DNA of 64,000 bases from IMG/VR virus record IMGVR_UViG_3300028805_000098, positions 1-64,000 of that record; one strand, given 5' to 3'. A model generated the notes under the pieces. The model was not told the origin of the DNA, ran no database searches, and saw only the letters and a program-made list of their open reading frames with translations. Below, piece by piece: positions 1 to 64,000 of the stretch. The stretch is from an uncultured virus (IMG/VR IMGVR_UViG_3300028805_000098). Its lineage: Duplodnaviria > Heunggongvirae > Uroviricota > Caudoviricetes. Positions within the stretch are counted from its first letter, which is position 1; every line of letters starts with the position of its first letter. Position numbers and translations under genes: made by a program.

Positions 1-570
1 TAACTACAACGCAGCAACCGCTACTTACACCGTCACTTCAGTGAAAGGTGCTGGTAGTATCACACTTAGCGAAACGAGCGGTACTGTTACTTATGGCACA
101 CCTGGTAGCTTTACTGTCACTGAGAACATTAGCGGTGGTAAATTGTCGGTAAGTTCTAGCGATTCTACCTACGTGAAAGCAAGCATTAGCGAAACCACGG
201 TAACTGTCAACGTAGTTAAAGTTGATTCGGCAACTCGCACTATCACGGTTACTTCGGCTGAAACTAATAACTACACCGCTGCATCCGCTACTTACACCGT
301 TACTTCAGCGAAAGGTGCTGGTAGTATCACACTTAGCGAAACGAGCGGTACTGTTACTTATGGCACACCTGGTAGCTTTACTGTCACTGAGAACATTAGC
401 GGTGGTGCATTGTCGGTGAAGTCGAGCAATACTTCTGCGGAAGCAAGTCTTAGCGGAAACACGGTAACTGTCACGGTTATTCAAGTCACTAATACCAAAA
501 CAACAATTACCGTTACTTCGGCTGAAACTGACAACTACAACGCTGCAACCGCTACTTACACCGTTACCAA
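1..570 (+). repeat. Intragenic tandem repeat, 267-bp period (Ig-like domains)
   Basis: aaaggtgctggtagtatcacacttagcg...ggtggt occurs at 44 and 311; the repeat-end motif (aactacaacgc...acttacaccgt) recurs near 530. Confidence 0.9.
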
Positions 571-1606
571 CAAAAGAGCAACTGGTACGCTTAGTATTGA
601 TAAAACTTCGTTGAGTTTGACAACCAGTGCTCCCATTGGCAAGGTTACGTGTACTACTAACAGCGACGCGAAAATCAAAGCAACTCCTGCAGACAGTGCT
701 GTGTGCAAGGCTATTGCAGGTGACACTGTGGTGACGATTAGAGGAAGATCGGACGGTACAACGACGGTGACGATTGCAGTAGTAGAAACTTGGCGTTACA
801 CTGCGGCCAGCAAGACGGTCACTGTCACAGCTTCGGGTATGCCGATTGATATGACAAATGGCGGAACCAGAACACTGGCACAAATTAAAACAATTTTCAG
901 CAGTGGTCAAGGAGCTAACTACTTCAAGGCTGGCGACTACTTCGATATTACGTTCCCCAGCGATTTTAAATTCGATTCGGGAAGTATCGCGGCTGGTAGC
1001 ACTTGGCGTGTTGTTTGTCTCGGTATTGACCACAACAGCTCTGTTGAAGGAACAAAACGTGGTCACTTCTGCATTGGTAAAACAACTGACGATGATGAGT
1101 GTTGTTTCTACGGACACAAAATGATGACGAAAGGTAGTAGTGCTAGTGGTACGAACTTCGGTGGTTGGGAACGCAGCACGTTGAGAACCTTTTTGAACAA
1201 TGATTTCTATAACGCGCTTCCTAGCGATTTGAAAGCGGTTATTACTGAGTGCACTAAGTATACTGACACCAAAGCTTACAGAACGGTTGATGGAAGTCAC
1301 GTTACTCCCGTGGATCAGAAAATCTGGCTTATGTCAGAGTTCGAAGTGTTTGGAACCACGTATGATTCCAATCCAGACGAACAAAATAAACAAGCGCAAT
1401 ACGACTACTACAAGAATGGTAATAGCAAAATACGCATTAGTTACAACCTTTCGGGTGTTTATTCTACTTGGACTGAGGAATGGTGGTTGCGGTCTCCTGA
1501 AAACGATTCCACCGTTGGCTTCCTTAGGGTAAGCAATCGCGGCGGACGAGATGGCGATTATTCCTACTTGTCGAATGGGGTTGTGCCCTGTTTTACTATA
1601 TCCTAA
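1..1606 (+). CDS. Tail fibre/adhesin with tandem Ig-like repeats and a C-terminal DUF6273-like (C-type lectin-fold) domain; 5'-partial
   Basis: Frame is open from base 2. Thr/Ser/Val-rich ~89-aa repeats. C-terminus has GGWERSTLRTFLN, IWLMSEFEVFG, WWLRSP and GVVPCF. Confidence 0.75.
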   Translation, partial: NYNAATATYTVTSVKGAGSITLSETSGTVTYGTPGSFTVTENISGGKLSVSSSDSTYVKASISETTVTVNVVKVDSATRTITVTSAETNNYTAASATYTVTSAKGAGSITLSETSGTVTYGTPGSFTVTENISGGALSVKSSNTSAEASLSGNTVTVTVIQVTNTKTTITVTSAETDNYNAATATYTVTNKRATGTLSIDKTSLSLTTSAPIGKVTCTTNSDAKIKATPADSAVCKAIAGDTVVTIRGRSDGTTTVTIAVVETWRYTAASKTVTVTASGMPIDMTNGGTRTLAQIKTIFSSGQGANYFKAGDYFDITFPSDFKFDSGSIAAGSTWRVVCLGIDHNSSVEGTKRGHFCIGKTTDDDECCFYGHKMMTKGSSASGTNFGGWERSTLRTFLNNDFYNALPSDLKAVITECTKYTDTKAYRTVDGSHVTPVDQKIWLMSEFEVFGTTYDSNPDEQNKQAQYDYYKNGNSKIRISYNLSGVYSTWTEEWWLRSPENDSTVGFLRVSNRGGRDGDYSYLSNGVVPCFTIS

Positions 1607-1615
1607 ATCCCTAAA

Positions 1616-1760
1616 TCGGCTCATTCGTGAGCCGACCAATACGAAGAGGGCACGAAAGTGCCCTCGAAGTATTGGTCTCCCATGCGAGCGCAGTGAGGCG
1701 TATCCGAACAAGCGAACATGCGCGCCACGAAGCGGCGCAAAGTCCGAAACCGACTTTTTA
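1616..1760 (+). other. Cluster of GC-rich hairpins directly after the fibre stop codon
   Basis: TCGGCTCA-TTCG-TGAGCCGA (1616-1635); GACCAATAC..GAGGGCAC-GAAA-GTGCCCTC..GTATTGGTC (1634-1677); further GCGCC/GGCGC and AAAGTC/GACTTT stems. Confidence 0.8.
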
Positions 1761-1858
1761 AGAAAAGCTACTTGCGAAATAATCAAAATAACTTTTTGAT
1801 AAATATTATATGAAGAAACAACACGACTTATACCTGCAGAAAGGAAGAGTGCTGTTAT

Positions 1859-2290
1859 ATGGAATCAGTAATTGTATTCCGCAGATTTAAAGATTTGGCT
1901 ATCTGTGGTAATGTAAATATTCCATATGGAACCGAACTTGGAACTATCGTCGAAAACGGTCAACAGTTCGTAGCATTTCCTGACGGAAAAAAGATTACAA
2001 AGGTTCACAGTCAGAACTATAATCAACATTTTGCTCTGAATGATGATGAGCGGGGGTTAGTTCGGGGAAAACTGACCTATGCTATTGCTTTCAGTCCAAG
2101 AGAGAGAAAACACGAAAACGGACACGTGTCCAGACTTTCTGAAGACGAAATCGACATGATTCGCAAAGATTGGTCTAAGTACCTTATGCCGTACGATGAC
2201 ACTATCTTATTCAACGACGCGTTTTATGATGCTCCGATTGAAGACTTGCAAAAGTTGGCGGACGCATTAGAAATTCAAATAAAGGAGTGA
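1859..2290 (+). CDS. Hypothetical protein
   Basis: 143-aa ORF with RBS; preceded by an AAATATTAT promoter-like variant at 1801. Confidence 0.75.
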   Translation: MESVIVFRRFKDLAICGNVNIPYGTELGTIVENGQQFVAFPDGKKITKVHSQNYNQHFALNDDERGLVRGKLTYAIAFSPRERKHENGHVSRLSEDEIDMIRKDWSKYLMPYDDTILFNDAFYDAPIEDLQKLADALEIQIKE

Positions 2291-2299
2291 ATGTGAACC

Positions 2300-2665
2300 A
2301 TGTTTAGGGTAACCAAGAGAAACAGTAGTGAGCTCGTTGGTTTGTGCGACAATATTCGCTACATTATCTATGACGCTAATTCCGGCACTTGCTGCCAAGC
2401 ATTCGGCGCTGATGATGCTGATGGTATTGCTATTGGCGGCAATCCGTATAACATCGGAAACGAAGAAAAAATTCCGGGTGCGGATTTCGTTGATATTGAC
2501 GAGATTGACAGTGGCGAGTATCATTTTCGAACCAATAATCAGGTTGTCAAGAGTACCGGCGAGATTGCCGATATGCAGGGATTGATTCTCGAGCAAGACA
2601 ACACCATTTGTACCATGCAAGAGGCTATCATGGAAATTGACAACCAACTGAATGGAGGAGAATAA
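2300..2665 (+). CDS. Hypothetical tail-fibre-associated protein
   Basis: RBS AAGGAG; coiled-coil C-terminus; sits before an XkdX-like ORF. Confidence 0.6.
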   Translation: MFRVTKRNSSELVGLCDNIRYIIYDANSGTCCQAFGADDADGIAIGGNPYNIGNEEKIPGADFVDIDEIDSGEYHFRTNNQVVKSTGEIADMQGLILEQDNTICTMQEAIMEIDNQLNGGE

Positions 2666-2666
2666 A

Positions 2667-2825
2667 ATGAATAAGTTCTGGGCTGAAATGATTATTAAAG
2701 GTCGAGCGAAATTCAGTGACATTGTGGGCACGGCTCGTAAAAACGCAGTTCGCGCATTGCTCAGTCAGTACGTTGCTGAAGGCAAAATTACTCAAGAAGA
2801 TTTCGACAGAATTATTTCTGAGTAA
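2667..2825 (+). CDS. Small XkdX-like protein (52 aa, not in the ORF track)
   Basis: RBS GGAGGAG; MNKFWAEMIIKG...YVAEGKITQEDFDRIISE resembles the XkdX-type G-x-I-T-x-E motif. Confidence 0.6.
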   Translation: MNKFWAEMIIKGRAKFSDIVGTARKNAVRALLSQYVAEGKITQEDFDRIISE

Positions 2826-3031
2826 TCGACGAATACCTCGGCTTGTTGTGGATATGGATGTCAATACAATGCCGTGTTATATGAATCCGGGAATTTCCGG
2901 AGACGAAGTGGGAGGCTACATGTAAGCCTCCCACAATGCCGCGATTTTCTTATGTTCCAAAAAAGAACCTGGCGCAAATGTATGCGTCAGGTCGCAACCA
3001 TTATTGGTTGCTGAAGTTTTGTTTGGTTTGA

Positions 3032-3676
3032 TTATTTGGCTGTGCGTTTTGCTGTGAAGTGGTGGATTTCGATGTTGATTGTGATGGGCATGTTAATGTT
3101 GAATACGCAGCCGTTGACACCTCCGCGATTTTTGTGGTGGTGCGTCACGTTTTTGCCGTCGGAGTTTTCCGCTTTGCGGTCGGTCTGAGATTTTTTCTCG
3201 ACCTTCTTGCCTTCGACAATCGTGGTCGCGTTCGGTGCCGCATTCGGTGTCTCGCTGCTGGGCGGAGTCGGGAGCGATTTCTTGTCGTGGTGCGTCACAT
3301 TTTTGCCGTCGGAGTTTTCCGCTTTGCGGTCGGTCTGAGATTTTTTCTCGACCTTCTTGCCTCCGACAATCGTGGTCGCGTTCGGTGCCGCACTCGGTGT
3401 CTCGCTGCTGGGCGGAGTCGGGAGCGATTTCTTGTCGTGAGACTCTTTCCAGCTGACGCTGAATTGATCGCCGCGGTTTTCGACTTTGAAACCAGCGTTT
3501 TCAAGTTCACGCTTGACCGTTCCGCGGAACTCGCCTTCGACATCAACGTACGCTGCCGTGAGGCCGCGATCGGCGAAACCCACAAGCTTGTCCATGATGC
3601 GTTCGACTTCGTTTTGCGCCTTGTCGCTGCCGTTTGCAATTTTCAACAAGTCTGCCGCCGTAAATTTCTTTGCCAT
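3032..3676 (-). CDS. Hypothetical cargo protein of cassette A, with a 50-aa internal duplication
   Basis: Strong RBS AAGGAGG; lies downstream of conserved leader copy A. Confidence 0.75.
   Translation of the reverse strand: MAKKFTAADLLKIANGSDKAQNEVERIMDKLVGFADRGLTAAYVDVEGEFRGTVKRELENAGFKVENRGDQFSVSWKESHDKKSLPTPPSSETPSAAPNATTIVGGKKVEKKSQTDRKAENSDGKNVTHHDKKSLPTPPSSETPNAAPNATTIVEGKKVEKKSQTDRKAENSDGKNVTHHHKNRGGVNGCVFNINMPITINIEIHHFTAKRTAK
3137..3440. repeat. Tandem duplication, 150-bp period, near-identical
   Basis: cggtctgagattttttctcgacc at 3181 and 3331; HDKKSLPTPPSSETP...DGKNVTH occurs twice. Confidence 0.95.
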
Positions 3677-3705
3677 AATTTATTCCTCCTTCAAAGGTAT
3701 GGCAT

Positions 3706-3800
3706 GGATCGTAGGTTTTCGCAATTTAGTACAAGAGATCCTACTAAACTCTCATACACCACGATAATATATATTCATAGGTGGGGGTAATGTCAGATTG
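3706..3800 (-). promoter_or_regulatory. Conserved promoter-leader element, copy A
   Basis: Reverse complement reads caatctgacattaccccc..ATATATTATcgtggtgtatgagagtttagtagg..tactaaattgcgaaaacctacgatcc. Confidence 0.9.
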
Positions 3801-3862
3801 GAAAAATCGCAAAAAAAAACCGAGCTTGCGAGCTCGGTCAAAAACCTGTTTTTTACACGGGT

Positions 3863-4519
3863 TTATTGAATTTCTTCAATTTTGTTAAACGAGTAGCAAT
3901 TGTCTTGGCTACCAAAAGCACCATTTGAAAAACGACGGTAAAACTCTCCGACCAATTCATGAATATCGTGGCTTTCCATATCAAGAAGATCTCTGAGGTA
4001 ATGTACCAGATCGGATTCCAACCACCAATTCTCACAGCCGTCTTGCTCAAGCAGTTTTTCAGGCACACCTTCCGGAACGTCGATGTATATATCAACATAC
4101 CATTCAGATTCCGGAAAGAGTTCGAGAGGGTCGCGTTTGATATAAATCTCGCTACCCGGTTCAATCGCGATGAAGTAATATTTGCATTCGGGAGCAACTT
4201 TTGCTAGAATCTGGTCCCACTCTTCATGGAAATTACCCCATGCAGTGTCGGACGAGAAACGAATGACCGCGTTGTCATTGTCATAATCCGCAAACTCGAA
4301 CGGTTCGAGCAAATAGCCGCGGAAGTAGATTCCGGGCTTGTCAGGGGAATCGGTATCAATCGAGAAACCCGCACCGAGAGCGATTTTATAAAGCCAGATG
4401 TCTGTCGAGTTATCATCCTCGTATTTACGGCTCGACCAATCAATGAGCTTTTCGTACAATTCTTTGACTTGCGGTTTAGGCCCGTAAATGTACTCTTCAT
4501 TGTAACACCAGTTAGGCAT
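3863..4519 (-). CDS. YubB/DUF1281-like ferredoxin-fold protein
   Basis: N-terminal MPNWCYN, F.SDTAW and EPG motifs; start placed at the ATG after the RBS. Confidence 0.55.
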   Translation of the reverse strand: MPNWCYNEEYIYGPKPQVKELYEKLIDWSSRKYEDDNSTDIWLYKIALGAGFSIDTDSPDKPGIYFRGYLLEPFEFADYDNDNAVIRFSSDTAWGNFHEEWDQILAKVAPECKYYFIAIEPGSEIYIKRDPLELFPESEWYVDIYIDVPEGVPEKLLEQDGCENWWLESDLVHYLRDLLDMESHDIHELVGEFYRRFSNGAFGSQDNCYSFNKIEEIQ

Positions 4520-4524
4520 ATTTT

Positions 4525-5208
4525 TCACCCCCTTAAACTGCAAGCATTGACGACGAGACCGCTGTGGTCTTTGACACGATCGAGAATTTTATCAGCGAAA
4601 TATCCAGTAGCGCAACCCTTGAGAACGTAAATGCCGTTGAAAGACCAAGCCTGATGATCCCAGTCGCGAATTAAATCGGCAAAGACGGCAATGTCGCCAC
4701 CACGTGCGTAAATCTCGATACCGCCGACGTTCGCCCAGCTGGATTCGGGCACTTCTTTCAGAATACGTTCGCGGTCTTCATAAAACGCCTTTTTGTTCGC
4801 ATGTATCGCGTCCATTATCTCTTTGGGTGAGCAGTTGAAATGAAACAGTTCTTTCCTTGAAGAATAACCGCGTTCCCAGAAAACGCGACGGAAAACGTTT
4901 TTTGGCGGAGTCATAAATCCCCAAGTTGTGTTATAGCTGTCGGATTCGAACCAAATGTAATTGCCGGGAGCGACCGACGGTCCAGTTCCTTCGATAACAG
5001 CATATCCTTTGCTGTCAATTCTGAAGAATGTTGCGCGGCCTGAATCGTCTATGAAATAACGCCAAGTAAGCGAATTGCCGACAGGAGCAACGGACAGCTC
5101 TTCCATTCGGAACGTAGATTTTCCTTCACGAAAAAGTACTTTGCACAGGATGAACAAGCCGGGATTTCTTTCAGGTGATTCTAGAATGATCTTAATCATA
5201 CACATCAT
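4525..5208 (-). CDS. Hypothetical protein
   Basis: 227-aa ORF coupled to its neighbours. Confidence 0.65.
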   Translation of the reverse strand: MMCMIKIILESPERNPGLFILCKVLFREGKSTFRMEELSVAPVGNSLTWRYFIDDSGRATFFRIDSKGYAVIEGTGPSVAPGNYIWFESDSYNTTWGFMTPPKNVFRRVFWERGYSSRKELFHFNCSPKEIMDAIHANKKAFYEDRERILKEVPESSWANVGGIEIYARGGDIAVFADLIRDWDHQAWSFNGIYVLKGCATGYFADKILDRVKDHSGLVVNACSLRG

Positions 5209-5864
5209 CCTTTCGTGATGTCATACCTCCCAAGGTAGGAAATTCCAACGATTTTGAACATTTTGTCGAGTTCTTCCAACGACTGTTGACCAAACCCGTG
5301 GACTTGCAAGAGAGTTTCGGGTGTTTTGTAGTAAATGTCGTGCATTGTCGCACTCATCCCGAACTTCCTCTTGAGAACGTTAGTCAATCGTCTCCACTGA
5401 GGAACCTCTTTAACGTTAGGCATATCTTGAACTTCCGCGATTGTCTTGCCCAGAAAATCTTCGGTAGTGAGCATAACTTGCGCATTTCCATCGGTTTCGA
5501 CTTTTTCGTCACGCGCTTTGATATACGCTTTGAGAGAATCGAACTGACCGTTGAAAATGTAATAGAATGCCGGATGGCGCAAGCAACGCAAACCACGAGC
5601 CAAAATATCGCGAGCTCTGCTGTTGGTAACGCCGATGTGTTCGCCGATTTCTCTGTACGTAGCACCGCAGCCGTAGCGGTCGAGAAGAGCCAGAGTGCAT
5701 TTGTCGTGCATCTCTTTGTTTTCGGGCAGAATGTCGCGAATCGCCCGAATCGTGTTGAGTCGCATCGCGGGTTTCTGGAGAATTTCTTCCGTGTGTTCGG
5801 AGTCCATGTAGACATCACGAATCAAGTTCTCAGGAAACGGAAATGCCTTGTAATTGTCGTCCAT
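5205..5864 (-). CDS. Sigma70 region-4-like HTH fused to an RNAP alpha-CTD-like domain
   Basis: TYREIGEHIGVTNSRARDILARGLRCLRHP resembles RpoD region 4.2; LLQVHGFGQQSLEEL resembles the alpha-CTD HhH motif. Confidence 0.7.
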   Translation of the reverse strand: MDDNYKAFPFPENLIRDVYMDSEHTEEILQKPAMRLNTIRAIRDILPENKEMHDKCTLALLDRYGCGATYREIGEHIGVTNSRARDILARGLRCLRHPAFYYIFNGQFDSLKAYIKARDEKVETDGNAQVMLTTEDFLGKTIAEVQDMPNVKEVPQWRRLTNVLKRKFGMSATMHDIYYKTPETLLQVHGFGQQSLEELDKMFKIVGISYLGRYDITKG

Positions 5865-5906
5865 ATTAATGAACCTCCCTTAATAATTTTGACGTGTGTC
5901 ACGTAT

Positions 5907-5915
5907 ATAATATAT
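5907..5915 (-). promoter_or_regulatory. Early-type phage promoter ATATATTAT
   Basis: Exact motif upstream of the 5864-3863 operon. Confidence 0.7.
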
Positions 5916-6008
5916 ACATAAATCTCACGCCGATTATTATATCAATTTACATTTACAAATTCGATTTGATGATGATCCACACAAATTTCTTAAGAAGGAG
6001 GAATCTTT

Positions 6009-6683
6009 ATGAAATGGACAGAAAGTATGAGAACTCTGGATACCCTCACTATGAAAGATGGTCGGTTGAAGGTGTGGCTTAAACTCCAAAAATCTGAAGC
6101 CGGCGATTGCAGATTCACTCTGAATTACGAGGCAGAAGATAAAGATATGTACAGAACGATTAACGGATTTGAGACGATTGTCTTCGATAAAGAAGATATG
6201 CGTAACAATGACCGTATTCTGCAAGTCGCTCGTACACTCTCGACAATGATGCCTTCAAATCTGAATTCCGAGTATATGCCAATCCGTGGCATTATGCAAT
6301 ACATGGAGCGTTGTTATTTCGACGTGGCGGATTTCATCGAGATGGTCTATCAGTATCATCAAAGACAACCTCAGTGCGAAAGCATGTTTGCCGGACTTAT
6401 GTTGAATTTACACAATTTCGTACGTAACGTTCACGGCGTCAAATCTCGTATTGGTGGTCCGAGGATAACTCTTCTCAGCGATTACATGTCTTATATTCTC
6501 TGGTGGGGAGAAAACGAAGCTAAAGAAAATATGACGTTCGGTACTCACAGGGAACATTCGATTTGTCTTGCGGGAGTTCTCGATTTGTTGGCTGGGCATG
6601 GTGCCTACTTGTGCGAATACGATGACGAAGACCTCCCTGAAGATAACGATGACGACGTGTTCTATGAGGACGAGGAATTTTAA
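6009..6683 (+). CDS. Hypothetical protein, acidic C-terminus
   Basis: Strong RBS AAGGAGG; 224 aa. Confidence 0.75.
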   Translation: MKWTESMRTLDTLTMKDGRLKVWLKLQKSEAGDCRFTLNYEAEDKDMYRTINGFETIVFDKEDMRNNDRILQVARTLSTMMPSNLNSEYMPIRGIMQYMERCYFDVADFIEMVYQYHQRQPQCESMFAGLMLNLHNFVRNVHGVKSRIGGPRITLLSDYMSYILWWGENEAKENMTFGTHREHSICLAGVLDLLAGHGAYLCEYDDEDLPEDNDDDVFYEDEEF

Positions 6684-6752
6684 CAGTGGTCGAGGCTCTG
6701 TAGCACCTGAATGATGTTACAGAGCCATTGACTTACTTAGGGAGGAATTTTT

Positions 6753-7661
6753 ATGAAAGAAATTTTGGAAGTGAGACCTTCTTTGGTTGCTAAGAATTTC
6801 ATGAGTCATCGCGAAGAAGACGGAACGTTGAATGCGAACCCTAAAATTTATACGTTCTTGCATCAGAATAATTGCTGGCCGTTTGACTTTGATGCAGTCA
6901 ATATTACCGAGGAACACGAAGTAGAACCTGAAACCCCTAGATATATGAAGATTGACGAAGATGGCAAAACTGTGCGCTTTAACGGTTTGAAGTTCGAGCT
7001 TTCTGATGAACCTAACTCTATTACCGGCAAAAAGACTCGCACATTTGTGTTTCTTGACGAACGCCGTATCATGTATCTCTTATTCATTCCAGGACATGTT
7101 GAACTGGATGAGAACGACAATATGTCTGAAGACATGAAGAAACGGTCTGCTATGTGTTCGCTTTCTGTCGATAATATCTTTGGAAGATTAACGTTTGCAG
7201 TTAATCCAAAACTCATAAAAGATATTATTGAGGCGGAATATGAAATCGATTTGGTTAATAAAGGAATCGAGCAAACTTTGGAACAACCGCAGCGTCTTAT
7301 GATTTATCGTCGTTTGATTGAAGGTAGAACCCCTGAAGAGGAGTTAAGAGTGCAGAAGATATATAGCACAGCGCTTCAAATTCTTAATACTGAAGGGTTT
7401 TCTTTCGACGATAAAAAAGATATAACCACAGATGATGCTCTTTATATAGTCAAAGGTCTTATGGACCCTGAAGAAAAAGAAAAACTCGAATTGATGATAA
7501 GCGAGAATAAACTCAAACCTGTTCTTGAGAATAATATTTTGAAACTTGTGAGTGAACCGCTTGAAGCTGAAAAATATTCATTCGATATGGAGGTGACAGC
7601 AGATGCCCTTTCCAAAGCCTTCAGTGGAAATACTGCCAACGATAACTCATCGGGAGAATGA
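6753..7661 (+). CDS. Hypothetical protein
   Basis: RBS GGAGG; 302 aa. Confidence 0.75.
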   Translation: MKEILEVRPSLVAKNFMSHREEDGTLNANPKIYTFLHQNNCWPFDFDAVNITEEHEVEPETPRYMKIDEDGKTVRFNGLKFELSDEPNSITGKKTRTFVFLDERRIMYLLFIPGHVELDENDNMSEDMKKRSAMCSLSVDNIFGRLTFAVNPKLIKDIIEAEYEIDLVNKGIEQTLEQPQRLMIYRRLIEGRTPEEELRVQKIYSTALQILNTEGFSFDDKKDITTDDALYIVKGLMDPEEKEKLELMISENKLKPVLENNILKLVSEPLEAEKYSFDMEVTADALSKAFSGNTANDNSSGE

Positions 7662-8001
7662 CAGATTCTGCACGTTCGTTTTGAACTCTAATGCTGCTGA
7701 AATTATGTCAAGACTCTTCACTTACGGTGCTTTCATTGCAGATCGTGGTGATATCGATGGCACAGCAAAACAAATCTGTGTTCCGTTACAGTACGGAAAT
7801 AACACTTACAGATTCGACCTCAGAAGTTTAAGCGACGAAGAATACGCAGAATTTCAAGATTGGTTCAGTCCTGTTGTTGAACCATTCTTGATAACTGAGT
7901 CTGCTGTTGTAATATACATGGATGACGAAACCATTATTTACATCGGCGACTTAATCGAAGAATCGCGAAAAAGAAAGAAAGGAGAGTGGAAATACAAATG
8001 A
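7603..8001 (+). CDS. Hypothetical protein (true start uncertain, probably downstream)
   Basis: Fills the gap between neighbours; stop overlaps the next start (ATGA). Confidence 0.55.
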   Translation: MPFPKPSVEILPTITHRENDRFCTFVLNSNAAEIMSRLFTYGAFIADRGDIDGTAKQICVPLQYGNNTYRFDLRSLSDEEYAEFQDWFSPVVEPFLITESAVVIYMDDETIIYIGDLIEESRKRKKGEWKYK

Positions 8002-10142
8002 GTGAAGAACGAAATTTGTATATCAATCTTATGAATCCGGATTCGATGCTTAGTTGTGACATTTGTGAAAGCAACGATATCTATGACGAAGGATACATCC
8101 CGTATTTTGCTCGTCGTCGAATGGATTTGAACGAAGGCGAAAAACGAGAAATTGTCAATGACATCGCAGTCGAATTCGAGTTTGCGAGACTTCACCAATA
8201 TGGTAACCGCAAATGTGCAAGTAAAGATCATATTCACGATCTGATTGATTATATGGTCGAAAAGAATACTTTGTTTGTACCGTGGGTTAATTTACCTAAT
8301 GAAGAAGTCATTACATCAGGAGAAGAATATCGTCATGCAAATATGGCGTGGGAAATTCTCAAACACTATATTCACACCATAATTTGTGAAACGGTGAATT
8401 ACTACACTAAAGGCGCAGATACTCCTGAAAAGGTTACTGAAAACATCGAGAAATATATCCATAAAAAAGATTTGCTTGATTTCATTATGGTAGCATTCAA
8501 ACTTGGATACGACCCAATAGTGGCAGAAATATTCGCTACGATAATATGGGGTTTCAAATATCGTCGCGATATTGGTAATGATGATTTGAAGAGCTACTTT
8601 CATGAAGAAATTCTCGAGCGCATGGTAGTATTTGCATTAGTTGGTTCGAAACCTGACGACTATGAGTGGCATCTCAGTTTGGCAATACATCGCAGATTTC
8701 CTGAATTGATTGCAAAGATAGCGGCAAGCTTTAACTATTTGGAAGCCGGTATGGTTGATGTCACATATCTCGACAACAAGACACTGATTCCGTACGCATA
8801 TAACATAATGCGTAATGGTTACGATATTTCAATTTTCCAGAAGCAACACATCAGATTTCCGTGTCGGGAAGATGTCGTGGACTTCTATAAGAGAGCTATT
8901 AATTATCTGAAACCGCCCATTACTGAATTCAAGTTTCAGATGATTTTAGCTTTACAAGATAACTTCAAATGGATGATGCCTAACGAAGAAGAAATTCTGG
9001 CGTTGATTCCTGAAGATAATTCGAAAGGTCCGGATGAAGTATATTCGAGCAGTACGAGCTCTCTGATATGTTTCGTCAACTTGGGCTCATGGCTTTACGC
9101 TAATCTCGATCGTGTCAATATTGATCACGTCAAACCTGGATGGGTCAATGAAAGAAACTTGATGTTCGCAGAAGCTCTGAGTATGGCTCTTCACAAAAAA
9201 CTCAGTAACTACGCGTCATATTCACATGACGAGAGAATGCTAACTAACCAACTCGTTTATCAAACAATCAAGAGCTATATGAATATCATTAAGAAGCGTT
9301 TCGATCTGGCGAAAAAAGCTAACCCTGATGAAAATAACGAGCATATCATTTCCAATATCCCGGAGATGCAGTTCATTATTCATCTTATCCAGCATCCGGA
9401 ACGTTCGGTTAGATTATCTGCTGATATAATCCGTGAGTTGTATGATGATTACGATTTCATGAAAATTTTCATAGCGACTCTTCTTCCGATATTCAACAAC
9501 GAATTGAAACGTAAAAACCTTGACGCTTATGCCGTTATACTGAAGAACGAGTCGCTGGACGATTTAATCAGTCGCGGAGCTCCTCTCGAAGTAGTGATGA
9601 AAAACGTCAATATTTATACACATTTTGAGTGGATTAAGAAACACTACGGAACATTGTTCGTTGAACTCCCCGATTATATCTTCACATCACAAGACTTGAC
9701 AAAACCTGAAAGTTACACTCATATGATTGAAGAAAAATGGGTCTCTCGTCACTGTAATGATTTCAGCAAGGAAGATCTCGAATGGGTGATGTCTGTACTT
9801 ACAGAAGAACAACAATGTGCGTATCCGTTTCCGATTGAACTGATGCGGAAATATCGCGACATTTTCGAACCGTTGGTTGATAAAACGAATATTGACCGTT
9901 ATATCAAGGCATATGGTCTTAACTGGGTCGAAAAGAATTCCAAGATCTCTATCTCCGATATAGTGAACGCTGGAGCATATGTCAACGAACAGGTTATTCG
10001 CAGATATATCGACATCATTCTTCTTGATGATGAGCTTCGTAAGAAGATGCTGATGAATCGTCAAGTGTGTGAAATAATCATGGGACGATATAATGAATTC
10101 TCTTATTACGACGCAAGATTCCGCGATAAGAGATGTTGTTGA
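7998..10142 (+). CDS. Large hypothetical protein
   Basis: ORF of about 714 aa with no recognisable motif. Confidence 0.75.
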   Translation: MSEERNLYINLMNPDSMLSCDICESNDIYDEGYIPYFARRRMDLNEGEKREIVNDIAVEFEFARLHQYGNRKCASKDHIHDLIDYMVEKNTLFVPWVNLPNEEVITSGEEYRHANMAWEILKHYIHTIICETVNYYTKGADTPEKVTENIEKYIHKKDLLDFIMVAFKLGYDPIVAEIFATIIWGFKYRRDIGNDDLKSYFHEEILERMVVFALVGSKPDDYEWHLSLAIHRRFPELIAKIAASFNYLEAGMVDVTYLDNKTLIPYAYNIMRNGYDISIFQKQHIRFPCREDVVDFYKRAINYLKPPITEFKFQMILALQDNFKWMMPNEEEILALIPEDNSKGPDEVYSSSTSSLICFVNLGSWLYANLDRVNIDHVKPGWVNERNLMFAEALSMALHKKLSNYASYSHDERMLTNQLVYQTIKSYMNIIKKRFDLAKKANPDENNEHIISNIPEMQFIIHLIQHPERSVRLSADIIRELYDDYDFMKIFIATLLPIFNNELKRKNLDAYAVILKNESLDDLISRGAPLEVVMKNVNIYTHFEWIKKHYGTLFVELPDYIFTSQDLTKPESYTHMIEEKWVSRHCNDFSKEDLEWVMSVLTEEQQCAYPFPIELMRKYRDIFEPLVDKTNIDRYIKAYGLNWVEKNSKISISDIVNAGAYVNEQVIRRYIDIILLDDELRKKMLMNRQVCEIIMGRYNEFSYYDARFRDKRCC

Positions 10143-10435
10143 ATGACATCCTTAGAGCGAATAATTTTACGAACGCGATAAAGTGCGAAGTGTTAATGCA
10201 TCTCGAGAAAAATGGTTATTACTCGTATCCACTGATTCCAAAGATCGGTTCATATCTCATTGGTTCGGGAAATGCCGGTCGTGCGTTAGTTGCCATGATG
10301 CTCTGCAAGTACAACCACCACGATTTGAGAGAATTGATAGATAGCGACATTTTCGATATTCAAAAAGAAGATAAATCCGAAAGAACTCCGATGGGTTCAA
10401 CCGAAGACAAAATTAAGAAAATTAACAAAGAATGA
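10133..10435 (+). CDS. Hypothetical protein
   Basis: 100-aa ORF overlapping the upstream stop. Confidence 0.6.
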   Translation: MLLNDILRANNFTNAIKCEVLMHLEKNGYYSYPLIPKIGSYLIGSGNAGRALVAMMLCKYNHHDLRELIDSDIFDIQKEDKSERTPMGSTEDKIKKINKE

Positions 10436-10495
10436 AAACGGGTCGGTCAGTTTTGATTAACTGACCGACTTTGTTATCTTAAGGAGAGATGTAAA

Positions 10496-11089
10496 TTGAG
10501 ATATTTACATGACGAATTCAGAGATGGTCATTGCGACATACGTGGTTATGATACAATTACTCCTTTAGAATTCGAGTTCACTATAATGCTCCATTTCTTA
10601 GATAAACCAGCATGGATCAATGCAAATATTCATCCCGGAATTGTTAGAACGTGGGCACTTCATCAGATATTGGCAGCGTATCCAGCACCTAAACGCAGTA
10701 GACTTTCAATATGGTGGACTTCGTTTAAACAGTGGCTTCTCAGAAAATTGAATAAACCTGTTAGATTGACGAGAGAACAAAAAGAATATTATGAATTGTT
10801 GCTCGGATTAACTGCGCGTCGTGATGTAATTTTTGTAGATTCATTAGACGAAATGCGAGTTATTGCATCGGTAACCGGAAGAGGAATTAGTGTGATGAGG
10901 GACGAGCATAATCCGCTAATAATAATGCCCATGGAAATGAACACAGATGTCAGTATAGATCTTCAACACATATTGGAGAATATCTACATTTACGACTCAG
11001 AAATAGTTCATGGTGACGATATAATGGGTATGTGTCATCATATTCAAGAAATGCAAGACCGAGAAAACGAATCTGAACAACCCGAATGA
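10496..11089 (+). CDS. Hypothetical protein
   Basis: RBS AAGGAG, TTG start, 197 aa. Confidence 0.7.
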   Translation: MRYLHDEFRDGHCDIRGYDTITPLEFEFTIMLHFLDKPAWINANIHPGIVRTWALHQILAAYPAPKRSRLSIWWTSFKQWLLRKLNKPVRLTREQKEYYELLLGLTARRDVIFVDSLDEMRVIASVTGRGISVMRDEHNPLIIMPMEMNTDVSIDLQHILENIYIYDSEIVHGDDIMGMCHHIQEMQDRENESEQPE

Positions 11090-11365
11090 TTTGAAGTACC
11101 TTTCATGTACATATCGTTCCCGTGAGAAGGAGTAATTAACATGAAAGGTACTAACTTTACGCTATACTCACACAATAACGTGGGCTACAAATTCGGCGGT
11201 TTAAAACGAGTGAAATTTCACTCGTTCTTTTTTGCGAAAAAAAGCGCCATCAAAGGCGAAGAACTTGAACTTCGCCTTATCCGGTAATTCCATGTTACAT
11301 CATCAGGGGGATAATGTAACGACAAAATATCACATCGGATATTTTATCTTAATGTGACGATTTTA

Positions 11366-11477
11366 CAATCTGACATTACCCCCTCCCATAAGTATATATT
11401 ATCGTGGTGTATGAGAGTTTAGTAGGAGTTCTCTTGTACTAAATTGCGAAAACCTACGATCCACATCTTTAAGGAGG
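11366..11477 (+). promoter_or_regulatory. Conserved promoter-leader element, copy B
   Basis: caatctgacattacccc..ATATATTAT(11394-11402)cgtggtgtatgagagtttagtaggagttctcttgtactaaattgcgaaaacctacgatccacatctttaaggagg. Confidence 0.92.
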
Positions 11478-11486
11478 ATGTTTATC

Positions 11487-11726
11487 ATGACGTATGTCGA
11501 AGAAAACAAGGTCGGCGAAGCTGTCGCGCAGATGGCGCAAACCGACGAGGCGAAAGTTTTGGCGGTAGCAAAAGCAGTCTACCCTCACTGGGCAAACGCA
11601 ATGCTTCAACCAGTCCGCGTCCCCGGCGTGTACAAAGTCTTCGCAATCGGCACAGTTCACGACGTGACAATTATGGCGCGCATCGATCAAGATGGTGGCG
11701 TCTACGTCAAACACGTCGCCTGGTAA
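11487..11726 (+). CDS. Hypothetical cargo protein of cassette B (79 aa)
   Basis: ATG correctly spaced from AAGGAGG; followed by a double hairpin and T-run. Confidence 0.7.
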   Translation: MTYVEENKVGEAVAQMAQTDEAKVLAVAKAVYPHWANAMLQPVRVPGVYKVFAIGTVHDVTIMARIDQDGGVYVKHVAW

Positions 11727-11856
11727 GACAAACCAATTTAGCAACCTATATGGTTGCGACCGAACGCACAATAGCGCTCGGATTTTTTTATAACATTTAT
11801 ACACCACTTTGTTTTTTCTACCAGCAGACACTTTAAACTAAGAAAGGAGTGAGGAT

Positions 11857-14478
11857 ATGAAAATCACATATCTCAAACTCAAGAACTTTGCGGCAATAGA
11901 TGTAACTTTACACACAAAACGTCTGGAAATCGATTTCTCTAAAATGGTTAATCCGATACTGCTGTTTATCGGTCCAATCGGCTCGTGCAAAACTTATATT
12001 CTCAGTCAACTGCAACCATTTGCATATATGGGAAATGTGGATTTGCGACACGGTGAAGATATGATTATCTCCGGTAAAGATGGTGAGAAAGAAATCCATT
12101 ACCTTAAGTCAAACGGAGATGTATACGTCATTCGTCATTATTACATTGCCAAAAAAAGTGGAAGACAGATTCGCTCTTATATAGAGAAGAATGGAATCGA
12201 GATGAATACATCTGGATTAGTTACTAGCTTTAACGAGTTGGTAGAGATTGAATTCGGAATCGACATCGGATTTTTGAAAATATTGCGTCTTGGTTCAAAT
12301 GTGAATAATCTCGTCAGATTAGGTCATACAAACCGAAAAGAATTCGCGGTTAAACTTCTTAGCGAGATTGATGAATATATTCGTGACTATAAGAACGCAG
12401 TTGCGTCTTCGAGAGAGTGTAATTCCGAGCTAGCAATCATTGTGGATAAACTGAAGAAGTTTGGAGATGAATCTGCTGAAACTCGTTACAAAGAAGAACT
12501 CTGGAATATCGAACAACGTCTCGAGAAGTTGAAGCAAGATGTCGAAGAAGCCAACCGAAATTTGTATACTGCTAAGGGAAAAATTGAAACCCAAGTGAAT
12601 TCAAGTGTCGAATCATTGAGAGAACTCATAATCAACTTGAACCAAACACGCTCAGGAATTATCTCTGAATTGATGAATATGTCGAGAGAAATTGAAAACA
12701 TTCGGAGTGTGTTCGTTATTGTGGATGATCAGCAATCTTATATCGATGAGTTGAATTCAGAGAAAAACGAAAACGAACGTGAACTCGCTCGAATTATCGG
12801 AAAGATAGAAGTAATCTCACAATCGCTTGAAACAAATCAAAATTCGTTAACCGATTTAGACAATCAAGTTCGTTCTATTCAAGAAATCGATGACGAAACC
12901 AGTATTCGAGCAGAATTAAAAGAGGCTCTCAAGTTCGATAACCAGTATAAGAAATACTACGAGAACTTCAATCCGAAATGTACAAGAGATGATATTCTGG
13001 AAGATATTGCGTTGATGCAAACCATCCGTGATATGATTCTTTCTGTTAGAGAACTTTCTTCTTCTGCAAGAGAAATGTATTTCAAGGGGTATCAAAAGAA
13101 AAAGAACCCGAGAGATTATTGTGTTGCGAAACTGATTAAGTTGAAAACGGAGCTTAGTTTATGCAGTATAGATAAAGCACATTCCGAAGTCAAAATGATT
13201 CCCCCTATCGGATGTAATCAAACTGAAATCTGTCCGTTTTTCAATGCTCTCAGAGAAAAAGAGTTTCGTTCAATCCACGACATTAAAAAAGATATTGATG
13301 TTGGAAATGAAGCTCTTAAAGTTTGTGACGCCATGTCGCATATCAAATCGGTGTTAGATGCCAGGCGAAAAATCTTTCCGTATAACGTCGAATTTGCAAA
13401 TGTGATACTCGATACAATGGAAGGTTCGATGAAATTTTTCGACTTCGACGAAGTCGGTCAAATGGTTACGTTCCTTGAAAAGTTCGAAGAATGGAAAGAA
13501 ACTCGAGAAAGAATTCAGAAGTATGAGTCTCAGCTCGAAATTATTCAGCAGCGAAAAGAATCAGCGGATAAATCTGTTATCGATAGGCGAAATGAACTCA
13601 TTATCCAAATCTCTAATATGGAAAAAACTCTTAACGATCTTCACAAGAAAAAGAAACATCTGAAGAAAGATATAGAGATTTGCGAAGAGATTATCGATGA
13701 CGCGAAACATTTCTTTGAATTATTGCGCCGAAAAGAAGAATATTCCAAATCTTTGAAAGAAGTCGATAACGAGCTGAAAGTATTAGATTCGAAGATTACA
13801 CTACTTAACGAATTTGATACTTACGTGGTTTCGACTAACCGAAACATCGAACAGATGAAAGCGCAGATTAAAGAACTTGAGCAGTTACATTTCCAAACAA
13901 AAGTCAAGTTAATGGAATATATTCAGCTTAGAGAGCAAAAAGAAGCATTAACTGCCAAGTATAATGAGGTTGAGTTAGTGAAGAATGCGGTCTCCAGTAA
14001 TCGAGGAATTCCGTTGCTCTATCTTAATGCTCATTTTGGAAGAGCCAGAAATATTGCTAATCGAATCATATCCGAGGTCTGCGGTGATGCAATTCAACTT
14101 GAACGCATTATAATAGACGATAAAGAATTCCGCATTCCATATACGAAAAACGGAATCGTCATATCAGATGCAATTCAAGCGTCACAGGGAGAAACTTCAG
14201 TAATCTCAATGGCATTATCATTTGCGTTAATCGAAGAGTTCATCGGAACGGACGGCTATAACATACTTCTGTTGGACGAAGTAGACGGACCACTCGACAT
14301 CGACATCAAAGCTCACCTCTTGAGAATGTTGGAAAAACGAATGCAAGCAATGAATTGCGAACAATTGTTTATGATAACGCACAATCCACTGTTCGAGAAT
14401 TATCCGGTAGACGTATTCGTAACTATCGAGCAAGATAATCAGCTTGATTCATATAAGAATATCAATAGAATAAATTGA
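11857..14478 (+). CDS. sbcC: SbcC/Rad50-like SMC-family ATPase
   Basis: Walker A GPIGSCKT, long coiled coil with a central Cys pair, signature SQGE, Walker B LLLDEVDG, ITHN. Confidence 0.85.
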   Translation: MKITYLKLKNFAAIDVTLHTKRLEIDFSKMVNPILLFIGPIGSCKTYILSQLQPFAYMGNVDLRHGEDMIISGKDGEKEIHYLKSNGDVYVIRHYYIAKKSGRQIRSYIEKNGIEMNTSGLVTSFNELVEIEFGIDIGFLKILRLGSNVNNLVRLGHTNRKEFAVKLLSEIDEYIRDYKNAVASSRECNSELAIIVDKLKKFGDESAETRYKEELWNIEQRLEKLKQDVEEANRNLYTAKGKIETQVNSSVESLRELIINLNQTRSGIISELMNMSREIENIRSVFVIVDDQQSYIDELNSEKNENERELARIIGKIEVISQSLETNQNSLTDLDNQVRSIQEIDDETSIRAELKEALKFDNQYKKYYENFNPKCTRDDILEDIALMQTIRDMILSVRELSSSAREMYFKGYQKKKNPRDYCVAKLIKLKTELSLCSIDKAHSEVKMIPPIGCNQTEICPFFNALREKEFRSIHDIKKDIDVGNEALKVCDAMSHIKSVLDARRKIFPYNVEFANVILDTMEGSMKFFDFDEVGQMVTFLEKFEEWKETRERIQKYESQLEIIQQRKESADKSVIDRRNELIIQISNMEKTLNDLHKKKKHLKKDIEICEEIIDDAKHFFELLRRKEEYSKSLKEVDNELKVLDSKITLLNEFDTYVVSTNRNIEQMKAQIKELEQLHFQTKVKLMEYIQLREQKEALTAKYNEVELVKNAVSSNRGIPLLYLNAHFGRARNIANRIISEVCGDAIQLERIIIDDKEFRIPYTKNGIVISDAIQASQGETSVISMALSFALIEEFIGTDGYNILLLDEVDGPLDIDIKAHLLRMLEKRMQAMNCEQLFMITHNPLFENYPVDVFVTIEQDNQLDSYKNINRIN

Positions 14479-14479
14479 G

Positions 14480-14743
14480 GTGAGTTTTATGGCTAAGACT
14501 TCATTCAGAGAAGCATTGGTCAAAGCAGAGGTGTACGTTGATGGTGTGTGGCTTCTTAAGAAATTCGAGGATATTGAACGTGGTGAGATATTCCGTACCT
14601 ACAGCGATTACAAGAATAAAGTATTGAATAAAGATGCTGAAGGTCACTGGGCTTTCATGGCAGACAGAAAATCTCATACCGAAAATGGATTCACGTATCA
14701 AATCGACTGTCATCCGGTTGTAAATGTAGAATTGCCGTTGTAA
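14480..14743 (+). CDS. Hypothetical protein
   Basis: 87-aa ORF followed by a GGGAGCACT/AGTGCTCCC hairpin. Confidence 0.6.
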   Translation: MSFMAKTSFREALVKAEVYVDGVWLLKKFEDIERGEIFRTYSDYKNKVLNKDAEGHWAFMADRKSHTENGFTYQIDCHPVVNVELPL

Positions 14744-14788
14744 ACGCGTATCGTGGGAGCACTAATAATTAGTGCTCCCTTAATCCGC

Positions 14789-15976
14789 TTAATAATCGAT
14801 AATCTCATAGATTCGTCCACGATTATCTTTAGCAACTCCAGTTTCGTCATTCCAAGTCATCTTAATTCTGGTTTTATCAGGAACTTCGTAATCCGGAACT
14901 TCAATGTCATCTTTATCGACCGCAACAAATTCAAATTCGTATTTCCCTGTAGATTCATCAGACCAGCGTCTCACTTTTATCTTGACACCACGAGATTCGT
15001 TTCTGATTAAACTATCTCCGGCACTTGACCTTCCATATATTGGATCGTCTTTATATTGCTCAGATAAACTACTCAAGTGTTCTTCCATATCTGGGTCAAA
15101 ATCAACAGACATTCGTTCTTGTGAATCGATCTGACGAGTATTGCCATCTTTGTCAATAACCGGACCTGTATCGAAATCTTCTGTATATGATTCAACCGGA
15201 ATCTCACGTTTTGCGTTTTCTTCAAGTCGATTAAATTCTTCTTCACTAATTGCTGTGGAACTTTGTAACACATTAGAGAATTCGCGAGTACTTTGACCAA
15301 ACAAACTGCGAAGAGCCATTGCACCGAGAGATTCTTGGTCAAGTCCGTTTTCGTCAGAATCTTTACGTTTAGATTCCTCTTTAAACGCCAAATCATTAGC
15401 GATCTTCTTAAGGTCAGCAAGTTGTTTTATGATAGCCAACCTATGAGAGCTAGCCGATACTAATGCTGAAGCAAAATCTGTAGCAGTTTTACCCATAACA
15501 CCACGAACAGATCCATTTTTAGCTAATGACATAAAAGCTTCACGAATCACTCGAGTATCATTGTCGGACTCTTTAAGCAAAGCTAACATCAACGCTTCTT
15601 CGGTCTTGAACATTGCCGAGTATTTCTTGACCAAATCTTTGTGTTTCTTGCGTCCTTTACCTTCACCATTCATAAATTTGTCTGGGTCAAATTCCATCTT
15701 CCCATCTTTCTTCTTCAAAGCTTTCTTTATGTCTTTAGCCATTTCCATAATGCCTTCGATTTCAGCATCGACACTTGCAGTAGAAGAAAAAGAATCTATT
15801 CCGCCAAGTAAATCATCAAGTTCATCAGCGACCGCTTTCTTCTTTTTCTTCTTTTTCTTTTCGTCTTTAACCCGTTTAGAAAGTCCAAGACTTAAATCTT
15901 CTTCAGGTTCTTCAACTGAACCGAACGGATTATCTTTAGACTTTTTCAATTCTTCAAGTTCAGCATCTATATTCAT
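14789..15976 (-). CDS. Hypothetical phage protein, highly charged
   Basis: RBS AAGGAGG; late-type promoter at 16002-16013. Confidence 0.75.
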   Translation of the reverse strand: MNIDAELEELKKSKDNPFGSVEEPEEDLSLGLSKRVKDEKKKKKKKKAVADELDDLLGGIDSFSSTASVDAEIEGIMEMAKDIKKALKKKDGKMEFDPDKFMNGEGKGRKKHKDLVKKYSAMFKTEEALMLALLKESDNDTRVIREAFMSLAKNGSVRGVMGKTATDFASALVSASSHRLAIIKQLADLKKIANDLAFKEESKRKDSDENGLDQESLGAMALRSLFGQSTREFSNVLQSSTAISEEEFNRLEENAKREIPVESYTEDFDTGPVIDKDGNTRQIDSQERMSVDFDPDMEEHLSSLSEQYKDDPIYGRSSAGDSLIRNESRGVKIKVRRWSDESTGKYEFEFVAVDKDDIEVPDYEVPDKTRIKMTWNDETGVAKDNRGRIYEIIDY

Positions 15977-16088
15977 CGTTTATCGCCTCCTTTAGACATA
16001 TTAAACTGGTGTCAATTATCTACGGAATTAAAGAACAACCCACCCAGACACAACTATTTAATCTGAATACAGTCAGGAGTTGAGATAA

Positions 16089-17894
16089 ATGAAATTTTTA
16101 GGAGACTTAGACACGAGAGATATAATTCTTCTCGATGTCAAATACGTTAAACCTAGAGCAGGAGATGAAGACGATACCGACTATGCGATGTTGTTGTTTA
16201 AAAACGTTCGCACGGGTTTGAAATTCGTTCATAATATTCCAAACCCAAAAGTCGAAATCTTCTTCGTCAAACCAGAATACAGAGATTTTACTAACAATCT
16301 TACTGCCATAGAGAAAGATAAACTTTACTCAAAAACGGTGCCGTACAGAGATGTTTTAAAAGTCATCGCGGAAGAAGCTGGTGGTAAGTGGAAAGAATTT
16401 CGCAATCAGTGTATTCAACAACGAAACTTCAGAACGATGAATAACCTGTTTCATTATCCGTATAGTTTCGGAGCCGACTTGGATATATGCGATTTTTATC
16501 GTTGCTGGTGGACGATTCATTACTATCATCCGGAGACAAAAGTCGTTTTGAAAAAAGCGTTTCTGGATATCGAGAACGATGTTGTCGATTACATCGGAAT
16601 GCCCGAAAAAGGTAGAGCCCCAGTTAACGCGGTAAGTGTTTGTGATGGCTACAATAAGAAGGTTCACACTTTCTGTTTACGCAATGCCGCCAGACCAAAT
16701 CCGTTAATACAAGAATTCGAAGACGACATCGATAACTTCTACAAACTCTGTCACGAAACTTACGATGAAGAATTTCCGGGATTTGGATATCAGATTTATA
16801 TGTTCGATGATGAACTGAAGATGTTGTATAAGCTCTTTGAAGTTCTTCGAATGATTGACCCGGATATGCTCGGAATCTGGAATATGGGATATGATGTTCA
16901 GAATCTTATAGCCAGAACTTATCAACTCGGAGGAGATGCTCATGAGTTATTTTGTGACCCGGAATTCAAGTTGGAAAAGCTTAACTATTGGGAAGATAAA
17001 AACACCGGCAAACCAGTTCTCAAGAAAGACTTTTTCGACGTGACTTCCAAGATAGTTTGGACGGATGCGATGTTGAATTACGGTAAGCTCAGAAAGAATC
17101 GTGCGCAACTTCGTTCGTCTAAACTCGATTACATTGCCAGAACCGAAATAGGAAGCGGAAAATTTGAATATAGCGGGAGTTATGATAAATTTCTTCCGTA
17201 TACAGATTACCGCAAATTCATTCTCTATTCCATCAAAGACGTTCTTTTGTTATATGGAATCGAGAATAAAACCGAAGATATGGACGATGTATTATCGAGA
17301 GCAACGGTTAATGGTTCATCTTACAAAGAGATTTTCTCACAGACGAAATTCTTGAAGAATCGATTCTATATTGAGTGTATCAATCAAGGTTTTGTGGCTG
17401 GGAATAATTGTAATATGGATTATTCTAAACCGTACGGTGAAGATGATGATGACGACGAAAAGTTTGATGGTGCGGTTGTCGGAAATCCCGAATTGAACGA
17501 AAATGTCGGTGAAGTTCTTTTCGGTAATCCGAGCAAGTATGTGTTCAAGTACGTGATAGACATGGACTTTGCGGCGCTCTATCCGAACACAATAATCTCA
17601 TTCAACATCAGCGCCAAAACAATGGTTGGTAAACTCCTTATAGATAACAAACATTACAACGGTAACGCGAGAGATGTCTACGAGGAGGATCCTAATCTCA
17701 AATTCGAATGTGGAAAAGAATACCTTGAGAACTATCTCACAAAAGACGTTATCCGTATGGGTATGAACTGGCATAATCTTCCGAGTGTAGAAGAAATGTT
17801 AGATGAACTTGACGAAATACATCCATGTTCAAAACATATCAAAATCGATAATCAATATAGTGATTTCGAAGAAGCTGTAATTGGAATGGAGTGA
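16089..17894 (+). CDS. Family B DNA polymerase, N-terminal subunit (3'-5' exonuclease plus motif A) of a split enzyme
   Basis: FLDIEND, WNMGYD and YSIKDV exonuclease motifs; DMDFAALYPNTI motif A; no KxxxNSxYG or YGDTDS. Confidence 0.85.
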   Translation: MKFLGDLDTRDIILLDVKYVKPRAGDEDDTDYAMLLFKNVRTGLKFVHNIPNPKVEIFFVKPEYRDFTNNLTAIEKDKLYSKTVPYRDVLKVIAEEAGGKWKEFRNQCIQQRNFRTMNNLFHYPYSFGADLDICDFYRCWWTIHYYHPETKVVLKKAFLDIENDVVDYIGMPEKGRAPVNAVSVCDGYNKKVHTFCLRNAARPNPLIQEFEDDIDNFYKLCHETYDEEFPGFGYQIYMFDDELKMLYKLFEVLRMIDPDMLGIWNMGYDVQNLIARTYQLGGDAHELFCDPEFKLEKLNYWEDKNTGKPVLKKDFFDVTSKIVWTDAMLNYGKLRKNRAQLRSSKLDYIARTEIGSGKFEYSGSYDKFLPYTDYRKFILYSIKDVLLLYGIENKTEDMDDVLSRATVNGSSYKEIFSQTKFLKNRFYIECINQGFVAGNNCNMDYSKPYGEDDDDDEKFDGAVVGNPELNENVGEVLFGNPSKYVFKYVIDMDFAALYPNTIISFNISAKTMVGKLLIDNKHYNGNARDVYEEDPNLKFECGKEYLENYLTKDVIRMGMNWHNLPSVEEMLDELDEIHPCSKHIKIDNQYSDFEEAVIGME

Positions 17895-18586
17895 TGTATA
17901 TGGCTTCTTCCAACGAATATCGTGAAAGAAAACGAAAAGTCAAGCAGTTTATGGAATTGAATCAGGGGTTGAAGTTGATTTACAAACAATGGTTTATATT
18001 GGATACCGGTCACATAGTCGGTATTCCGGTATCTGATGCGGATAAGAAAGTCAAGATAAAATACATCCACGGCTATTATAAAACTGCAATCCTTAACACA
18101 TTTCCCGAACTTAAAAACACTATCATGTCTTCACAATCAACATTCGAAGCGAGCAGAGATTTGAAGCATTACGATGAAATTGTCATCGAAGATAATATCG
18201 TCAGGGTTAAAAGTATCGATGAAGAGCCCAAGGATATCGGACGAGTTGCAAATGAATCCGATATAGTATCGGCGAAAAAGATGATGTCTATAGCGTCTTC
18301 CGATGTATTGACAGTATTGAAAGATGACGGACTTGAACGGTACGAATTCAGCGATTCTCAAATAGAACAACTCATAGATTATCAGCTGATAAAGCCGTGT
18401 TTTTTCGATGACGAATCTTATCAAATGTATCTCACAATTAGCGAGTTCCCGTTGTTAAAGAAATTCAAGAATCTTCGAGCATATACGAATCATTATTCTT
18501 CCGATGGAATCTGGTTCGATGTCGTGTTTGAAACATATCAGGGGAACGAATCTCATTTCTTGAAAAGAAGATTTTTGCGAATGTGA
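17891..18586 (+). CDS. Hypothetical protein, coupled to the polymerase gene
   Basis: Overlapping start/stop; 231 aa. Confidence 0.7.
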   Translation: MMYMASSNEYRERKRKVKQFMELNQGLKLIYKQWFILDTGHIVGIPVSDADKKVKIKYIHGYYKTAILNTFPELKNTIMSSQSTFEASRDLKHYDEIVIEDNIVRVKSIDEEPKDIGRVANESDIVSAKKMMSIASSDVLTVLKDDGLERYEFSDSQIEQLIDYQLIKPCFFDDESYQMYLTISEFPLLKKFKNLRAYTNHYSSDGIWFDVVFETYQGNESHFLKRRFLRM

Positions 18587-18767
18587 TACAATACAAAGTG
18601 ATAATGCGTTGTAATATCGTCATATAAGACATTAAGCATAAGACGAAAACCTGCGACATCTTTTAGTAAACAAAACGCATTAGAGGCAGGATTGACGATA
18701 CCTGCCTCTTGTAACCGCTTTTCTACGCTTGAGACAGTTTACTAAAACCAGTAAAGGAGGGCTAATT

Positions 18768-21143
18768 GTGGCTAAACCGAGTGGTGGAATGAGTGAATCT
18801 GACGCTCAAGAACTTAAGACAATCAGTCAACGGTTTGCTGACTATTTCTCCGACATTTCAAGATCCACTGTTGGTTACTCACAAACTAATTCAACTGAAC
18901 TTGATGCAAAACGCCAGAAGTTGAATAAAGTAATTAACCAGCAGTATGACGAAATGACTTCGTTCTCCGGACCAGACTTTTCGAAGTTCATAAATGATGC
19001 TTTAAAAGATCCATCCGGAAACGAAACTAATCTCGAGAAAATCATCAACGAAGATGCCACTACATTCAGCACATTCTTCTACGAAAGATACAAGAATATC
19101 AATAACAAATACGAAGACTTGCGAATGGTAACGGAACAGTTGTGTGAATTAGCTACGGCGGTTACTACATTGAGAGACAACGTTACTGCATCTGATGGTA
19201 TACTTGCCGATGTTTCTAAAACTATTGCTATAGAAGGAATTTCTGAAGACCGACGTGAAGAGTTAAATGAAATAATTCGAGATATGGAGCAACAATATAA
19301 TCTTGATGCAAAAATGCACGATACAATCATTCCAAATGTGTTAACTTATGGAGATTTCTTCGTATTTCATCAACCATACAATCGAATCTTTTCAAAATTT
19401 GAGTTGATGAGAAAATCGAATCCGATGTTGTATAAAGAAAGTTACACTGGTGCAACTTACGAATCAATCAGTAGACTTGCGGTAGTTAAAGAGACTACAG
19501 TAAACGGGAAACCAACTCAAAGAATTGAAGTAGAGGGAATTGACAAAGATGTTGATATAATATACGAAGCATTCGACGCAGCAATTCCATTAACTAATCA
19601 GCAAGATAGACGACAGATAACCAGAGCGAACATTAAACAATATCTTCTCGATAAATATGCTAATATCGAAGTAATAAACGATGGTGGAATGCCTCTGATG
19701 GAAGATGTGGAAATCTCATCATTAAGCGACCCAAATATCTTGAAGATGTTGGCGGCGCATAAACGCAAAGAATCGAAAGAGAAAAAAGAACAAACATTCC
19801 GAGATATGAAGGACATCGGTACTCCTGATAGCGTTGTTAATACTGCAGATATAAGTCAGGATGACGCTGTGTTGCCTGAATACAAAGATGTTTCAGGAAT
19901 CTATATGAAACTCATGTCTCCATTGCGAACTGTTCCTGTATACATTCTTGATGAATGTATCGGGTATTACTTGCTGTATGAAACATATGGCACAATACGC
20001 AATAATATGCTTCAGAATAACCAACTTAACAGAACGAGTTTGGTTTTCCAACATGTGCGGAATAAAGACGCTGCAACTTCTATCGTAGATGTTATTGCAA
20101 TGCGCATTATACAGAAAATTGATAATAAGTACGTCAAGAATAATCCGAAGTTCCGAGAACTTATGGTAAATGCGTTAATGTATGAAGACCTGTACCGTAG
20201 AGACTTCAAAGTTCAATTCGTCTCAGCAGAATACATGACCCATTTCAAAGTAAACGAAGATGTTGAAACTCATCTCGGGGTATCGATGCTTAGACGTTCT
20301 TTATTCTATGCGAAACTCTATATGACTACGCTCATATTCAAAGTTGTCAGCACAGTAACTCGTTCAAATGATACTCGTGTATTTTATGTGAAACAGTCGG
20401 GTATAGACCGAGATGTTCAAGCTCAAGTTCAGAGAGCAGCACGAGAATACAAAGAAAATCAAATTTCGTTTAATGATGTTGCATCTGTTAATACTCTTAT
20501 GAGCAAAGCAGGTCATGCGAAAGACATGTTTGTAGCCACAGGTAAATCTGGAGAACGCCCACTTGAAATAGATATTGTATCTGGGCAACAAATCGATTTA
20601 AACACAGATTTCATCGAATTCTTACGCAAAAACATGATAAATGGAACCGATGTCCCCGCAGTTATTTTGGAATATAATGACTCTGCAGACTTTGCACGTT
20701 CTATTGATATGGGTCACATCAAATATGCCAGCAAGATTTGCTCAGTTCAGCGCGAACTTAGTAATCCTTGCACAGCATTCTATCGCGCATTAATTCACTT
20801 TGAACATCCTGAAGTTACCGAAGATGAACTGATGGCAATCACTTACAGATTCAACAGACCTAAATCTCTCGCAATTCAGAACGATGCAGATGTGTATAGT
20901 AATGCGGAACAAGCCGCAGCTTTTATGGTCAAGATAATCTGTGGAGAAAATACCGAGAAATACACGGATGAAGTCAAAGATAAAATGACTAATTATCTGA
21001 TTGCTAATGTAATTCTCCCTGGAATGTATGATTGGGATGATTTGCAGAAAGTCGCAGATAATTTCATTACCAAAATTGGTCAAGATAAGAAGCAAGCTAA
21101 ACTTGCTACAAATGGAGAAAACGATAACAACAATCCGTATTAA
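18768..21143 (+). CDS. Portal protein
   Basis: RSNDTRVFYVK and DMFVATGKSGERPLEIDIVSG resemble T4 gp20-type portal motifs; GTG start after AAGGAGG; late promoter at 18733-18744. Confidence 0.7.
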   Translation: MAKPSGGMSESDAQELKTISQRFADYFSDISRSTVGYSQTNSTELDAKRQKLNKVINQQYDEMTSFSGPDFSKFINDALKDPSGNETNLEKIINEDATTFSTFFYERYKNINNKYEDLRMVTEQLCELATAVTTLRDNVTASDGILADVSKTIAIEGISEDRREELNEIIRDMEQQYNLDAKMHDTIIPNVLTYGDFFVFHQPYNRIFSKFELMRKSNPMLYKESYTGATYESISRLAVVKETTVNGKPTQRIEVEGIDKDVDIIYEAFDAAIPLTNQQDRRQITRANIKQYLLDKYANIEVINDGGMPLMEDVEISSLSDPNILKMLAAHKRKESKEKKEQTFRDMKDIGTPDSVVNTADISQDDAVLPEYKDVSGIYMKLMSPLRTVPVYILDECIGYYLLYETYGTIRNNMLQNNQLNRTSLVFQHVRNKDAATSIVDVIAMRIIQKIDNKYVKNNPKFRELMVNALMYEDLYRRDFKVQFVSAEYMTHFKVNEDVETHLGVSMLRRSLFYAKLYMTTLIFKVVSTVTRSNDTRVFYVKQSGIDRDVQAQVQRAAREYKENQISFNDVASVNTLMSKAGHAKDMFVATGKSGERPLEIDIVSGQQIDLNTDFIEFLRKNMINGTDVPAVILEYNDSADFARSIDMGHIKYASKICSVQRELSNPCTAFYRALIHFEHPEVTEDELMAITYRFNRPKSLAIQNDADVYSNAEQAAAFMVKIICGENTEKYTDEVKDKMTNYLIANVILPGMYDWDDLQKVADNFITKIGQDKKQAKLATNGENDNNNPY

Positions 21144-21209
21144 AAGCGGTCAAATGGGTATACCCGAGCTGGGTATACCCTTGTAATAACGTTTTTATTT
21201 CCGGTACGA

Positions 21210-22088
21210 TTAATTTTTTTCTGCACCACTGGTGTATTCGTAGGTTTCCCAACCACGAGTAACAGATTGGTTATAATCGTTCATTGCGTCGAGATCCGAA
21301 GCCAAGTAACCAGACTGGAAGTTCAGATAATCTCTCAAGATTCTGTACTTCTGAAGCAATCTGTGGGCGATCTCGTTGATTTGCGGAGATTCGTAACGGT
21401 TCGCCGTGAACGGAATGTCGATTTGTACAACCGGATGAGTCCCGGACTCATAATTGAAGTGATCTTTCTTGACTTCAGTCGGGAACATGTTAGCGAACAG
21501 ACACGCGTATTCAATAGCATCGTCGCGACCTGTCGGGTCGGTAGATACGTAGAACATTTCCATTGTATGGTTGCGTGCACTGAAGTGACATGTGTCAGAA
21601 ATCCACCCATGATAATGAGCCAGACCGGTAAGCGGGTCAGAAATACCTGTGACCCAAGTATCAATGAACTCACGAACAGGTGAACCGGTAAGTTCATATA
21701 TCTTAATTGTAACGGTATCGGTTTCGTCCTTAACGACGCCAGGAACTTTGAATTTGTTACCTGCGTAACCACCGGTAACTTCCTCAGTGTCCATCGTCGT
21801 ATTGGCGATGCCGTCAATGCCGATGAAACCCATTTCGACGTAGTGTTTGAAACGCATTGCAAATTCTTTGTCTTTATCCGTCATAAACTTAGGGAGCTGT
21901 GTGATGAATATACGGACATAGTTTGTTCTAAGCGGGTCAAGCATGTCGATATTTTTATGAGTGACATCCAAACCACCCATAAACATGGAATATGATTTGA
22001 AGTCACGACGATTTCGCTTGAGATTCAGCATGATAGTCTTATCACCAGGCGTCGTCTCATTGTAGCTAATGGTATAATCAGTAGCCAT
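21210..22088 (-). CDS. Tail tube protein
   Basis: Directly downstream of the sheath gene; DTW...DPLTG and NMFP tube-like motifs. Confidence 0.65.
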   Translation of the reverse strand: MATDYTISYNETTPGDKTIMLNLKRNRRDFKSYSMFMGGLDVTHKNIDMLDPLRTNYVRIFITQLPKFMTDKDKEFAMRFKHYVEMGFIGIDGIANTTMDTEEVTGGYAGNKFKVPGVVKDETDTVTIKIYELTGSPVREFIDTWVTGISDPLTGLAHYHGWISDTCHFSARNHTMEMFYVSTDPTGRDDAIEYACLFANMFPTEVKKDHFNYESGTHPVVQIDIPFTANRYESPQINEIAHRLLQKYRILRDYLNFQSGYLASDLDAMNDYNQSVTRGWETYEYTSGAEKN

Positions 22089-22123
22089 GACTTAATTCCT
22101 CCCTTCTCAGATTATAATCGCGT

Positions 22124-24001
22124 TTAAGCACGCGGATTGATATTAATCTCAATGATGCTACGTTTAATAAGCGTATTGAAGATAATCGAGCACGTACAAT
22201 GGAGAATCGAACGCAATTCTTCATATCTCGTCATGGAGAAAGTAATATTAATGTCGCGCAAATATGTGCCCTTCCAAGTACTGAAGAGTTCTTGCGCGTC
22301 TTCAGTATACAGCTTACGGTCAGAAGCTTCGCCAAAGTGGTAACGTTTCTGAGCACAGAGACGTTCAAGACGACGCTTGACTTGAAGCATGACATGGACA
22401 TTATTTTCTTCAGAGAGGTCAGAGAGTTCTCTCTGGCTAGTTTGCTGTGTGCCACGGACGTATACATCTTCTGCAATGCATTCAATGTAATTCCAACGAG
22501 CTTTATAGAACTCTTCTTTAGTCTCGTGATCATCAGCATCAATTTCAGGATAGACGGAATTTTTGGTATAGCCAGACAACGTCGCATAATCTTCTGCTGC
22601 CATAGCGGTATACAAACCATTCTGTCTCCAGTGCATCGGAATCTTATATGCCAGCCACATAGTGACAGTGACAGGAATCTTCTTTCCGCTAACTGCATCG
22701 CGAGTGGTAAACATACCGGCATTCTTTGAGATGTAATAGGTATCGATATCGACCAGTTGATTCATGAAGGATTTAACCTGGTTAACCGTGGTTAAAAGAC
22801 CACAATCGACATAACCCATCATATCGCCACGTTTGAGTACCAAAGCGATGAGTGATTTCTTGACGGAAAGAGGATAGTTAGCATCCAAGCAGACGTTACA
22901 AGGAGAACGAAGTTTGGAGAACACACGCGGGTCAATACCGCCGCTAAATGCGTCGTTGTAGAGCTGTTCCATCATTTTCTCTTTTTCAGACGGGTCTGCA
23001 GAATCGGAGAATGAACCGTCATCGCCAGCAGACATTTTAATGCCAGTGACGCTAAAGAGAGCAACTGAGGAAATACCATTGACCACTTCAATGTGCGGGT
23101 TAATTCCGTCATCGCGAGTTTTATCATAACCAAAAATGTCGAATGATTCAACCGTCAATTCAGTATCCGGATCAACGTTTTCTTTGTAGTAGTTGAAGAG
23201 ATACTTGTGATAATCGGGCATAAATTCGACAGCAATACGCCGCGAACCATCACCTTCATAGTCGTTAACAACTTCGCTAATGTAAGACGTAACGTTGGTT
23301 TTCGGGTCGATAGCATCTTCTGTCAAAGCAAGTGCCGGGAAAGTTTCTTTCTGAACGGTACCAACTTCGGTAGAGATAAGAGCGAGCGTATAATTTTTAT
23401 AACCATTTTCTCTATCAGAACTAGTGTCATGAGAGAGACGAACACGATAGTATTTGCCATATTCACCACGACCAAGCATACGGAAGCCAATATAAGGCAA
23501 ACACATTTGCTCAGTATCGGGATCGGGTGTCAAATTCTTAAGTGTTTCCATATAAACGGGGAGCAAAGCAGCGTCACTAAGTCCTTCTTGTGCAAAGGGT
23601 TTAAATTCGACCTGAAGTTTCTTCGGGTCGTCTTCTGTTCCTTCACCAATGACTTTGAAATACACCGCATAAATAACGTTGGCATACGTCGCATCCGTAG
23701 GCATAACACGCATTTCCCAGCACATCGCATTACCAGAAGAAAGCGCGGTATAAGGGATGTAACCAGCCTGACCATATCTCTTATAGTCAGGATAGCCATA
23801 TTCTTCGACGTGAGCATACAAACTCCGCTTCTTCAGCAACTTATTGTCGTATCCTTTAGAAGATGCGAAAATAGTCAAAAGAGTAACCGATTCGGTATTT
23901 ATGGACTCAGTGTCTTGGACCACAGTGTTATCAAAGATAAACGTAGTTTCCGACGGATGTTGCCAATCAGGAATCAGTTGCCCAATAGGTGTTGCAGCCA
24001 T
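22124..24001 (-). CDS. Contractile tail sheath protein
   Basis: YGYPDYKRYGQ N-terminus; C-terminal sheath-like segment (TQQTSQ...LSEENNVHVMLQVKR). Confidence 0.75.
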   Translation of the reverse strand: MAATPIGQLIPDWQHPSETTFIFDNTVVQDTESINTESVTLLTIFASSKGYDNKLLKKRSLYAHVEEYGYPDYKRYGQAGYIPYTALSSGNAMCWEMRVMPTDATYANVIYAVYFKVIGEGTEDDPKKLQVEFKPFAQEGLSDAALLPVYMETLKNLTPDPDTEQMCLPYIGFRMLGRGEYGKYYRVRLSHDTSSDRENGYKNYTLALISTEVGTVQKETFPALALTEDAIDPKTNVTSYISEVVNDYEGDGSRRIAVEFMPDYHKYLFNYYKENVDPDTELTVESFDIFGYDKTRDDGINPHIEVVNGISSVALFSVTGIKMSAGDDGSFSDSADPSEKEKMMEQLYNDAFSGGIDPRVFSKLRSPCNVCLDANYPLSVKKSLIALVLKRGDMMGYVDCGLLTTVNQVKSFMNQLVDIDTYYISKNAGMFTTRDAVSGKKIPVTVTMWLAYKIPMHWRQNGLYTAMAAEDYATLSGYTKNSVYPEIDADDHETKEEFYKARWNYIECIAEDVYVRGTQQTSQRELSDLSEENNVHVMLQVKRRLERLCAQKRYHFGEASDRKLYTEDAQELFSTWKGTYLRDINITFSMTRYEELRSILHCTCSIIFNTLIKRSIIEININPRA

Positions 24002-24060
24002 GGTTTTTTCCTCCTTTGGTTTATTTTACACTAATGTTTTAACAAAAGAGGCGTCTGCGC

Positions 24061-24807
24061 TCAATACTTGATTATGGGCTCTATTGGAGAATCAGTTTGT
24101 TTGCGTCCACTCTTGCTGATGTTTAATCCGTTAGTGACCATAGTATCGAAATCTTCAAACGTAAATCCGGAGAAAGTTGATGAATATTTTGTAAGGGTTC
24201 TTGCAGATGCTGGTGTATAATCATACATCGAAATTTTCGGATTCTTTCCGGCTTTAATGCCGAATCTGAATGCCGGATTCTTTTTATCTCGATATTTCTC
24301 AGCAAGAATCATTTCGCGTGAAGATGACGGAACATCAGACATTGTGACACCGTTGAGTTTCATATTAGCTGTCCAAATTCCAAAGAGCTTATCATAGGGA
24401 ATAGTTCTTGGAATTTTCCCACCCTCAATCAGATTCATGAATCCTTCGACAGCTTTCGATTTCTGTATGATATATTTATCAGTGAACGGTTCACCTTTTA
24501 AAAATTTCATCACGTGATATTTCTGCACTCCAACTTCTTTAATCAGTTCTATATCTCTAATTTCAGACGAACTCGGATAAAGATTGATGTTTGTCGGGAG
24601 ATTTAATGTCTCAAGTTTCCCGATACGTTTAGTTGCATCAGAATCACTAAAGAATTCCACGTTGAACAATCCCAATGCTTCGAAATGTTCTCCGCCATAA
24701 TCCTGAGCAATATCCATTTCAAAATAATCCATAGGTATGTAAGCTAACATAGATGCAGCACCAAAGAGGATTATCTTTTCCCCTTCTGTTTTGAAAAATG
24801 AAGCCAT
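24061..24807 (-). CDS. Split RNA polymerase beta-prime C-terminal fragment (probable)
   Basis: LNGVTMSDVPSSSREMILAEKYR and STFSGFTFEDFDTMV resemble beta-prime GVKINDKHIEVIVRQMLR and SFISAASFQETTRVL. Confidence 0.55.
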   Translation of the reverse strand: MASFFKTEGEKIILFGAASMLAYIPMDYFEMDIAQDYGGEHFEALGLFNVEFFSDSDATKRIGKLETLNLPTNINLYPSSSEIRDIELIKEVGVQKYHVMKFLKGEPFTDKYIIQKSKAVEGFMNLIEGGKIPRTIPYDKLFGIWTANMKLNGVTMSDVPSSSREMILAEKYRDKKNPAFRFGIKAGKNPKISMYDYTPASARTLTKYSSTFSGFTFEDFDTMVTNGLNISKSGRKQTDSPIEPIIKY

Positions 24808-24880
24808 TTGTAAATATCTCCTTTCTAAAAGCGTTATTAAAGGTAAGGAATGTAATCAAGCATATCCTTACCTCGTTGTC

Positions 24881-26026
24881 TCAATGGTCAATCACTAAAT
24901 CCATAACTTCTTGAAGATTTTTAACGAATTCTTTAGAACTTTCCGGGCGTTCAGATTCGTCTCTGAATAAGAATCCGAGTTGCGTAACGACTTCTCCAAT
25001 AGTTATCATCCAAAACTTATCGAATTTCCCACAATTTGCTTTAATGAATCTGAAGATGATAAACATGAAAAGGTTATTGAATTTTTCACCGTATTTGTCG
25101 GGGAATAAACGTTTCTCCAAATCGTAGAACTTTATGAGCGAAAGGTGATAATTGTATTTAGAGAATTTGCTGGCTAATACCGCCGTAGCTTTACGCGCAG
25201 TTTCGACAAAATTATTGCGGTAACCGTAACGTAATGAATCTGCGTTTCCTTTGCGAGAAATTAATTCGCGGATTTCTTTCTTAAGAAATTCAAGATCAAT
25301 TCCGCGATTATCCGCGTCCAAAATTTTCTGGAGCTGTTCACGCAGTTGGTCACTGATGTCATCACGTTTAAGCGACTCTTTAATCCAATCGCGATAGTAA
25401 TCGGCGAACGCGGAATATTGTTTGATTCTGGCAGATTCGGCTTCACCAATTGCTTCATCAAGTTCTTTATAGAGTTTATTGAGAGTCTCTTTAGATTCTT
25501 TTTCGATTATCTCAAACTTAGCAGTCTCTTCCTTAATGGATTTGAGATAAATCAAATAATCTCGATGCATCTCACGAACTTTTTTAATTTCTGTATCAGG
25601 ATCATTGGTAAAATGAATCATTCCGCCGTCTTCAAAAGTATAGATGGATTTGACCTTTTCCCAGTCCGCATCTTTTTCCATATCGAGATTGATCAAAGCG
25701 TCTTTATCAAGTGCGACCGCTCTGGCTTCAAGAAGACTGATCCTGTCATCCGGTATCATGCTCTTAACTTGTTCAATAGCATGTTCTTTGACTGCAGAAA
25801 TTTCGTTGAGCTTGTTCTTGATTTGCATAATATCGTGAATCGCAACGAATTTTTTGTCCGAAGTCATCAGATCATATACTTCTTGCTGTTCTGGTGTAAG
25901 ATGTATTTCTGACTGTAACGAATTGGAAATGGTCGTTTCGGGAACATCTTCTTTAGAGGTTTCAGTTACGACGACGGGTTCATCTTCAGTAGTTTTGACC
26001 TCTTCATCAATCTGATTGTCCATCAA
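24881..26026 (-). CDS. Hypothetical protein
   Basis: 381-aa ORF coupled to the upstream gene. Confidence 0.75.
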   Translation of the reverse strand: MMDNQIDEEVKTTEDEPVVVTETSKEDVPETTISNSLQSEIHLTPEQQEVYDLMTSDKKFVAIHDIMQIKNKLNEISAVKEHAIEQVKSMIPDDRISLLEARAVALDKDALINLDMEKDADWEKVKSIYTFEDGGMIHFTNDPDTEIKKVREMHRDYLIYLKSIKEETAKFEIIEKESKETLNKLYKELDEAIGEAESARIKQYSAFADYYRDWIKESLKRDDISDQLREQLQKILDADNRGIDLEFLKKEIRELISRKGNADSLRYGYRNNFVETARKATAVLASKFSKYNYHLSLIKFYDLEKRLFPDKYGEKFNNLFMFIIFRFIKANCGKFDKFWMITIGEVVTQLGFLFRDESERPESSKEFVKNLQEVMDLVIDH

Positions 26027-26793
26027 CCTTTCCTCCTTTTATGTGCTGCCTTAACAATCCCGTTTTCAATCTTCGAAACTATCTCATCGTATATCGTATC
26101 TTGATATGAGAATAAAGGCGCAAAATATAACTCCTGAAAATTGCCGCTAATGATAGCATTATCCAGTAAGTATTGAATCATTGCATTATTGAATAACTCC
26201 AAGTCGATATATTGAATCATTTCATCCATGGAGTTATTAATCGATTTAACATATCGCAATACATTTTGAATATTAGCCAAGAACATTGAAAGATTCTCGT
26301 CTTCTAACTTAGTTCTTGTTTCTACGGTTACAACGTCTTTCTTGCTCTTCAAATATTCCAGAGATTCAGCTATTTGGTCTTCGTGCTCCAAAATATAGTT
26401 GAGCATCATATTCTTGATATTCTTTTTTCGTTTAAGGACGAAAAAGCTATACATTGCTGAGCAAATGTCATCAATCAAGTCAACTCTTTTATCCGCTATT
26501 GTATCGAGATCACAATCCAAATGAAACTTATCGCTTATCAATTCAATTACGTCTATATAGAACTTGATTCGTTCTTCGTTGACTCGCTTCATGACATCAT
26601 CACTATAATCGTCTTCTTCAAGAGCTTCTTCACATTGTTCGTTAAACGCTTCAACAAAGTCATTGCTGGATTCAAACGGATTTTCTATTTGCATTCGAAT
26701 ATCTTCTTGAATCAGCGATGTGTGAAGATCCTGTATCTGAGGAATCAGAACCAATTCAGAATCCAAATCCTCAGTATCATACATAGACGACAT
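26023..26793 (-). CDS. Hypothetical protein
   Basis: 256-aa ORF with RBS AAAGGAG. Confidence 0.75.
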   Translation of the reverse strand: MSSMYDTEDLDSELVLIPQIQDLHTSLIQEDIRMQIENPFESSNDFVEAFNEQCEEALEEDDYSDDVMKRVNEERIKFYIDVIELISDKFHLDCDLDTIADKRVDLIDDICSAMYSFFVLKRKKNIKNMMLNYILEHEDQIAESLEYLKSKKDVVTVETRTKLEDENLSMFLANIQNVLRYVKSINNSMDEMIQYIDLELFNNAMIQYLLDNAIISGNFQELYFAPLFSYQDTIYDEIVSKIENGIVKAAHKRRKG

Positions 26794-26883
26794 AGATGCG
26801 CAACTCCTTTCTTCGTAATTTAGATTGATGTGAAAAAACGGCTAAAAAGTTAGCGAAAATCATCAGATTCGCTAACTTTATAA

Positions 26884-29076
26884 TCAGTGATTTAAATCAT
26901 CGAGCCATGTTAAATCTTGACGTTCAAACTGGATTCCGGTATCCGGATCTGTGTCATAATCAATATTTCTACTGACAGCACCAGAATCGTTTTTCGTTAC
27001 CATCATTTGAGAACGCTGCCTCATAAACAATCTGCGCAGCTCGTTATCATATTCTTCAGAAGTTTGCATATCTTTAACTCCGGAGAAATATTCGCGAACA
27101 TCTTCTGGAAGTTCATCGAAATATTCTTGACGAGTTTTAGGTCTTTCCGGTTCAGGTGCTACATCTCCTCTGGTAAATCCATAACGGTCAAGATTAGAAC
27201 CGAATGTCAATGTGTATAAGCAAATGAGATAACTCATAATTGAGTCATCATGTGCTCCATTGACAGCTTGAATTTTCCCTGAAGGCATTCTGACCAACGA
27301 GTTTAAATCTGCGATGATATTTCTAGTAACGAAATCTGTTTTGTATTCTTTGACGCGTTCAAATAAGAGATTTATCATTGTTTCTCTAGTTTTCGGATTT
27401 GTATTTAATCCAAACGTTCTGGCGTTTTTCGCTTCAAGTATCGCAAACCCTTTAGCATCCATTTTCTGAGTAGCTTCGGGAATGAAATACTTATTATTAT
27501 CGAAATACAGATTTGGACTAATCGGTGTCAACCGAAGATCGTCAATAACCGAACTTCCCATATTGTTATTCTCGATTACCAATATAGACTTCGGAATATA
27601 AGTCATTATCAGAGAAATCAAGAATGATTTAAGTTTGCTGGTAGTAGTTATGTTAGACTTGAATTCTGCTACGGGCCTGATGGAATATGGATCTAATACA
27701 GTAATTGCAGAATTATCTCCATAACGTCCAGCAGCAACGTCGACACCAACTATATACGGAATGTTCTTATTGAGAGATTCGTATACATAAAGTGGATAGA
27801 CTTCTTGTATGTAGATTTCCTCAATGGGTTCTCTTTGATGATTACCAATTTCTTCCAAATCTTCTGGTTCAAATGGAGAAAGCGACGAACCTCTGATACG
27901 TTTAAGAAGAATTTCTCTACGTATCTTCGTCTTATTATTAGATACCTTAGCACAAGTCTCAATGAACCATTTTTCATCTTTACCGAGTTGCTTATAGCTA
28001 AACTCAATGTAAACAATATTAACTGGCGAATTTATTGAGATGACTTCTTTGACTTCTTTGACATCTCTGTCATAGAAACCTTCTGAAAATCGAATCATTT
28101 GTCTTCGTAGATCGTTTGTACTAATGACCGGTTGAGAGTCAAGGTTTCCAGGCGTACTCAGCATGATGCGACAATGTGGAGCTCCATTTGCCTCAGCATT
28201 ACGTGCAGCGGTTCCATATGCTGGCCCGGCACTGTCAAGAATTACGCCGATGTGTTTAGTAAACTCAACCTCATCGAACATTTGTATGGCTTGTGTGAGA
28301 CCGCGACCGCAACGGTCAGCGGCATCTTCACTTGCTCCGCCAGTAGCAGTAGTTATTCTATTACCATTGTTTGGGTTCATTAGATACGTCAAGTTATCGC
28401 CTTTAGCAGTCTTCTTCTCTCCATCTTCATTCAGCACAATTTTGCATTGCATATATAAAGGCAATAAATCCCTCAAATCTTTAAGTTTCTTTAGATTCTC
28501 TTTACTACCCGGGCTATCCTTACAAAGTAACATCATCTTAGTATTAGATGAGAAGATGTAGGTCCAAAGTATTTCTTCTAAAGAACCTATAGTCTTACCT
28601 ATCTGACGAGGAAGAACTTGATAATGGTCTATGTTATTGATGAAACACCAAGTGGAAGCAAGATTCCCGCGATTAAGTTGATATCGCATTCCTGCTCCGG
28701 GACCGACAGCACCACCCTCGACGGGAACCCTTGCAACAACTCGCAAGAAATACCAGATGTTCCGTTTACATTCCACAAGGACTCTCTTAACTTCATTTGG
28801 TGTTAAAGCGGGAGAATAAGGGTCAACGTTCAAAAGATTCGCATCGTACAGTTTAAGCATAAACTGGTAGTTGCGAATTCCAAGTACCGACAAATCTTTT
28901 GCGGTGCGAAGAAACGAGAGATTGTCGGTGAATGAGTCTATAATATACAACATACGTGTCGATTTCTCTACGTACTGTTTATACTTATGACAATTGACCG
29001 TTACAATCCCTCTATACACATCCCCATTAGTGAGAATGTTAGTGTAAAATTTTCGCCCATGTTCTTCAGTATTCAT
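26884..29076 (-). CDS. terL: Terminase large subunit
   Basis: LPRQIGKT Walker A, MFDEVEF Walker B, STPG, VGVDVAAGRYGDNS nuclease motif, GAHDDSIMS. Confidence 0.92.
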   Translation of the reverse strand: MNTEEHGRKFYTNILTNGDVYRGIVTVNCHKYKQYVEKSTRMLYIIDSFTDNLSFLRTAKDLSVLGIRNYQFMLKLYDANLLNVDPYSPALTPNEVKRVLVECKRNIWYFLRVVARVPVEGGAVGPGAGMRYQLNRGNLASTWCFINNIDHYQVLPRQIGKTIGSLEEILWTYIFSSNTKMMLLCKDSPGSKENLKKLKDLRDLLPLYMQCKIVLNEDGEKKTAKGDNLTYLMNPNNGNRITTATGGASEDAADRCGRGLTQAIQMFDEVEFTKHIGVILDSAGPAYGTAARNAEANGAPHCRIMLSTPGNLDSQPVISTNDLRRQMIRFSEGFYDRDVKEVKEVISINSPVNIVYIEFSYKQLGKDEKWFIETCAKVSNNKTKIRREILLKRIRGSSLSPFEPEDLEEIGNHQREPIEEIYIQEVYPLYVYESLNKNIPYIVGVDVAAGRYGDNSAITVLDPYSIRPVAEFKSNITTTSKLKSFLISLIMTYIPKSILVIENNNMGSSVIDDLRLTPISPNLYFDNNKYFIPEATQKMDAKGFAILEAKNARTFGLNTNPKTRETMINLLFERVKEYKTDFVTRNIIADLNSLVRMPSGKIQAVNGAHDDSIMSYLICLYTLTFGSNLDRYGFTRGDVAPEPERPKTRQEYFDELPEDVREYFSGVKDMQTSEEYDNELRRLFMRQRSQMMVTKNDSGAVSRNIDYDTDPDTGIQFERQDLTWLDDLNH

Positions 29077-30524
29077 TAACCTTCGTATCCTTTTGGATAA
29101 CCAATAATTAATGAAACTTTCGAGTCGTCTACTTGGCGTTTGATGATTTCTTCACGTATTGCATCAAGTTGTTTCTTTTGGTCAAGTAACTGTGCTTTGC
29201 TCATTTTGACCTTTTTCATCTTCTCTTTATCGCCACTTTCCAATATGGAGAGAGAAGCATCAACAACTTCGAGTTTAGAGTGAAGATTATCAAGTACAAA
29301 CATTTTGTCATCCGCGTTCTGAACCTTTTGACCCTGCACACGAATCATATCAATCTCCCTCTGACTGATTCGTTTCATATTTCCAATGTTATCAATTAAA
29401 TCAAATAAACCTTCTTTGATAGCTTGGTCGACTTGTGCAGTAATTTTCTTATTAGCGGCAGCCTTATATTGCTTCATTCGAAATTCGATTGCTTTGTTAT
29501 TCTTCGCAAACATCTCCTGAACATGTGGAACCGCACTTTCTTTCGTAATGATTTGTTTGCGATTATAGTCTCCAATATTCATCATAATACCGGAAATGAT
29601 ATTTTTGACATACGGACTGATTTCAATTCGCAAAAGTTTGTCCATTGCTTCACTAAGCATTCTTGTAGAAAATTTCATTTCTTCCACACATGCAAAGAAC
29701 CAATTTACCGCCTGAGTAATATCCTCATCCATCCGTTTAATCGGAACATCGACTTGGCTATTACCAACAGCAACTATCATCTTCCGAACCATGTTATTAT
29801 AAATCGTCATAAGATGTCCACTGGTATTTCTAGTGAGACAAGAACCTTCTAAGAAATTGCGATTGTGGTACGGATAACTCTTGAATCTACATGCTATGAT
29901 TAACGGAATAATGAAAACTTTCTTGCATATAGAAGCTCTAACCAATTTCGTAGCCAGCAGAGATTTAGTATCAAGCAATGAGCTGAGGATATAGTTGGTT
30001 CTTTCAGCTATACGAAGATTAAAGACGACATTCTCGATATTGAAAAAAATCAAAGTGGTTATCTCCGCAGCGTTGAATCCAATATGATTGTCGTAGAAGA
30101 TTCTGCTGTCTAAGTCAAGTTGCCATTCTGTGGTATTAAGCCAAACCTCTTTAAGAATCTTAGTGGTAGCAACTTCTTTTTCAAGTATTCTATCAGCGAT
30201 GATATTGCAACTTCTTTCGCTCGGATAAACATTGCATCCGAAAAATTCACTTGAGCCACAATTATCCACAATGGTGATGTCAAAGCTTACTCCGAACATC
30301 CGTCGAAGCACAGTTCGCATACTGTTCAGATCTTCGGTAAGTTGTCCAATATAATACATCGGTTTAGGTTTCTGGTCTGCAGAATCAGAACCGACATTAA
30401 GTTGGATGTCTTGAATCAACCTGCACAGATAACGATAATCAGGATGGTCGATGATTATAGGATAGGCATTCGTGTCTAAGTTATAAAGACAAGAGCCTTG
30501 GAGTAACGTCGATCTATCGTTCAT
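29076..30524 (-). CDS. Putative virion (head) protein
   Basis: Between the capsid and terminase genes; ends in YPKGYEG. Confidence 0.55.
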   Translation of the reverse strand: MNDRSTLLQGSCLYNLDTNAYPIIIDHPDYRYLCRLIQDIQLNVGSDSADQKPKPMYYIGQLTEDLNSMRTVLRRMFGVSFDITIVDNCGSSEFFGCNVYPSERSCNIIADRILEKEVATTKILKEVWLNTTEWQLDLDSRIFYDNHIGFNAAEITTLIFFNIENVVFNLRIAERTNYILSSLLDTKSLLATKLVRASICKKVFIIPLIIACRFKSYPYHNRNFLEGSCLTRNTSGHLMTIYNNMVRKMIVAVGNSQVDVPIKRMDEDITQAVNWFFACVEEMKFSTRMLSEAMDKLLRIEISPYVKNIISGIMMNIGDYNRKQIITKESAVPHVQEMFAKNNKAIEFRMKQYKAAANKKITAQVDQAIKEGLFDLIDNIGNMKRISQREIDMIRVQGQKVQNADDKMFVLDNLHSKLEVVDASLSILESGDKEKMKKVKMSKAQLLDQKKQLDAIREEIIKRQVDDSKVSLIIGYPKGYEG

Positions 30525-30648
30525 TTTTATCATTCCTTTCTCTTTACCCAAATAAAGACGCTATTAGGGACAAAGGGTTTATTTTAACCCTTTGTCCCGT
30601 AGAGCTCTTTTTCACGCACCTGTCCCCGTAGAGATTAAGGCACTAATA

Positions 30649-32493
30649 TCAGCATATAGCATAACCTTGCATACGAATTTGAGCGTCATTACGAACTTCG
30701 TCGAAGTACATTTCAGATTGCAACGGCAAATACTCATAGTTGAGATAACGCTGAGCAACCATGACGTTCGGAATGAGAGGAGTGTTCATATTGCGATAGT
30801 TGTTTTCGATGAAGAAACTGTAATCGTATTTACGATACGTGATGAATTCCTGAGTGAGCGGATAACCAATCAGACGGAATCCTTTCGCAAAGGTTTCTTT
30901 CATCGTGGCGATGACATGAACGCGAGTGCCCGCGATTGTCGTAACACCAAATTTATAATCGAGTTTGACGCCACCGACTTTCGTACGTTCATCGACTACC
31001 CATTGAATATCCTGCAGATAGCTAATCATTGTCGGGTTTGCAACCATAACAACCATGATATTACTATTCTTAAGTTTCTGCACGAATTGGATAATATATT
31101 TCTCGAGGTAGTAACGAAGCTGAGTCGTACGCCATTCGGATTGCGGCAAGAGGTAACGGTCAGGTTTTTGGAGTTCAAACTTAATAGAATCCGCCAACTG
31201 AATCGTGTAACCCATGGGATTGCGGCTGCCGTTAACGTCTTCAACGGCAGTCTGGAAGCTATCTTCGAGGAACAGCTTCGTATTAGTATCTTTGAATTGA
31301 TAGCAGGTGTCGGACAGTTTGCTGACAGTTTCAACCGTAACGTCGATATTACTGAGCATCTTTTCGTCGCGAATCTTTTCGACAGTGAGACCAGTATTCA
31401 ATCTTTCCTGTTCAGGAATCGGAATCTGCTCATTTCTACGTTCGCGGTCAAGCTCAGTTCCGACATCGTTGTTAGCACTTGACAAATGACCGGTGAAATG
31501 AACTTTCTTTATCAAGCCGGCAGTACATGCAATCGAAACTTTACCAGAATAGAACTCAATCGTTCCGGTAATAGTATCAACGGTTGCAGTGTCGTTCTTT
31601 TTAATCAAAGAATTCTGACGAACTTCGCCAGTAAATGTTGCAGTTTGATAATGCGGTTTAATCTTCAAACCTTTAATGGTCAGATCTTTGAATCCAGACA
31701 CATCAAAAGTTTTGCCGTCGATAGCGTCGTCTGCAGTTTTGGCGACAGGAACGGTCATGACAACTTGGTCAATCATAAGATCGTAACCAAGAACGTCACG
31801 AGTTGCAAGACTACCACCAGATTCTGTAAGAAGATTCAGTTCAGCAAAAGGCAACGCGGCGCCGTCAGCTTCAGGATAGAATTTATCTGAAATAGGCTTA
31901 CCGACAGTTCCTTTCAGAACCTCTTTATATGTATCTTCATTCTCAGGATAGAAAATATCAGGCAGATAATATTTCTTACCTTCACGGTCTTTCAAGAAGT
32001 CTCTTTCATAACCGATATTGATAAGCATCTTATCCGCAGTCAATGTAGGAATAGCATCTTTGTACGCACTCTTAATGTACGCCTTTTTCATAAGCGGAAG
32101 AGTGAGAGCAACGATAGGTTCCAACTGACCGACAGTACTTGCTTCGTAAAGCGCTTGTCTGGTATTTTCAATGAGCTGATCCAACTTCTCGTTGTGAAGA
32201 GCCATATATCCCAAATCAAGATTATTCTCCGTATTAGCAGAAAGGTAGGAATACGTGGAAGATTCTGCCATCGGCTGATCTCCAAGCACATCGCTAAACA
32301 TAATATCACGATAACTTTCAAAAGCTTGATCGTCCTGAAGAATGTTCTTAAAATCCTGAATCGGGCTATAATGAGTGGTGTCCCTAGCAGCTTCCATAGC
32401 CGCTTTTAAACCATCAGTGAACGATGTATCCACATTAGGTTGAAACAGACCTACAGCACCCTGTCTCGCTATAATGTCGTTTTGTTCGAACAT
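30649..32493 (-). CDS. Major capsid protein precursor
   Basis: Size and position; propeptide with AMEA/LYEA-type cleavage sites; MVANP and AQRY motifs; own late promoter at 32522-32533. Confidence 0.7.
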   Translation of the reverse strand: MFEQNDIIARQGAVGLFQPNVDTSFTDGLKAAMEAARDTTHYSPIQDFKNILQDDQAFESYRDIMFSDVLGDQPMAESSTYSYLSANTENNLDLGYMALHNEKLDQLIENTRQALYEASTVGQLEPIVALTLPLMKKAYIKSAYKDAIPTLTADKMLINIGYERDFLKDREGKKYYLPDIFYPENEDTYKEVLKGTVGKPISDKFYPEADGAALPFAELNLLTESGGSLATRDVLGYDLMIDQVVMTVPVAKTADDAIDGKTFDVSGFKDLTIKGLKIKPHYQTATFTGEVRQNSLIKKNDTATVDTITGTIEFYSGKVSIACTAGLIKKVHFTGHLSSANNDVGTELDRERRNEQIPIPEQERLNTGLTVEKIRDEKMLSNIDVTVETVSKLSDTCYQFKDTNTKLFLEDSFQTAVEDVNGSRNPMGYTIQLADSIKFELQKPDRYLLPQSEWRTTQLRYYLEKYIIQFVQKLKNSNIMVVMVANPTMISYLQDIQWVVDERTKVGGVKLDYKFGVTTIAGTRVHVIATMKETFAKGFRLIGYPLTQEFITYRKYDYSFFIENNYRNMNTPLIPNVMVAQRYLNYEYLPLQSEMYFDEVRNDAQIRMQGYAIC

Positions 32494-32535
32494 TATAAGC
32501 ACATCCTTTCTCTGTGAATTTTAACTACTTGTTGC

Positions 32536-33546
32536 TTATGACGGTTCTTCACCGTCGTCAGAGTCTTTCTCTGAAGTTTTCTTCGTTTTAGCCTTAGATT
32601 TAGAAGGCTTAGATTGTTTCTTCGTGGAATCAGTATTGTTTTCATTTGTGGTATTAGAAGATTTACTGTCACGATTCCTTTGATTGATTTCATTGACCTT
32701 CTGAAGTAATTCCAGATTTATATCAATTGCGATGACAAATCTTCTGTAGTTATATAGAGCAGTGGTGTAATCATCTTCATCAAACTTGAAAACCATATAA
32801 TCACCAACGACATCTTCGAGTTTGCTAAAGTTATTGACCACTTGCATATCGATTTGTTTTTCTTCAAAAGAATTACGTTTCTTCTCGGTGATCTTATCCG
32901 CTGCATCTTTGATGAACGCTTGTAACTCACGGAAATCTTTTAGAAGATAGAATTTACGAAGTTTGTCTTCTTTAGATGAATCATCAGAGCTTCCTTCTTC
33001 AGAATCACTGCCTTCTTTATCATCGTCTCCTGAGTCTTCACCTTCACTATCGGCATCATCACCCATTGCGTCATCTGTGCCAGCCGAATAATCTGTGGTT
33101 TCTTCATTTCCACCACCAGAGTCATCAGCATTTTCTCCAGAGTCTTCATCGCCAGCGTCAGCAGTATCATTAGTCGGGTCGTCATCGCCATTATCAGAAT
33201 AATCTGTAGGTTTATCATCTGTACCACCAGTATCCGTTCCGGCATCAGGTTTGTCTTCGCCAGTATCTTCATCATCTGGAACATCGGCGGTGTAATCTGT
33301 GGTTTCCTCATTATCATCACCGATCGTCTCGTCTTCCACAGTATAATCTGTGGAATCATCATCTTTGTTATCATTAGTTTTTGTATCCGCTCCAGCGTCA
33401 GGCTTTTTATCGTCGTCTTTATCAGTATCCTTGTCTTCTTCTTTGTCATCATCTTTGGGTTCTTCTTTGGAATAGTCAGTGGGTTTATCATCCTTAGCTT
33501 CCATAAGAATACTGTTGAAAAATGCTCTAAAACTCATATCTGTCAC
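32536..33546 (-). CDS. Very acidic protein with TDY repeats (scaffold/inner-head candidate)
   Basis: D/E-rich spacer with five TDY[S/T] motifs; adjacent to the capsid gene. Confidence 0.65.
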   Translation of the reverse strand: MTDMSFRAFFNSILMEAKDDKPTDYSKEEPKDDDKEEDKDTDKDDDKKPDAGADTKTNDNKDDDSTDYTVEDETIGDDNEETTDYTADVPDDEDTGEDKPDAGTDTGGTDDKPTDYSDNGDDDPTNDTADAGDEDSGENADDSGGGNEETTDYSAGTDDAMGDDADSEGEDSGDDDKEGSDSEEGSSDDSSKEDKLRKFYLLKDFRELQAFIKDAADKITEKKRNSFEEKQIDMQVVNNFSKLEDVVGDYMVFKFDEDDYTTALYNYRRFVIAIDINLELLQKVNEINQRNRDSKSSNTTNENNTDSTKKQSKPSKSKAKTKKTSEKDSDDGEEPS

Positions 33547-33548
33547 CT

Positions 33549-35150
33549 CTACTTATCAAGGTGAAGTTTGATTCTTCCGACCTCAGTCTCAAGAGATTTA
33601 CGAATACGCATGAGTTTATATTTGTTTTCGTTATCACCTTTAGCTTCAGCATCTTTGATTTTCTCTTTACAAATTTCGAGTTCAGATTCCAAATCGTGTA
33701 CTATTGCACTACGTTCATTACGGTCGATGTGTCTATCGTACGCCATTTTTCCTAAGAACGCGATAGCTGCAGCTGCAGGGTGAATTAATACAGCCAATCC
33801 ACCATACGCAATACATTTCGCAATAATACGAACAAGTTTAAATCTGTACTTGCCTTGGATGATTTCTTCACGCTTATCATGACTGAGAGCATCTCTTGCG
33901 CCGTTGATGATCTTATTTACAGCATCATCAAGAGGTTCAGATGCGCGTTCAGCATTTTTAACCGGGCTTTCTTCAGGAAGAACATTACGAGCTGTATGAA
34001 CAGCTTTTCGAACCACATCTTGTGCGGTTTGAGTTATTCCCTCGAGTGTTATTACAGGATAAGAATCTTTTCCGCCGATGACCAGTTTGCAATCGGTATA
34101 AGCAATTTTCCCATTAATATATTCAACAAGAGATTTCACTTTGGAATCGATTCCTGAAGTATTAGACGAATTGAGTTTCTCATAATCAAACCCGTATAAT
34201 TGGTATTTGTCCGAAGAACCGTTATTGAAACTAATCTGATAACCATAACCAGAATGGTCTTCGAAAGCTTTCATCAGTTCTTTGTCTTTAGAAAGTGATT
34301 CCATCATGATACCGTTAGTGATGATATAAGCGGACTTACGTTTACCTGTATCAACTACAGGTTCGGTATCTGACGATTCTGTGACTGGAGTTTCTTTATC
34401 AAATCCAAATTTCTCGTAATAATCAACACTTTGAGTAGCTCCGTAAAGAAGTTGTTCAAATGTGCTGATCAGTGCGTTATCGAAATCGTCATCGGAACGG
34501 AAATCTTCTCTTTGCATGAGGGTAAATCTTACGAATGGATTAAGATTATTTCCCTCAGTGATAAATCGCATAGATTCTTTAGCAGCTTTATCCTTCTTGG
34601 AAGTCTCCGCCTCAGATTCTTTGAGTTTCTGAATATGAGCTTGAGTTTTAGCTCTGGACTTTTTCAAATTGGCAAGATATTTCTGTAAGTCTTCGGTATC
34701 TTTACCTTCCTTCTTACGTTTCTTGATCTCGTCTTCAGTCCAAAGAATTTCTCTCTCATAGATTTTATCATACTTTTCAGCATTCTTCATATCGACATTG
34801 TTTTGAACCGCAGTATCAATCATCTTAATGGGAATGCCGATGATAAACGGAGTTAATACGACGGAACCATTCACGATTACCTTACGGATTTTCCTGAATG
34901 TATCGTCCTCGTTTTTCAAGAGCTCTTCTTCATCTTTTTCGGTTAATCCAGCAGTAAGGTCTGCCATTTTATCAACAATCGGATTCTTCTGAGTGGACAC
35001 AACGCCCTTTTCATATTTGGCATTAATTTTAGCTCGTCCATCTTTCAGCTTTTGACTTATAGAATCCGTTACTCGTTTGACGTGATGTTTGACCTTACCG
35101 ACGCTACCTTTGAGGTCTTCCTTCAGAGCTCTGAACTCTTTTTCTGTCAT
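33549..35150 (-). CDS. Putative virion head protein
   Basis: 533 aa; late promoter at 35192-35203; several x-x-E-S sites. Confidence 0.6.
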   Translation of the reverse strand: MTEKEFRALKEDLKGSVGKVKHHVKRVTDSISQKLKDGRAKINAKYEKGVVSTQKNPIVDKMADLTAGLTEKDEEELLKNEDDTFRKIRKVIVNGSVVLTPFIIGIPIKMIDTAVQNNVDMKNAEKYDKIYEREILWTEDEIKKRKKEGKDTEDLQKYLANLKKSRAKTQAHIQKLKESEAETSKKDKAAKESMRFITEGNNLNPFVRFTLMQREDFRSDDDFDNALISTFEQLLYGATQSVDYYEKFGFDKETPVTESSDTEPVVDTGKRKSAYIITNGIMMESLSKDKELMKAFEDHSGYGYQISFNNGSSDKYQLYGFDYEKLNSSNTSGIDSKVKSLVEYINGKIAYTDCKLVIGGKDSYPVITLEGITQTAQDVVRKAVHTARNVLPEESPVKNAERASEPLDDAVNKIINGARDALSHDKREEIIQGKYRFKLVRIIAKCIAYGGLAVLIHPAAAAIAFLGKMAYDRHIDRNERSAIVHDLESELEICKEKIKDAEAKGDNENKYKLMRIRKSLETEVGRIKLHLDK

Positions 35151-35271
35151 AACAGAGAACCTCGCTTTCTATGGTAAAATCTTGGTTTATTTATAGCCTT
35201 GTTTTTTCGGTGATTTTCGCCCTTTCAAACAAAGGAATAAGATAACCAGTCAGGAAAGGACGTGGATAACA

Positions 35272-36156
35272 ATGATTTCAGGTAAATTGAATCCTGTTGA
35301 AGCGTATGTGATCATGGAATCTGAAGGTCCTTGGACAAAACCGAATATAAAGCAGGTAGTCGACAGAGCGAATATGTTCTATGTTACGATAGATACAGTA
35401 TTGCAAACTTTCAATACTTGGAATCGTAACAAAAGACAATATCTTCGTGAAGCGATGATACCCGCGTTGGAAGCTCCTCATCTTGTCGAACTTAGAGCAA
35501 AAAAAGCTTGGGTTGGTGAAAATGGTCACCCCCAAACTAATGACCCTATGAAAGTTCTCAATATTGATTTGACAAAAGTTTGCCATAAGGTTGACTCTTA
35601 CAATATCAAAGGGAACACGTTGTATGGTCAGGTAACTACATTAAACGACAAACAATGGGGTCAACAGATGACAGGTCATATTCTTCAAGGCATGGAAGTT
35701 TCATTCTCTCTCAGAGCATTAGCTTCTATTACCAGAGTTGATGGAGGAAGAGGGATTGTAAAAACTCAACCTCATATTGTGTGTTACGATAGAGTATGTT
35801 TACCTAGCCATCCTGAAGCTTACCAAGATTCGACTGCACCTATCAAACTTAAGCAACCATCTCCAATCAATGTAGTTCAAGAAGATTGGACTTACAAGCT
35901 TTCAGAAAAAGAAGCGCAAAATTTGGTAATGGAATCCGCCGGAAAGTTCATGGGTGAAGAATCCAAAAGATTTAAGGACATCGTGAATATATTTGACGTA
36001 TGCTATGAGACTATAAACGTTGCACCAGATGGTCGCTCGGTAATGATTAAAGACACCGAAACCGGTGACCGATTCAATATACTGATGGAAGATTACGTGT
36101 ATAACCAAGTTTCTGATTTCTTCTCTAATCTTTCTAAACCAAGAAAGAGGTGGTAA
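35272..36156 (+). CDS. Prohead maturation protease (T4 gp21-like)
   Basis: NRNKRQY, GENGHP, VCH, FSLRA, YDRVCLPSHPEAY. Confidence 0.85.
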   Translation: MISGKLNPVEAYVIMESEGPWTKPNIKQVVDRANMFYVTIDTVLQTFNTWNRNKRQYLREAMIPALEAPHLVELRAKKAWVGENGHPQTNDPMKVLNIDLTKVCHKVDSYNIKGNTLYGQVTTLNDKQWGQQMTGHILQGMEVSFSLRALASITRVDGGRGIVKTQPHIVCYDRVCLPSHPEAYQDSTAPIKLKQPSPINVVQEDWTYKLSEKEAQNLVMESAGKFMGEESKRFKDIVNIFDVCYETINVAPDGRSVMIKDTETGDRFNILMEDYVYNQVSDFFSNLSKPRKRW

Positions 36157-36159
36157 ATC

Positions 36160-36912
36160 ATGGCAACATGGCGAGATAAAAACCATCTGTTGAGATTACT
36201 CAAAGGAGATTTAGGAATTGCGTCGCGTCCACTTCCATTCGATGATGAAGAGTTTTATCAACACATTATACTTGATAGAGCTCTACCAGAATTTTCCGCG
36301 TTAATGCCTTATATTGAAAAGATCATTATGGACATTTATACGGACGCAGTAGCAGATAGAGAAGACCCGGTTAACATAGATGGTGACAGTGTGACAATAA
36401 ACACGCTGTTGAGAATTCCACCGGTTAAAGCTCAGAGAATATTAGGTGTGGCTTCTGTCAGACCTCATAATCGTCTCAGTAATCTATCGATGAGTAGTTC
36501 GTTCGAAGCTGTTGAATCATATCAAGATTTAGCTCAAGCACAAAGTCTTGCTGATTTGGCTTCTATATTGATCCCACCAATGACTTTTCAATATATCAAA
36601 CCGGATAAAGTTCGTTTATACAACAATCACACTTATACTTCCAAGATAGAAGTAGAAGTCAAATACGAACATCATCCCGAATTGCACACTATTCCAATGA
36701 GCCAGAGAGGTTCATTCTATAAACTCGCTCTGTTATTTGCGAAATCATTTATGTATAATAACATGATTCATTATTCCGGATTCAGAACTGCATATGGTGA
36801 AGTTGATTTGAAAATCGATGACTGGTCTGGTGCTGAAGATGAACTTAATGATATGATTAAGGAATGGGAAGACCTTTATCATCTCGACCAACCAAACATA
36901 TTCTGGATATAG
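36160..36912 (+). CDS. Putative neck/head-completion protein
   Basis: Follows the protease; C-terminal pattern reminiscent of neck proteins (weak). Confidence 0.45.
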   Translation: MATWRDKNHLLRLLKGDLGIASRPLPFDDEEFYQHIILDRALPEFSALMPYIEKIIMDIYTDAVADREDPVNIDGDSVTINTLLRIPPVKAQRILGVASVRPHNRLSNLSMSSSFEAVESYQDLAQAQSLADLASILIPPMTFQYIKPDKVRLYNNHTYTSKIEVEVKYEHHPELHTIPMSQRGSFYKLALLFAKSFMYNNMIHYSGFRTAYGEVDLKIDDWSGAEDELNDMIKEWEDLYHLDQPNIFWI

Positions 36913-36961
36913 AAATGAGCGCAATTGACATGACACTAAAAAACAAAAGGAGGAAATAACC

Positions 36962-37435
36962 ATGGAATTCTTCAAAGGATTTGGTGGTGGAGAACCTATT
37001 ATCTCTAAATCGGACTCCACTCTTATAACTGAAGCAGTTCTTCTTGAAGGATTGAGTTCGGAAGAAGCTGCATCCATTTGTGAAGATTCTCGTTTTACCG
37101 ATGAACTGATTCGTGCTGACATCGTGACGGAAAAGACTATCATCAAATTGGATAAAAAGGCGAAACTTAAAGGTGCTACTCGCACCGCAGTTTATACCAT
37201 CGCACGTCAACGTAAAGATCCTAAGTTTAAAAAGCTTTTGACGTTGTGGCGTATGGAATCTCAACTTGAAAAAGAGTTGTATAAGAAATACCATAATGAA
37301 GCGTTACTGAAGGCGAAAAAATCTCTGAGTGCTAAACCCACGAGTTCACTTCCTAGCGTCAGCAATCATGGTAAGAATTCTGCAGCTGTTAAAAATGCAA
37401 TCAGTAAAGCTAAAGCGCAGCTTAAAACTCATTAA
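36962..37435 (+). CDS. Putative small virion protein
   Basis: Late promoter at 36927-36938; strong RBS; acidic N-terminus with LITEA/LLEG sites; basic C-terminus. Confidence 0.6.
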   Translation: MEFFKGFGGGEPIISKSDSTLITEAVLLEGLSSEEAASICEDSRFTDELIRADIVTEKTIIKLDKKAKLKGATRTAVYTIARQRKDPKFKKLLTLWRMESQLEKELYKKYHNEALLKAKKSLSAKPTSSLPSVSNHGKNSAAVKNAISKAKAQLKTH

Positions 37436-37511
37436 ATACACCTCCGAAAAAAGACAAGTATAAGCCTTGGCTATCGCAGCCAGGGCTTGTATTTGCGCTT
37501 TTATTTCGAAT

Positions 37512-37520
37512 ATATATTAT
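37512..37520 (+). promoter_or_regulatory. Early-type promoter ATATATTAT
   Basis: Exact motif after a terminator and upstream of the 37571 ORF. Confidence 0.7.
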
Positions 37521-37570
37521 CACCTAGTAAATAAGGATATCTCGGTTAATATCAAAGATGGAGGTGACAT

Positions 37571-38353
37571 ATGAGCGATGAAATGAAGCACATTGATAAG
37601 CGAATTGTCAGAACCATAGCCAATTTTTCCTCGTTTAAATTGGAATTACACGTCTTGTTAACACAGCCGGACGGTAAACCTGGTGTGATTGATTGGGAAC
37701 GTGAAGTAAATTCATTATGGACTGAACACAATTACTACATCGATGGTTCTACGTTCCTGGTAATAAAGAATACCTCGAAAAATTCCGATAAGGATATTGA
37801 TTGGCGTAAACGTTCGCTCTACGTTACATCGAGAACTCAACATATATTCGTCAAAGCGTTCGACGATATGTTGAAAATTCTTTATGATGAAACCAATGAC
37901 CCATTTTACCAAGAGCATGGACATCTCAAAACTTATACTCCGGAAGAAACCCAAATTGTATTTGTCGATAGTGTCGGTGACGATAATGTCTTCGAATTGA
38001 GACCGGCAGTTATTACCGATAAAGACAATGTGGAATATGAAGGTGCTGCGTTAAGCATCAATACATCTACAAATACTGGTGGATTAGTTTTGGATGAACT
38101 GGAGGCTATCAGAGACATTCTCTCTAAAATTGATCTGTTTCTATATTCTCAGAGTTTGCTGAACTTCTACTACCTGTACAAAAAGAAGGTAGAATCCGAG
38201 CATGTCGTGGTCAAAAACCAAGAGACTCGTACAACAAAAAAGAAGTTATTTAGCATACAGGATTTAGAAGAGTCTAATAATGGAGAAGAACGTATGACCA
38301 GCGTCGGAATGAAAACCGATGTGTTCATGGGTCTCGAAGGTGAAATAATATAA
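37571..38353 (+). CDS. Hypothetical protein
   Basis: RBS GGAGGT; 260 aa. Confidence 0.75.
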   Translation: MSDEMKHIDKRIVRTIANFSSFKLELHVLLTQPDGKPGVIDWEREVNSLWTEHNYYIDGSTFLVIKNTSKNSDKDIDWRKRSLYVTSRTQHIFVKAFDDMLKILYDETNDPFYQEHGHLKTYTPEETQIVFVDSVGDDNVFELRPAVITDKDNVEYEGAALSINTSTNTGGLVLDELEAIRDILSKIDLFLYSQSLLNFYYLYKKKVESEHVVVKNQETRTTKKKLFSIQDLEESNNGEERMTSVGMKTDVFMGLEGEII

Positions 38354-38365
38354 GGAGGTAATTTA

Positions 38366-38989
38366 ATGGACTTGAACAGCGGAGACAGCTATTTTATCGT
38401 CATCGATGGTATATTCGTCGCCGTTGGAGGCGATGCTCAGAAACATTTCGAAGACGATACCCTTGAGAAAGACTACGCCTATGTACACGAAGGTCAGTGC
38501 TATATCTATGGTGGTAAACTCAAGGAAAAAATCAAGCACGGCTATTTCTACAAGAATTCTGGTAAACTGGTATTTGTACCGGCGAACGACCCAGAGATGA
38601 GTTCCGTTAACAACATCAAAAACGTGACGATGATTAAACGGGAGATGGTTGACCGTGCTAACTTCAAAGACCAGACGGAAGACATCGATTTGACAGACCC
38701 GAAAGTGTTCGCGCCACCTATAAAGGAAGAAGACGATCCGCTGAAGAAGATTGTGAAAATGGCACTTCAAGAACTTCAGATCGACATGCGTGAATATTAC
38801 GGCAAGTTTGATAAAGACTACGACATGTCTAATCTCAAAGGTTCTCTTACCAAACCAAATCCGTTATCGATGAAGTATTTTCTGCGGTGGTGTGAAGTGC
38901 TTGACCTTCATTGCGACATCACCGTACGCAGTCGCTCTTCTCGAGCAAAACACACTTTGAAAAAAGAAATTGGTATCAGTATCGACTAA
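38366..38989 (+). CDS. Hypothetical protein, possible C-terminal HTH
   Basis: RBS AAGGAGGT; 207 aa. Confidence 0.7.
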   Translation: MDLNSGDSYFIVIDGIFVAVGGDAQKHFEDDTLEKDYAYVHEGQCYIYGGKLKEKIKHGYFYKNSGKLVFVPANDPEMSSVNNIKNVTMIKREMVDRANFKDQTEDIDLTDPKVFAPPIKEEDDPLKKIVKMALQELQIDMREYYGKFDKDYDMSNLKGSLTKPNPLSMKYFLRWCEVLDLHCDITVRSRSSRAKHTLKKEIGISID

Positions 38990-39179
38990 AAACAAGAAGG
39001 TAAGGTAATAGTTTTGGTATTTACTTCTGTTATCTTGCCTCCTTTAAAAATTTTTGAAAAGCTGTAATTGATTGGGAACGAGTAGACGCCGAGCTCGTTC
39101 CCAGTCGCCACTTTTCTTAGCAGTACCGATTTACTTGGAAGCTCACAAGCATTTAATCTGAATAAAGGAGGAAACTATA

Positions 39180-39989
39180 ATGGCGTTATTTAATCAGCAG
39201 CCCAATGGAATTGATGGGAAACGTTCTATTAACACCAAAGGTTACCAGTTCTACAATCTCGAAGGACTCGGTAACAGCACATTGAAAGTCGATTTGTGGA
39301 ACGACATTTTCATCTCAGTTCGCATTCATCCGGCTCGCCCGAAACATGAGCAGACCGACAAAGAGAAATACGATTACGAGCGTCAGGTCTCATCGGCAAT
39401 TCCGACTAATAAAGTCAGCGAACTTTTGGACGCAGTTCCGAGAATCGTAAAAGCGTTCGAAGAAGGTAAAGACGCAAATGCGTATGTCGATGTAGCCGGC
39501 AACAACCTTGTCGGATTTGGTACCATGAAACACAACGGGAAACAAATTTATTACTTCGCAATACATCGCAATCTTGATGAAAATAAAATTCCCGAGGTTA
39601 GCGCGTACTTTGAATTCCCGAAGTCTTACCGCATCGAAGACTATGATCCGAAGACCGGCAAACACGGCATGAACGGAATCGATAGCGGGGAGTTCCATCT
39701 CTTCGTGAAGTGTCTCGAAGAACAAGTTAGAGCGGTTAACAAGGCAACAGCACATAGCGTTCGCGTGGCGTTTGACATGGTTTTGACGAGACTCGAAAGT
39801 AAGCTCGATGCAATCGGCAAAGCAACAAATGCAAAGTTCGACCCCGTTACTAAATACGGTGTAGGTTCGACACGATTGTTTGGTAATAACCAGACCGACA
39901 CGGAAAACATGGAATCGGTAATGCGTGAAGCTGAAAAAGCGGTGAGTAACAAACTTCCCGACTTGAACGAAGAAACTTCACCGTTCTAA
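39180..39989 (+). CDS. Putative single-stranded DNA-binding protein
   Basis: Beta-rich core and acidic tail ending DLNEETSPF. Confidence 0.5.
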   Translation: MALFNQQPNGIDGKRSINTKGYQFYNLEGLGNSTLKVDLWNDIFISVRIHPARPKHEQTDKEKYDYERQVSSAIPTNKVSELLDAVPRIVKAFEEGKDANAYVDVAGNNLVGFGTMKHNGKQIYYFAIHRNLDENKIPEVSAYFEFPKSYRIEDYDPKTGKHGMNGIDSGEFHLFVKCLEEQVRAVNKATAHSVRVAFDMVLTRLESKLDAIGKATNAKFDPVTKYGVGSTRLFGNNQTDTENMESVMREAEKAVSNKLPDLNEETSPF

Positions 39990-40060
39990 AAACGAGTACT
40001 TGAGCTTGGAGATATTCATTCATCTCCAAGCTCTTTTTTACCAAAAAAGAAGGTGAAAAT

Positions 40061-40780
40061 ATGATAGATCCTAGGTTATTCGAAAATCCAATTACGGTGT
40101 TCGTACCGTATAACGAAATTCTTCGTGATCACAATACTTTTTTGCTTCATTTAATAATGGACACTCCAAATCTTCGGAAACAGTTTGAACCATATATATC
40201 GTTCGAAAGATTTGAATGTCAGACAGATATGCGAATCAGAGTTCTCATAATGAATCGAACGAAGAAAAACATACTTGAATGGTTGGCGATTAAGAAGTTC
40301 GATTATGAAAAGAACTACAGGAAACTGTATGAAAAATTTCCACAGATGTTCGAAGAATCTCCACCTCTGGATATGTACGTTGCTTTGACTAGTATGGTTC
40401 GAGAAGATTTCGTTAAACGAGTTATCATATATGGAGAAAAAAGAGATATTCGAACCATGTATGATTTATCTCGTACTTTTAACAAAAACGAAAAGATTCA
40501 ATATGTGACCGGACCATATCTCGATGTCATTAGTGCAATCGGAGAAATTGATTTGTTCATCGATAATGATATTGACAGATTGAGTGCAGTCATGTATATG
40601 CCGGAATATTATGGAAGTGCATTTATGATTGCTCAATATGGATACAACTACGAACTTCCTGCCGGCGAAACAACTCCACAGCTTAAAGGTCGAATTGTGA
40701 GTCATGCCATACGGAAGAAGATAAATCTTGTGGAGTTTATACCATTCAAACTGAAATATGAACACACCGTAAATGGTTAA
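40061..40780 (+). CDS. Hypothetical protein (possible degenerate HAD fold)
   Basis: DLFIDND and YGYN motifs; lacks the N-terminal DxD. Confidence 0.55.
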   Translation: MIDPRLFENPITVFVPYNEILRDHNTFLLHLIMDTPNLRKQFEPYISFERFECQTDMRIRVLIMNRTKKNILEWLAIKKFDYEKNYRKLYEKFPQMFEESPPLDMYVALTSMVREDFVKRVIIYGEKRDIRTMYDLSRTFNKNEKIQYVTGPYLDVISAIGEIDLFIDNDIDRLSAVMYMPEYYGSAFMIAQYGYNYELPAGETTPQLKGRIVSHAIRKKINLVEFIPFKLKYEHTVNG

Positions 40781-41020
40781 AAAGAACATCGAGTATACAA
40801 AATATGTAAAAAGAATCAGGAGCAATGATCCTGATTCTTGCTGGGTAATCATTGTGGTTTATCGATCTTTAAAGGGGACGGTCTTAGTGACCACCACATA
40901 GGCAGACAACATGGGATTTCGGAAGCTCCGCATGATAATGTCTGCCTTGTGCGCGTCTTTTTCAGGAGAGAATATATAAATGAAACGTCTTTCGCACAGA
41001 TTATAAAGGAGGAATCAAAA

Positions 41021-41434
41021 ATGAACACTTTTGGTTACGGAAGAGCTGTTGAGTGTCTTTTGAAGGGTCAGCCTGTTCGTCGTACGATTTGGCCTGCGAG
41101 AAATTATCTCAAAATGGTTAAACGCTTCGATGGTTCTATCGTTTTCGTCAAAATTACTGAAGAAAACGAAAATGAAACTATTGAAACTCTCGAAGAATGG
41201 GTCGCACGGACTGAAGATTCGACAGCGATAGATTGGACTTATGAAAGCCCTGAAAAATTCATCGTTGCCATATTGAATGATCAGTTCAAGATTATGCGCG
41301 ATAACCCTAAATCGGCACCGTCAATAATGGTAGCTTCCGAAAAGTTCTGGGGAGATTTGACTTATCGTGAGATTTACGATGTATTAGTCAATAATCTTCC
41401 CGATGATAAACTCATTAAAGGAGGTAATAACTAA
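41021..41434 (+). CDS. DUF2829/Tad2-like protein
   Basis: FGYGRAVECLLKGQPVRRTIW ... WVARTEDSTAIDW; ATG after AAAGGAGG. Confidence 0.6.
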   Translation: MNTFGYGRAVECLLKGQPVRRTIWPARNYLKMVKRFDGSIVFVKITEENENETIETLEEWVARTEDSTAIDWTYESPEKFIVAILNDQFKIMRDNPKSAPSIMVASEKFWGDLTYREIYDVLVNNLPDDKLIKGGNN

Positions 41435-43204
41435 ATGAAGGCCATTACCAAAAGTAATGTCATCAGTGCAACCGATTATAAGAATATGGTTCTCGAGGTT
41501 CTTGAGTTTGCCGGCAAAACGGTAAGTAAAACTCTTGGACCTTGTGCGAACACTTCGATTATCGAAGAGATGGGTCCGTTAGTGGCGTCTAAGGACGGAT
41601 TCCATACACTGCAACGTATTCGCTTTGCACCCGAGGACATTTTCGCAAATAATGTGATGAATGTCATTCAAACTATCAGCCATAGAATGGTTGCAACTGT
41701 TGGTGACGGTTCATCATCAGCGGTCGTAGCGGCATGGAAATTCGCTAAATGGCTTACCAAAACAAACAATGGAAAGTTCATAAGACCAAGAGAACTAAAC
41801 GAAACTTACAAAACTGCGATAAACAATATCGTCGAATTCATTCAAGAACACGCAAAACATCCATCGGAAAAAGAGCTTCCTGATGTGATGTATAAAACTG
41901 CTTACATCTCCACTAACGGCGATACTAAGTTTGCCGAAATGATTAAAGAGGCTTACAAGAAAGAACCGAACAGCGCGTTTAATGTAAGACGTTCCCCGAT
42001 CTGGTCTACTGAAACAACCGTTAAACATATCAACGGTTATAAGGCAAATCATTACTATATGATCGACAATATCTTCCACAATCAACCATCTGGTTTTGTT
42101 GGAAGAGATGTCTACATCATCTGTTTTGATATGGCAATAGAACCGTACCACTACAATATGATTCATCGTCTCGAACAGCTGGCGCATCAACAAGATGAAG
42201 ATATCCATAACCCAAAAGAAGTTATAATTGTAGCTCCGAGTTATAGTCAGAACTTCTTGGATATGGTAAAACGAGATGTCGATATGGATTTGCAACTTAT
42301 GCGAGCAAAACAGAAAAAACATTTGTCCATTCGCTACATGAGATGCTTGAATGTAAACGCATTTCAACGTAATGAGTATATGGACTTCGCATTGCTCTGT
42401 GGTTCGAATCCGATAACTGCGTCCGATTTCAATAAAATGGTTGACGTAGTTACATCTGAAGAACACTTCGACGATGAAATTCTTAAACGTGCAATAGGCA
42501 AAGTTGATTCTATCGAGACATACCGTAACGAATATACCATTATCGATGGTTATCCGAGAATGGATAAAGAACGGATGTCATTGGTGTTCTATAATCTTTC
42601 TGCCGAATATGAACGTGAAGTCGGAGAAAATCTCAACCGCAGAATCCAATCAGCTTCATTAGTTGCATTGCGAAACAGAATACAACGTCTCAGACGTAGA
42701 ATCACCGAAGTTACCGTAGGAGCAGAAAACGAAATTGAAATGACTCTCAAGTTTGATGCGGCAGAAGATGCTACAAGAGCTTGTGAATCAGTTGCAACTC
42801 ACGGATATAATATCGGTGGCAATGTCATCATTTGTTATGCGGCCAATTGTCTCATGGCACGAACTAATAATCTCGACGACAAACTCGAATCTGCTTATAA
42901 AGCAATCGCTAATGCATTCTTTGATACTCTCATGGAAGTATTTGCGAATAAATATGATTCAGACGGTTACGACGTGCTTGATGACAACCTGAAAGAAAAA
43001 TTGAAAGAGATTGGAATGATATGTATTGCCGGAGATGATAAATGTTATGATTTGATAACCGGAGAATTTTCCGAAAATATAATCAATTCAGCACAAACTG
43101 ACATCGAAATTCTTAAAGGCGCAATTAACATTTGTCTGACTCTTATGACGGCAAATCAATACATTTCTCAGATTCCAACGGTTGAACACACAGACAGCAA
43201 ATAA
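41435..43204 (+). CDS. groEL: Phage chaperonin (GroEL-like)
   Basis: KTLGP, SKDG, VGDGSSSA, ISTNGD, EDATRA, GGN. Confidence 0.88.
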   Translation: MKAITKSNVISATDYKNMVLEVLEFAGKTVSKTLGPCANTSIIEEMGPLVASKDGFHTLQRIRFAPEDIFANNVMNVIQTISHRMVATVGDGSSSAVVAAWKFAKWLTKTNNGKFIRPRELNETYKTAINNIVEFIQEHAKHPSEKELPDVMYKTAYISTNGDTKFAEMIKEAYKKEPNSAFNVRRSPIWSTETTVKHINGYKANHYYMIDNIFHNQPSGFVGRDVYIICFDMAIEPYHYNMIHRLEQLAHQQDEDIHNPKEVIIVAPSYSQNFLDMVKRDVDMDLQLMRAKQKKHLSIRYMRCLNVNAFQRNEYMDFALLCGSNPITASDFNKMVDVVTSEEHFDDEILKRAIGKVDSIETYRNEYTIIDGYPRMDKERMSLVFYNLSAEYEREVGENLNRRIQSASLVALRNRIQRLRRRITEVTVGAENEIEMTLKFDAAEDATRACESVATHGYNIGGNVIICYAANCLMARTNNLDDKLESAYKAIANAFFDTLMEVFANKYDSDGYDVLDDNLKEKLKEIGMICIAGDDKCYDLITGEFSENIINSAQTDIEILKGAINICLTLMTANQYISQIPTVEHTDSK

Positions 43205-43307
43205 CTGCGATACTGAATAATCACATCAATTACATGAACCTAATGTATTGGAGAGGGATCCTGCATTAGGTTCTTCTCGCGCTTTTTTCTGAAAGGAGAG
43301 ACGCAAT

Positions 43308-44123
43308 GTGGAAAAGGGACCAATAACCCTTCGCAACTTCTACAAGAATCCCAGCGGCGGAAGTTCTTCAGCTTTAGCTCTCGGAGCAGTACGTTATGGA
43401 TTCGAAAGACGTTACGAAGGGGTTACAAAGAAGCTTAAAAAGAAAATACCAGTTACTATATTCCGGGAAAGTGATACGTCGTTTTACTATCATCTTCTTG
43501 TGCCGTCAGACACCAGAAGTATGGATTACGACGTAGTTATTCACTTTTTTGAAACTGTGGAAGACCCCGAGAAAACTCACATGTCTTTGAAGGATTGGCA
43601 AGTTGAATTCTTCTCAAACTGTCCCAGTTTCGTTTTCACATATGCTTACGCGTACAATAAAAACAATTTGTTGATCAGTTGGTTAAGCGATAAACTTGGA
43701 AATGAAGTTCTTGGAAATAAACCCAACGAAAAGAATCCAAATTTGTTGTTATTGTGGGATAAAAGCATATTCTACGCGATTCATCATATAATGACGCAGA
43801 CGCAATTCTCCCAGCGGTACTTTGTCAAACGAAATTCTCGTGAATTTAATCAAGAGAATTTTGCAGCAACCATTAGAACATTCGATTCGATAATGTCCGA
43901 ATTGTCTGGTGAACGTGGTAAGAAAATGGACGCGACTTCACTTACACGAAAAGTGAGGGAGACGGATTATTCTAGAACCAAGAAAGCGGTCAAAAAGAAA
44001 ATCAGCTCTGCGGTCAGAACCATTAAAGGACTTACTCACACTTCTGGCTCTAATGAACATCGAAATTCCCGCGGGAAAATCACTGGAAAACCTAAAATCG
44101 GAGGAAGTTCTCGTCGAAAATAA
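43308..44123 (+). CDS. Hypothetical protein, basic C-terminus
   Basis: 271 aa; FFSNCPSFVFTYAY motif. Confidence 0.7.
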   Translation: MEKGPITLRNFYKNPSGGSSSALALGAVRYGFERRYEGVTKKLKKKIPVTIFRESDTSFYYHLLVPSDTRSMDYDVVIHFFETVEDPEKTHMSLKDWQVEFFSNCPSFVFTYAYAYNKNNLLISWLSDKLGNEVLGNKPNEKNPNLLLLWDKSIFYAIHHIMTQTQFSQRYFVKRNSREFNQENFAATIRTFDSIMSELSGERGKKMDATSLTRKVRETDYSRTKKAVKKKISSAVRTIKGLTHTSGSNEHRNSRGKITGKPKIGGSSRRK

Positions 44124-44131
44124 ATTCGGGT

Positions 44132-44140
44132 ATATATTAT
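44132..44140 (+). promoter_or_regulatory. Early-type promoter ATATATTAT
   Basis: Exact motif 35 bp upstream of the 44176 ORF. Confidence 0.7.
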
Positions 44141-44175
44141 CCATCCGAATCTATTAAAGAAGGGGAAGTGAGAGC

Positions 44176-45753
44176 ATGAAGTTAATTAAGCGTGCTGAGC
44201 GCAAAAACAATGTAATCGGTGAAGCAATACTTATGCCGGTTCCAGAAGGTGTCATCCCGGTAGACTTGTGGAAACCTGAAGACCAAGATATCTACGCGGG
44301 ACATCAAGGCAAGGTTCTTTTCATCGCGTTTGATAAGATATTCGGACGCGACATAATTCACGAGTACAATTTCTTTGACATAAGTCTGAAGGAAGCGTAC
44401 TACAAACAGCTCGATGTGATTTCGTTGTATATCAACTATTTTCTGAAGTTCTACGACGAAGATAAAGAGCTCATAATGGCGTACATGAAGCTGAAATATA
44501 TGATTGACGCCAAACACATCACCGAATTGAAACGCGAATCGATGATAAAAGCAATCCAAAAAATCTTGTTCTCTGATTCTATGTGCGAAAAGATTAAGAG
44601 AATGAGCATGGATAATTATCGGGTCGATTTAACCACCGATGTCAAAACGAAAAAGACATCAAACAAATCTTATGCTCCGGTAATGCAATTCAATGAACAT
44701 CACGCGGAGATATTGATGAGAATTTCGGTGGCAATCAAATTTGCGATTCCCGTTATCATGCATTACATAAAGACGTTCTATAACAAAGATGAAGCGAAAT
44801 TGAATCTGTACAAATATTTCGAGCCGCTGTTTGTAAATCCAATTCTCATAGAGGATGTCAATATACTCGGCAAACTTCATCACACAATTGCGTCTCGCGT
44901 CAATAGCTATTCAAAACCGGATCGTGCGATGTACGGAAAGCATGAGGCGTTAGGTTCTTCAGTGGAAACATTCATCGAAGATTTGTTCCACAAGAATCTT
45001 ATAACCGACACCGTGTTCAGCTACCGGTTCAACGGGAACATCATCAGCTACAATTCGGTAGTTTTGAAGTATCAACTTGCATTCCATTCTAAAGAAGACT
45101 TGAAAATGGATTTCCTTGCGGTATCTACGGAAAAAGAACCCGAAGGATTGTCCGGACTTGATAAGATGGAAATGTACACGACGAAAATTGATACTTTCAT
45201 GATTCTGTTCTCTCAAGTCAATATCGCCGACACACTCGAACGCATCAAGGCGAAAATGAAGATAAAGATCACAGATAAGGAACTCGAATTCTACAAAGAG
45301 CATCACGATTTCAACAATCTTTCCAAAGAATTGGTCTTTTACTTCTTCGCGAAATGGTTCGGTGGGTTTCGTGATTTGAACTTCGTCAAAAGGGAGCAGT
45401 ACATTCAGCTCATGGTCATCATGAAGAAAATGCTGGAAGCGAACGGCAATATATACATGGACCAGTTGATAACCGCGAATGCTCATGGAAAATCGTCGGC
45501 TAGAGTCATTCGTAATTCAAAATTTCTTGAGAAGGTAACCTCGTCATCGGTATATCAGGAACTCATGGAAAAGAAATATCCCTCATTACTCGATGAAAAG
45601 AACGGGAGTCCGGTGATTACACTTCTCAGCAAGATAATCAATACGAATTGGACTTATGTCGATTATGACATGCAAGACATGCTCGATGAACCAATCGAGA
45701 TCGAGAACGAAATACTCGCGGCAGAATATCTCAAATTCGTCAACAACATTTAG
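44176..45753 (+). CDS. Hypothetical protein; candidate promoter-specificity subunit of the non-virion RNAP
   Basis: Helical 525-aa protein with an early promoter, two genes from the chaperonin (synteny argument only). Confidence 0.4.
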   Translation: MKLIKRAERKNNVIGEAILMPVPEGVIPVDLWKPEDQDIYAGHQGKVLFIAFDKIFGRDIIHEYNFFDISLKEAYYKQLDVISLYINYFLKFYDEDKELIMAYMKLKYMIDAKHITELKRESMIKAIQKILFSDSMCEKIKRMSMDNYRVDLTTDVKTKKTSNKSYAPVMQFNEHHAEILMRISVAIKFAIPVIMHYIKTFYNKDEAKLNLYKYFEPLFVNPILIEDVNILGKLHHTIASRVNSYSKPDRAMYGKHEALGSSVETFIEDLFHKNLITDTVFSYRFNGNIISYNSVVLKYQLAFHSKEDLKMDFLAVSTEKEPEGLSGLDKMEMYTTKIDTFMILFSQVNIADTLERIKAKMKIKITDKELEFYKEHHDFNNLSKELVFYFFAKWFGGFRDLNFVKREQYIQLMVIMKKMLEANGNIYMDQLITANAHGKSSARVIRNSKFLEKVTSSSVYQELMEKKYPSLLDEKNGSPVITLLSKIINTNWTYVDYDMQDMLDEPIEIENEILAAEYLKFVNNI

Positions 45754-45830
45754 GCGTTAGGGGAGCAGTGAACTACGTTTGCTGTTCCTTTTTACCCGTT
45801 TTTACACGTTTTTCTAAAGGAGGTATTATT

Positions 45831-46871
45831 ATGATTGATATAAACGAGATTAATGCTCTTGCGAAACTTAAACAAGTTCTTCTGAAGACTCCGTTTGCCA
45901 AAGAAAACAGTGCTCATACTCACGTGATAATCCGTTGCCCAATATGTGGCGACAGCCTCAAACATCAAGACAGTGTGCATTGTTACGTTAATATCGAAGG
46001 AAACAAACCAGTATCTTACTACTGTTTTTCGAGCTGTAGCGAAGGTCACTGGGTGAATTCGGATTTCTTACGTGCCGCTGGGGTAACAGATTTGAGTTTG
46101 TTAAGTGCGGTTTGGAATCATAATAAGAGATTTATGGATTCGAAAGCTCGAACTGAATCTCATTATATAATTCATGGTTCCAAAAAGAGTATCGTTCCAT
46201 TCTACAAAACTTGTAGACACATTGACAAACTTAAATACATCGAAAATCGTCTCGGTATTGAATTGACATATCAAGATTGTGTCAATCTGAAGATTATACT
46301 TTCACTCAAAGACTTTCTTGACATCAATGGTTTCGGAGTTAACCTGCCGATACGTGTAGCTCAAAAACTCGAAGATGACTATGTCGGATTTTTATCCGCT
46401 GACAGTTCTTACATCATATTCCGGGATACTAAGAAAAACGAGCATAGATACATCAATTACCCCGTATTTAAGAATAGTGGTAACTGGGGTTCTAAACTCT
46501 ACATAATTCCTGGAATGTATGACTTGATGGCAAATGACATTGATTGCAATATCACGGAGGGAATATTCGACATTCTTGGGTGTTATTATCATCTCAATAA
46601 TGCGGATAAAACAAACAAATTATACTCGGCGGTTAATGGAGCTGGATTTCTCGGCGTAATCAAACGAATACTTCATATTGGATTTATCGATAATCTCAAT
46701 TTGAATATATACGCAGATACCGATAAACCCATCGAGTTTTTCAAATCGATCAAACCGGTGAGAGAATACTGCAAGTCAATCAATCTGTTCTACAACCAAT
46801 ATCCGGGAGAAAAAGATTTGGGAACCACAAGAGACCATATCGATATTCGTCAAGCAAAACTCGTGTTATAA
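45831..46871 (+). CDS. DNA primase
   Basis: Zn finger CPICGDS..H..YCF..C; TOPRIM motifs ITEGIFD and YADTD. Confidence 0.85.
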   Translation: MIDINEINALAKLKQVLLKTPFAKENSAHTHVIIRCPICGDSLKHQDSVHCYVNIEGNKPVSYYCFSSCSEGHWVNSDFLRAAGVTDLSLLSAVWNHNKRFMDSKARTESHYIIHGSKKSIVPFYKTCRHIDKLKYIENRLGIELTYQDCVNLKIILSLKDFLDINGFGVNLPIRVAQKLEDDYVGFLSADSSYIIFRDTKKNEHRYINYPVFKNSGNWGSKLYIIPGMYDLMANDIDCNITEGIFDILGCYYHLNNADKTNKLYSAVNGAGFLGVIKRILHIGFIDNLNLNIYADTDKPIEFFKSIKPVREYCKSINLFYNQYPGEKDLGTTRDHIDIRQAKLVL

Positions 46872-46916
46872 GAGGTACCGAGAGATTCAAATCTCGGTAC
46901 CTCTAAAATTTCTGAT

Positions 46917-47573
46917 TTAGCGCGGCTCGTCGTAATTAGAACTTCCACATTTCCGATAGCGAGGGCAAGAACTACATTTAACCTTCGCAATTTTTTTGTT
47001 CTCTATTTTCGACAATTTCTCGAAATCATAACAGTTATAAGGATACTGTGAAAGCGAGACGTTGTAATATTGTGGGAGATATGTGACTTCTTTTCCAATC
47101 CATTCAGGTTTCTTTATCACAACTTTTGGTGACTCAATTTCCGTCTCTGCGATTATCAAACCATCATTATCGAGCTTGAATACATCAACCGCCCACTCGA
47201 TTCCATCTATCGTCGCTTTATAACGTTCCTTGAAAATCTTGTGTGCACAACGACTGAAAATCTCAAACGCTTCTTCAACAGGAATTTCGTACTCAAATTC
47301 ATCACGAACACAACTATCGAACACTGGTCCTTTTATGTTGAGATATGCTCTCGGAGCTCGGTAAACTTTCCCTTCGGGATCGAATTTCTTGAGTGTTTCA
47401 TATTCTTCATGACCCGTAATAGAAACTCTCACCTGAGAAATATTAGGTTCAGAAGCAGTGTCGATTTTGATGTATCCTTGTTTTGATGGATAATGAGTCC
47501 AAATTCCAGTACGCAACGATGCATCAAATTTTTCTTTGTCGACGAGGTATTTACGCTCTATCTCTTTCGCCAT
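46917..47573 (-). CDS. CYTH-domain protein
   Basis: EIERKYLV, QGY, RDEFEYEIP, KERY, IIAETE, PEWIGKEVT. Confidence 0.9.
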   Translation of the reverse strand: MAKEIERKYLVDKEKFDASLRTGIWTHYPSKQGYIKIDTASEPNISQVRVSITGHEEYETLKKFDPEGKVYRAPRAYLNIKGPVFDSCVRDEFEYEIPVEEAFEIFSRCAHKIFKERYKATIDGIEWAVDVFKLDNDGLIIAETEIESPKVVIKKPEWIGKEVTYLPQYYNVSLSQYPYNCYDFEKLSKIENKKIAKVKCSSCPRYRKCGSSNYDEPR

Positions 47574-47817
47574 AGGTTGTAACCTCCTTAATAGAATCTT
47601 TGCCAATAATTGAAAGAACTACGAAACCGTGTTTGACGCTTATCGAACCATCAGGATATTTAGTTGCATCTTCTTCGGCCTTACAAACACAATTAGTTCC
47701 TGAGCTTTTAACCATAAACAAATCACCTTTACGAAGTTCTGAGTATGTAGTTGATTCAATTCCATAAGGGCGGATTCGCTTAGTTTGAAAATCTTGTTTG
47801 CAGACAATCAATCCCAT
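47551..47817 (-). CDS. Hypothetical protein
   Basis: 88-aa coupled ORF. Confidence 0.6.
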   Translation of the reverse strand: MGLIVCKQDFQTKRIRPYGIESTTYSELRKGDLFMVKSSGTNCVCKAEEDATKYPDGSISVKHGFVVLSIIGKDSIKEVTTYGERDRA

Positions 47818-48074
47818 ACGATTTCATCCTCTACACGGTTAACTTTCTCAAAACGGAATTCTTGTGTGGCATCCGGATATTTTTCCTTGTCCACTGGAGA
47901 CACGAATTCATCTGTCGTTCTAAAGAACACCGGATGATTTTCGTACAAAGCTTCGTAAATAACATAAGTCTTTGTGTCGTTTTCGTTGGAGTTACGCACA
48001 TTAACGGCAATGACTTTATAGTCCTTACCTTTGAAATGTTTGTAGACTTCACCAACGACAGGTCTTACTCTCAT
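47808..48074 (-). CDS. DUF1653-family protein
   Basis: YKHFKGKDY, VIYEALY, F.SPVDKEKYP..QEFRF. Confidence 0.85.
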   Translation of the reverse strand: MRVRPVVGEVYKHFKGKDYKVIAVNVRNSNENDTKTYVIYEALYENHPVFFRTTDEFVSPVDKEKYPDATQEFRFEKVNRVEDEIVWD

Positions 48075-48177
48075 ATCATCACCTCCCTTTAAGCGGCTAT
48101 TTAGGCAGAGACTAGAATCTCTGCCTTAGATACGCCAGCCCTTATATATTTTACTGCACGCGGTAAATAAGTAAGGG

Positions 48178-49764
48178 TCATTCTTTGAATTTCGTCATTG
48201 AGTACAGCGTTTGAATCGTTTCATTTGTAGTTGTTCTCACGCTTTGACCAGCCATATTCAGAACATAAATTTTCGAATGCATTATACGTTCTGCTTCTTG
48301 ATTTGCTGACTGGCTAAAAACACCCTTAATTGAGACAGTATCACCGTCATAGTCACCATTCATCGCTTTCAAAAACACATTTTGGAATCTAAGAGTATCA
48401 ACGAATTGGGAAGCTATTTCATCCGGACTTAGACTCAAATCTATTACCGGATATTTCTTATACAACTTCCCATCAAGTTCAATCGGTATCGTTCTGAGTG
48501 TGCTGAGAACATTTATTCCTGTCGGAAACGTTCCCATCGTATCAGTCATTGGATAACGCGTGATATACACATGTTTATCTTCACACACATTTACCGCAGC
48601 TAAGAAGAATAAATCGGTCAATGTAAACGGACGATTGAATATTGGACTGGGTTCTCCTGTTTGCTCATATTTTTGACCCATAAACTTCAAATCGTAATGA
48701 ACTTTATCCATGTTAGTGTGCGGGATTTCGATAGTTTGAAATCTTCCGCTGAAAGAATAAATGAACGTTTCCATCATCTTACGAATCATTTCATCGTTGT
48801 AATACGACATTGGGTCTTTAAGTGGTTCAAAAGCGAGTTTGCCCTTATTCTCAATAGGATATTTCGTTCCGATAAACTCAAGTTCTCTTTGGAGAAAATT
48901 TCGAACCCATCCGAGGATAAATGGTGTAAATAACGAACAGCAGTTAGCCAACGGAACTCCTGCGTGGAAAAAGTCAACTTCGGTATCTTTATAAGAATTG
49001 GAATTGTAGTTAGGAGATGTAATAACCAATCTTGCACCATAATCAACATTTTTTCCAAGCAAAGATTTTCGAACCATTCCATTCTTCTTCTCAATCAAGT
49101 TCTTGAAATAGTCGTATATTTCGATTAGAGTCATTTGAATCATATAGCGTGTGTTATGCATTACCGGAGTAAACGAAGCATCTTGTTTTAGCATTGCAGT
49201 CAATCGAATCAATTTAGAATATATTCCGTTAACTGTATCCGCTCCAATCTTTCTGGTATCTATGTCTTGCATATTGATGTCTCGGTACATCGCAGGACAT
49301 ACTAACCACATATTGGTGAATACCTCGTTTTTCTTATGATTCTCCAACACATCGACACGATCGTTGTGTTCTGCAGATTCATTCTTCTTGTAATGGATTT
49401 TCTCCCAGTTCTTATAGAGAAAATCCATTCCTGTTTGACCTTTCTCGGGATCTTCAACCATAGTTCCGTCTTTCTGTATTACTACATTAATTCTCCCGGA
49501 ACAAATTCCATCAATCCGTCGGTCAAGTCTTCGGATATTCTTATAGATTATAGGTTGGAAATAATATCCACCTAATGAGATAAATCCAAATTTTCTGGAT
49601 CGTTCTTTGGTCGTGTTTCCAAATATTTCTGTCGAAAGCAATCCGTCATATGTGGGAGTCTTGTTTCTATCCAAGAATATCGGATTAGTGACTTCCTTAA
49701 TCATGGTCGGATTAATTTTTACGAATTTTTCAACGTCCATCAGATTCAGTTGCATAGTGTTCAC
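48178..49764 (-). CDS. rpoC: Split RNA polymerase beta-prime subunit, N-terminal/catalytic part
   Basis: GLLSTEIFG, FGFISL, RKSLLGKNVDYGARLVI, RYP, catalytic MNGDYDGD. Confidence 0.9.
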   Translation of the reverse strand: MNTMQLNLMDVEKFVKINPTMIKEVTNPIFLDRNKTPTYDGLLSTEIFGNTTKERSRKFGFISLGGYYFQPIIYKNIRRLDRRIDGICSGRINVVIQKDGTMVEDPEKGQTGMDFLYKNWEKIHYKKNESAEHNDRVDVLENHKKNEVFTNMWLVCPAMYRDINMQDIDTRKIGADTVNGIYSKLIRLTAMLKQDASFTPVMHNTRYMIQMTLIEIYDYFKNLIEKKNGMVRKSLLGKNVDYGARLVITSPNYNSNSYKDTEVDFFHAGVPLANCCSLFTPFILGWVRNFLQRELEFIGTKYPIENKGKLAFEPLKDPMSYYNDEMIRKMMETFIYSFSGRFQTIEIPHTNMDKVHYDLKFMGQKYEQTGEPSPIFNRPFTLTDLFFLAAVNVCEDKHVYITRYPMTDTMGTFPTGINVLSTLRTIPIELDGKLYKKYPVIDLSLSPDEIASQFVDTLRFQNVFLKAMNGDYDGDTVSIKGVFSQSANQEAERIMHSKIYVLNMAGQSVRTTTNETIQTLYSMTKFKE

Positions 49765-50135
49765 CTCTTCTTGAATATGATTAACACCGTGTCAGTACAG
49801 ACCGCAGATACATTCAAGCTACAATCGCCAGCAAATTTTTCATTTAAGAAACTTCCGACTTTATCAATGAAGAAATCGGACACTATGTCTTTAGTTAGTA
49901 TTACTTCAATTTCTAGTTTTGATTTTTGATTATCGAGACACCGCATATTAACGTTATCAATGAATCCATTGTGCTTTATAGCTCCATACAAAAAACTGTA
50001 TTCATCAAAGAATTCATCGAGTATCTCTTCGAATAAAGTACAACTTTCATCATTAGATTTCGTTAATTGGGCGAAAAGCTCACATCTATCCATTTCGCTC
50101 AACCCTCCACGTGACAAGGGAGGAAACTTTATCAT
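49761..50135 (-). CDS. Hypothetical protein
   Basis: 124-aa coupled ORF. Confidence 0.6.
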   Translation of the reverse strand: MIKFPPLSRGGLSEMDRCELFAQLTKSNDESCTLFEEILDEFFDEYSFLYGAIKHNGFIDNVNMRCLDNQKSKLEIEVILTKDIVSDFFIDKVGSFLNEKFAGDCSLNVSAVCTDTVLIIFKKR

Positions 50136-50380
50136 TTCTTCAATATCTGATTACGTATTTGCTCTCGTTCTTGTTTCTTGCGAATTTCTTCTTGTCGCTT
50201 AGCTTCAGCCTTATATCTTTCGATTCTAGCTTCACGCAATATTGTGATAACCCTAAACGGCAATTCCATAAGATTAGGAACGGAACCAATATCAGACTTG
50301 AATAATTCTAAAGTTTCCTCCAAGTAACGAACATAATCCTTTATTCGTTTATCATATGGCGTTGAGCCTCCAGAAAAAGG
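50132..50380 (-). CDS. Small baseplate/tail-assembly-associated ORF with no clear start (possible frameshift extension)
   Basis: Open -1 frame overlapping the end of the 543-aa gene; LMELP motif. Confidence 0.45.
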   Translation of the reverse strand, partial: PFSGGSTPYDKRIKDYVRYLEETLELFKSDIGSVPNLMELPFRVITILREARIERYKAEAKRQEEIRKKQEREQIRNQILKK

Positions 50381-51972
50381 AGCCTCTCGATACTGATAAC
50401 AACGTCTTCTGTGAATGCGTGTCCGCAAATCGGGCAAACCACAGACGAAGCTTTGAAGCCATAACGATACATGTATTCGAAGATGTTATCCGTGATGCAT
50501 TGCTGAACGACTTCGAGAATTTCTTGATTCATGCGGGCGAGAATATCAATAATCGTAACCGCATCATCAAACATGTCATAATCACCAGTTTCGTCATTCT
50601 TAAGAGCAATGCTACGAATATATCTGGCTGTCGTAATCAAACCTTCATAAACTTCGTCTTCGACATACTGTGAACTTTCAATCTTACGTTCAAAGTTTTC
50701 GATAACGTCGTAAATACTCGGGCAATAAACATCGATAATGATATCTTCGTCTTCGCCAAGTGCAAATCTGAAAGATTTGTTGATGACAGCTTCTTCGCGA
50801 GCCTTAAGTGCGTCTTCGATAGTAAATGACGCCTGATAAATACGCTCGGCTTCATCTTTGAGTTTGTCTGAAATGCGATCGACTAAGAGAATTTCCGTAT
50901 TAGAATATTCGTGGTTGAATTGATTCGGACGTGTAACGATTCTGCCGTTTTCATCACGGACTTTTCTCGTACATTCAGGATTTCCGCAATTCATAAGAAG
51001 TGTTTCTTTGTCGGGATAAGTAGCGCGTGTAAGAGCATAGATAAAGACCGGAAGATCGATTTCCGCGGTATTCTTAGCAAAATCATCAAAGCTCTTAAAT
51101 TCGCCAGTGCTACATTCGACGAGTTTCGACCAAACAAGACTTGCTTTCTGACTGAGTTTTTCAGCAGAATTCATATTTTCGCGTTCATCTATGGTAATCA
51201 AGTTAATAATTTCGATACTGGAAAGATTGCGCATTTTACCAACATAACCAGACGCCGCCGCAACGAACGGAGCGAATTGTCTACTGAAAGCTTTTTCAAT
51301 CAAAGTCTTCTGGCGAATAGCTTTCGGCTTAGTCATCTTAACGGATTTGAGTTTATGCTCATCAACTTGCACAACTTTAATCTTCTTAGATACACGAAGC
51401 TTTTCACGTTCTTCATTAGTGAATTCGACGCTACGCATACCGGTTTTATCCATAAGGATTTCGACAACTGTATTGACTGCTTTACGACCTTTGCCTTCAA
51501 TAGCCATACGTTTCTTTGCAACTTCACCCATGTCGTCAAGCATTTTCTCAGCTTCTTTGACATGTTGCTGGATGTCTGAGCCTTCTGCCATAGGACCGAC
51601 TGTCAACCCTTCCGGTTCTTTGGGTTTTTCTTCAATGATGATACCGCCACCAAGTTCTTCTTTAGTGATAGCCTTTTCGTTAGCGCGAGCTTTCGCCATC
51701 GGATCTTCGATATTAGCAATTTCAGCCGGTTTAGTAGATTCGTCAGCTTTGTGTTCACGAAGTTCTCCGATGTTGGGGATACTTGAAGTTTCAGCCTTTT
51801 CCATTTTACCTTGCTCGTCATCCCACTGGAAAATTTCTGAGTTTTCTGTAGTCGCCGGGTTAGTTCTGATTTTATCTTTATCACCAGACTTATCAGATTC
51901 GAAACTTCCAGCGGCTTGTTTTCTGAGCTTACTGATGTCCATACCATCAAGAGCTCCTTTTTTCTCTGCCAT
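50341..51972 (-). CDS. Putative baseplate hub/tail assembly chaperone
   Basis: RATYP..CGNPEC and C-terminal CPICG; next to a gp25-like gene. Confidence 0.5.
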   Translation of the reverse strand: MAEKKGALDGMDISKLRKQAAGSFESDKSGDKDKIRTNPATTENSEIFQWDDEQGKMEKAETSSIPNIGELREHKADESTKPAEIANIEDPMAKARANEKAITKEELGGGIIIEEKPKEPEGLTVGPMAEGSDIQQHVKEAEKMLDDMGEVAKKRMAIEGKGRKAVNTVVEILMDKTGMRSVEFTNEEREKLRVSKKIKVVQVDEHKLKSVKMTKPKAIRQKTLIEKAFSRQFAPFVAAASGYVGKMRNLSSIEIINLITIDERENMNSAEKLSQKASLVWSKLVECSTGEFKSFDDFAKNTAEIDLPVFIYALTRATYPDKETLLMNCGNPECTRKVRDENGRIVTRPNQFNHEYSNTEILLVDRISDKLKDEAERIYQASFTIEDALKAREEAVINKSFRFALGEDEDIIIDVYCPSIYDVIENFERKIESSQYVEDEVYEGLITTARYIRSIALKNDETGDYDMFDDAVTIIDILARMNQEILEVVQQCITDNIFEYMYRYGFKASSVVCPICGHAFTEDVVISIERLLFLEAQRHMINE

Positions 51973-51985
51973 TTACTCTTCCTCC

Positions 51986-52399
51986 TTAATTGAATTCGAC
52001 CTTTATATCGAGTAGAGAAGTTGACTTTCTAGTCATCGCTATACTGATGGTTCTTTCGGCTTGCAATTCGAAGTCGAGAATAACGTAATACTCACCTTTA
52101 TAACGAGAATTCCAGATATTCATGTCCACCATGTCTACCTGTGGAGCATATTTGCGTATTTGATCGACAATCTTCTCTTTGAGGGTTGTACCTAAAACGT
52201 AATCCATATTCTTATAACGAATCTCTCTCGAGATATTGATTCCCATTTCAGGTAACGAGGGATAATCTCCCGGACGTAAAAACAGTAATAAGAGAATTTG
52301 TCTGTATGCTGATTCCGCTTCTGTCAAAACTTTCTGTCTACCAAATCCGTCAAGGTCAAAATCAAGCTCTTTGTTATCTTTGTAAAACGAAGGCATCAT
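51986..52399 (-). CDS. Baseplate wedge protein (gp25-like)
   Basis: LLLFLRPGDYPSLPEMGI resembles the gp25 T.xGE...PxFG motif. Confidence 0.65.
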   Translation of the reverse strand: MMPSFYKDNKELDFDLDGFGRQKVLTEAESAYRQILLLLFLRPGDYPSLPEMGINISREIRYKNMDYVLGTTLKEKIVDQIRKYAPQVDMVDMNIWNSRYKGEYYVILDFELQAERTISIAMTRKSTSLLDIKVEFN

Positions 52400-52508
52400 T
52401 CATCACCTCTACTTTCTTTTAAATACTGGTGAAGAATTTAGTTTTTAGTAGCGTCAGTTATTTATCAAAGCGACAGAATGCTAAAACAAACATTGGAGGT
52501 GAATTCAT

Positions 52509-53297
52509 ATGGATTACAAGAAATGCCCTGTATGTAAAGAAAAGATTGTGGGCTCTAAGGAAAACATGATAATTCACGTAGAGAAAGAGCATGATGATCT
52601 TATACCAGAAAACCAGAATCCGGGAGAATTCATTTATTTAAGAGAACACAATGGTGAACCTCGTAAATGTATGATATGTAAGAAGCCAACAGAGTGGAAT
52701 GTCAGAACCAATAAATACAATGCGTTCTGTAGTGATGCTTGCAAACAAGAGTATGTTAAAATTGCTAAGGCTCGAATGAAGAAAGTTTATGGTAAAGAAT
52801 GTATTCTTGACAATCCCGATGTACAGAAGAAGATGTTGGCGAATCGATCTATTAGTGGACGATACATGCATTCAGATGGTGGAGTGTTGACTTATACAGG
52901 AACCTTTGAGGAAGACTTCTGCAAAATGATGGATACGTTTCTGCAATTTCCGTCTACTGATATTATTATGCCATCTCCTCACGTTTATGAATACGAGTAT
53001 GAAGGTAAGAAACATTTTTACTTTCCGGATGTATTCATTCCATCGTTAATGCTCGAAGTTGAGATTAAGGATGGTGGAGATAATCCGAACATGCACCACA
53101 AAATTCAAGACGTTGATAAAGTCAAAGAAAAACTCAAAGATGAAGCATTGATGAAACAACGTGACTTTCACTATATCAAGATTGAGAACAAAGATTATGG
53201 TGCGTTCTTTGAACTAATTGAAAGACTTGCGAATGATGATTTGACCGAAAAAGAACAACGAGAGAAAATCAAAATTACACCGGAACAAAAAGCGTGA
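52509..53297 (+). CDS. Zn-finger plus PD-(D/E)xK nuclease (TnsA/T4 gp4-like)
   Basis: CPVC..H..H, CMIC..FCSDAC, YFPDVF...EVEIK. Confidence 0.65.
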   Translation: MDYKKCPVCKEKIVGSKENMIIHVEKEHDDLIPENQNPGEFIYLREHNGEPRKCMICKKPTEWNVRTNKYNAFCSDACKQEYVKIAKARMKKVYGKECILDNPDVQKKMLANRSISGRYMHSDGGVLTYTGTFEEDFCKMMDTFLQFPSTDIIMPSPHVYEYEYEGKKHFYFPDVFIPSLMLEVEIKDGGDNPNMHHKIQDVDKVKEKLKDEALMKQRDFHYIKIENKDYGAFFELIERLANDDLTEKEQREKIKITPEQKA

Positions 53298-53368
53298 CGA
53301 ACCCCGAGAATGGAATTGAATCCATCTCGGGGTTATTTGTTCGTTTTCGTTCGTTAGAACTATTTTAG

Positions 53369-53932
53369 TCACACACCAATTTTTTCCATTGAGTAGAGAG
53401 TTGCTTTTCCATTGAAGACATTGAACTCAATGATGAGAGCTTCCGGATCCGCGTCTGAAGAAATCATGCGGCGTTGAGCAACGACAACGTGATTGACGCC
53501 TTTGGTAACTTTCTTGCCCATGTAAAGAACGGGTGTAATACCGACGCCAGTGAGTTTTTCGCCTGCAGGTTCGATAATCGAGTCGAAGTATTCCTTGACT
53601 TTATCTTCGGGATCGGTTCCTTCGACAAGCTCGTCATCTTCGATAACCTCGACGACTTTCGCGCCTTCACCATCAAACGAACCAGCCGGAATGTTAACGA
53701 TAATACCGACGATTCTTTTGATTGTCTTCAAGGTAGTACTAACTGCCTCTGCGACCAGCAAATAGTTAGTACCATTCACAATCTGATCCGCAACGAGCCA
53801 AATCGGGGTAAATGTCGACCCAAACAAAATGGGCTTTGCCGAGGCGAGAGCCTGAGGAAGTGAAGTTGCAGGTTGGTTGATAATGTTCCAACCACCAAGT
53901 TTCCCACCAAGGGTGATACCACCAAATTTCAT
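53369..53932 (-). CDS. Protein with two cystatin-like repeats
   Basis: GGW, QIVNGTNY and second copy KVTKGVNH; late promoter at 53974-53985. Confidence 0.55.
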   Translation of the reverse strand: MKFGGITLGGKLGGWNIINQPATSLPQALASAKPILFGSTFTPIWLVADQIVNGTNYLLVAEAVSTTLKTIKRIVGIIVNIPAGSFDGEGAKVVEVIEDDELVEGTDPEDKVKEYFDSIIEPAGEKLTGVGITPVLYMGKKVTKGVNHVVVAQRRMISSDADPEALIIEFNVFNGKATLYSMEKIGV

Positions 53933-53991
53933 GATGTTTTGCCTCCTTATATGATTCATCATTAGAATCGGATTACCTTCTTGTTAAGAGA

Positions 53992-54096
53992 GGTTTAATT
54001 TCAATCCGACATCACCCCCACCCACATTTATATATTATATACGCGTAGAAGAGTTAAGTAGGCAGCTCACTACTAAGATGAAAAAACCTACGATCC
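53992..54096 (+). promoter_or_regulatory. Conserved promoter-leader element, copy C (variant family)
   Basis: caatccgacatcaccccc..ATATATTAT..gagttaagtagg..ctactaa..gaaaaaacctacgatcc. Confidence 0.9.
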
Positions 54097-54119
54097 TCGC
54101 CTCGTAAGGAGATGGTAGA

Positions 54120-54605
54120 GTGATTAAGTACAGCGACCTCGACGTGAGAGAAAGGGCGCTTCTTGACTCTCTCAAGGACAAGATGGTCAAGAAAGTGCTC
54201 CCATACGATCAACGTTATGCGAAAAACTGGGAGTTTTTCGAGACGGTCCATTCGGATTATCTCGATGATTTCCAAGCGCTCATCTCAGATGAGATGGACG
54301 TGAAGGCGTTCGTTTCGACGTATCATCTCGACTATTACAGCTCGTCGAAGCTCGACGAAATGTACGATGAGTACTACGAGATCTTTCCGCCGGAATCAGG
54401 CCATGATGACATCATCCGCCGCAACCAGATCACATTTATTGAGAACTGGGATTGGGACGATGAGATCAAGTTGCCCGATAAGTGGGACTGCGATGTCTAC
54501 GATGCGATTGTAGAAAGCGTCAAAGACAAAGCGGTATCAACGATCCGCGACGAAAATTGGGAACGTTTCCGCGAAACCGCCCGCAAAATGGGATGGTTCT
54601 TCTAA
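54120..54605 (+). CDS. Hypothetical acidic cargo protein of cassette C
   Basis: GTG start after AAGGAG; followed by a terminator. Confidence 0.75.
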   Translation: MIKYSDLDVRERALLDSLKDKMVKKVLPYDQRYAKNWEFFETVHSDYLDDFQALISDEMDVKAFVSTYHLDYYSSSKLDEMYDEYYEIFPPESGHDDIIRRNQITFIENWDWDDEIKLPDKWDCDVYDAIVESVKDKAVSTIRDENWERFRETARKMGWFF

Positions 54606-54678
54606 CTGGTCACGTCACGCTCACCGGTCACGCTCATTATACGGGCGTGATTTTTTTTTGTTTTCCAACCTCGCAATA

Positions 54679-54856
54679 CCCGAGAAGAAGTATGGGGTAA
54701 AGCAAAAGCATTTAGTAGAGAACCAAAGATTTATCTCCACTGGACTGCTGGTTGGTACGATAATGTTCCGACCACCAAGTGTAATACCACCAAATTTCAT
54801 GATGTTTGCCTCCTTATATGATTCATCATCGGAATCGAATTACCTTTTTTAAGAAG
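54679..54856. pseudogene. Chimeric duplication relic (amidase 5' fragment joined to the start region of the cystatin-like gene)
   Basis: 54679-54764 matches 55610-55695; 54760-54856 matches 53880-53991, with substitutions and deletions. Confidence 0.9.
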
Positions 54857-54961
54857 GGTTTAATTTCAATCCGACATCACCCCCACCCACATTTATATAT
54901 TATATACGCGTAGAAGAGTTAAGTAGGCAGCTCACTACTAAGATGAAAAAACCTACGATCC
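54857..54961 (+). promoter_or_regulatory. Conserved promoter-leader element, copy D
   Basis: Identical to 53992-54096 over 105 bp. Confidence 0.92.
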
Positions 54962-54979
54962 CTTAAGGAGGGATTTGGA

Positions 54980-55468
54980 ATGACCACAGACGATTTCGGA
55001 TACGAGCTGGGTCAAATACTCAACTTTCAATGCACTGAACCAGAGGATTTCGATGGTGAGTGCATCGGATCCCGGTGCCCGAACTTCCATGAGTGCCATA
55101 GTCATCCGCATTACTACATCAGCACGGCATATTACAAAAAGTATGCTGTTGTGAGCGATGATTGGCACGAGGTTGGCATCTTTGATGTTGACATCGTAAC
55201 ACCGAAACAGGCGGCCGAAATAATTTGCAATGGAGCAACGAATCCTACCCGGATCGAACGCGCCAACCGCATCAGTGTCGGAAGCCAATGGTTCAAAACG
55301 CTCGATGATGAAATAGAATGCGAGTATGTCGACATCAACGGTATTCGCTACTATTTTGACGATCAGTATTGCTTCGGCGGCTACATCAACTGGGCTCGCG
55401 CCATAATCAAGGAAAACAATCTTTCGTTTGAAGATGTCGTTTATCTCAATGAACTCTTGGAGCAATAA
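54980..55468 (+). CDS. Hypothetical cargo protein of cassette D (Cys/His cluster)
   Basis: RBS AAGGAGG; C..C..C..CHSHPH; followed by a terminator. Confidence 0.75.
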   Translation: MTTDDFGYELGQILNFQCTEPEDFDGECIGSRCPNFHECHSHPHYYISTAYYKKYAVVSDDWHEVGIFDVDIVTPKQAAEIICNGATNPTRIERANRISVGSQWFKTLDDEIECEYVDINGIRYYFDDQYCFGGYINWARAIIKENNLSFEDVVYLNELLEQ

Positions 55469-55563
55469 CGCTCCGCTGCGGTCTCGCTCATATGGGCGAG
55501 ATTTTTTTTTCATTTCTAACCTCTTAATATTCAAGACAATCTCATAAAGGTAGGTGAACGAAA

Positions 55564-56166
55564 ATGCGTGAAGTTACACTTAAAGAAATCTATCAACTCG
55601 CTTCTGCTGCCCGAGAAGAAGTTTGGGATAAAGCAAAAGCACTTGGTAGAGAACCAAAGATTTATCTCCACTGGACTGCTGGTTGGTACGATAATAAGTC
55701 TGACGACTACCATATCAATATCGATAAGAATGGCAAATATTATGCCAGTACAGATAATTTTGCTGATGTTATCGCCGGAACATACAAACGTAACAGTGGA
55801 GCTATCAACATCACAATATGTTGTGCGGTATATGCGGATACCAAAGACTTAGGTCCGAATCCTCCAACCGCTGCACAGATTGAAAGTATGGCTTTGGCTG
55901 TTTGTGCAGTAGCTGAAGGATTATGGCTCACAATCAATCCAGGTCATGTAATGACACATGGAGAAGCTGCAGATAATGAAGATGGTTTGTGGTGTCATGA
56001 ACAATATGGACCGAAATCAACTTGTGAACGCTGGGATTTGGAATATCTTGAAACTTCAGAATCCCCAAAGTTTAATCCTCATGCAATAGACGGTTCTCGC
56101 GGTGGAGACGTTCTCAGAGGAAAAGCTCTTTGGTATCTCCCAGAATTCAGAAAGAATTACAAATAA
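55564..56166 (+). CDS. N-acetylmuramoyl-L-alanine amidase (Amidase_2-like endolysin)
   Basis: IYLHWTAG, YHINID, PTAAQIESM, MTHGE; late promoter at 55535-55546. Confidence 0.8.
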   Translation: MREVTLKEIYQLASAAREEVWDKAKALGREPKIYLHWTAGWYDNKSDDYHINIDKNGKYYASTDNFADVIAGTYKRNSGAINITICCAVYADTKDLGPNPPTAAQIESMALAVCAVAEGLWLTINPGHVMTHGEAADNEDGLWCHEQYGPKSTCERWDLEYLETSESPKFNPHAIDGSRGGDVLRGKALWYLPEFRKNYK

Positions 56167-56238
56167 ACTCAAAATGAGGAAGAGATTCGAATCTCTTCCT
56201 CAACTTACCCTTAAACTAATTCAAAGGAGGTAACGCTT

Positions 56239-58524
56239 ATGAATCTTGAACGCGTTATCAAACGCGACGGTTCGTTGGTTTCATACGACCGATCGAAAAT
56301 TTACAAAGCGATTGTTGGAGCTAACAACGCTTCCGTCGAACAAATGACCGAACGCGATCTTGAGAATATCATTGAACAGATAGAGTCCGATATTGGTGAT
56401 CGTACTGAAATATCAGTCGAAGATATTCAAGATGTCGTGGAACGTCGTCTTATGCAACACGGATTTTTCGAGATAGCCAAGAAGTATATTTGTTACAGAT
56501 ATAAACATATGCTTCGTCGGGAATCGAAGAAGAATCTCATGCAAACTTATAAAGACATTTTGTTTACTGATGCCTCAGCGATGGACGATAAGAGGGAAAA
56601 TGCAAATATTAACACTGATGGTCCAATGGGCATAATGCTTAAACTTGGATCAGATGGAGCAAAAGAATTCGCGCTTAATACCCAACCAAAAGAATTTGCT
56701 GAAGCACATCGTCAACATTTCATTCATGAACACGATAACGATTTCTCAATGATAACGTTGAATTGTTGTCAAATTGATCTACTGAAACTGTTTCACGGTG
56801 GGTTTTCAACAGGTCATGGTCATATAAGAGAACCAGGCTCTATTCGATCATATGCAGCTTTAGCATGTGTGGCAATTCAATCAGACCAGAACGACTGTTT
56901 CGGAGGCCAGTCACTAAATGCAGAAGATTATGCGATGGCTGAAGGGATCAGAAAAACATTCGTGAAAGAAATTATATCTAAAACGGTTGAATTTGGACAA
57001 TTTGTGACATCGAACATGTACGACAAGCACACGGTTAGTAAAGAAGTCAAAGAAGAATTCGATAGAACAAAGATACATTACGTCGAAGATAAAGACATTA
57101 AGAATTCTAGTGATTATTGGGAAACCATAGAAGAAATATGGAGAGTTTTCTGTAAAGTTTTCATGGAAGTCGAGCGAAACGAATGGGATGGTCTTCATTC
57201 AATTTATGAAATAGCAAAAGATGCCACTGAAGAAGAGACACGTCAAGCTATGGAAGCAATGGTGTATAATTTTAATAGCTTACACGCTAGGTCAGGCGGG
57301 CAAGTTCCGTTCAGTTCTATCAACTTTGGTATGGATACTTCTCCAGAGGGACGATTGGCAATAAGAGAAACTCTCAACGCTATTGATGCTGGAATGGGAA
57401 AGGGAGAATCTCCACTATTTCCAATTTCGATTTTTCAGATTAAATCAGGAATCAATTTCAACCCAGGCGATCCAAATTACGACTTATTTAAGCGTGCATG
57501 TGAAGTGAGTGCTAAGAGGTTGTACCCGAACTTTGTATCGTGTGATGCCACTTTTAACTTGAAGTATTATAAACCAGGAAATTATAATACATACGCTGCA
57601 ACGATGGGATGCCGTACCCGTGTTATCGGAAATGTGAATGGACCTGAAGAAACTGGTGGAAGAGGAAATTTTAGTTTTGTGACTCTTAATCTTCCAAAAT
57701 TTGCACTCGAAGCAAAACGTCAACTTGGAAACAACGCACCACAAGAAGAGATCATAAAACGTTTCTACGAGATATACGATCACTATATTCAACTTAGTCA
57801 CGATTATCTTCTTTACCGTTTTCAAATTATTGCAGATAAACACGTTTTCAATTTTCCGTTTTTGATGGGTCAAGGCGTTTGGATGGGAAGCGATGAATTA
57901 TCGCCAAATGATACTATACGAAAAGTTTTGAAAAATGCTACCCTTTCTATTGGATTCTGTGGTCTTGCAGAAACTTTAATAGCATTAACAGGAAAACATC
58001 ATGGAGAGAATGAGGATTCGCAACGGTTCGGATTGGAAATCGTCCAACATCTTCGTGACAAAACCGACAAGTTTAAAGTTGAAGAAAAAATGAATTGGTC
58101 AACCTTTTCAACTCCAGCCGAAGGGACAGCAAATACATTTCAAAAAGCGAATCGCAAAGATTATGGAATCATACGTGGTGTCACCGATAGATTGTACATC
58201 ACGAACAGTTTCCATGTTCCTGTGTATTATAAGATACGAGCTATCGATAAAATTCGTATCGAAGCACCATACCATGAAAAATGTGATGCTGGCGCGATAA
58301 GCTATATTGAGTACAATGGGGATCCTCTCCAAAATGTAGAAGCTTTTGAAAAACTTGTACGAGCCATGCACGATGCAAATATGGGATATTTCAGTGTGAA
58401 CCACCCTGTCGACCGCGACCCGGTCTGTGGTTATACCGGTATTATAAAAAACGAATGCCCACACTGCAAACGCAAAGAACACGAATCGTGGCATCACAAA
58501 ACCGTACCGATGATTTCAATCTGA
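56239..58524 (+). CDS. nrdD: Anaerobic (class III) ribonucleotide reductase with ATP cone, lacking the C-terminal glycyl-radical motif
   Basis: VIKRDG ATP cone, NCCQID, GGQ, ATMGCRT, GRGNFSF, TPAEG, YITNSFH, PVCG..CPHC. Confidence 0.9.
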   Translation: MNLERVIKRDGSLVSYDRSKIYKAIVGANNASVEQMTERDLENIIEQIESDIGDRTEISVEDIQDVVERRLMQHGFFEIAKKYICYRYKHMLRRESKKNLMQTYKDILFTDASAMDDKRENANINTDGPMGIMLKLGSDGAKEFALNTQPKEFAEAHRQHFIHEHDNDFSMITLNCCQIDLLKLFHGGFSTGHGHIREPGSIRSYAALACVAIQSDQNDCFGGQSLNAEDYAMAEGIRKTFVKEIISKTVEFGQFVTSNMYDKHTVSKEVKEEFDRTKIHYVEDKDIKNSSDYWETIEEIWRVFCKVFMEVERNEWDGLHSIYEIAKDATEEETRQAMEAMVYNFNSLHARSGGQVPFSSINFGMDTSPEGRLAIRETLNAIDAGMGKGESPLFPISIFQIKSGINFNPGDPNYDLFKRACEVSAKRLYPNFVSCDATFNLKYYKPGNYNTYAATMGCRTRVIGNVNGPEETGGRGNFSFVTLNLPKFALEAKRQLGNNAPQEEIIKRFYEIYDHYIQLSHDYLLYRFQIIADKHVFNFPFLMGQGVWMGSDELSPNDTIRKVLKNATLSIGFCGLAETLIALTGKHHGENEDSQRFGLEIVQHLRDKTDKFKVEEKMNWSTFSTPAEGTANTFQKANRKDYGIIRGVTDRLYITNSFHVPVYYKIRAIDKIRIEAPYHEKCDAGAISYIEYNGDPLQNVEAFEKLVRAMHDANMGYFSVNHPVDRDPVCGYTGIIKNECPHCKRKEHESWHHKTVPMISI

Positions 58525-58581
58525 CAAACTACAAAAAGCGTGACAAAGCCAGAACCTACAAGGTTCTGGCTTATTGTCCGC

Positions 58582-58730
58582 AAAAAAAACGACTCCCAGG
58601 AAGATAGGCCTAGCCGCCAATTCTGTTACGCGGCGACTTCGAGGCGGGTTAATCCGAAGTCTACTATATAAGCCGAGTACAACTTAGGCGTTTGTCACCA
58701 ATAACCTATCTTCCCTTAAAGTGGAGCTAT
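58582..58730 (-). ncRNA. Candidate structured non-coding RNA (multi-stem junction)
   Basis: Closing stem 58599-58608 / 58705-58714 encloses three hairpins; U8 run at the 3' end; promoter-like motif at 58760-58771. Confidence 0.5.
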
Positions 58731-58788
58731 TGCCCGCACATTAGTATTATAGATGCATCTAATGATATGTTGACACGATATAATTTTT

Positions 58789-58901
58789 CAATCTGACATC
58801 GCCCACCCTCCTAAGTATATATTATCGTGGTGTATGAGAGTTTAGTAGGAGTTCTCTTGTACTAAATTGACGAAAACCTACGATCCACATCTTTAAGGAG
58901 G
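58789..58901 (+). promoter_or_regulatory. Conserved promoter-leader element, copy E
   Basis: Near-identical to copy B from taagtatatattat through aaggaggatgttt. Confidence 0.92.
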
Positions 58902-58910
58902 ATGTTTGAA

Positions 58911-59477
58911 ATGAAAAACGCTCTGGTAAATTCGATCGTCTCCGTTATTAACGTCATTTGGGGTCTCACAGGAGGGGCAATTCTGTTCGGCGCGATGTAC
59001 GTTATCGCGTACTTCAAAGTCAAAAACGGAACTGCGTCGTTGTACACCGATGTGAGATACGCGGATACTGGAAAGAAATTGACCATATGGTCATTCTTGA
59101 AAAGGTTCGCCGTCCAGATGGAAGCAGTCCCGTTAGTAACAGATCAGGGGCTGGTTGCTTGCGTTCACGGAGGATTCGCAGAATTCATTATCGAAGGCAA
59201 GAAAGAAAATCATTTCTCGATGGCGAACAAATTCGACAAGGGAGAGTACACACTCATCTCTTGTTGTAATGGTAGCCATCAAGACTTCCATTTCAACGGG
59301 CGCAGTTTCAAACGCGACAAAAACACTATCAGTTTATATGAAACAATACTACTTCCATATAACAATGGAAAGCTTGTGTGTTGGGCTGACAAGACAATAC
59401 GTCTTTACACCTGCGCGCAATCGGTGCAGTATTGGAAATATATTCCGAAGGTTATCTGCGCAAAAGGCTGGAAATGA
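58911..59477 (+). CDS. Hypothetical membrane-anchored cargo protein of cassette E
   Basis: N-terminal hydrophobic segment; ATG spaced from the RBS. Confidence 0.72.
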   Translation: MKNALVNSIVSVINVIWGLTGGAILFGAMYVIAYFKVKNGTASLYTDVRYADTGKKLTIWSFLKRFAVQMEAVPLVTDQGLVACVHGGFAEFIIEGKKENHFSMANKFDKGEYTLISCCNGSHQDFHFNGRSFKRDKNTISLYETILLPYNNGKLVCWADKTIRLYTCAQSVQYWKYIPKVICAKGWK

Positions 59478-59634
59478 TTCACGAAAGAATCTGTGTCGTA
59501 AATCGGCACAGACACCGCACACATTTGCGGCACAGATTCTTTTTCCCTCAAGGAGATATTTTTTACCTCCCACAACAAGAAGCGTGACAAAGCCAGAACC
59601 TTAATAGGTTCTGGCTTTTTCTCCTTTTTACGTT

Positions 59635-59742
59635 CCGACATTACCCTCTCCCATAAGTATATATTATCGTGGTGTATAGGAGTTTAGTAGGAGTTCTCTT
59701 GTACTAAATTGCGAAAACCTACGATCCACATCTTTAAGGAGG
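59635..59742 (+). promoter_or_regulatory. Conserved promoter-leader element, copy F
   Basis: Near-identical to copies B and E. Confidence 0.92.
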
Positions 59743-59751
59743 ATGTTTGAA

Positions 59752-60399
59752 ATGAGCATTTACGTCAATGGTGTGAAATCAGATGATTTGAACGACGAGG
59801 AGAGAAAGGCGTTCGAAAACGCTAAGGCGCTCAAATCACGTCATGTTCCGAGAGGAACTGACGGAGTGGTCTGGGCGCACGGCCTCAACGCTGTCAACAG
59901 ATCGCAGTCGCCTGCGGTCGCACTCGAAAAACTGTTGACCATTCTTGGCACCGGAGCCGAGATAAGTTGCTCGAAACCCGGGCCTGAATCTAGGCTCATG
60001 AACGGAGGACTCGGCGTAATAGGCGTTTATGTGAAAGGCGAAACGTCGTTAATGGCCTCCGTTGATTGCGGGAGCTACACGATTGATGGGAAGCGTTACC
60101 CATCAATTCGTGAGGAGTTCATCGTTGACGACTATGAAAAACTCGACGACGAATACAGCGCCTACACCGAGGCGTTTGTCGCTCCGCAAAAAATCGTGGG
60201 GTTCTGGATTTCGAAAAAGGCGTACGAAAACTACGTCACGAATTTCGAATCCGGAGAAGCGGAAAAAGTTTACAAGAAACGCTACGGCGAAAATTGGAAA
60301 GTCTTCTTTCGGTTTGAGTATCTCAAACCAAGAGAAGGTTTCATCAGCTGTTTCAACATGTTGAAAGACATGGGTATTCCTATGACTTTCGCATATTGA
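59752..60399 (+). CDS. Hypothetical cargo protein of cassette F
   Basis: ATG spaced from AAGGAGG; followed by a CCACGC/GCGTGG-T9 terminator. Confidence 0.75.
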   Translation: MSIYVNGVKSDDLNDEERKAFENAKALKSRHVPRGTDGVVWAHGLNAVNRSQSPAVALEKLLTILGTGAEISCSKPGPESRLMNGGLGVIGVYVKGETSLMASVDCGSYTIDGKRYPSIREEFIVDDYEKLDDEYSAYTEAFVAPQKIVGFWISKKAYENYVTNFESGEAEKVYKKRYGENWKVFFRFEYLKPREGFISCFNMLKDMGIPMTFAY

Positions 60400-60495
60400 A
60401 ACAATTCAGCCACGCAAAACCGCGTGGTTTTTTTTTCTCCGAATTTCACCTATTTTTACCCCTCGCGACAAAGCACTAAAAAGAGGTGATAAACG

Positions 60496-61896
60496 ATGCC
60501 TAAACTTTCTAGTGCTCAAAGAAAAGAACTCCCCGCAGATCAGTTCGGTCTTCCGGAAGATAGAGCTTTTCCAATGCCCGACGAAAATCACGTCCGTAGT
60601 GCGATTGCGTACTTCCATACATGCCCACCAAAAAAGCGTAAGCAATTAGCTGCGAATATAAACAGACTCGCCAAACAATACAACATGAAAGTCAAACTGA
60701 AGAAATATTCGGCATTTAAACCATACGCAGATAAAGATATTATCGCAGCAGAATCGTCTTCTATAGATTACTTAGAAGCCCCAACCATCACAATGGAAGA
60801 AAAACACGTCATAATGAACGCGACTGATTATGCTGAAGGTGTGCTCACATTTGATAAATGGTCTAATATCTTCAGGAATCAACTGGTAGATCCAGCGCAT
60901 CAACATCATTCATGTCAGTTTAGTGACAGATTAAATGACGCAATAAACCAAGCTATTAAGAAATCCGCTCAGAATTATCTCGATAAAGATTATATTCTGA
61001 ACGGACGATTTAACACCACAAGAATTTCGGATTACGTCTATGACACAGACCTGAAACTTTGCTACGACATAACCAGAAATTTTTTCTATACAAAATCGGT
61101 GTACGACGCCAATATGTTAGAAAAGATTCGGCGAGTTGCTAACAAAGATATGTTAATAAATGCATTTGGTGAAATCAAGAAGCATATTGATGCTCCGATA
61201 ATCACTAAGATGTGTGACGATATTGACTTTGTTATTAGACAAAGTAAACCGGATGATGACCAATGGCCACTCACTAGCGAATATGACTGGCGAATGAAAG
61301 ATGAACTTCTAAATCCAAGAGATTGGGCTACTAATGGAATTAATCTCAGTAATATGAATGATTTCGGTTTCTTAGCCAGACCTTCAAACTTTCGAAATTT
61401 CTCCGATGAAGAAATCCATCAATTCTTAAGCAATTATCGCATCGTCAATAAGATATGTGATATGGCTCTGTTAAACATGGTCGAAAATTTTGGATTCCCA
61501 CCAATTAAAGAGGGAACCAGTGTTGCGCACGATGTATTGGAAATGGACCGCAGAGGCATCATAGACGGATATTACATATGTGGAGACAATGACGATATTG
61601 AGCGAGATACTGCATTCAAAGTAGCAGTGAAGATGAAAGATACGATATATATCCCGGTTCATGTGTATCGAGACGAAGAAAAGTCAATCGTAACTATGGT
61701 GAAAATGTTTGATAACGATGTTCACAAGAATTACTTCATTCATATATCTGACATTTTCTTACGTTCCAGAGAAAGAAAATTGCCGAAGATGCCTGTACGG
61801 AGAATCACATTCTACAGAACCAAAACGGTTTTGGAATCGACAATTGAAGGTATTTCTGTCAGTAGAACTGGAGAAATCGATTTAGACATATCTTAG
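60496..61896 (+). CDS. Protein with N-terminal DUF6582-like domain (probable virion protein)
   Basis: LSSAQRKELPADQFGLPEDRAFPMPDENHVRSAIAYF; late promoter at 60467-60478. Confidence 0.7.
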   Translation: MPKLSSAQRKELPADQFGLPEDRAFPMPDENHVRSAIAYFHTCPPKKRKQLAANINRLAKQYNMKVKLKKYSAFKPYADKDIIAAESSSIDYLEAPTITMEEKHVIMNATDYAEGVLTFDKWSNIFRNQLVDPAHQHHSCQFSDRLNDAINQAIKKSAQNYLDKDYILNGRFNTTRISDYVYDTDLKLCYDITRNFFYTKSVYDANMLEKIRRVANKDMLINAFGEIKKHIDAPIITKMCDDIDFVIRQSKPDDDQWPLTSEYDWRMKDELLNPRDWATNGINLSNMNDFGFLARPSNFRNFSDEEIHQFLSNYRIVNKICDMALLNMVENFGFPPIKEGTSVAHDVLEMDRRGIIDGYYICGDNDDIERDTAFKVAVKMKDTIYIPVHVYRDEEKSIVTMVKMFDNDVHKNYFIHISDIFLRSRERKLPKMPVRRITFYRTKTVLESTIEGISVSRTGEIDLDIS

Positions 61897-61906
61897 AATC
61901 GAAAAT

Positions 61907-61915
61907 ATATATTAT
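61907..61915 (+). promoter_or_regulatory. Early-type promoter ATATATTAT
   Basis: Exact motif in intergenic DNA. Confidence 0.65.
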
Positions 61916-62089
61916 ATAGGTATAAGACGCAGTGAAATTAGTAGCTGCGACTTAAATCTAATAAATGTGGGGGGAGGTAAATGAAACGTAAAACCACCCT
62001 CCTGTTACTGAAAGGAGGTGACGACCATGGGTGACAATAGCACTTGTGGAACTCGCCGCTAATCAGTAGCAGCAGTTCAAAAAACGGTT

Positions 62090-62135
62090 AAACCGGGGAG
62101 CAAATTCTATCAGATTGCTCCCCGGTTTTTTTTTC
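62090..62135 (+). terminator. Intrinsic terminator
   Basis: AAACCGGGGAGCAA..TTGCTCCCCGG followed by a T10 run. Confidence 0.85.
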
Positions 62136-62151
62136 TCGTTTTAATCCCAAA

Positions 62152-62670
62152 TTACTTAGAGGTAAGTTCGTCCGCCTTAGGCTTATTTTTTTTGGTACTC
62201 ATAAGACCTCCAGCGTCATTACCATTCCTTTTAGAATCGGCTTCAGCCTTACCTCCAGCCGCTGATACGGTAATCTTATTCTCAACGACGGCAGTCTCAA
62301 CTTTAACCGATTCTTTTTCAGCAGGTTTTTCAGTTTTTGCTTCAGGCGCAGGAGTTTCGACTTTGGCATTTTTCTTCGGCAGAGGCTTAATATCTTCATC
62401 AGGTTTCTTAACCTTTTTAAGACCTTCACCACCATCGCCATTGATGTCGACATTGTAGTTCGAAAGACTGAGTTTAACTTCAGACTTATTATTCAGAATT
62501 TCCGTAACGTGATAACCCTTTTGCAAGAGAATCGCAATCGTTTTAACGGTCATAATCTGAGGAAGAGTGGGTCCATAGATTCCACCGAGCGGCATAATCG
62601 GACCACGATCTGTAACTTTTACAAGTTTCTTGTCTACGAATGTAGTCATATCAGTTTCCATTAGTTTCAT
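62152..62670 (-). CDS. Hypothetical protein with low-complexity K/E/P/A tail
   Basis: 172-aa ORF. Confidence 0.7.
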   Translation of the reverse strand: MKLMETDMTTFVDKKLVKVTDRGPIMPLGGIYGPTLPQIMTVKTIAILLQKGYHVTEILNNKSEVKLSLSNYNVDINGDGGEGLKKVKKPDEDIKPLPKKNAKVETPAPEAKTEKPAEKESVKVETAVVENKITVSAAGGKAEADSKRNGNDAGGLMSTKKNKPKADELTSK

Positions 62671-62676
62671 CCTTTC

Positions 62677-63018
62677 TTAAACTTCTTCAGTGGGCGGTAT
62701 ATACGCCTCGCAACATTCTTCCACTGACATATCTTTCTCGTTACCCTGTTCGTCGCGACCACGAATAATTCCTTGAATAATCGCTTCATTATCCAAATCG
62801 ATGTCGGATTCGGGAAGAGCATCGATCAACTTGCCAATATCTTCATCGCAGTAATCGTCGTCTTCATGCCAACATTCCGGAGCATCGCATTCTTCGAGCA
62901 TGATATCTCTCTGAGGTGCGCGTTCAATAGCATCAAGGACAAATCCTTCAAACGAAGCATCTGCCTTTTTAGTTGCCAATTGTGAACGTAATGTCTTAAG
63001 CATCTCAAATTCCTCCAT
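62677..63018 (-). CDS. Hypothetical acidic protein
   Basis: 113-aa ORF. Confidence 0.65.
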   Translation of the reverse strand: MEEFEMLKTLRSQLATKKADASFEGFVLDAIERAPQRDIMLEECDAPECWHEDDDYCDEDIGKLIDALPESDIDLDNEAIIQGIIRGRDEQGNEKDMSVEECCEAYIPPTEEV

Positions 63019-63021
63019 TCT

Positions 63022-64000
63022 TCAGTGTGAGATTTTAAGTTTTTGTCGAAGCTGTTCATTCTCAACATAATTATTGTTTGTCTTGGTAACAGACTTCTTG
63101 TATTGATAAAGAATGTACAGGAATAGAGGTATCAAGACATAATCCAAGTATGTGGGTCTAACGCGAATTTTGTCATTGAAATTACCTAAAAGTTTTCCTA
63201 CACTTTCAATATCATTATTGATGTATTTCACCAAGACATTGTAGATCAAATTTGTGGTATCAACGTTTCCATTAGAGCAGATTGCTTCAAACAAATCTTG
63301 AGGTATTAACGGATGAATCTGTCTACCAAATGGATTTATATGTCGTTCACTTATCGTTATTCCGGAAGTGTCAAAATCTCCATAGAACTGGAATATTGAA
63401 TCGGTGAAAGTGGGAATAGTATCATAATACCGCATAAATCTTGGTGATTGAATCAATTCCAAATCTTTGTTAATGACAACCGATTGAATTGAGTTTGCGT
63501 TATAGAAGAACTCAAATTCCGGTCTGGTTTCTACATAGAACTTATAATTCCAAAAGTTTCTTGGATTCTGAGCAAATATCGATTGCTCATTACAGAAGTA
63601 ATTCACATAAGCATCATACAGCATATTGTAACCATGTGGATTCTTAACCATCAACGCATTATATTTCTCATTATAGAAGAAAGTGAGATATTTCCTTGAT
63701 AATTCATCTGCCATTTTCTGGAGCTTATTAGTAATATCATAATTCTCTTCCTTTATGAGAAATGCGTCTTGTGTTCCATAATTGTCGTAAACGCAAATGA
63801 ATGTGTCGTTTACCTTCTTAAGATAATCCTCGTAATAATAACCATTATCGACACCTTTTACCACAAAATTAATCTTGTAATAGTTCTTCGCAAGAATTGT
63901 GTCGTAATGAATTTCGATTACACGGAAAAACCATTTCTTTCCAAGAGCTGTTGCAATAAATGCATCATCCGGTAACGGAGTTATAGTTTGTGGAAGAATT
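63022..64000 (-). CDS. Putative virion structural protein; 5'-partial
   Basis: Frame stays open to the window edge (ILPQTITPLPDDAF...NYYKINF). Confidence 0.65.
   Translation of the reverse strand, partial: ILPQTITPLPDDAFIATALGKKWFFRVIEIHYDTILAKNYYKINFVVKGVDNGYYYEDYLKKVNDTFICVYDNYGTQDAFLIKEENYDITNKLQKMADELSRKYLTFFYNEKYNALMVKNPHGYNMLYDAYVNYFCNEQSIFAQNPRNFWNYKFYVETRPEFEFFYNANSIQSVVINKDLELIQSPRFMRYYDTIPTFTDSIFQFYGDFDTSGITISERHINPFGRQIHPLIPQDLFEAICSNGNVDTTNLIYNVLVKYINNDIESVGKLLGNFNDKIRVRPTYLDYVLIPLFLYILYQYKKSVTKTNNNYVENEQLRQKLKISH

Follow-up and report, generated by a model that had tools for sequence, protein, structure and literature searches.

Stem-loops at the 5′ terminus stabilize messenger RNAs in the E. 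coli ompA leader and in the 5′ stabilizers of B. subtilis, and hairpins that occlude the Shine-Dalgarno (SD) sequence are found in the T4 lysozyme early transcript and in the fourU and ROSE thermometers. In T4, regulons of early genes are controlled by the translational repressor RegA and the endoribonuclease RegB, and the lambda nut sites (boxB/boxA) as well as HK022 put share the layout of a hairpin with a single-stranded box. In jumbo phages of the AR9, phiKZ and phiR1-37 type alike, AT-rich motifs of ~10 nt with their center near -10 serve as early promoters according to the available part of a review (PMC7598289). The AR9 report, in its accessible text, gives AAATATATATTAT followed by six nucleotides and G+1 as the consensus of early promoters used by the virion RNA polymerase, places the starts of phiKZ and phiR1-37 likewise 6 nt downstream of their motifs, and mentions an uncharacterized motif in AR9 early 5′ UTRs (PMC5312081). 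The supplementary text files on AR9 contain no sequence for this 5′ UTR motif, and a full-text literature search for stem-loops in early 5′ UTRs of jumbo phages found no paper. In T4-like phages, conserved promoter/stem-loop cassettes of ~100 bp (PeSLs) precede ORFan genes, recombine and shuffle genes, as described in the accessible portions of two reports (PMC2839356, PMC4122927).

Here, a window of 64,000 nt was analyzed, which comprises bases 1-64000 of a 74,584-base IMG/VR virus record rated as 30% complete by CheckV; the DNA runs that contain the phage are labelled sheep gut metagenome. PHROG matches in the window include a subunit of the phiKZ-type RNA polymerase (phrog_2986, E = 4.8e-96), tail sheath, major head protein, large terminase and DNA polymerase as well as a GroEL-like chaperonin and an NrdD-like anaerobic ribonucleotide reductase. 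The nearest relatives of the polymerase subunit in tblastn searches are those of Bacillus phage BpSp, Listeria phage LPJP1, Bacillus phage Goe21 and Staphylococcus phage S6, at ~36% identity. By PHROG and tblastn alike, the phage encodes a multisubunit RNA polymerase of the phiKZ/AR9 type, and the kinship of this subunit together with the other PHROG matches identifies the record, as judged from protein similarity, as a fragment of an AR9/PBS1-like jumbo phage.

The segment from 11403 to 11486 would comprise the last 6 nt of an early promoter and the 5′ UTR (~78 nt) of a small early gene. Leader and promoter are present in seven copies in the record, six of which (A to F) lie in the window (Table 1) and the seventh at 67,940-68,010. 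The initial annotation had taken the segment for a structured, possibly switching 5′ UTR placed in front of all cargo genes, and a 5′ UTR common to unrelated genes was indeed recovered: the cargos match neither PHROG nor Pfam, and a comparison of 14 cargo proteins from the window clade and the relative G005 detected no pair at BLASTP E<=1e-3. By structure prediction, the leader probably forms hairpins over the ribosome-binding site and at the beginning of the message, which they would shield.

Table 1. Positions in the window of the features of leader copy B and of the remaining leader copies.
Feature	Positions	Strand	Details or basis
Copy A	3681-3790	-	TATATATTAT 3764-3773; predicted start 3757; box 3706-3719; cargo 3032-3676
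Upstream promoter element CTGACATTACCCCCTCCC (copy B)	11370-11387	+	six-copy alignment
TATATATTAT, core of virion-RNA-polymerase-type early promoter (copy B)	11393-11402	+	identical to AR9 consensus core
CGTGGT, 6-nt spacer from motif to predicted start (copy B)	11403-11408	+	AR9 rule
Predicted transcription start G+1 (copy B)	11409	+	AR9 rule; G invariant in all copies
Alpha, 5′-terminal hairpin: GUAUGAGAG (11409-11417) with CUCUUGUAC (11431-11439)	11409-11439	+	predicted fold
Beta, hairpin of the initial annotation: AGUUUAGUA (11416-11424) with UACUAAAUU (11437-11445)	11416-11445	+	predicted fold
Box AAAACCUACGAUCC (copy B)	11449-11462	+	seven exact copies in record; control pattern 0
SD-occluding hairpin ACAUCUUU / GAGGAUGU, loop AAG (copy B)	11463-11481	+	predicted fold
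SD AAGGAGG (copy B)	11471-11477	+	inside SD-occluding hairpin
Cargo gene B, 79 aa, ATG 11487, ORFan	11487-11726	+	no PHROG or Pfam match
Copy C (family II)	54006-54119	+	motif 54029-54038; predicted start 54045; box 54083-54096; GTG 54120
Copy D (family II)	54871-54979	+	motif 54894-54903; predicted start 54910; box 54948-54961; ATG 54980
Copy E	58793-58910	+	motif 58816-58825; predicted start 58832; box 58873-58886; ATG 58911
Terminator directly 5′ of copy F	59589-59618		terminator scan
Copy F	59635-59751	+	motif 59658-59667; predicted start 59674; box 59714-59727; ATG 59752

The motif TATATATTAT followed by six nucleotides and a purine was found at ten exact sites in the window as compared to 0.12 expected. 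Reading of the ORF lists and sequences placed all ten between genes and in the orientation of the next ORF, and the seventh base after the motif is G at nine sites and A at one. The enrichment of an AT-rich motif of ~10-13 nt upstream of co-oriented genes, with the same core, the same 6-nt distance and a G start, is in accordance with early promoters of the AR9 type. Following the AR9 rule of motif plus 6 nt, transcription of copy B would start at G11409 and CGTGGT would stay outside the RNA. Positions 11403-11408 are probably not transcribed, and the initial annotation, in which the leader begins at 11403, probably sets the 5′ end 6 nt too far upstream. The CGTGGT spacer is complementary to CUACG of the box, and a fold begun at 11403 pairs both. 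In a comparison of two metatranscriptome runs, as contigs and not reads, with positions 44001-64000, cassettes C to F received no coverage and no usable ends were obtained there. A scan for sigma70 promoters over 53300-62200 listed none of the four cassette promoters; by eye, a weak sigma70-like reading CTGACA-17-TATATA can be made.

Across the 74.6-kb record, 12 exact motif sites were counted, seven of which belong to the leader class; the other five are plain, their leaders short and unrelated and the DNA upstream of them rich in AT, and the close relative G002 carries two leader-class and nine plain sites. Since the same motif occurs without the leader at the five plain promoters, the leader appears from the sequences as a module separate from the core promoter. 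The upstream element, of which GACAT and a C-tract are kept in 6/6 window copies, is confined to leader-class promoters and absent from the four plain TATATATTAT promoters of the window. A subset of promoters that possesses an extra upstream element and a conserved leader segment of 52-55 nt sets this phage apart from AR9 and phiKZ: the four purine-start sites that precede a gene within the first 50 kb of AR9 have short, unrelated leaders, and the 5′ UTRs of phiKZ are mostly 31-40 nt long and without a common leader in the available text (PMC8244752). In the clade, eight plain promoters have their strongest local inverted repeat opening 4-8 nt before the predicted start, with a length of 18 bp in two cases; either the start differs there, or the repeats have DNA-level or read-through roles.

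Gapless identity among copies B, E and F amounts to 71-93%, and the mean column identity of all six window copies is 74%. The window copies are thus paralogous repeats, and the recurrence of the helices, which reflects common descent, therefore gives no independent support; the sequence features listed in the initial annotation stand, the independence of their recurrence does not. The clade, which consists of the window record with G001, G002 and G003, contains three sequence families of the leader. Its copies are mosaics: the short or long loop is combined with the CG or ACG variant in 4/4 possible ways, upstream spacer types are recombined among copies, and the orthologue of cargo gene B in G002 carries an A-type promoter/spacer and loop. 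Furthermore, the region of C and D is a tandem duplication of 865 bp, and each of the cargos C, D, E and F is followed by a terminator-like hairpin. The promoter with its predicted start, the 5′-terminal helix (seen in part), the invariant box and the recombining cassette had been missed in the initial annotation.

The resemblance to PeSLs concerns a composite block of ~100-130 bp repeated in intergenic DNA before ORFans, here in seven copies, the terminators that accompany the promoters, the recombination between copies and the swapping of cargo between close relatives, as far as PeSLs are described in the available text (PMC2839356, PMC4122927). By contrast, according to the same portions of these reports, PeSL promoters are sigma70-like and the PeSL stem-loop is a terminator at or upstream of the promoter, whereas the promoters here are of the jumbo-phage virion-polymerase type, the stem-loops lack a U-tract and belong to the 5′ UTR, and the block further takes in an SD hairpin and the conserved single-stranded box. 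The conserved hairpins are located downstream of the predicted start, and separate, non-conserved terminators stand after cargos C to F. Reading the opposite strand as a terminator was rejected because the T-run lies 6 nt from the stem and the arrangement is not canonical.

For the 5′ domain of the leader, competing pairings are predicted. Beta, the hairpin emphasized by the initial annotation, has an apical GAG/CUU extension and an MFE of -11.5 kcal/mol; alpha and beta are mutually exclusive, and a third pairing, gamma, between GUAGG at 11422-11426 and CCUAC of the box, excludes beta, while the 5′ GUA(G) is also able to pair with the box. The sequence elements behind these pairings were recovered. 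TTTAGTA-N(10-12)-TACTAAA occurs four times in the window (at 3725 on the minus strand, 11418, 58841 and 59683) as compared to 0.00 in shuffles, the variant AGTAG/CTACT is present in C and D, and GTAGG and CCTAC are invariant in 6/6 window copies and in 8/8 sequences of alignment A2. The complementarity noted earlier between a 5′ GAGAG/GAG segment and CUCUU/CUC of the loop also exists, and is actually part of the longer helix GUAUGAGAG/CUCUUGUAC. In family I, alpha comprises 9 bp from the predicted +1 with -8.5 to -9.1 kcal/mol (-8.5 in copy B); it is the MFE fold in A-type copies, in which a loop deletion of 2 nt flips the MFE to the 5′-terminal hairpin, and family II retains it as 4+5 bp. Among relatives, the plain early leaders at 21240 in G004 and at 25440 in G002 likewise have hairpins of 9-10 bp from the predicted +1.

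The claim that pairing is retained across divergent sequence had to be divided among the helices. For alpha, 87.3% of cells are paired, one of nine pairs is changed on both sides (U.G to G-C), three changes are one-sided, including a GA/AG swap in copy F that faces two U's, and the covariation score was reached by 27/500 shuffles; for beta, 85.7% of cells are paired, 0/10 pairs show a two-sided change and 500/500 shuffles do as well, and all of these figures stem from three sequence families whose copies exchange segments and which provide very few independent events. Retention of pairing is weak for the 5′ helix, absent for beta and best for the SD hairpin. With no covariation and with a lower stem broken in families II (C and D) and III, selection on the UUUAGUA/UACUAAA hairpin, as proposed before, was not borne out. 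In family I, beta is slightly more stable than alpha and leaves 7-9 nt unpaired at the 5′ end, and forced alternative folds lie within 0-3 kcal/mol in every family. The z-scores from +1 to the end of the box are weak: -1.55 (B), -2.16 (F), -0.76 (A), -0.47 (C/D) and +0.07 (family III). Such near-isoenergetic predicted folds allow switching and would equally fit an ill-defined fold.

The initial annotation had also placed the SD in a hairpin, which was confirmed in the predicted folds of B, E, F, D and A. In copy B, the predicted probability that the SD is unpaired is 0.07 as compared to a median of 0.31 in 26 control genes of the window. The six window cassettes range from 0.05 to 0.27 against control quartiles of 0.13-0.51, with copy C (0.27) close to the control median and copy F (0.147) little higher than the lower quartile (0.1345), a comparison that comprises only ~4 independent hairpin designs. 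The SD helix is built from different sequences in B/E/F, in D, in A and L009, in family III and in G005, and in A and L009 the hairpin buries the start codon too. Base pairing of the SD and sometimes of the start codon in a local hairpin, by prediction, is shared with SD-sequestering elements, and so is a 5′ arm that resembles the anti-SD of 16S rRNA; the 3′ bases of the box and the following nucleotides resemble this anti-SD sequence. In contrast to the known SD-occluding hairpins, the hairpins here are modest and one design is common to many unrelated genes. Coupling of the SD hairpin to the upstream alternatives was not visible in the predicted folds.

Between the two structured parts lie an unpaired A-rich stretch and the adjoining box, which is exact in 7/7 copies of the record and is the best-conserved part of the leader. 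Its AUCC is complementary to GGAU of the SD region. Several explanations of the box were rejected: an antisense partner was found nowhere in the window at <=1 mismatch, the box stands upstream of no other gene of the window, contrary to what a late promoter would show, and an upstream ORF, checked by eye, can be read as an AUG/UUG frame across the box of C, D, family III and B, whereas a 1-nt insertion interrupts this frame in E, G and L011 and most G005 leaders lack it.

Relatives of the leader are few. An exact-block search of IMG/VR for promoter and box returned only three other contigs, the near-identical G001 as well as G002 and G003, and the same search of JGI metagenomes gave contigs of 54,254, 79,081 and 81,294 bases, which are presumably those three records again. 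A looser pattern matched at least 115 loci, and among the matches listed two were leaders (L022 and L083), both from contigs already known; a pattern of the G005 type matched at least 116 loci, and among the matches listed six passed the filter, with the G005 locus as the sole leader. GenBank phages contained no match to the 130-nt block (blastn) or to 6 kb (megablast), and locus searches with single proteins recovered only the near-identical contig. Through capsid homology, a further 22 viral contigs and a MAG contig were obtained, and the protein search placed capsid relatives with 55-95% identity on ENA/Logan/NCBI contigs of up to 221 kb (P0001-P0022). The covariance model R1 of the leader gave no full match in 21 of the capsid relatives (best E = 0.0039), and box-plus-SD patterns in these 21 and three further records matched, outside the clade, only coding-like sequence. 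In G004, a fragment of 25 kb whose capsid is 75% identical, two TATATATTAT promoters are present, and their leaders open with strong hairpins of unrelated sequence.

G005, whose record spans 195 kb and has terminal repeats and whose capsid is 76% identical, carries seven diverged leaders behind a promoter type of its own. These leaders show the order of hairpins, A-rich stretch, box and SD, and all seven have a 5′-proximal hairpin, with most helix sequences differing (GAGUACC/GGUACUC, GUAUCAU/AUGAUAC, AAUCCGA/UCGGAUU, GAGGC/GCCUC and GAGUGUCC/GGAUGCUC). In an unfitted MAFFT alignment, 86.6% of cells are paired as compared to 28-48% with slid partners, and three pairs are changed on both sides; the z-scores range from -1.2 to -4.3. 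A second hairpin, GGCGC(U)...(A)GCGCC, is present in all leaders but m5, which folds differently there. The core of the box is kept as (Y)CUACG(A/U)UCC: CUACG(A/U)UCC in 5/7 leaders, CUAUGUUCC in 1/7 and a diverged form in 1/7. GUAGG is missing upstream of the box in 7/7 G005 leaders, and gamma therefore does not explain the conservation of the box.

The opinion that the leader is no known riboswitch or ribozyme is in line with Rfam 15, which at gathering score gave 0 matches in the whole window. At E<=5, no match covers a leader; the sole match that reaches one is Thr_leader on the opposite strand at 59583-59697 (22 bits vs a gathering score of 55, E 0.23), which is centered on the terminator 5′ of copy F and extends 24 nt into the leader, and the other matches are terminator hairpins and their flanks. 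The leader belongs to no named RNA family, and combines a jumbo-phage early promoter, a PeSL-like cassette and an SD-occluding leader. It may resemble the 5′ stabilizers in a predicted hairpin at or near the putative first transcribed base, in which sequence is free and pairing is kept (G005 and the window clade); this likeness depends on the predicted start, and in family I the helix from +1 competes with a slightly more stable hairpin that leaves 5′ nucleotides unpaired.

Following this, we propose a leader that acts in cis to stabilize the message and to damp its translation and that is carried on a recombining promoter cassette, a reading to which we give about an even chance of being right. 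The virion RNA polymerase would recognize the core motif at 11393-11402 and initiate at G11409. The transcript would begin with a 5′ domain formed by the 9-bp hairpin from the first transcribed base or, alternatively, by beta, continue with the unpaired A-rich stretch and the invariant box, and end in the SD-burying hairpin, in which AUCC/UUCC, the last bases of the box, and the nucleotides that follow would act as a cis anti-Shine-Dalgarno. As a constitutive cis element, the 5′ hairpin would guard the mRNA from decay that depends on the 5′ end, and the SD hairpin would set, or damp, translation initiation alike for any downstream gene. Promoter, upstream element and leader would form a regulatory cassette of ~130 bp before ORFan genes, and recombination among copies would spread the cassette and keep the copies alike. 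We infer function at the RNA level, stabilization and translational damping from predicted folds and conservation; what advantage the damping of early-gene translation would bring is not obvious.

The CUACG half of the box is unexplained by the stabilizing and damping leader, and therefore a trans-acting protein or nuclease stays the main rival. The box would in that case be an operator, bound or cut by an RNA-binding protein or endoribonuclease of phage or host that switches the early regulon on or off in the manner of RegA or RegB, which we consider possible, if on the unlikely side. It is the sole leader segment common to the window clade and G005, with flanking helices changed in sequence; it is unpaired in 10/12 MFE folds, occurs nowhere else in the window on either strand at <=1 mismatch, precedes 14 unrelated cargos and sits just 5′ of the SD between hairpins, and in G005 nothing pairs convincingly in cis with its CUACG half. 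In the RegA and RegB regulons, too, many unrelated early mRNAs share a short sequence close to the ribosome-binding site; the motif there is unrelated, and the likeness is a functional analogy only. However, a role as cis anti-SD would account for the 3′ half of the box, cis pairing is possible through short complements to CUAC (GUA/GUAG) near every 5′ end, and the box is found in only two clades, with no candidate factor identified. The conformational switch suspected in the initial annotation fared less well, and we regard it as improbable that alpha with GUAGG/CCUAC, in a pseudoknot-like arrangement, alternates with beta and a 5′ end paired to the box, with a ligand, a protein or co-transcriptional kinetics setting access to the SD. 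Two GUA(G) and two (C)UAC elements can indeed swap partners, and the narrow energy range of the forced folds in every family and the flip of the MFE in A-type copies are consistent with such an exchange, but near-degenerate energies are also expected from an unstructured leader. Moreover, beta shows no covariation, GUAGG/CCUAC, invariant in the clade, is not retained in G005, Rfam returned no riboswitch or ribozyme match even at E<=5, and neither a conserved pocket-like core of several helices nor a visible coupling of the SD hairpin to upstream folds was found.

Function may also reside in the DNA, with the ~130-bp block serving as a homology patch for cassette shuffling in the manner of PeSLs, or in promoter recognition or regulation, and with the RNA helices incidental; we see a rather small likelihood for this. 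The mosaic copies, the promoter-leader types swapped between orthologous cargos of close relatives, the C/D tandem duplication, assembly contigs of a DNA run that break at the repeats and, in relatives, the inverted repeats across the predicted start of plain promoters all fit such a role, and PeSLs (~100 bp, before ORFans) recombine according to the available part of their description (PMC2839356). On the other hand, substitutions between families are clustered and leave invariant blocks, the box survives in G005 where its surroundings cannot be aligned by R1, and the 5′ helices of G005 change sequence and keep pairing, which points to a single-stranded nucleic acid; the five plain promoters, with motif and without leader, place the leader outside core promoter recognition. 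Processive antitermination, or a leader that modifies the polymerase, would be suggested by a hairpin followed by a conserved single-stranded box of 13-14 nt straight after the promoter, repeated at several transcription units as in the nut and put sites. Yet each cassette consists of one short gene, its own strong terminator and the next promoter, which leaves nothing to antiterminate, and Rfam gave no match; since each cassette ends at its own terminator, we consider antitermination very improbable.

Returning to the stabilizing and damping leader on a mobile cassette, such a module would give unrelated ORFan genes one start site, protection of the 5′ end and a ribosome-binding context, and its recombination would explain how newly acquired genes are plugged into the early program. 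The PeSL idea would thereby be extended from T4-like phages with host-type promoters to a different lineage and polymerase, with the 5′ UTR included. Should an RNA-binding regulator or nuclease exist, the invariant box would offer a concrete means of tracing it. It is doubtful, with only a small chance of being right, that the leader represents a new class of cis-regulatory RNA of AR9-like jumbo phages, in which a bistable 5′ UTR, alternating between the 5′-terminal hairpin with a GUAGG/CCUAC pseudoknot and the UUUAGUA hairpin, presents a box read by a phage factor and the operator travels with the mobile promoter cassette. To our knowledge, post-transcriptional control is almost unexplored in jumbo phages that carry their own RNA polymerases, and if this last reading were true, a phage factor would control the stability and translation of an early regulon of ORFan genes post-transcriptionally.

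Besides the leader-class early promoters, which combine an upstream GACAT/C-tract element with the ~78-nt leader, the window holds four further exact TATATATTAT-6N-purine sites, located upstream of genes (see table). The GACAT/C-tract element is missing at all four, and the leaders that follow are short and unrelated; these sites are plain early promoters. In the leader-class promoters, CTGACA or CCGACA (window 11370-11387 and equivalents) is followed by 17 bp of spacing to TATATA, a layout that allows the upstream element to be interpreted as a weak -35 box of sigma-A-like type.

Coordinates of repeats, promoter sites and the non-coding stretch
Feature	Location	Details
Tandem repeat, cargo gene A	window 3129-3428	150 bp, 97% identical
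Repeats, first large ORF	window 1-567	264-267 bp
Tandem duplication, cassette C/D region	window 53879-54096 and 54759-54961; 54679-54764 and 55610-55695	865 bp
TATATATTAT-6N-purine sites	window 5900-5916 (-), 37511-37527, 44131-44147, 61906-61922	upstream of genes
Non-coding stretch	window 58575-58760	186 nt, between NrdD terminator and cassette E promoter
Two inverted repeats, relative contig G002	G002 51527 (-) and 14919 (-)	18 bp; loci L384-L386; -25 and -26 kcal/mol

The duplication at cassettes C and D takes in a minus-strand gene start and a divergent promoter region. Between the two cassettes lies a fragment that duplicates the lysin-like gene's 5' end at 95% identity. Contigs from one DNA run break exactly at the leader repeats (54021/54067, 54886/54932, 58819/58885 and 59683/59726), as assemblies usually do where sequence is repeated. 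Contigs from two RNA-library runs of one sample have their first bases at 55557 and 55558, preceded by sequencing-adapter letters and situated 6-7 nt upstream of the lysin-like gene ATG (55564); these starts may represent a transcript or processing end.

The non-coding stretch between the terminator of the NrdD-like anaerobic ribonucleotide reductase gene and the cassette E promoter is predicted to adopt a multibranch fold closed by a 10-bp helix (GGAAGAUAGG/CCUAUCUUCC), with a fold z-score of only -1.34. No Rfam match was found inside it, the nearest hits ending at 58579.

In G002, the inverted repeats extend into the leader from an onset 7-8 nt upstream of the early start predicted there; the full hairpin would be present only in read-through transcripts. 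This arrangement may reflect an insulating or terminating design, or the true start may lie further upstream.

Follow-up and report, generated by a model that had tools for sequence, protein, structure and literature searches.

Two dissimilar ORFans behind identical predicted early-promoter leaders in a tandem duplication of an uncultured AR9/PBS1-like jumbo phage

Introduction

How does a phage genome come to hold, side by side, two copies of one promoter/leader and terminator arrangement with a different small gene in each? The question is raised by positions 53871-55695 of a 64,000-nt stretch of DNA, hereafter the window, from an uncultured AR9/PBS1-like jumbo phage of the sheep gut. A sequence-only reading had described the locus as a tandem duplication that kept both flanks around two unrelated cargo genes, and all of the sequence features on which it relied are present. 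In this work we ask what was duplicated, how far the two units differ, and which course of recombination is the most probable.

Results

The RNA polymerase subunit gene at 48178-49764 matches phrog_2986 (E = 4.8e-96), and its best isolate matches (tblastn, to RNA polymerase subunit genes) come from jumbo phages of Bacillus, Listeria and Staphylococcus at ~36% amino-acid identity. Judged by the one subunit examined, which fits a split beta/beta' arrangement, the phage is predicted to encode its own multisubunit RNA polymerase. The survey covered 199 kb, made up of two sets of overlapping records that were joined (93 + 106 kb). The companion records probably belong to the genome of the window's phage, with which they have a promoter motif in common; 0 of the 88 ORFs of the window's phage have homologues in them, apart from a single spurious one overlapping a leader cassette. 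The features of the locus are as follows.

53369-53932, minus strand: leftward gene, an ORF of 187 aa with GC 0.456; its intact 5' end is the left parent of the junction
53871-53884, no strand: left parental microhomology GGTTGGTTGATAAT, from sequence comparison
53974-53985, minus strand: predicted late promoter of the leftward gene, AACAAGAAGGTA (AR9-type AACA-(6N)-TA), predicted start 53974
53992-54096, plus strand: module A, comprising an upstream element, early promoter TATATATTAT (54029-54038) and leader to CCTACGATCC; predicted start G 54045
54120-54605, plus strand: cargo 1, an ORFan of 161 aa, acidic (pI 4.5), predicted all-alpha; GC 0.484 against 0.397 for the genome
54626-54659, plus strand: predicted intrinsic terminator A, a 10-pair stem and then nine T; fold z-score -2.44
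54679-54764, plus strand: fragment of the endolysin-like gene (codons 16-44), which has no ribosome site, start codon or first 15 codons
54750-54764, no strand: junction, with microhomology GGTTGGTACGATAAT in endolysin-type sequence; bridged by a 152-nt unitig of run X1
54765-54856, minus strand: fragment of the leftward gene; first ~10 codons and 5' UTR kept, late promoter destroyed
54857-54961, plus strand: module B, a copy of module A with TATATATTAT at 54894-54903; predicted start G 54910
54980-55468, plus strand: cargo 2, an ORFan of 162 aa with a Cys/His-rich N-terminal part, unrelated to cargo 1
55480-55510, plus strand: predicted intrinsic terminator B, homologous to A, a 10-pair stem; fold z-score -3.59
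55564-56166, plus strand: endolysin-like gene, intact (phrog_5867 endolysin, E = 2.8e-33); right parent of the junction (55681-55695)

The leftward gene has no match in Pfam, PHROG or NCBIfam, nor among isolate phages. For the endolysin-like gene the PHROG 'endolysin' family is the sole match; since Pfam, NCBIfam and PDB sequences gave none, the earlier label 'amidase' is unconfirmed. Contigs of RNA run X3 cover these two flanking genes only.

Three alignments define the repeat: 53981-54096 with 54846-54961 (116 nt, 97% identity), 54679-54764 with 55610-55695 (82 of 86 nt identical), and 53879-53982 with 54759-54849 (three blocks, 84-94% identity). The interval 53871-55695 is a segmental tandem duplication. 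The proposal that 54679-54856 is a chimera, formed when the whole unit was duplicated at a microhomology, is borne out by these repeats, by the junction at 54750-54764 and by the unitig that bridges it. At the junction, codons 16-44 of the endolysin-like gene give way to the 5' end of the leftward gene, the sequence of which begins at 54765; the microhomology is imperfect (14/15 nt). In the endolysin stub ~74 nt with the ribosome site, the start codon and the first 15 codons are deleted; the stub matches the functional gene throughout its last 51 nt, by the junction, and all four mismatches fall in the first 36 nt. The leftward stub has a 12-nt deletion between CCACCAAG repeats. A chimeric 59-aa ORF (54621-54800) runs through the leftward fragment and the antisense strand of the endolysin fragment. 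Between the flanks of the two units 12 of 191 positions differ (6.3%), plus four indels. At three sites, equivalent to 55623, 53915 and 53937, the allele in the fragment is the one that relatives in runs X5 and X7 have in their functional genes; some of the divergence therefore did not arise by decay of the stubs after duplication. The idea that the duplicated non-cassette DNA has decayed thus stands for the destroyed leftward late promoter and the deleted endolysin start, but not for these three sites.

The two leaders had been described as identical for 105 bp, and this is exactly what we find (53992-54096 vs 54857-54961, 105/105 nt). Zero differences in 105 positions against 12 in 191 for the flanks gives a Fisher p of 0.0099; the identity may have been kept by selection or by gene conversion, which could not be told apart. 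Similarity between the units ends directly after CCTACGATCC, as had been noted, but this breakpoint is not private to the pair: a dispersed early-promoter/leader module of ~125 nt has its 3' end there throughout the family, which has 11 copies in the 199 kb (seven in the window's record and four in the companion records). Each consists of a ~35-nt upstream element, the early promoter, and a ~52-nt conserved leader, predicted to be transcribed, that ends in CCTACGATCC. All 11 modules end at CCTACGATCC / AAACCTACGATCC at the same nucleotide and are followed by five unrelated ribosome-site/ORF continuations. A 29-nt word of the leader occurs twice in the window against 0.00 expected. RNAalifold returned only an invariant 5-bp helix for the leader, with no covariation support for any fold, and the leader has no Rfam match. 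The family splits into two subtypes. A gene of homing-endonuclease type (phrog_15137) lies at 52509-53297, at most ~1 kb from one type-2 leader locus, and an HNH-like ORF, identified by eye, lies within ~1 kb of the other.

The promoter core TATATATTAT occurs 10 times in the window (0.21 expected) and 33 times in the 199 kb (~2.5 expected). In 30 of the 33 sites a G follows after 6 nt, and a Shine-Dalgarno-like sequence with a start codon is found within 130 nt of every one of them (33/33); the extended module is present at only 11. The full TATATATTAT-(6N)-G pattern is found at 54029-54045 and 54894-54910 in modules A and B, and a sigma-70 scan did not call the module. Judging from these motifs, the cassettes are probably transcribed early by the virion polymerase.

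Predicted stem-loop terminators close both cassettes. The terminators had been called homologous, and we agree: the regions 54639-54685 and 55490-55536 are 79% identical, and the two stems, of 10 pairs each, differ by one compensatory change from A-T to T-A. In the duplication a 197-nt chimeric spacer parts terminator from promoter, and at 59.6 kb and 3.8 kb the terminator is fused to the next module.

One entire cassette, elsewhere in the genome, occurs in two contexts: 11353-11789 is matched at 95% identity by 441 nt of a companion record, between unrelated flanks, and the edges are sharp, falling at the 5' end of the module and at the T run of the terminator. The 79-aa cargo at 11462 and the 214-aa cargo at 3706 are not related to each other, yet they have leaders of one family and terminators of one family. 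Among relatives, a 549-nt contig encoding the 89-aa protein P0003 holds codons 1-34 of cargo 1, an internal deletion, terminator A and the intact endolysin 5' UTR up to the ATG; in it, cargo 1 immediately precedes an endolysin 5' region that is intact. The protein P0002, 56% identical to cargo 1, starts with the translated leader end, so that the 3' end of the module is retained in a relative whose cargo has diverged this far. In runs X5 and X7 other ribosome-site/ORF starts follow CCTACGATCC, on 30-nt loose ends that may stem from other leader loci. Together, P0003 (89 aa) and these 30-nt ends suggest a single slot in relatives and another cargo at this slot.

It is probable, in our view, that a slot was duplicated by unequal recombination and that its cargos were exchanged via the conserved cassette ends, in the manner of PeSL (promoter-early stem-loop) cassettes. 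The original slot would have lain between the late leftward gene and the rightward endolysin-like gene and would have consisted of the ~125-nt module, a small GC-richer ORFan and a strong intrinsic terminator. An unequal microhomology-mediated crossover (GGTTGGT.GATAAT) between the 5' ends of the endolysin gene and the leftward gene would then have copied the slot plus stubs of both flanking genes. The conserved ends would act as portable homology for swapping the contents, and the partners could be co-infecting relatives or other copies within one genome; that recombination is the cargo-swapping mechanism is what our analysis points to. The expression signals of the stubs would have been lost by small slippage deletions, and the two promoter/leader modules would have stayed identical or become identical again. 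The contrast between leaders that match at 105/105 positions, flanks that are 6.3% different with four indels, and terminators that are 79% identical counts against this scheme.

Given this general scheme, a single crossover of cargo variants would have close to an even chance, duplication followed by replacement is quite possible, and re-insertion of an excised circle would be unlikely; a single unequal crossover between variants with different cargos fits as well as replacement after duplication. Taken as a full account of the locus, the single event is a tentative possibility: co-infecting variants with different cargos in the same slot would have undergone one unequal crossover at the microhomology, with the product left gene, cargo 1 and endolysin stub, then left stub, cargo 2 and endolysin. 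It accords with the variation of cargo behind the leader among relatives, with terminators (79%) and flanks (93.7% identity) that differ like orthologues of two lineages, and with stub alleles that circulate in runs X5 and X7, and it would do with one event and no unstable intermediate. On this account, however, the leaders are expected to be as divergent as the flanks, yet they are identical (p = 0.0099), so a one-step origin needs an added later conversion; moreover, none of the relatives found has cargo 2 in a single slot.

The two-step course, which the sequence-only reading proposed, is slightly less likely. Here the cargo 1 cassette and its flanks would have been duplicated first; later, homologous recombination, on one side in the leader and on the other in the terminator or past it, would have put cargo 2 in place of the downstream cargo with its terminator. 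The relative in which cargo 1 adjoins the intact endolysin 5' region suits a cargo 1 ancestor, the leaders are identical, and the distribution of mismatches in the endolysin stub (none in the 51 nt by the junction, four in the first 36 nt) is the pattern of a crossover near 55646. Against this, the intermediate would hold ~880-bp perfect direct repeats that should soon collapse in a recombination-proficient phage, two events are needed where one suffices, and three stub alleles match the functional alleles of relatives.

A further rival reading has the cassettes joined by a dedicated enzyme instead of by general homologous recombination. It seems quite unlikely that the invariant 3' end AAACCTACGATCC is a dedicated functional site, whether a DNA site at which an enzyme captures cassettes or an RNA operator. 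If it were, the former would amount to an integron-like system in an AR9-like jumbo phage, and the latter would put a 'pre-early' regulon of GC-rich foreign genes under the control of a single phage factor. In integrons, unrelated ORFs that lack promoters of their own are lined up in tandem, joined at one constant position downstream of a shared promoter region. The locus resembles this arrangement in its tandem of unrelated ORFs and its constant joining position, but each cassette here has its own promoter, and the junction is a microhomology between two coding sequences. We regard it as very unlikely that CCTACGATCC or the whole module is a specific DNA recombination or cleavage site, used in an integron- or homing-like manner. 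The end of all 11 modules at one nucleotide before five unrelated sequences, the cassette that is sharp-edged in two contexts, and the presence of homing-type endonuclease genes within ~1 kb of both type-2 leader loci would suit such a site. A sharp boundary is, however, also expected where a selected element ends before the few unconstrained bases that precede a ribosome site; the gene stubs and microhomology junction indicate illegitimate recombination rather than site-specific insertion; no integrase or other recombinase was found among the 53 window ORFs scanned against PHROGs; and a repeat search found no attC-like inverted repeat flanking the cargos, nor was an attI found.

The 161-aa and 162-aa ORFs had been read as unrelated, and at the level of sequence this is borne out. 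The best BLASTP E-value between them is 0.40, hhalign gives a probability of 0.2%, and secondary-structure prediction makes one of them all-alpha and the other mixed beta/alpha. Relatives of cargo 1 are only P0002 and the fragment P0003, and the only relative of cargo 2 is P0005 (43% identity); each cargo is thus 43-56% identical to its own relative, with no identity to the other cargo. That they are highly diverged paralogues in a plain old tandem duplication is highly improbable: near-equal lengths and a common acidic character speak for it, and the weak AlphaFold2 models (pLDDT 60.6 for cargo 1 and 43.6 for cargo 2) leave remote homology formally possible, but a uniform molecular clock cannot yield leaders that are 100% identical beside coding parts with no detectable identity. 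In the eight of 11 cassettes whose start codon is correctly placed, the cargo has a GC content of 0.47-0.55, above the 0.397 of the genome. Of the 11 cassette cargos, five were scanned against PHROG and four against Pfam, and none of these gave a match. The cargos are probably early accessory proteins, perhaps with roles in host take-over or counter-defence.

The structure is supported by two sets of assembled data. A second public record matches over 12,600 nt at 100% identity, duplication included, and Logan unitigs of run X1, the probable source sample, tile the region. A 152-nt unitig spans the junction (54735-54886) at depth 11.9; the shared 105-nt leader unitig has depth 22.6 and the shared 50-nt endolysin unitig 21.7, compared with 8.9-11.9 for unique parts. 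An artefact in which the assembler collapsed or mis-joined repeats is likewise highly improbable: the repeats of 105 nt and 50-86 nt do exceed typical k-mers, and the best DNA run is perhaps the source sample itself and so not independent, but the same structure is found in the second record, a unitig from a different assembler crosses the junction at single-copy depth with the repeat unitigs at double, and the stubs have substitutions and indels of their own beyond what a mis-join creates.

Discussion

The morons of temperate phages are reportedly autonomous promoter-gene-terminator units, as described by Hendrix and co-workers. The cassettes resemble them as single genes of deviant base composition with their own promoter and terminator, located between genes that are adjacent in a relative; they differ in belonging to a virulent-type jumbo phage, in using the phage's own early promoter, and in having ends that form a repeated family in one genome.

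The PeSL cassettes found in T4-type phages are a closer parallel (Arbiol et al., 2010, PMC2839356; Comeau et al., 2014, PMC4122927). As far as the cited passages describe them, both systems are repeated intergenic modules of ~100 nt in which a strong early promoter is accompanied by a terminator, both precede ORFans, and nrdD is among the neighbouring genes in both. PeSLs provide homology for the insertion, deletion or replacement of single genes that carry their promoter and terminator along, as the modules here probably do too. Differences between relatives map to the elements here too, as seen in P0003, P0002 and the X5/X7 loose ends rather than in a full relative locus. By the same passages, PeSLs belong to T4-type phages and use sigma-70 promoters, whereas the AR9/PBS1-like phage has the predicted virion-polymerase promoter TATATATTAT-(6N)-G; the ~52-nt conserved leader and ~35-nt upstream element are not part of the PeSLs described there; the terminator here closes the cassette at its distal end and is fused to the following promoter only in some cases; and an illegitimate segmental duplication with gene stubs takes the place of PeSL-to-PeSL exchange.

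Seen in this light, the chimeric junction may be a dated fossil of the creation of an accessory-gene slot, in which a microhomology crossover copies a promoter/terminator socket that can then house a second, unrelated gene. The PeSL logic, described for T4-type phages with host-type promoters, would extend to an AR9-like jumbo phage with an injected polymerase. The general principle of cassette shuffling is already known, and the gain is incremental; the example is clear but fairly ordinary. In a rumen or gut phage, the 11 small, GC-richer ORFans, predicted to be early, are genes whose candidate functions are host take-over and counter-defence.

The promoters can be compared with those of phage AR9, for which the virion-polymerase early consensus is AAATATATATTAT-(6N)-G(+1) and the late motif AACA-(6N)-TA, and for which a predicted, unexplained motif in early 5' UTRs is mentioned in the sections cited (Lavysh et al., 2017, PMC5312081). 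RNA polymerase-encoding jumbo phages generally have an AT-rich early motif of ~10 nt (Sokolova et al., 2020, PMC7598289). With AR9, as portrayed in those sections, the phage has in common the core TATATATTAT with 6 nt and then G, and long 5' UTRs (here from predicted starts). It departs from AR9 in that AAA before the core is not conserved (3/33 sites), in that a minority of the early promoters carry the extended module, and in the distance of its RNA polymerase from those of isolates. The late AACA-(6N)-TA motif, likewise found upstream of structural genes in both, has 37 sites in the 92.9-kb sequence; seven of them are correctly oriented 10-60 nt upstream of an ORF, against 0.83 expected, and the genes behind these seven include sheath, major head, protease and the leftward gene.

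Tandem duplication of the cassette slot

A tandem duplication that kept both flanks and holds two unrelated cargo genes had been described at 53.8-55.8 kb, and the sequence, its ORFs, a repeat search and pairwise alignments show the region to be as described. A leftward gene (- strand) is followed by module A with cargo 1 (161 aa), a chimeric spacer, module B with cargo 2 (162 aa) and an endolysin-like gene (+ strand). Leader module, small ORF and terminator form a cassette, and its place between the two flanking genes is called the slot here; the duplicated fragments of the flanking genes are called stubs.

Segments of the duplicated region (units A and B from repeat search and pairwise alignments)
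53871-54678, unit A
54750-55535, unit B
53871-53932 vs 54751-54800, 5' coding end of the leftward gene; 46 matches, 3 mismatches and a 12-nt deletion between two CCACCAAG repeats
53933-53991 vs 54801-54856, 5' UTR of the leftward gene; 51 matches, 5 mismatches, 3 gap columns
53992-54096 vs 54857-54961, leader; 105/105 identical
54120-54605, cargo 1
54980-55468, cargo 2
54639-54685 vs 55490-55536, terminator and following bases; 79% identity; one stem pair has changed from A-T to T-A by compensatory substitution
54679-54764 vs the functional copy at 55610-55695, codons 16-44 of the endolysin-like gene; 82/86 identical

Pairwise alignments of units A and B gave no alignment between CCTACGATCC, the 3' end of the leader, and the terminators. 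At the junction, positions 54750-54764 read GGTTGGTACGATAAT in the endolysin-gene version and leftward-gene sequence runs from 54765 on, the parental sites being 53871-53884 and 55681-55695. This segment order is the one that would be expected of a tandem duplication whose segment had one end within the leftward gene and the other within the endolysin-like gene. The combined flanks carry 12 substitutions in 191 aligned positions and 4 indels, vs 0 substitutions in 105 leader positions (Fisher p = 0.0099).

That the structure is an assembly artefact is very improbable, because a second public viral record (G003, 81 kb) contains the whole structure within a 12,600-nt stretch of 100% identity, a 152-nt unitig of sequencing run X1 crosses the junction (54735-54886) at a depth of 11.9, and the stubs bear private substitutions and slippage deletions. 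Logan unitigs of X1 cover the region gap-free, with depths of 22.6 in the 105-nt leader and 21.7 in a 50-nt shared endolysin segment and of 8.9-11.9 in the unique parts; X1 may be the source sample, in which case the assembler is independent and the reads are not. A chimeric 59-aa ORF (54621-54800, - strand) overlaps the spacer: its ribosome site and first 10 codons are those of the leftward gene, and the rest is read antisense to the endolysin fragment and to terminator A. With its late promoter destroyed, this ORF is probably silent. Directly adjoining the leftward gene is a free-standing endonuclease gene (52509-53297, + strand; phrog_15137, E = 7.4e-51) with weak matches to homing/HNH endonucleases, which could add to local recombination.

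Cargo proteins

The two cargos had been called unrelated, and this holds in sequence comparison (best BLASTP E 0.40) and profile comparison (profile-profile probability 0.2%); the comparison of structures is weak, the models being poor. AlphaFold2 gave weak models for both, all-alpha for cargo 1 (pLDDT 60.6) and mixed beta/alpha for cargo 2 (pLDDT 43.6), and Foldseek against the PDB with the cargo 1 model reached a best E of 5. Paralogy of the cargos is therefore not supported, although the models are too weak for a rigorous exclusion by structure. Neither cargo matched Pfam, PHROGs or NCBIfam, and the ESM Atlas held no usable match. Cargo 1 has a relative with 56% identity (protein P0002) and a fragment (P0003). 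For cargo 2 a word search found no relative and exhaustive HMMER found one (P0005, 43%, E = 1.2e-26); its residues 65-92 also match, weakly (E = 2.2e-5), eight repeated stretches of a 951-aa repeat protein (P0006), which may reflect a common small repeat or domain.

The leader-driven genes are GC-richer than the genome (0.397), at 0.47-0.55 in the 8 of 11 cargos whose start was correctly placed by the script and 0.44-0.48 in the remaining three, measured by ORF; cargo 1 is acidic (pI 4.5). As small, early, compositionally foreign ORFans, the cargos might be accessory genes for host take-over or counter-defence. We concluded that the locus is a real, neatly preserved case of slot duplication and cargo exchange.

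Phage identity and promoters

The viral fragment that includes the window is 74.6 kb long and has a CheckV completeness of 30%. Its PHROG matches include the major head protein, tail sheath, terminase, a GroEL-like chaperonin and an RNA polymerase beta-type subunit (phrog_2986, E = 4.8e-96), whose best isolate matches, at ~36% amino-acid identity, are in Bacillus phage BpSp, Listeria phage LPJP1, Bacillus phage Goe21 and Staphylococcus jumbo phages. The DNA-bearing runs are labelled sheep-gut metagenomes. The source is therefore an uncultured AR9/PBS1-like jumbo phage with its own multisubunit RNA polymerase. The window's record was lengthened with G003 to 92.9 kb (gx), and two overlapping companion records, G001 and G002, were merged into 106.5 kb (M). 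None of the 88 ORFs of gx has a homologue in M, save one spurious ORF overlapping a leader, and only the cassettes are common; therefore gx and M are probably different parts of a single ~250-kb genome. Against isolate phages, blastn in distant mode (52400-56400) gave no match, and neither did tblastn with the leftward gene and the two cargos; in IMG/VR the endolysin-like and leftward proteins found the same phage only, plus one weak 33% match. Three nrdD relatives (48-66% identity) have none of the other locus genes, 12 of 13 query proteins being without a tblastn match. In a 204-kb relative (L037:8001-11301) the nrdD match is broken into four pieces across 3.3 kb, which suggests introns, inteins or insertions in the gene.

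For the invariant core TATATATTAT the window has 10 occurrences vs 0.21 expected, and the joined 199 kb have 33 sites vs ~2.5 expected from composition. A G stands seven bases past the motif at 30 of these sites, and none of the 33 lies more than 130 nt from a start codon and a Shine-Dalgarno-like sequence. In AR9, the early-promoter consensus for the virion RNA polymerase is given as AAATATATATTAT-(6N)-G(+1) (PMC5312081), and a review describes a ~10-nt AT-rich motif centred near -10 in every RNAP-encoding jumbo phage (PMC7598289). The late consensus reported for AR9, AACA-(6N)-TA (PMC5312081), lies 10-60 nt upstream of a correctly oriented ORF at 7 of 37 sites vs 0.83 expected, and stands ahead of the leftward gene of the locus and of the genes for sheath, major head protein and protease; window examples at 24027, 32522, 35192 and 35239 precede the ORFs of those three proteins, and others, by 12-42 nt. 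The promoter reading of the locus comes from the match to the AR9 early consensus and this late-motif enrichment:

53974-53985 (- strand), predicted late promoter of the leftward gene
54029-54045, predicted early promoter, start at G 54045
54894-54910, predicted early promoter, start at G 54910

The module could also be read as a sigma-70 promoter (CTGACA-N17-TATATA), but it goes uncalled in a sigma-70 scan and agrees far better with the AR9 consensus, so this reading was dropped. AACCTC was rejected as a common promoter word, since most of its occurrences fall in coding sequence or are ribosome sites in reverse complement, and contigs of RNA run X3 on the leftward and endolysin-like genes were not counted as transcription because the library may contain DNA. 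The late motifs and the 33 TATATATTAT-(6N)-G sites together provide a usable promoter map of an uncultured phage.

The leader module family

Among the 33 early promoters just 11 have the extended module, which adds a ~35-nt upstream element (consensus ~ ATTTTnCAATCTGACATyrCCCnCnCC) and a ~52-nt transcribed leader; seven copies are in the window's record and four more in G001 and G002. The 3' end is AAACCTACGATCC in 11 of 11 copies. The sequence-only reading had placed the breakpoint of the duplication at CCTACGATCC. Divergence does start there, but the position is not private to the duplication: the 11 copies run from CCTACGATCC into five unrelated ribosome-site regions, which makes it the 3' edge of the module throughout the family. 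There are two module subtypes, ~72% alike, and type 2 comprises both copies at the locus and a tandem pair in M. An HNH-type endonuclease ORF, read by eye, lies ~1 kb or less upstream of that other pair in G002, and the same record has three group I introns by Rfam (L031:2001-4043, 96-101 bits).

Minimum-free-energy folds are unlike between the two subtypes, and RNAalifold on the 11 leaders found only an invariant 5-bp GUAGG/CCUAC helix and no compensatory change. Rfam assigned the leader to no family, the sole match with E below 1 being a chance miRNA model. A conserved upstream ORF was rejected, as its ATG/TTG frame is stopped by TGA in copies with a one-base insertion; no antisense copy of the leader motif exists elsewhere in the 199 kb. 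Leader patterns occur in three IMG/VR records only, namely G003 (the same phage) and the companions G001 and G002; 10 of 11 matches in JGI metagenomes are the same records, and the eleventh (L042) is a GC-rich chance match. Early 5' UTRs of AR9 also hold a predicted motif, for which PMC5312081 gives no explanation in its account of them.

Order of events

We propose that the slot was duplicated, together with stubs of the genes on either side, by an unequal crossover at a microhomology, and that the stubs would then have lost their expression signals. The late-promoter copy is destroyed in the leftward stub, which has also lost four codons by a 12-nt slippage deletion; from the endolysin stub ~74 nt between short similar words are deleted, taking away the ribosome site, the start codon and the first 15 codons. 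Conserved cassette ends would supply the homology for cargo exchange, which on this proposal is why the cargos differ. The same mechanism, with circle excision and re-insertion included, has been proposed for PeSLs in T4-type phages (PMC2839356, PMC4122927).

Duplication may have come first and cargo replacement second, a path that requires an unstable intermediate with ~880-bp perfect repeats; or a single crossover may have joined two variants, one with cargo 1 and one with cargo 2, which requires that the leaders were homogenised afterwards. Decay of the duplicated flanks had been put forward earlier, and it accounts for the lost signals but not for all of the divergence. At the equivalents of 55623, 53915 and 53937 the allele in the stub is the one found in the functional genes of relatives (runs X5 and X7); part of the divergence is therefore owed to the functional copies, where it originated or was brought in from outside. 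Flank divergence would thus not be simple stub decay, and the two-step and one-step paths both permit this. The 105/105 identity of the leaders is nearly coextensive with the module, and other family members in the same genome differ by up to ~35%, so we lean toward gene conversion between neighbouring copies over purifying selection alone.

Signs of cassette movement and cargo exchange

Cassettes of this type are found in other contexts. The one at 11353-11789 of the window (module, 79-aa ORF and terminator) recurs in M over 441 nt at 95% identity (L028:1-391, record G002), with sharp edges at the module 5' end and the terminator T run, and the flanks of its two contexts are unrelated. The cargos of the cassettes at 11462 (79 aa) and 3706 (214 aa) are unrelated, yet the leaders belong to one family and so do the terminators; like the duplicated locus, these cassettes show conserved ends around an unrelated middle. 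A second tandem pair follows nrdD (58528-60440; leaders end at 58886 and 59727), and its 191-aa and 218-aa cargos are again unrelated. A repeat of the nrdD terminator hairpin (58528-58579) stands there at 59572-59624 (87%), so that this slot too seems to have been added along with a terminator copy. The nrdD terminator is separated from the next early promoter by ~200 nt of relatively GC-rich non-coding sequence (58580-58780) with no Rfam family match, predicted to fold with a 10-bp long-range helix, GGAAGAUAGG/CCUAUCUUCC, around a multi-branch structure (z-score -2.07).

Relatives of cargo 1 carry the comparison beyond this genome. P0003 is the 89-aa product of a 549-nt contig from elsewhere, which starts with cargo 1 codons 1-34 and continues with an internal deletion, the out-of-frame cargo 1 3' end, terminator A and an intact endolysin-like 5' UTR up to the ATG; the cargo 1 cassette therefore adjoins a complete endolysin gene there, without the chimeric spacer. 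The N-terminus of P0002, MKKPTIRFERT, is the translated leader end with the M-type version of the ribosome site, and thus the leader 3' motif is kept in a relative whose cargo is only 56% identical. In X5 and X7 (90-95% identity) contigs pass from CCTACGATCC into other ribosome-site/ORF starts, and one has the cargo 2 ribosome site and first bases before it diverges. As signs of cargo variation these contigs are only suggestive, because other leader loci could be their origin. Contigs of X5, X7 and X3 cover both flanking genes and not the cargos or junction, a gap in contig cover that proves nothing, and an X7 contig joining 54099 to 54651 (551 nt skipped) was set aside as too weak, with 28 nt on one side.

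Of the described systems, the PeSL cassette comes closest (PMC2839356, PMC4122927); a literature search not designed to prove absence found no description of such cassettes in AR9-like phages. Common to PeSLs and the locus are a repeated early-promoter module, an associated terminator and ORFan cargo, and in both the differences from relatives fall at the module. Whereas PeSLs belong to T4-type phages and have sigma-70 promoters, the present phage is of the AR9/PBS1-like lineage, its promoter is predicted to be of the virion RNAP type, and the module adds a long conserved leader and an upstream element. These likenesses and differences suggest a system that works like PeSLs and is, strictly, no member of them.
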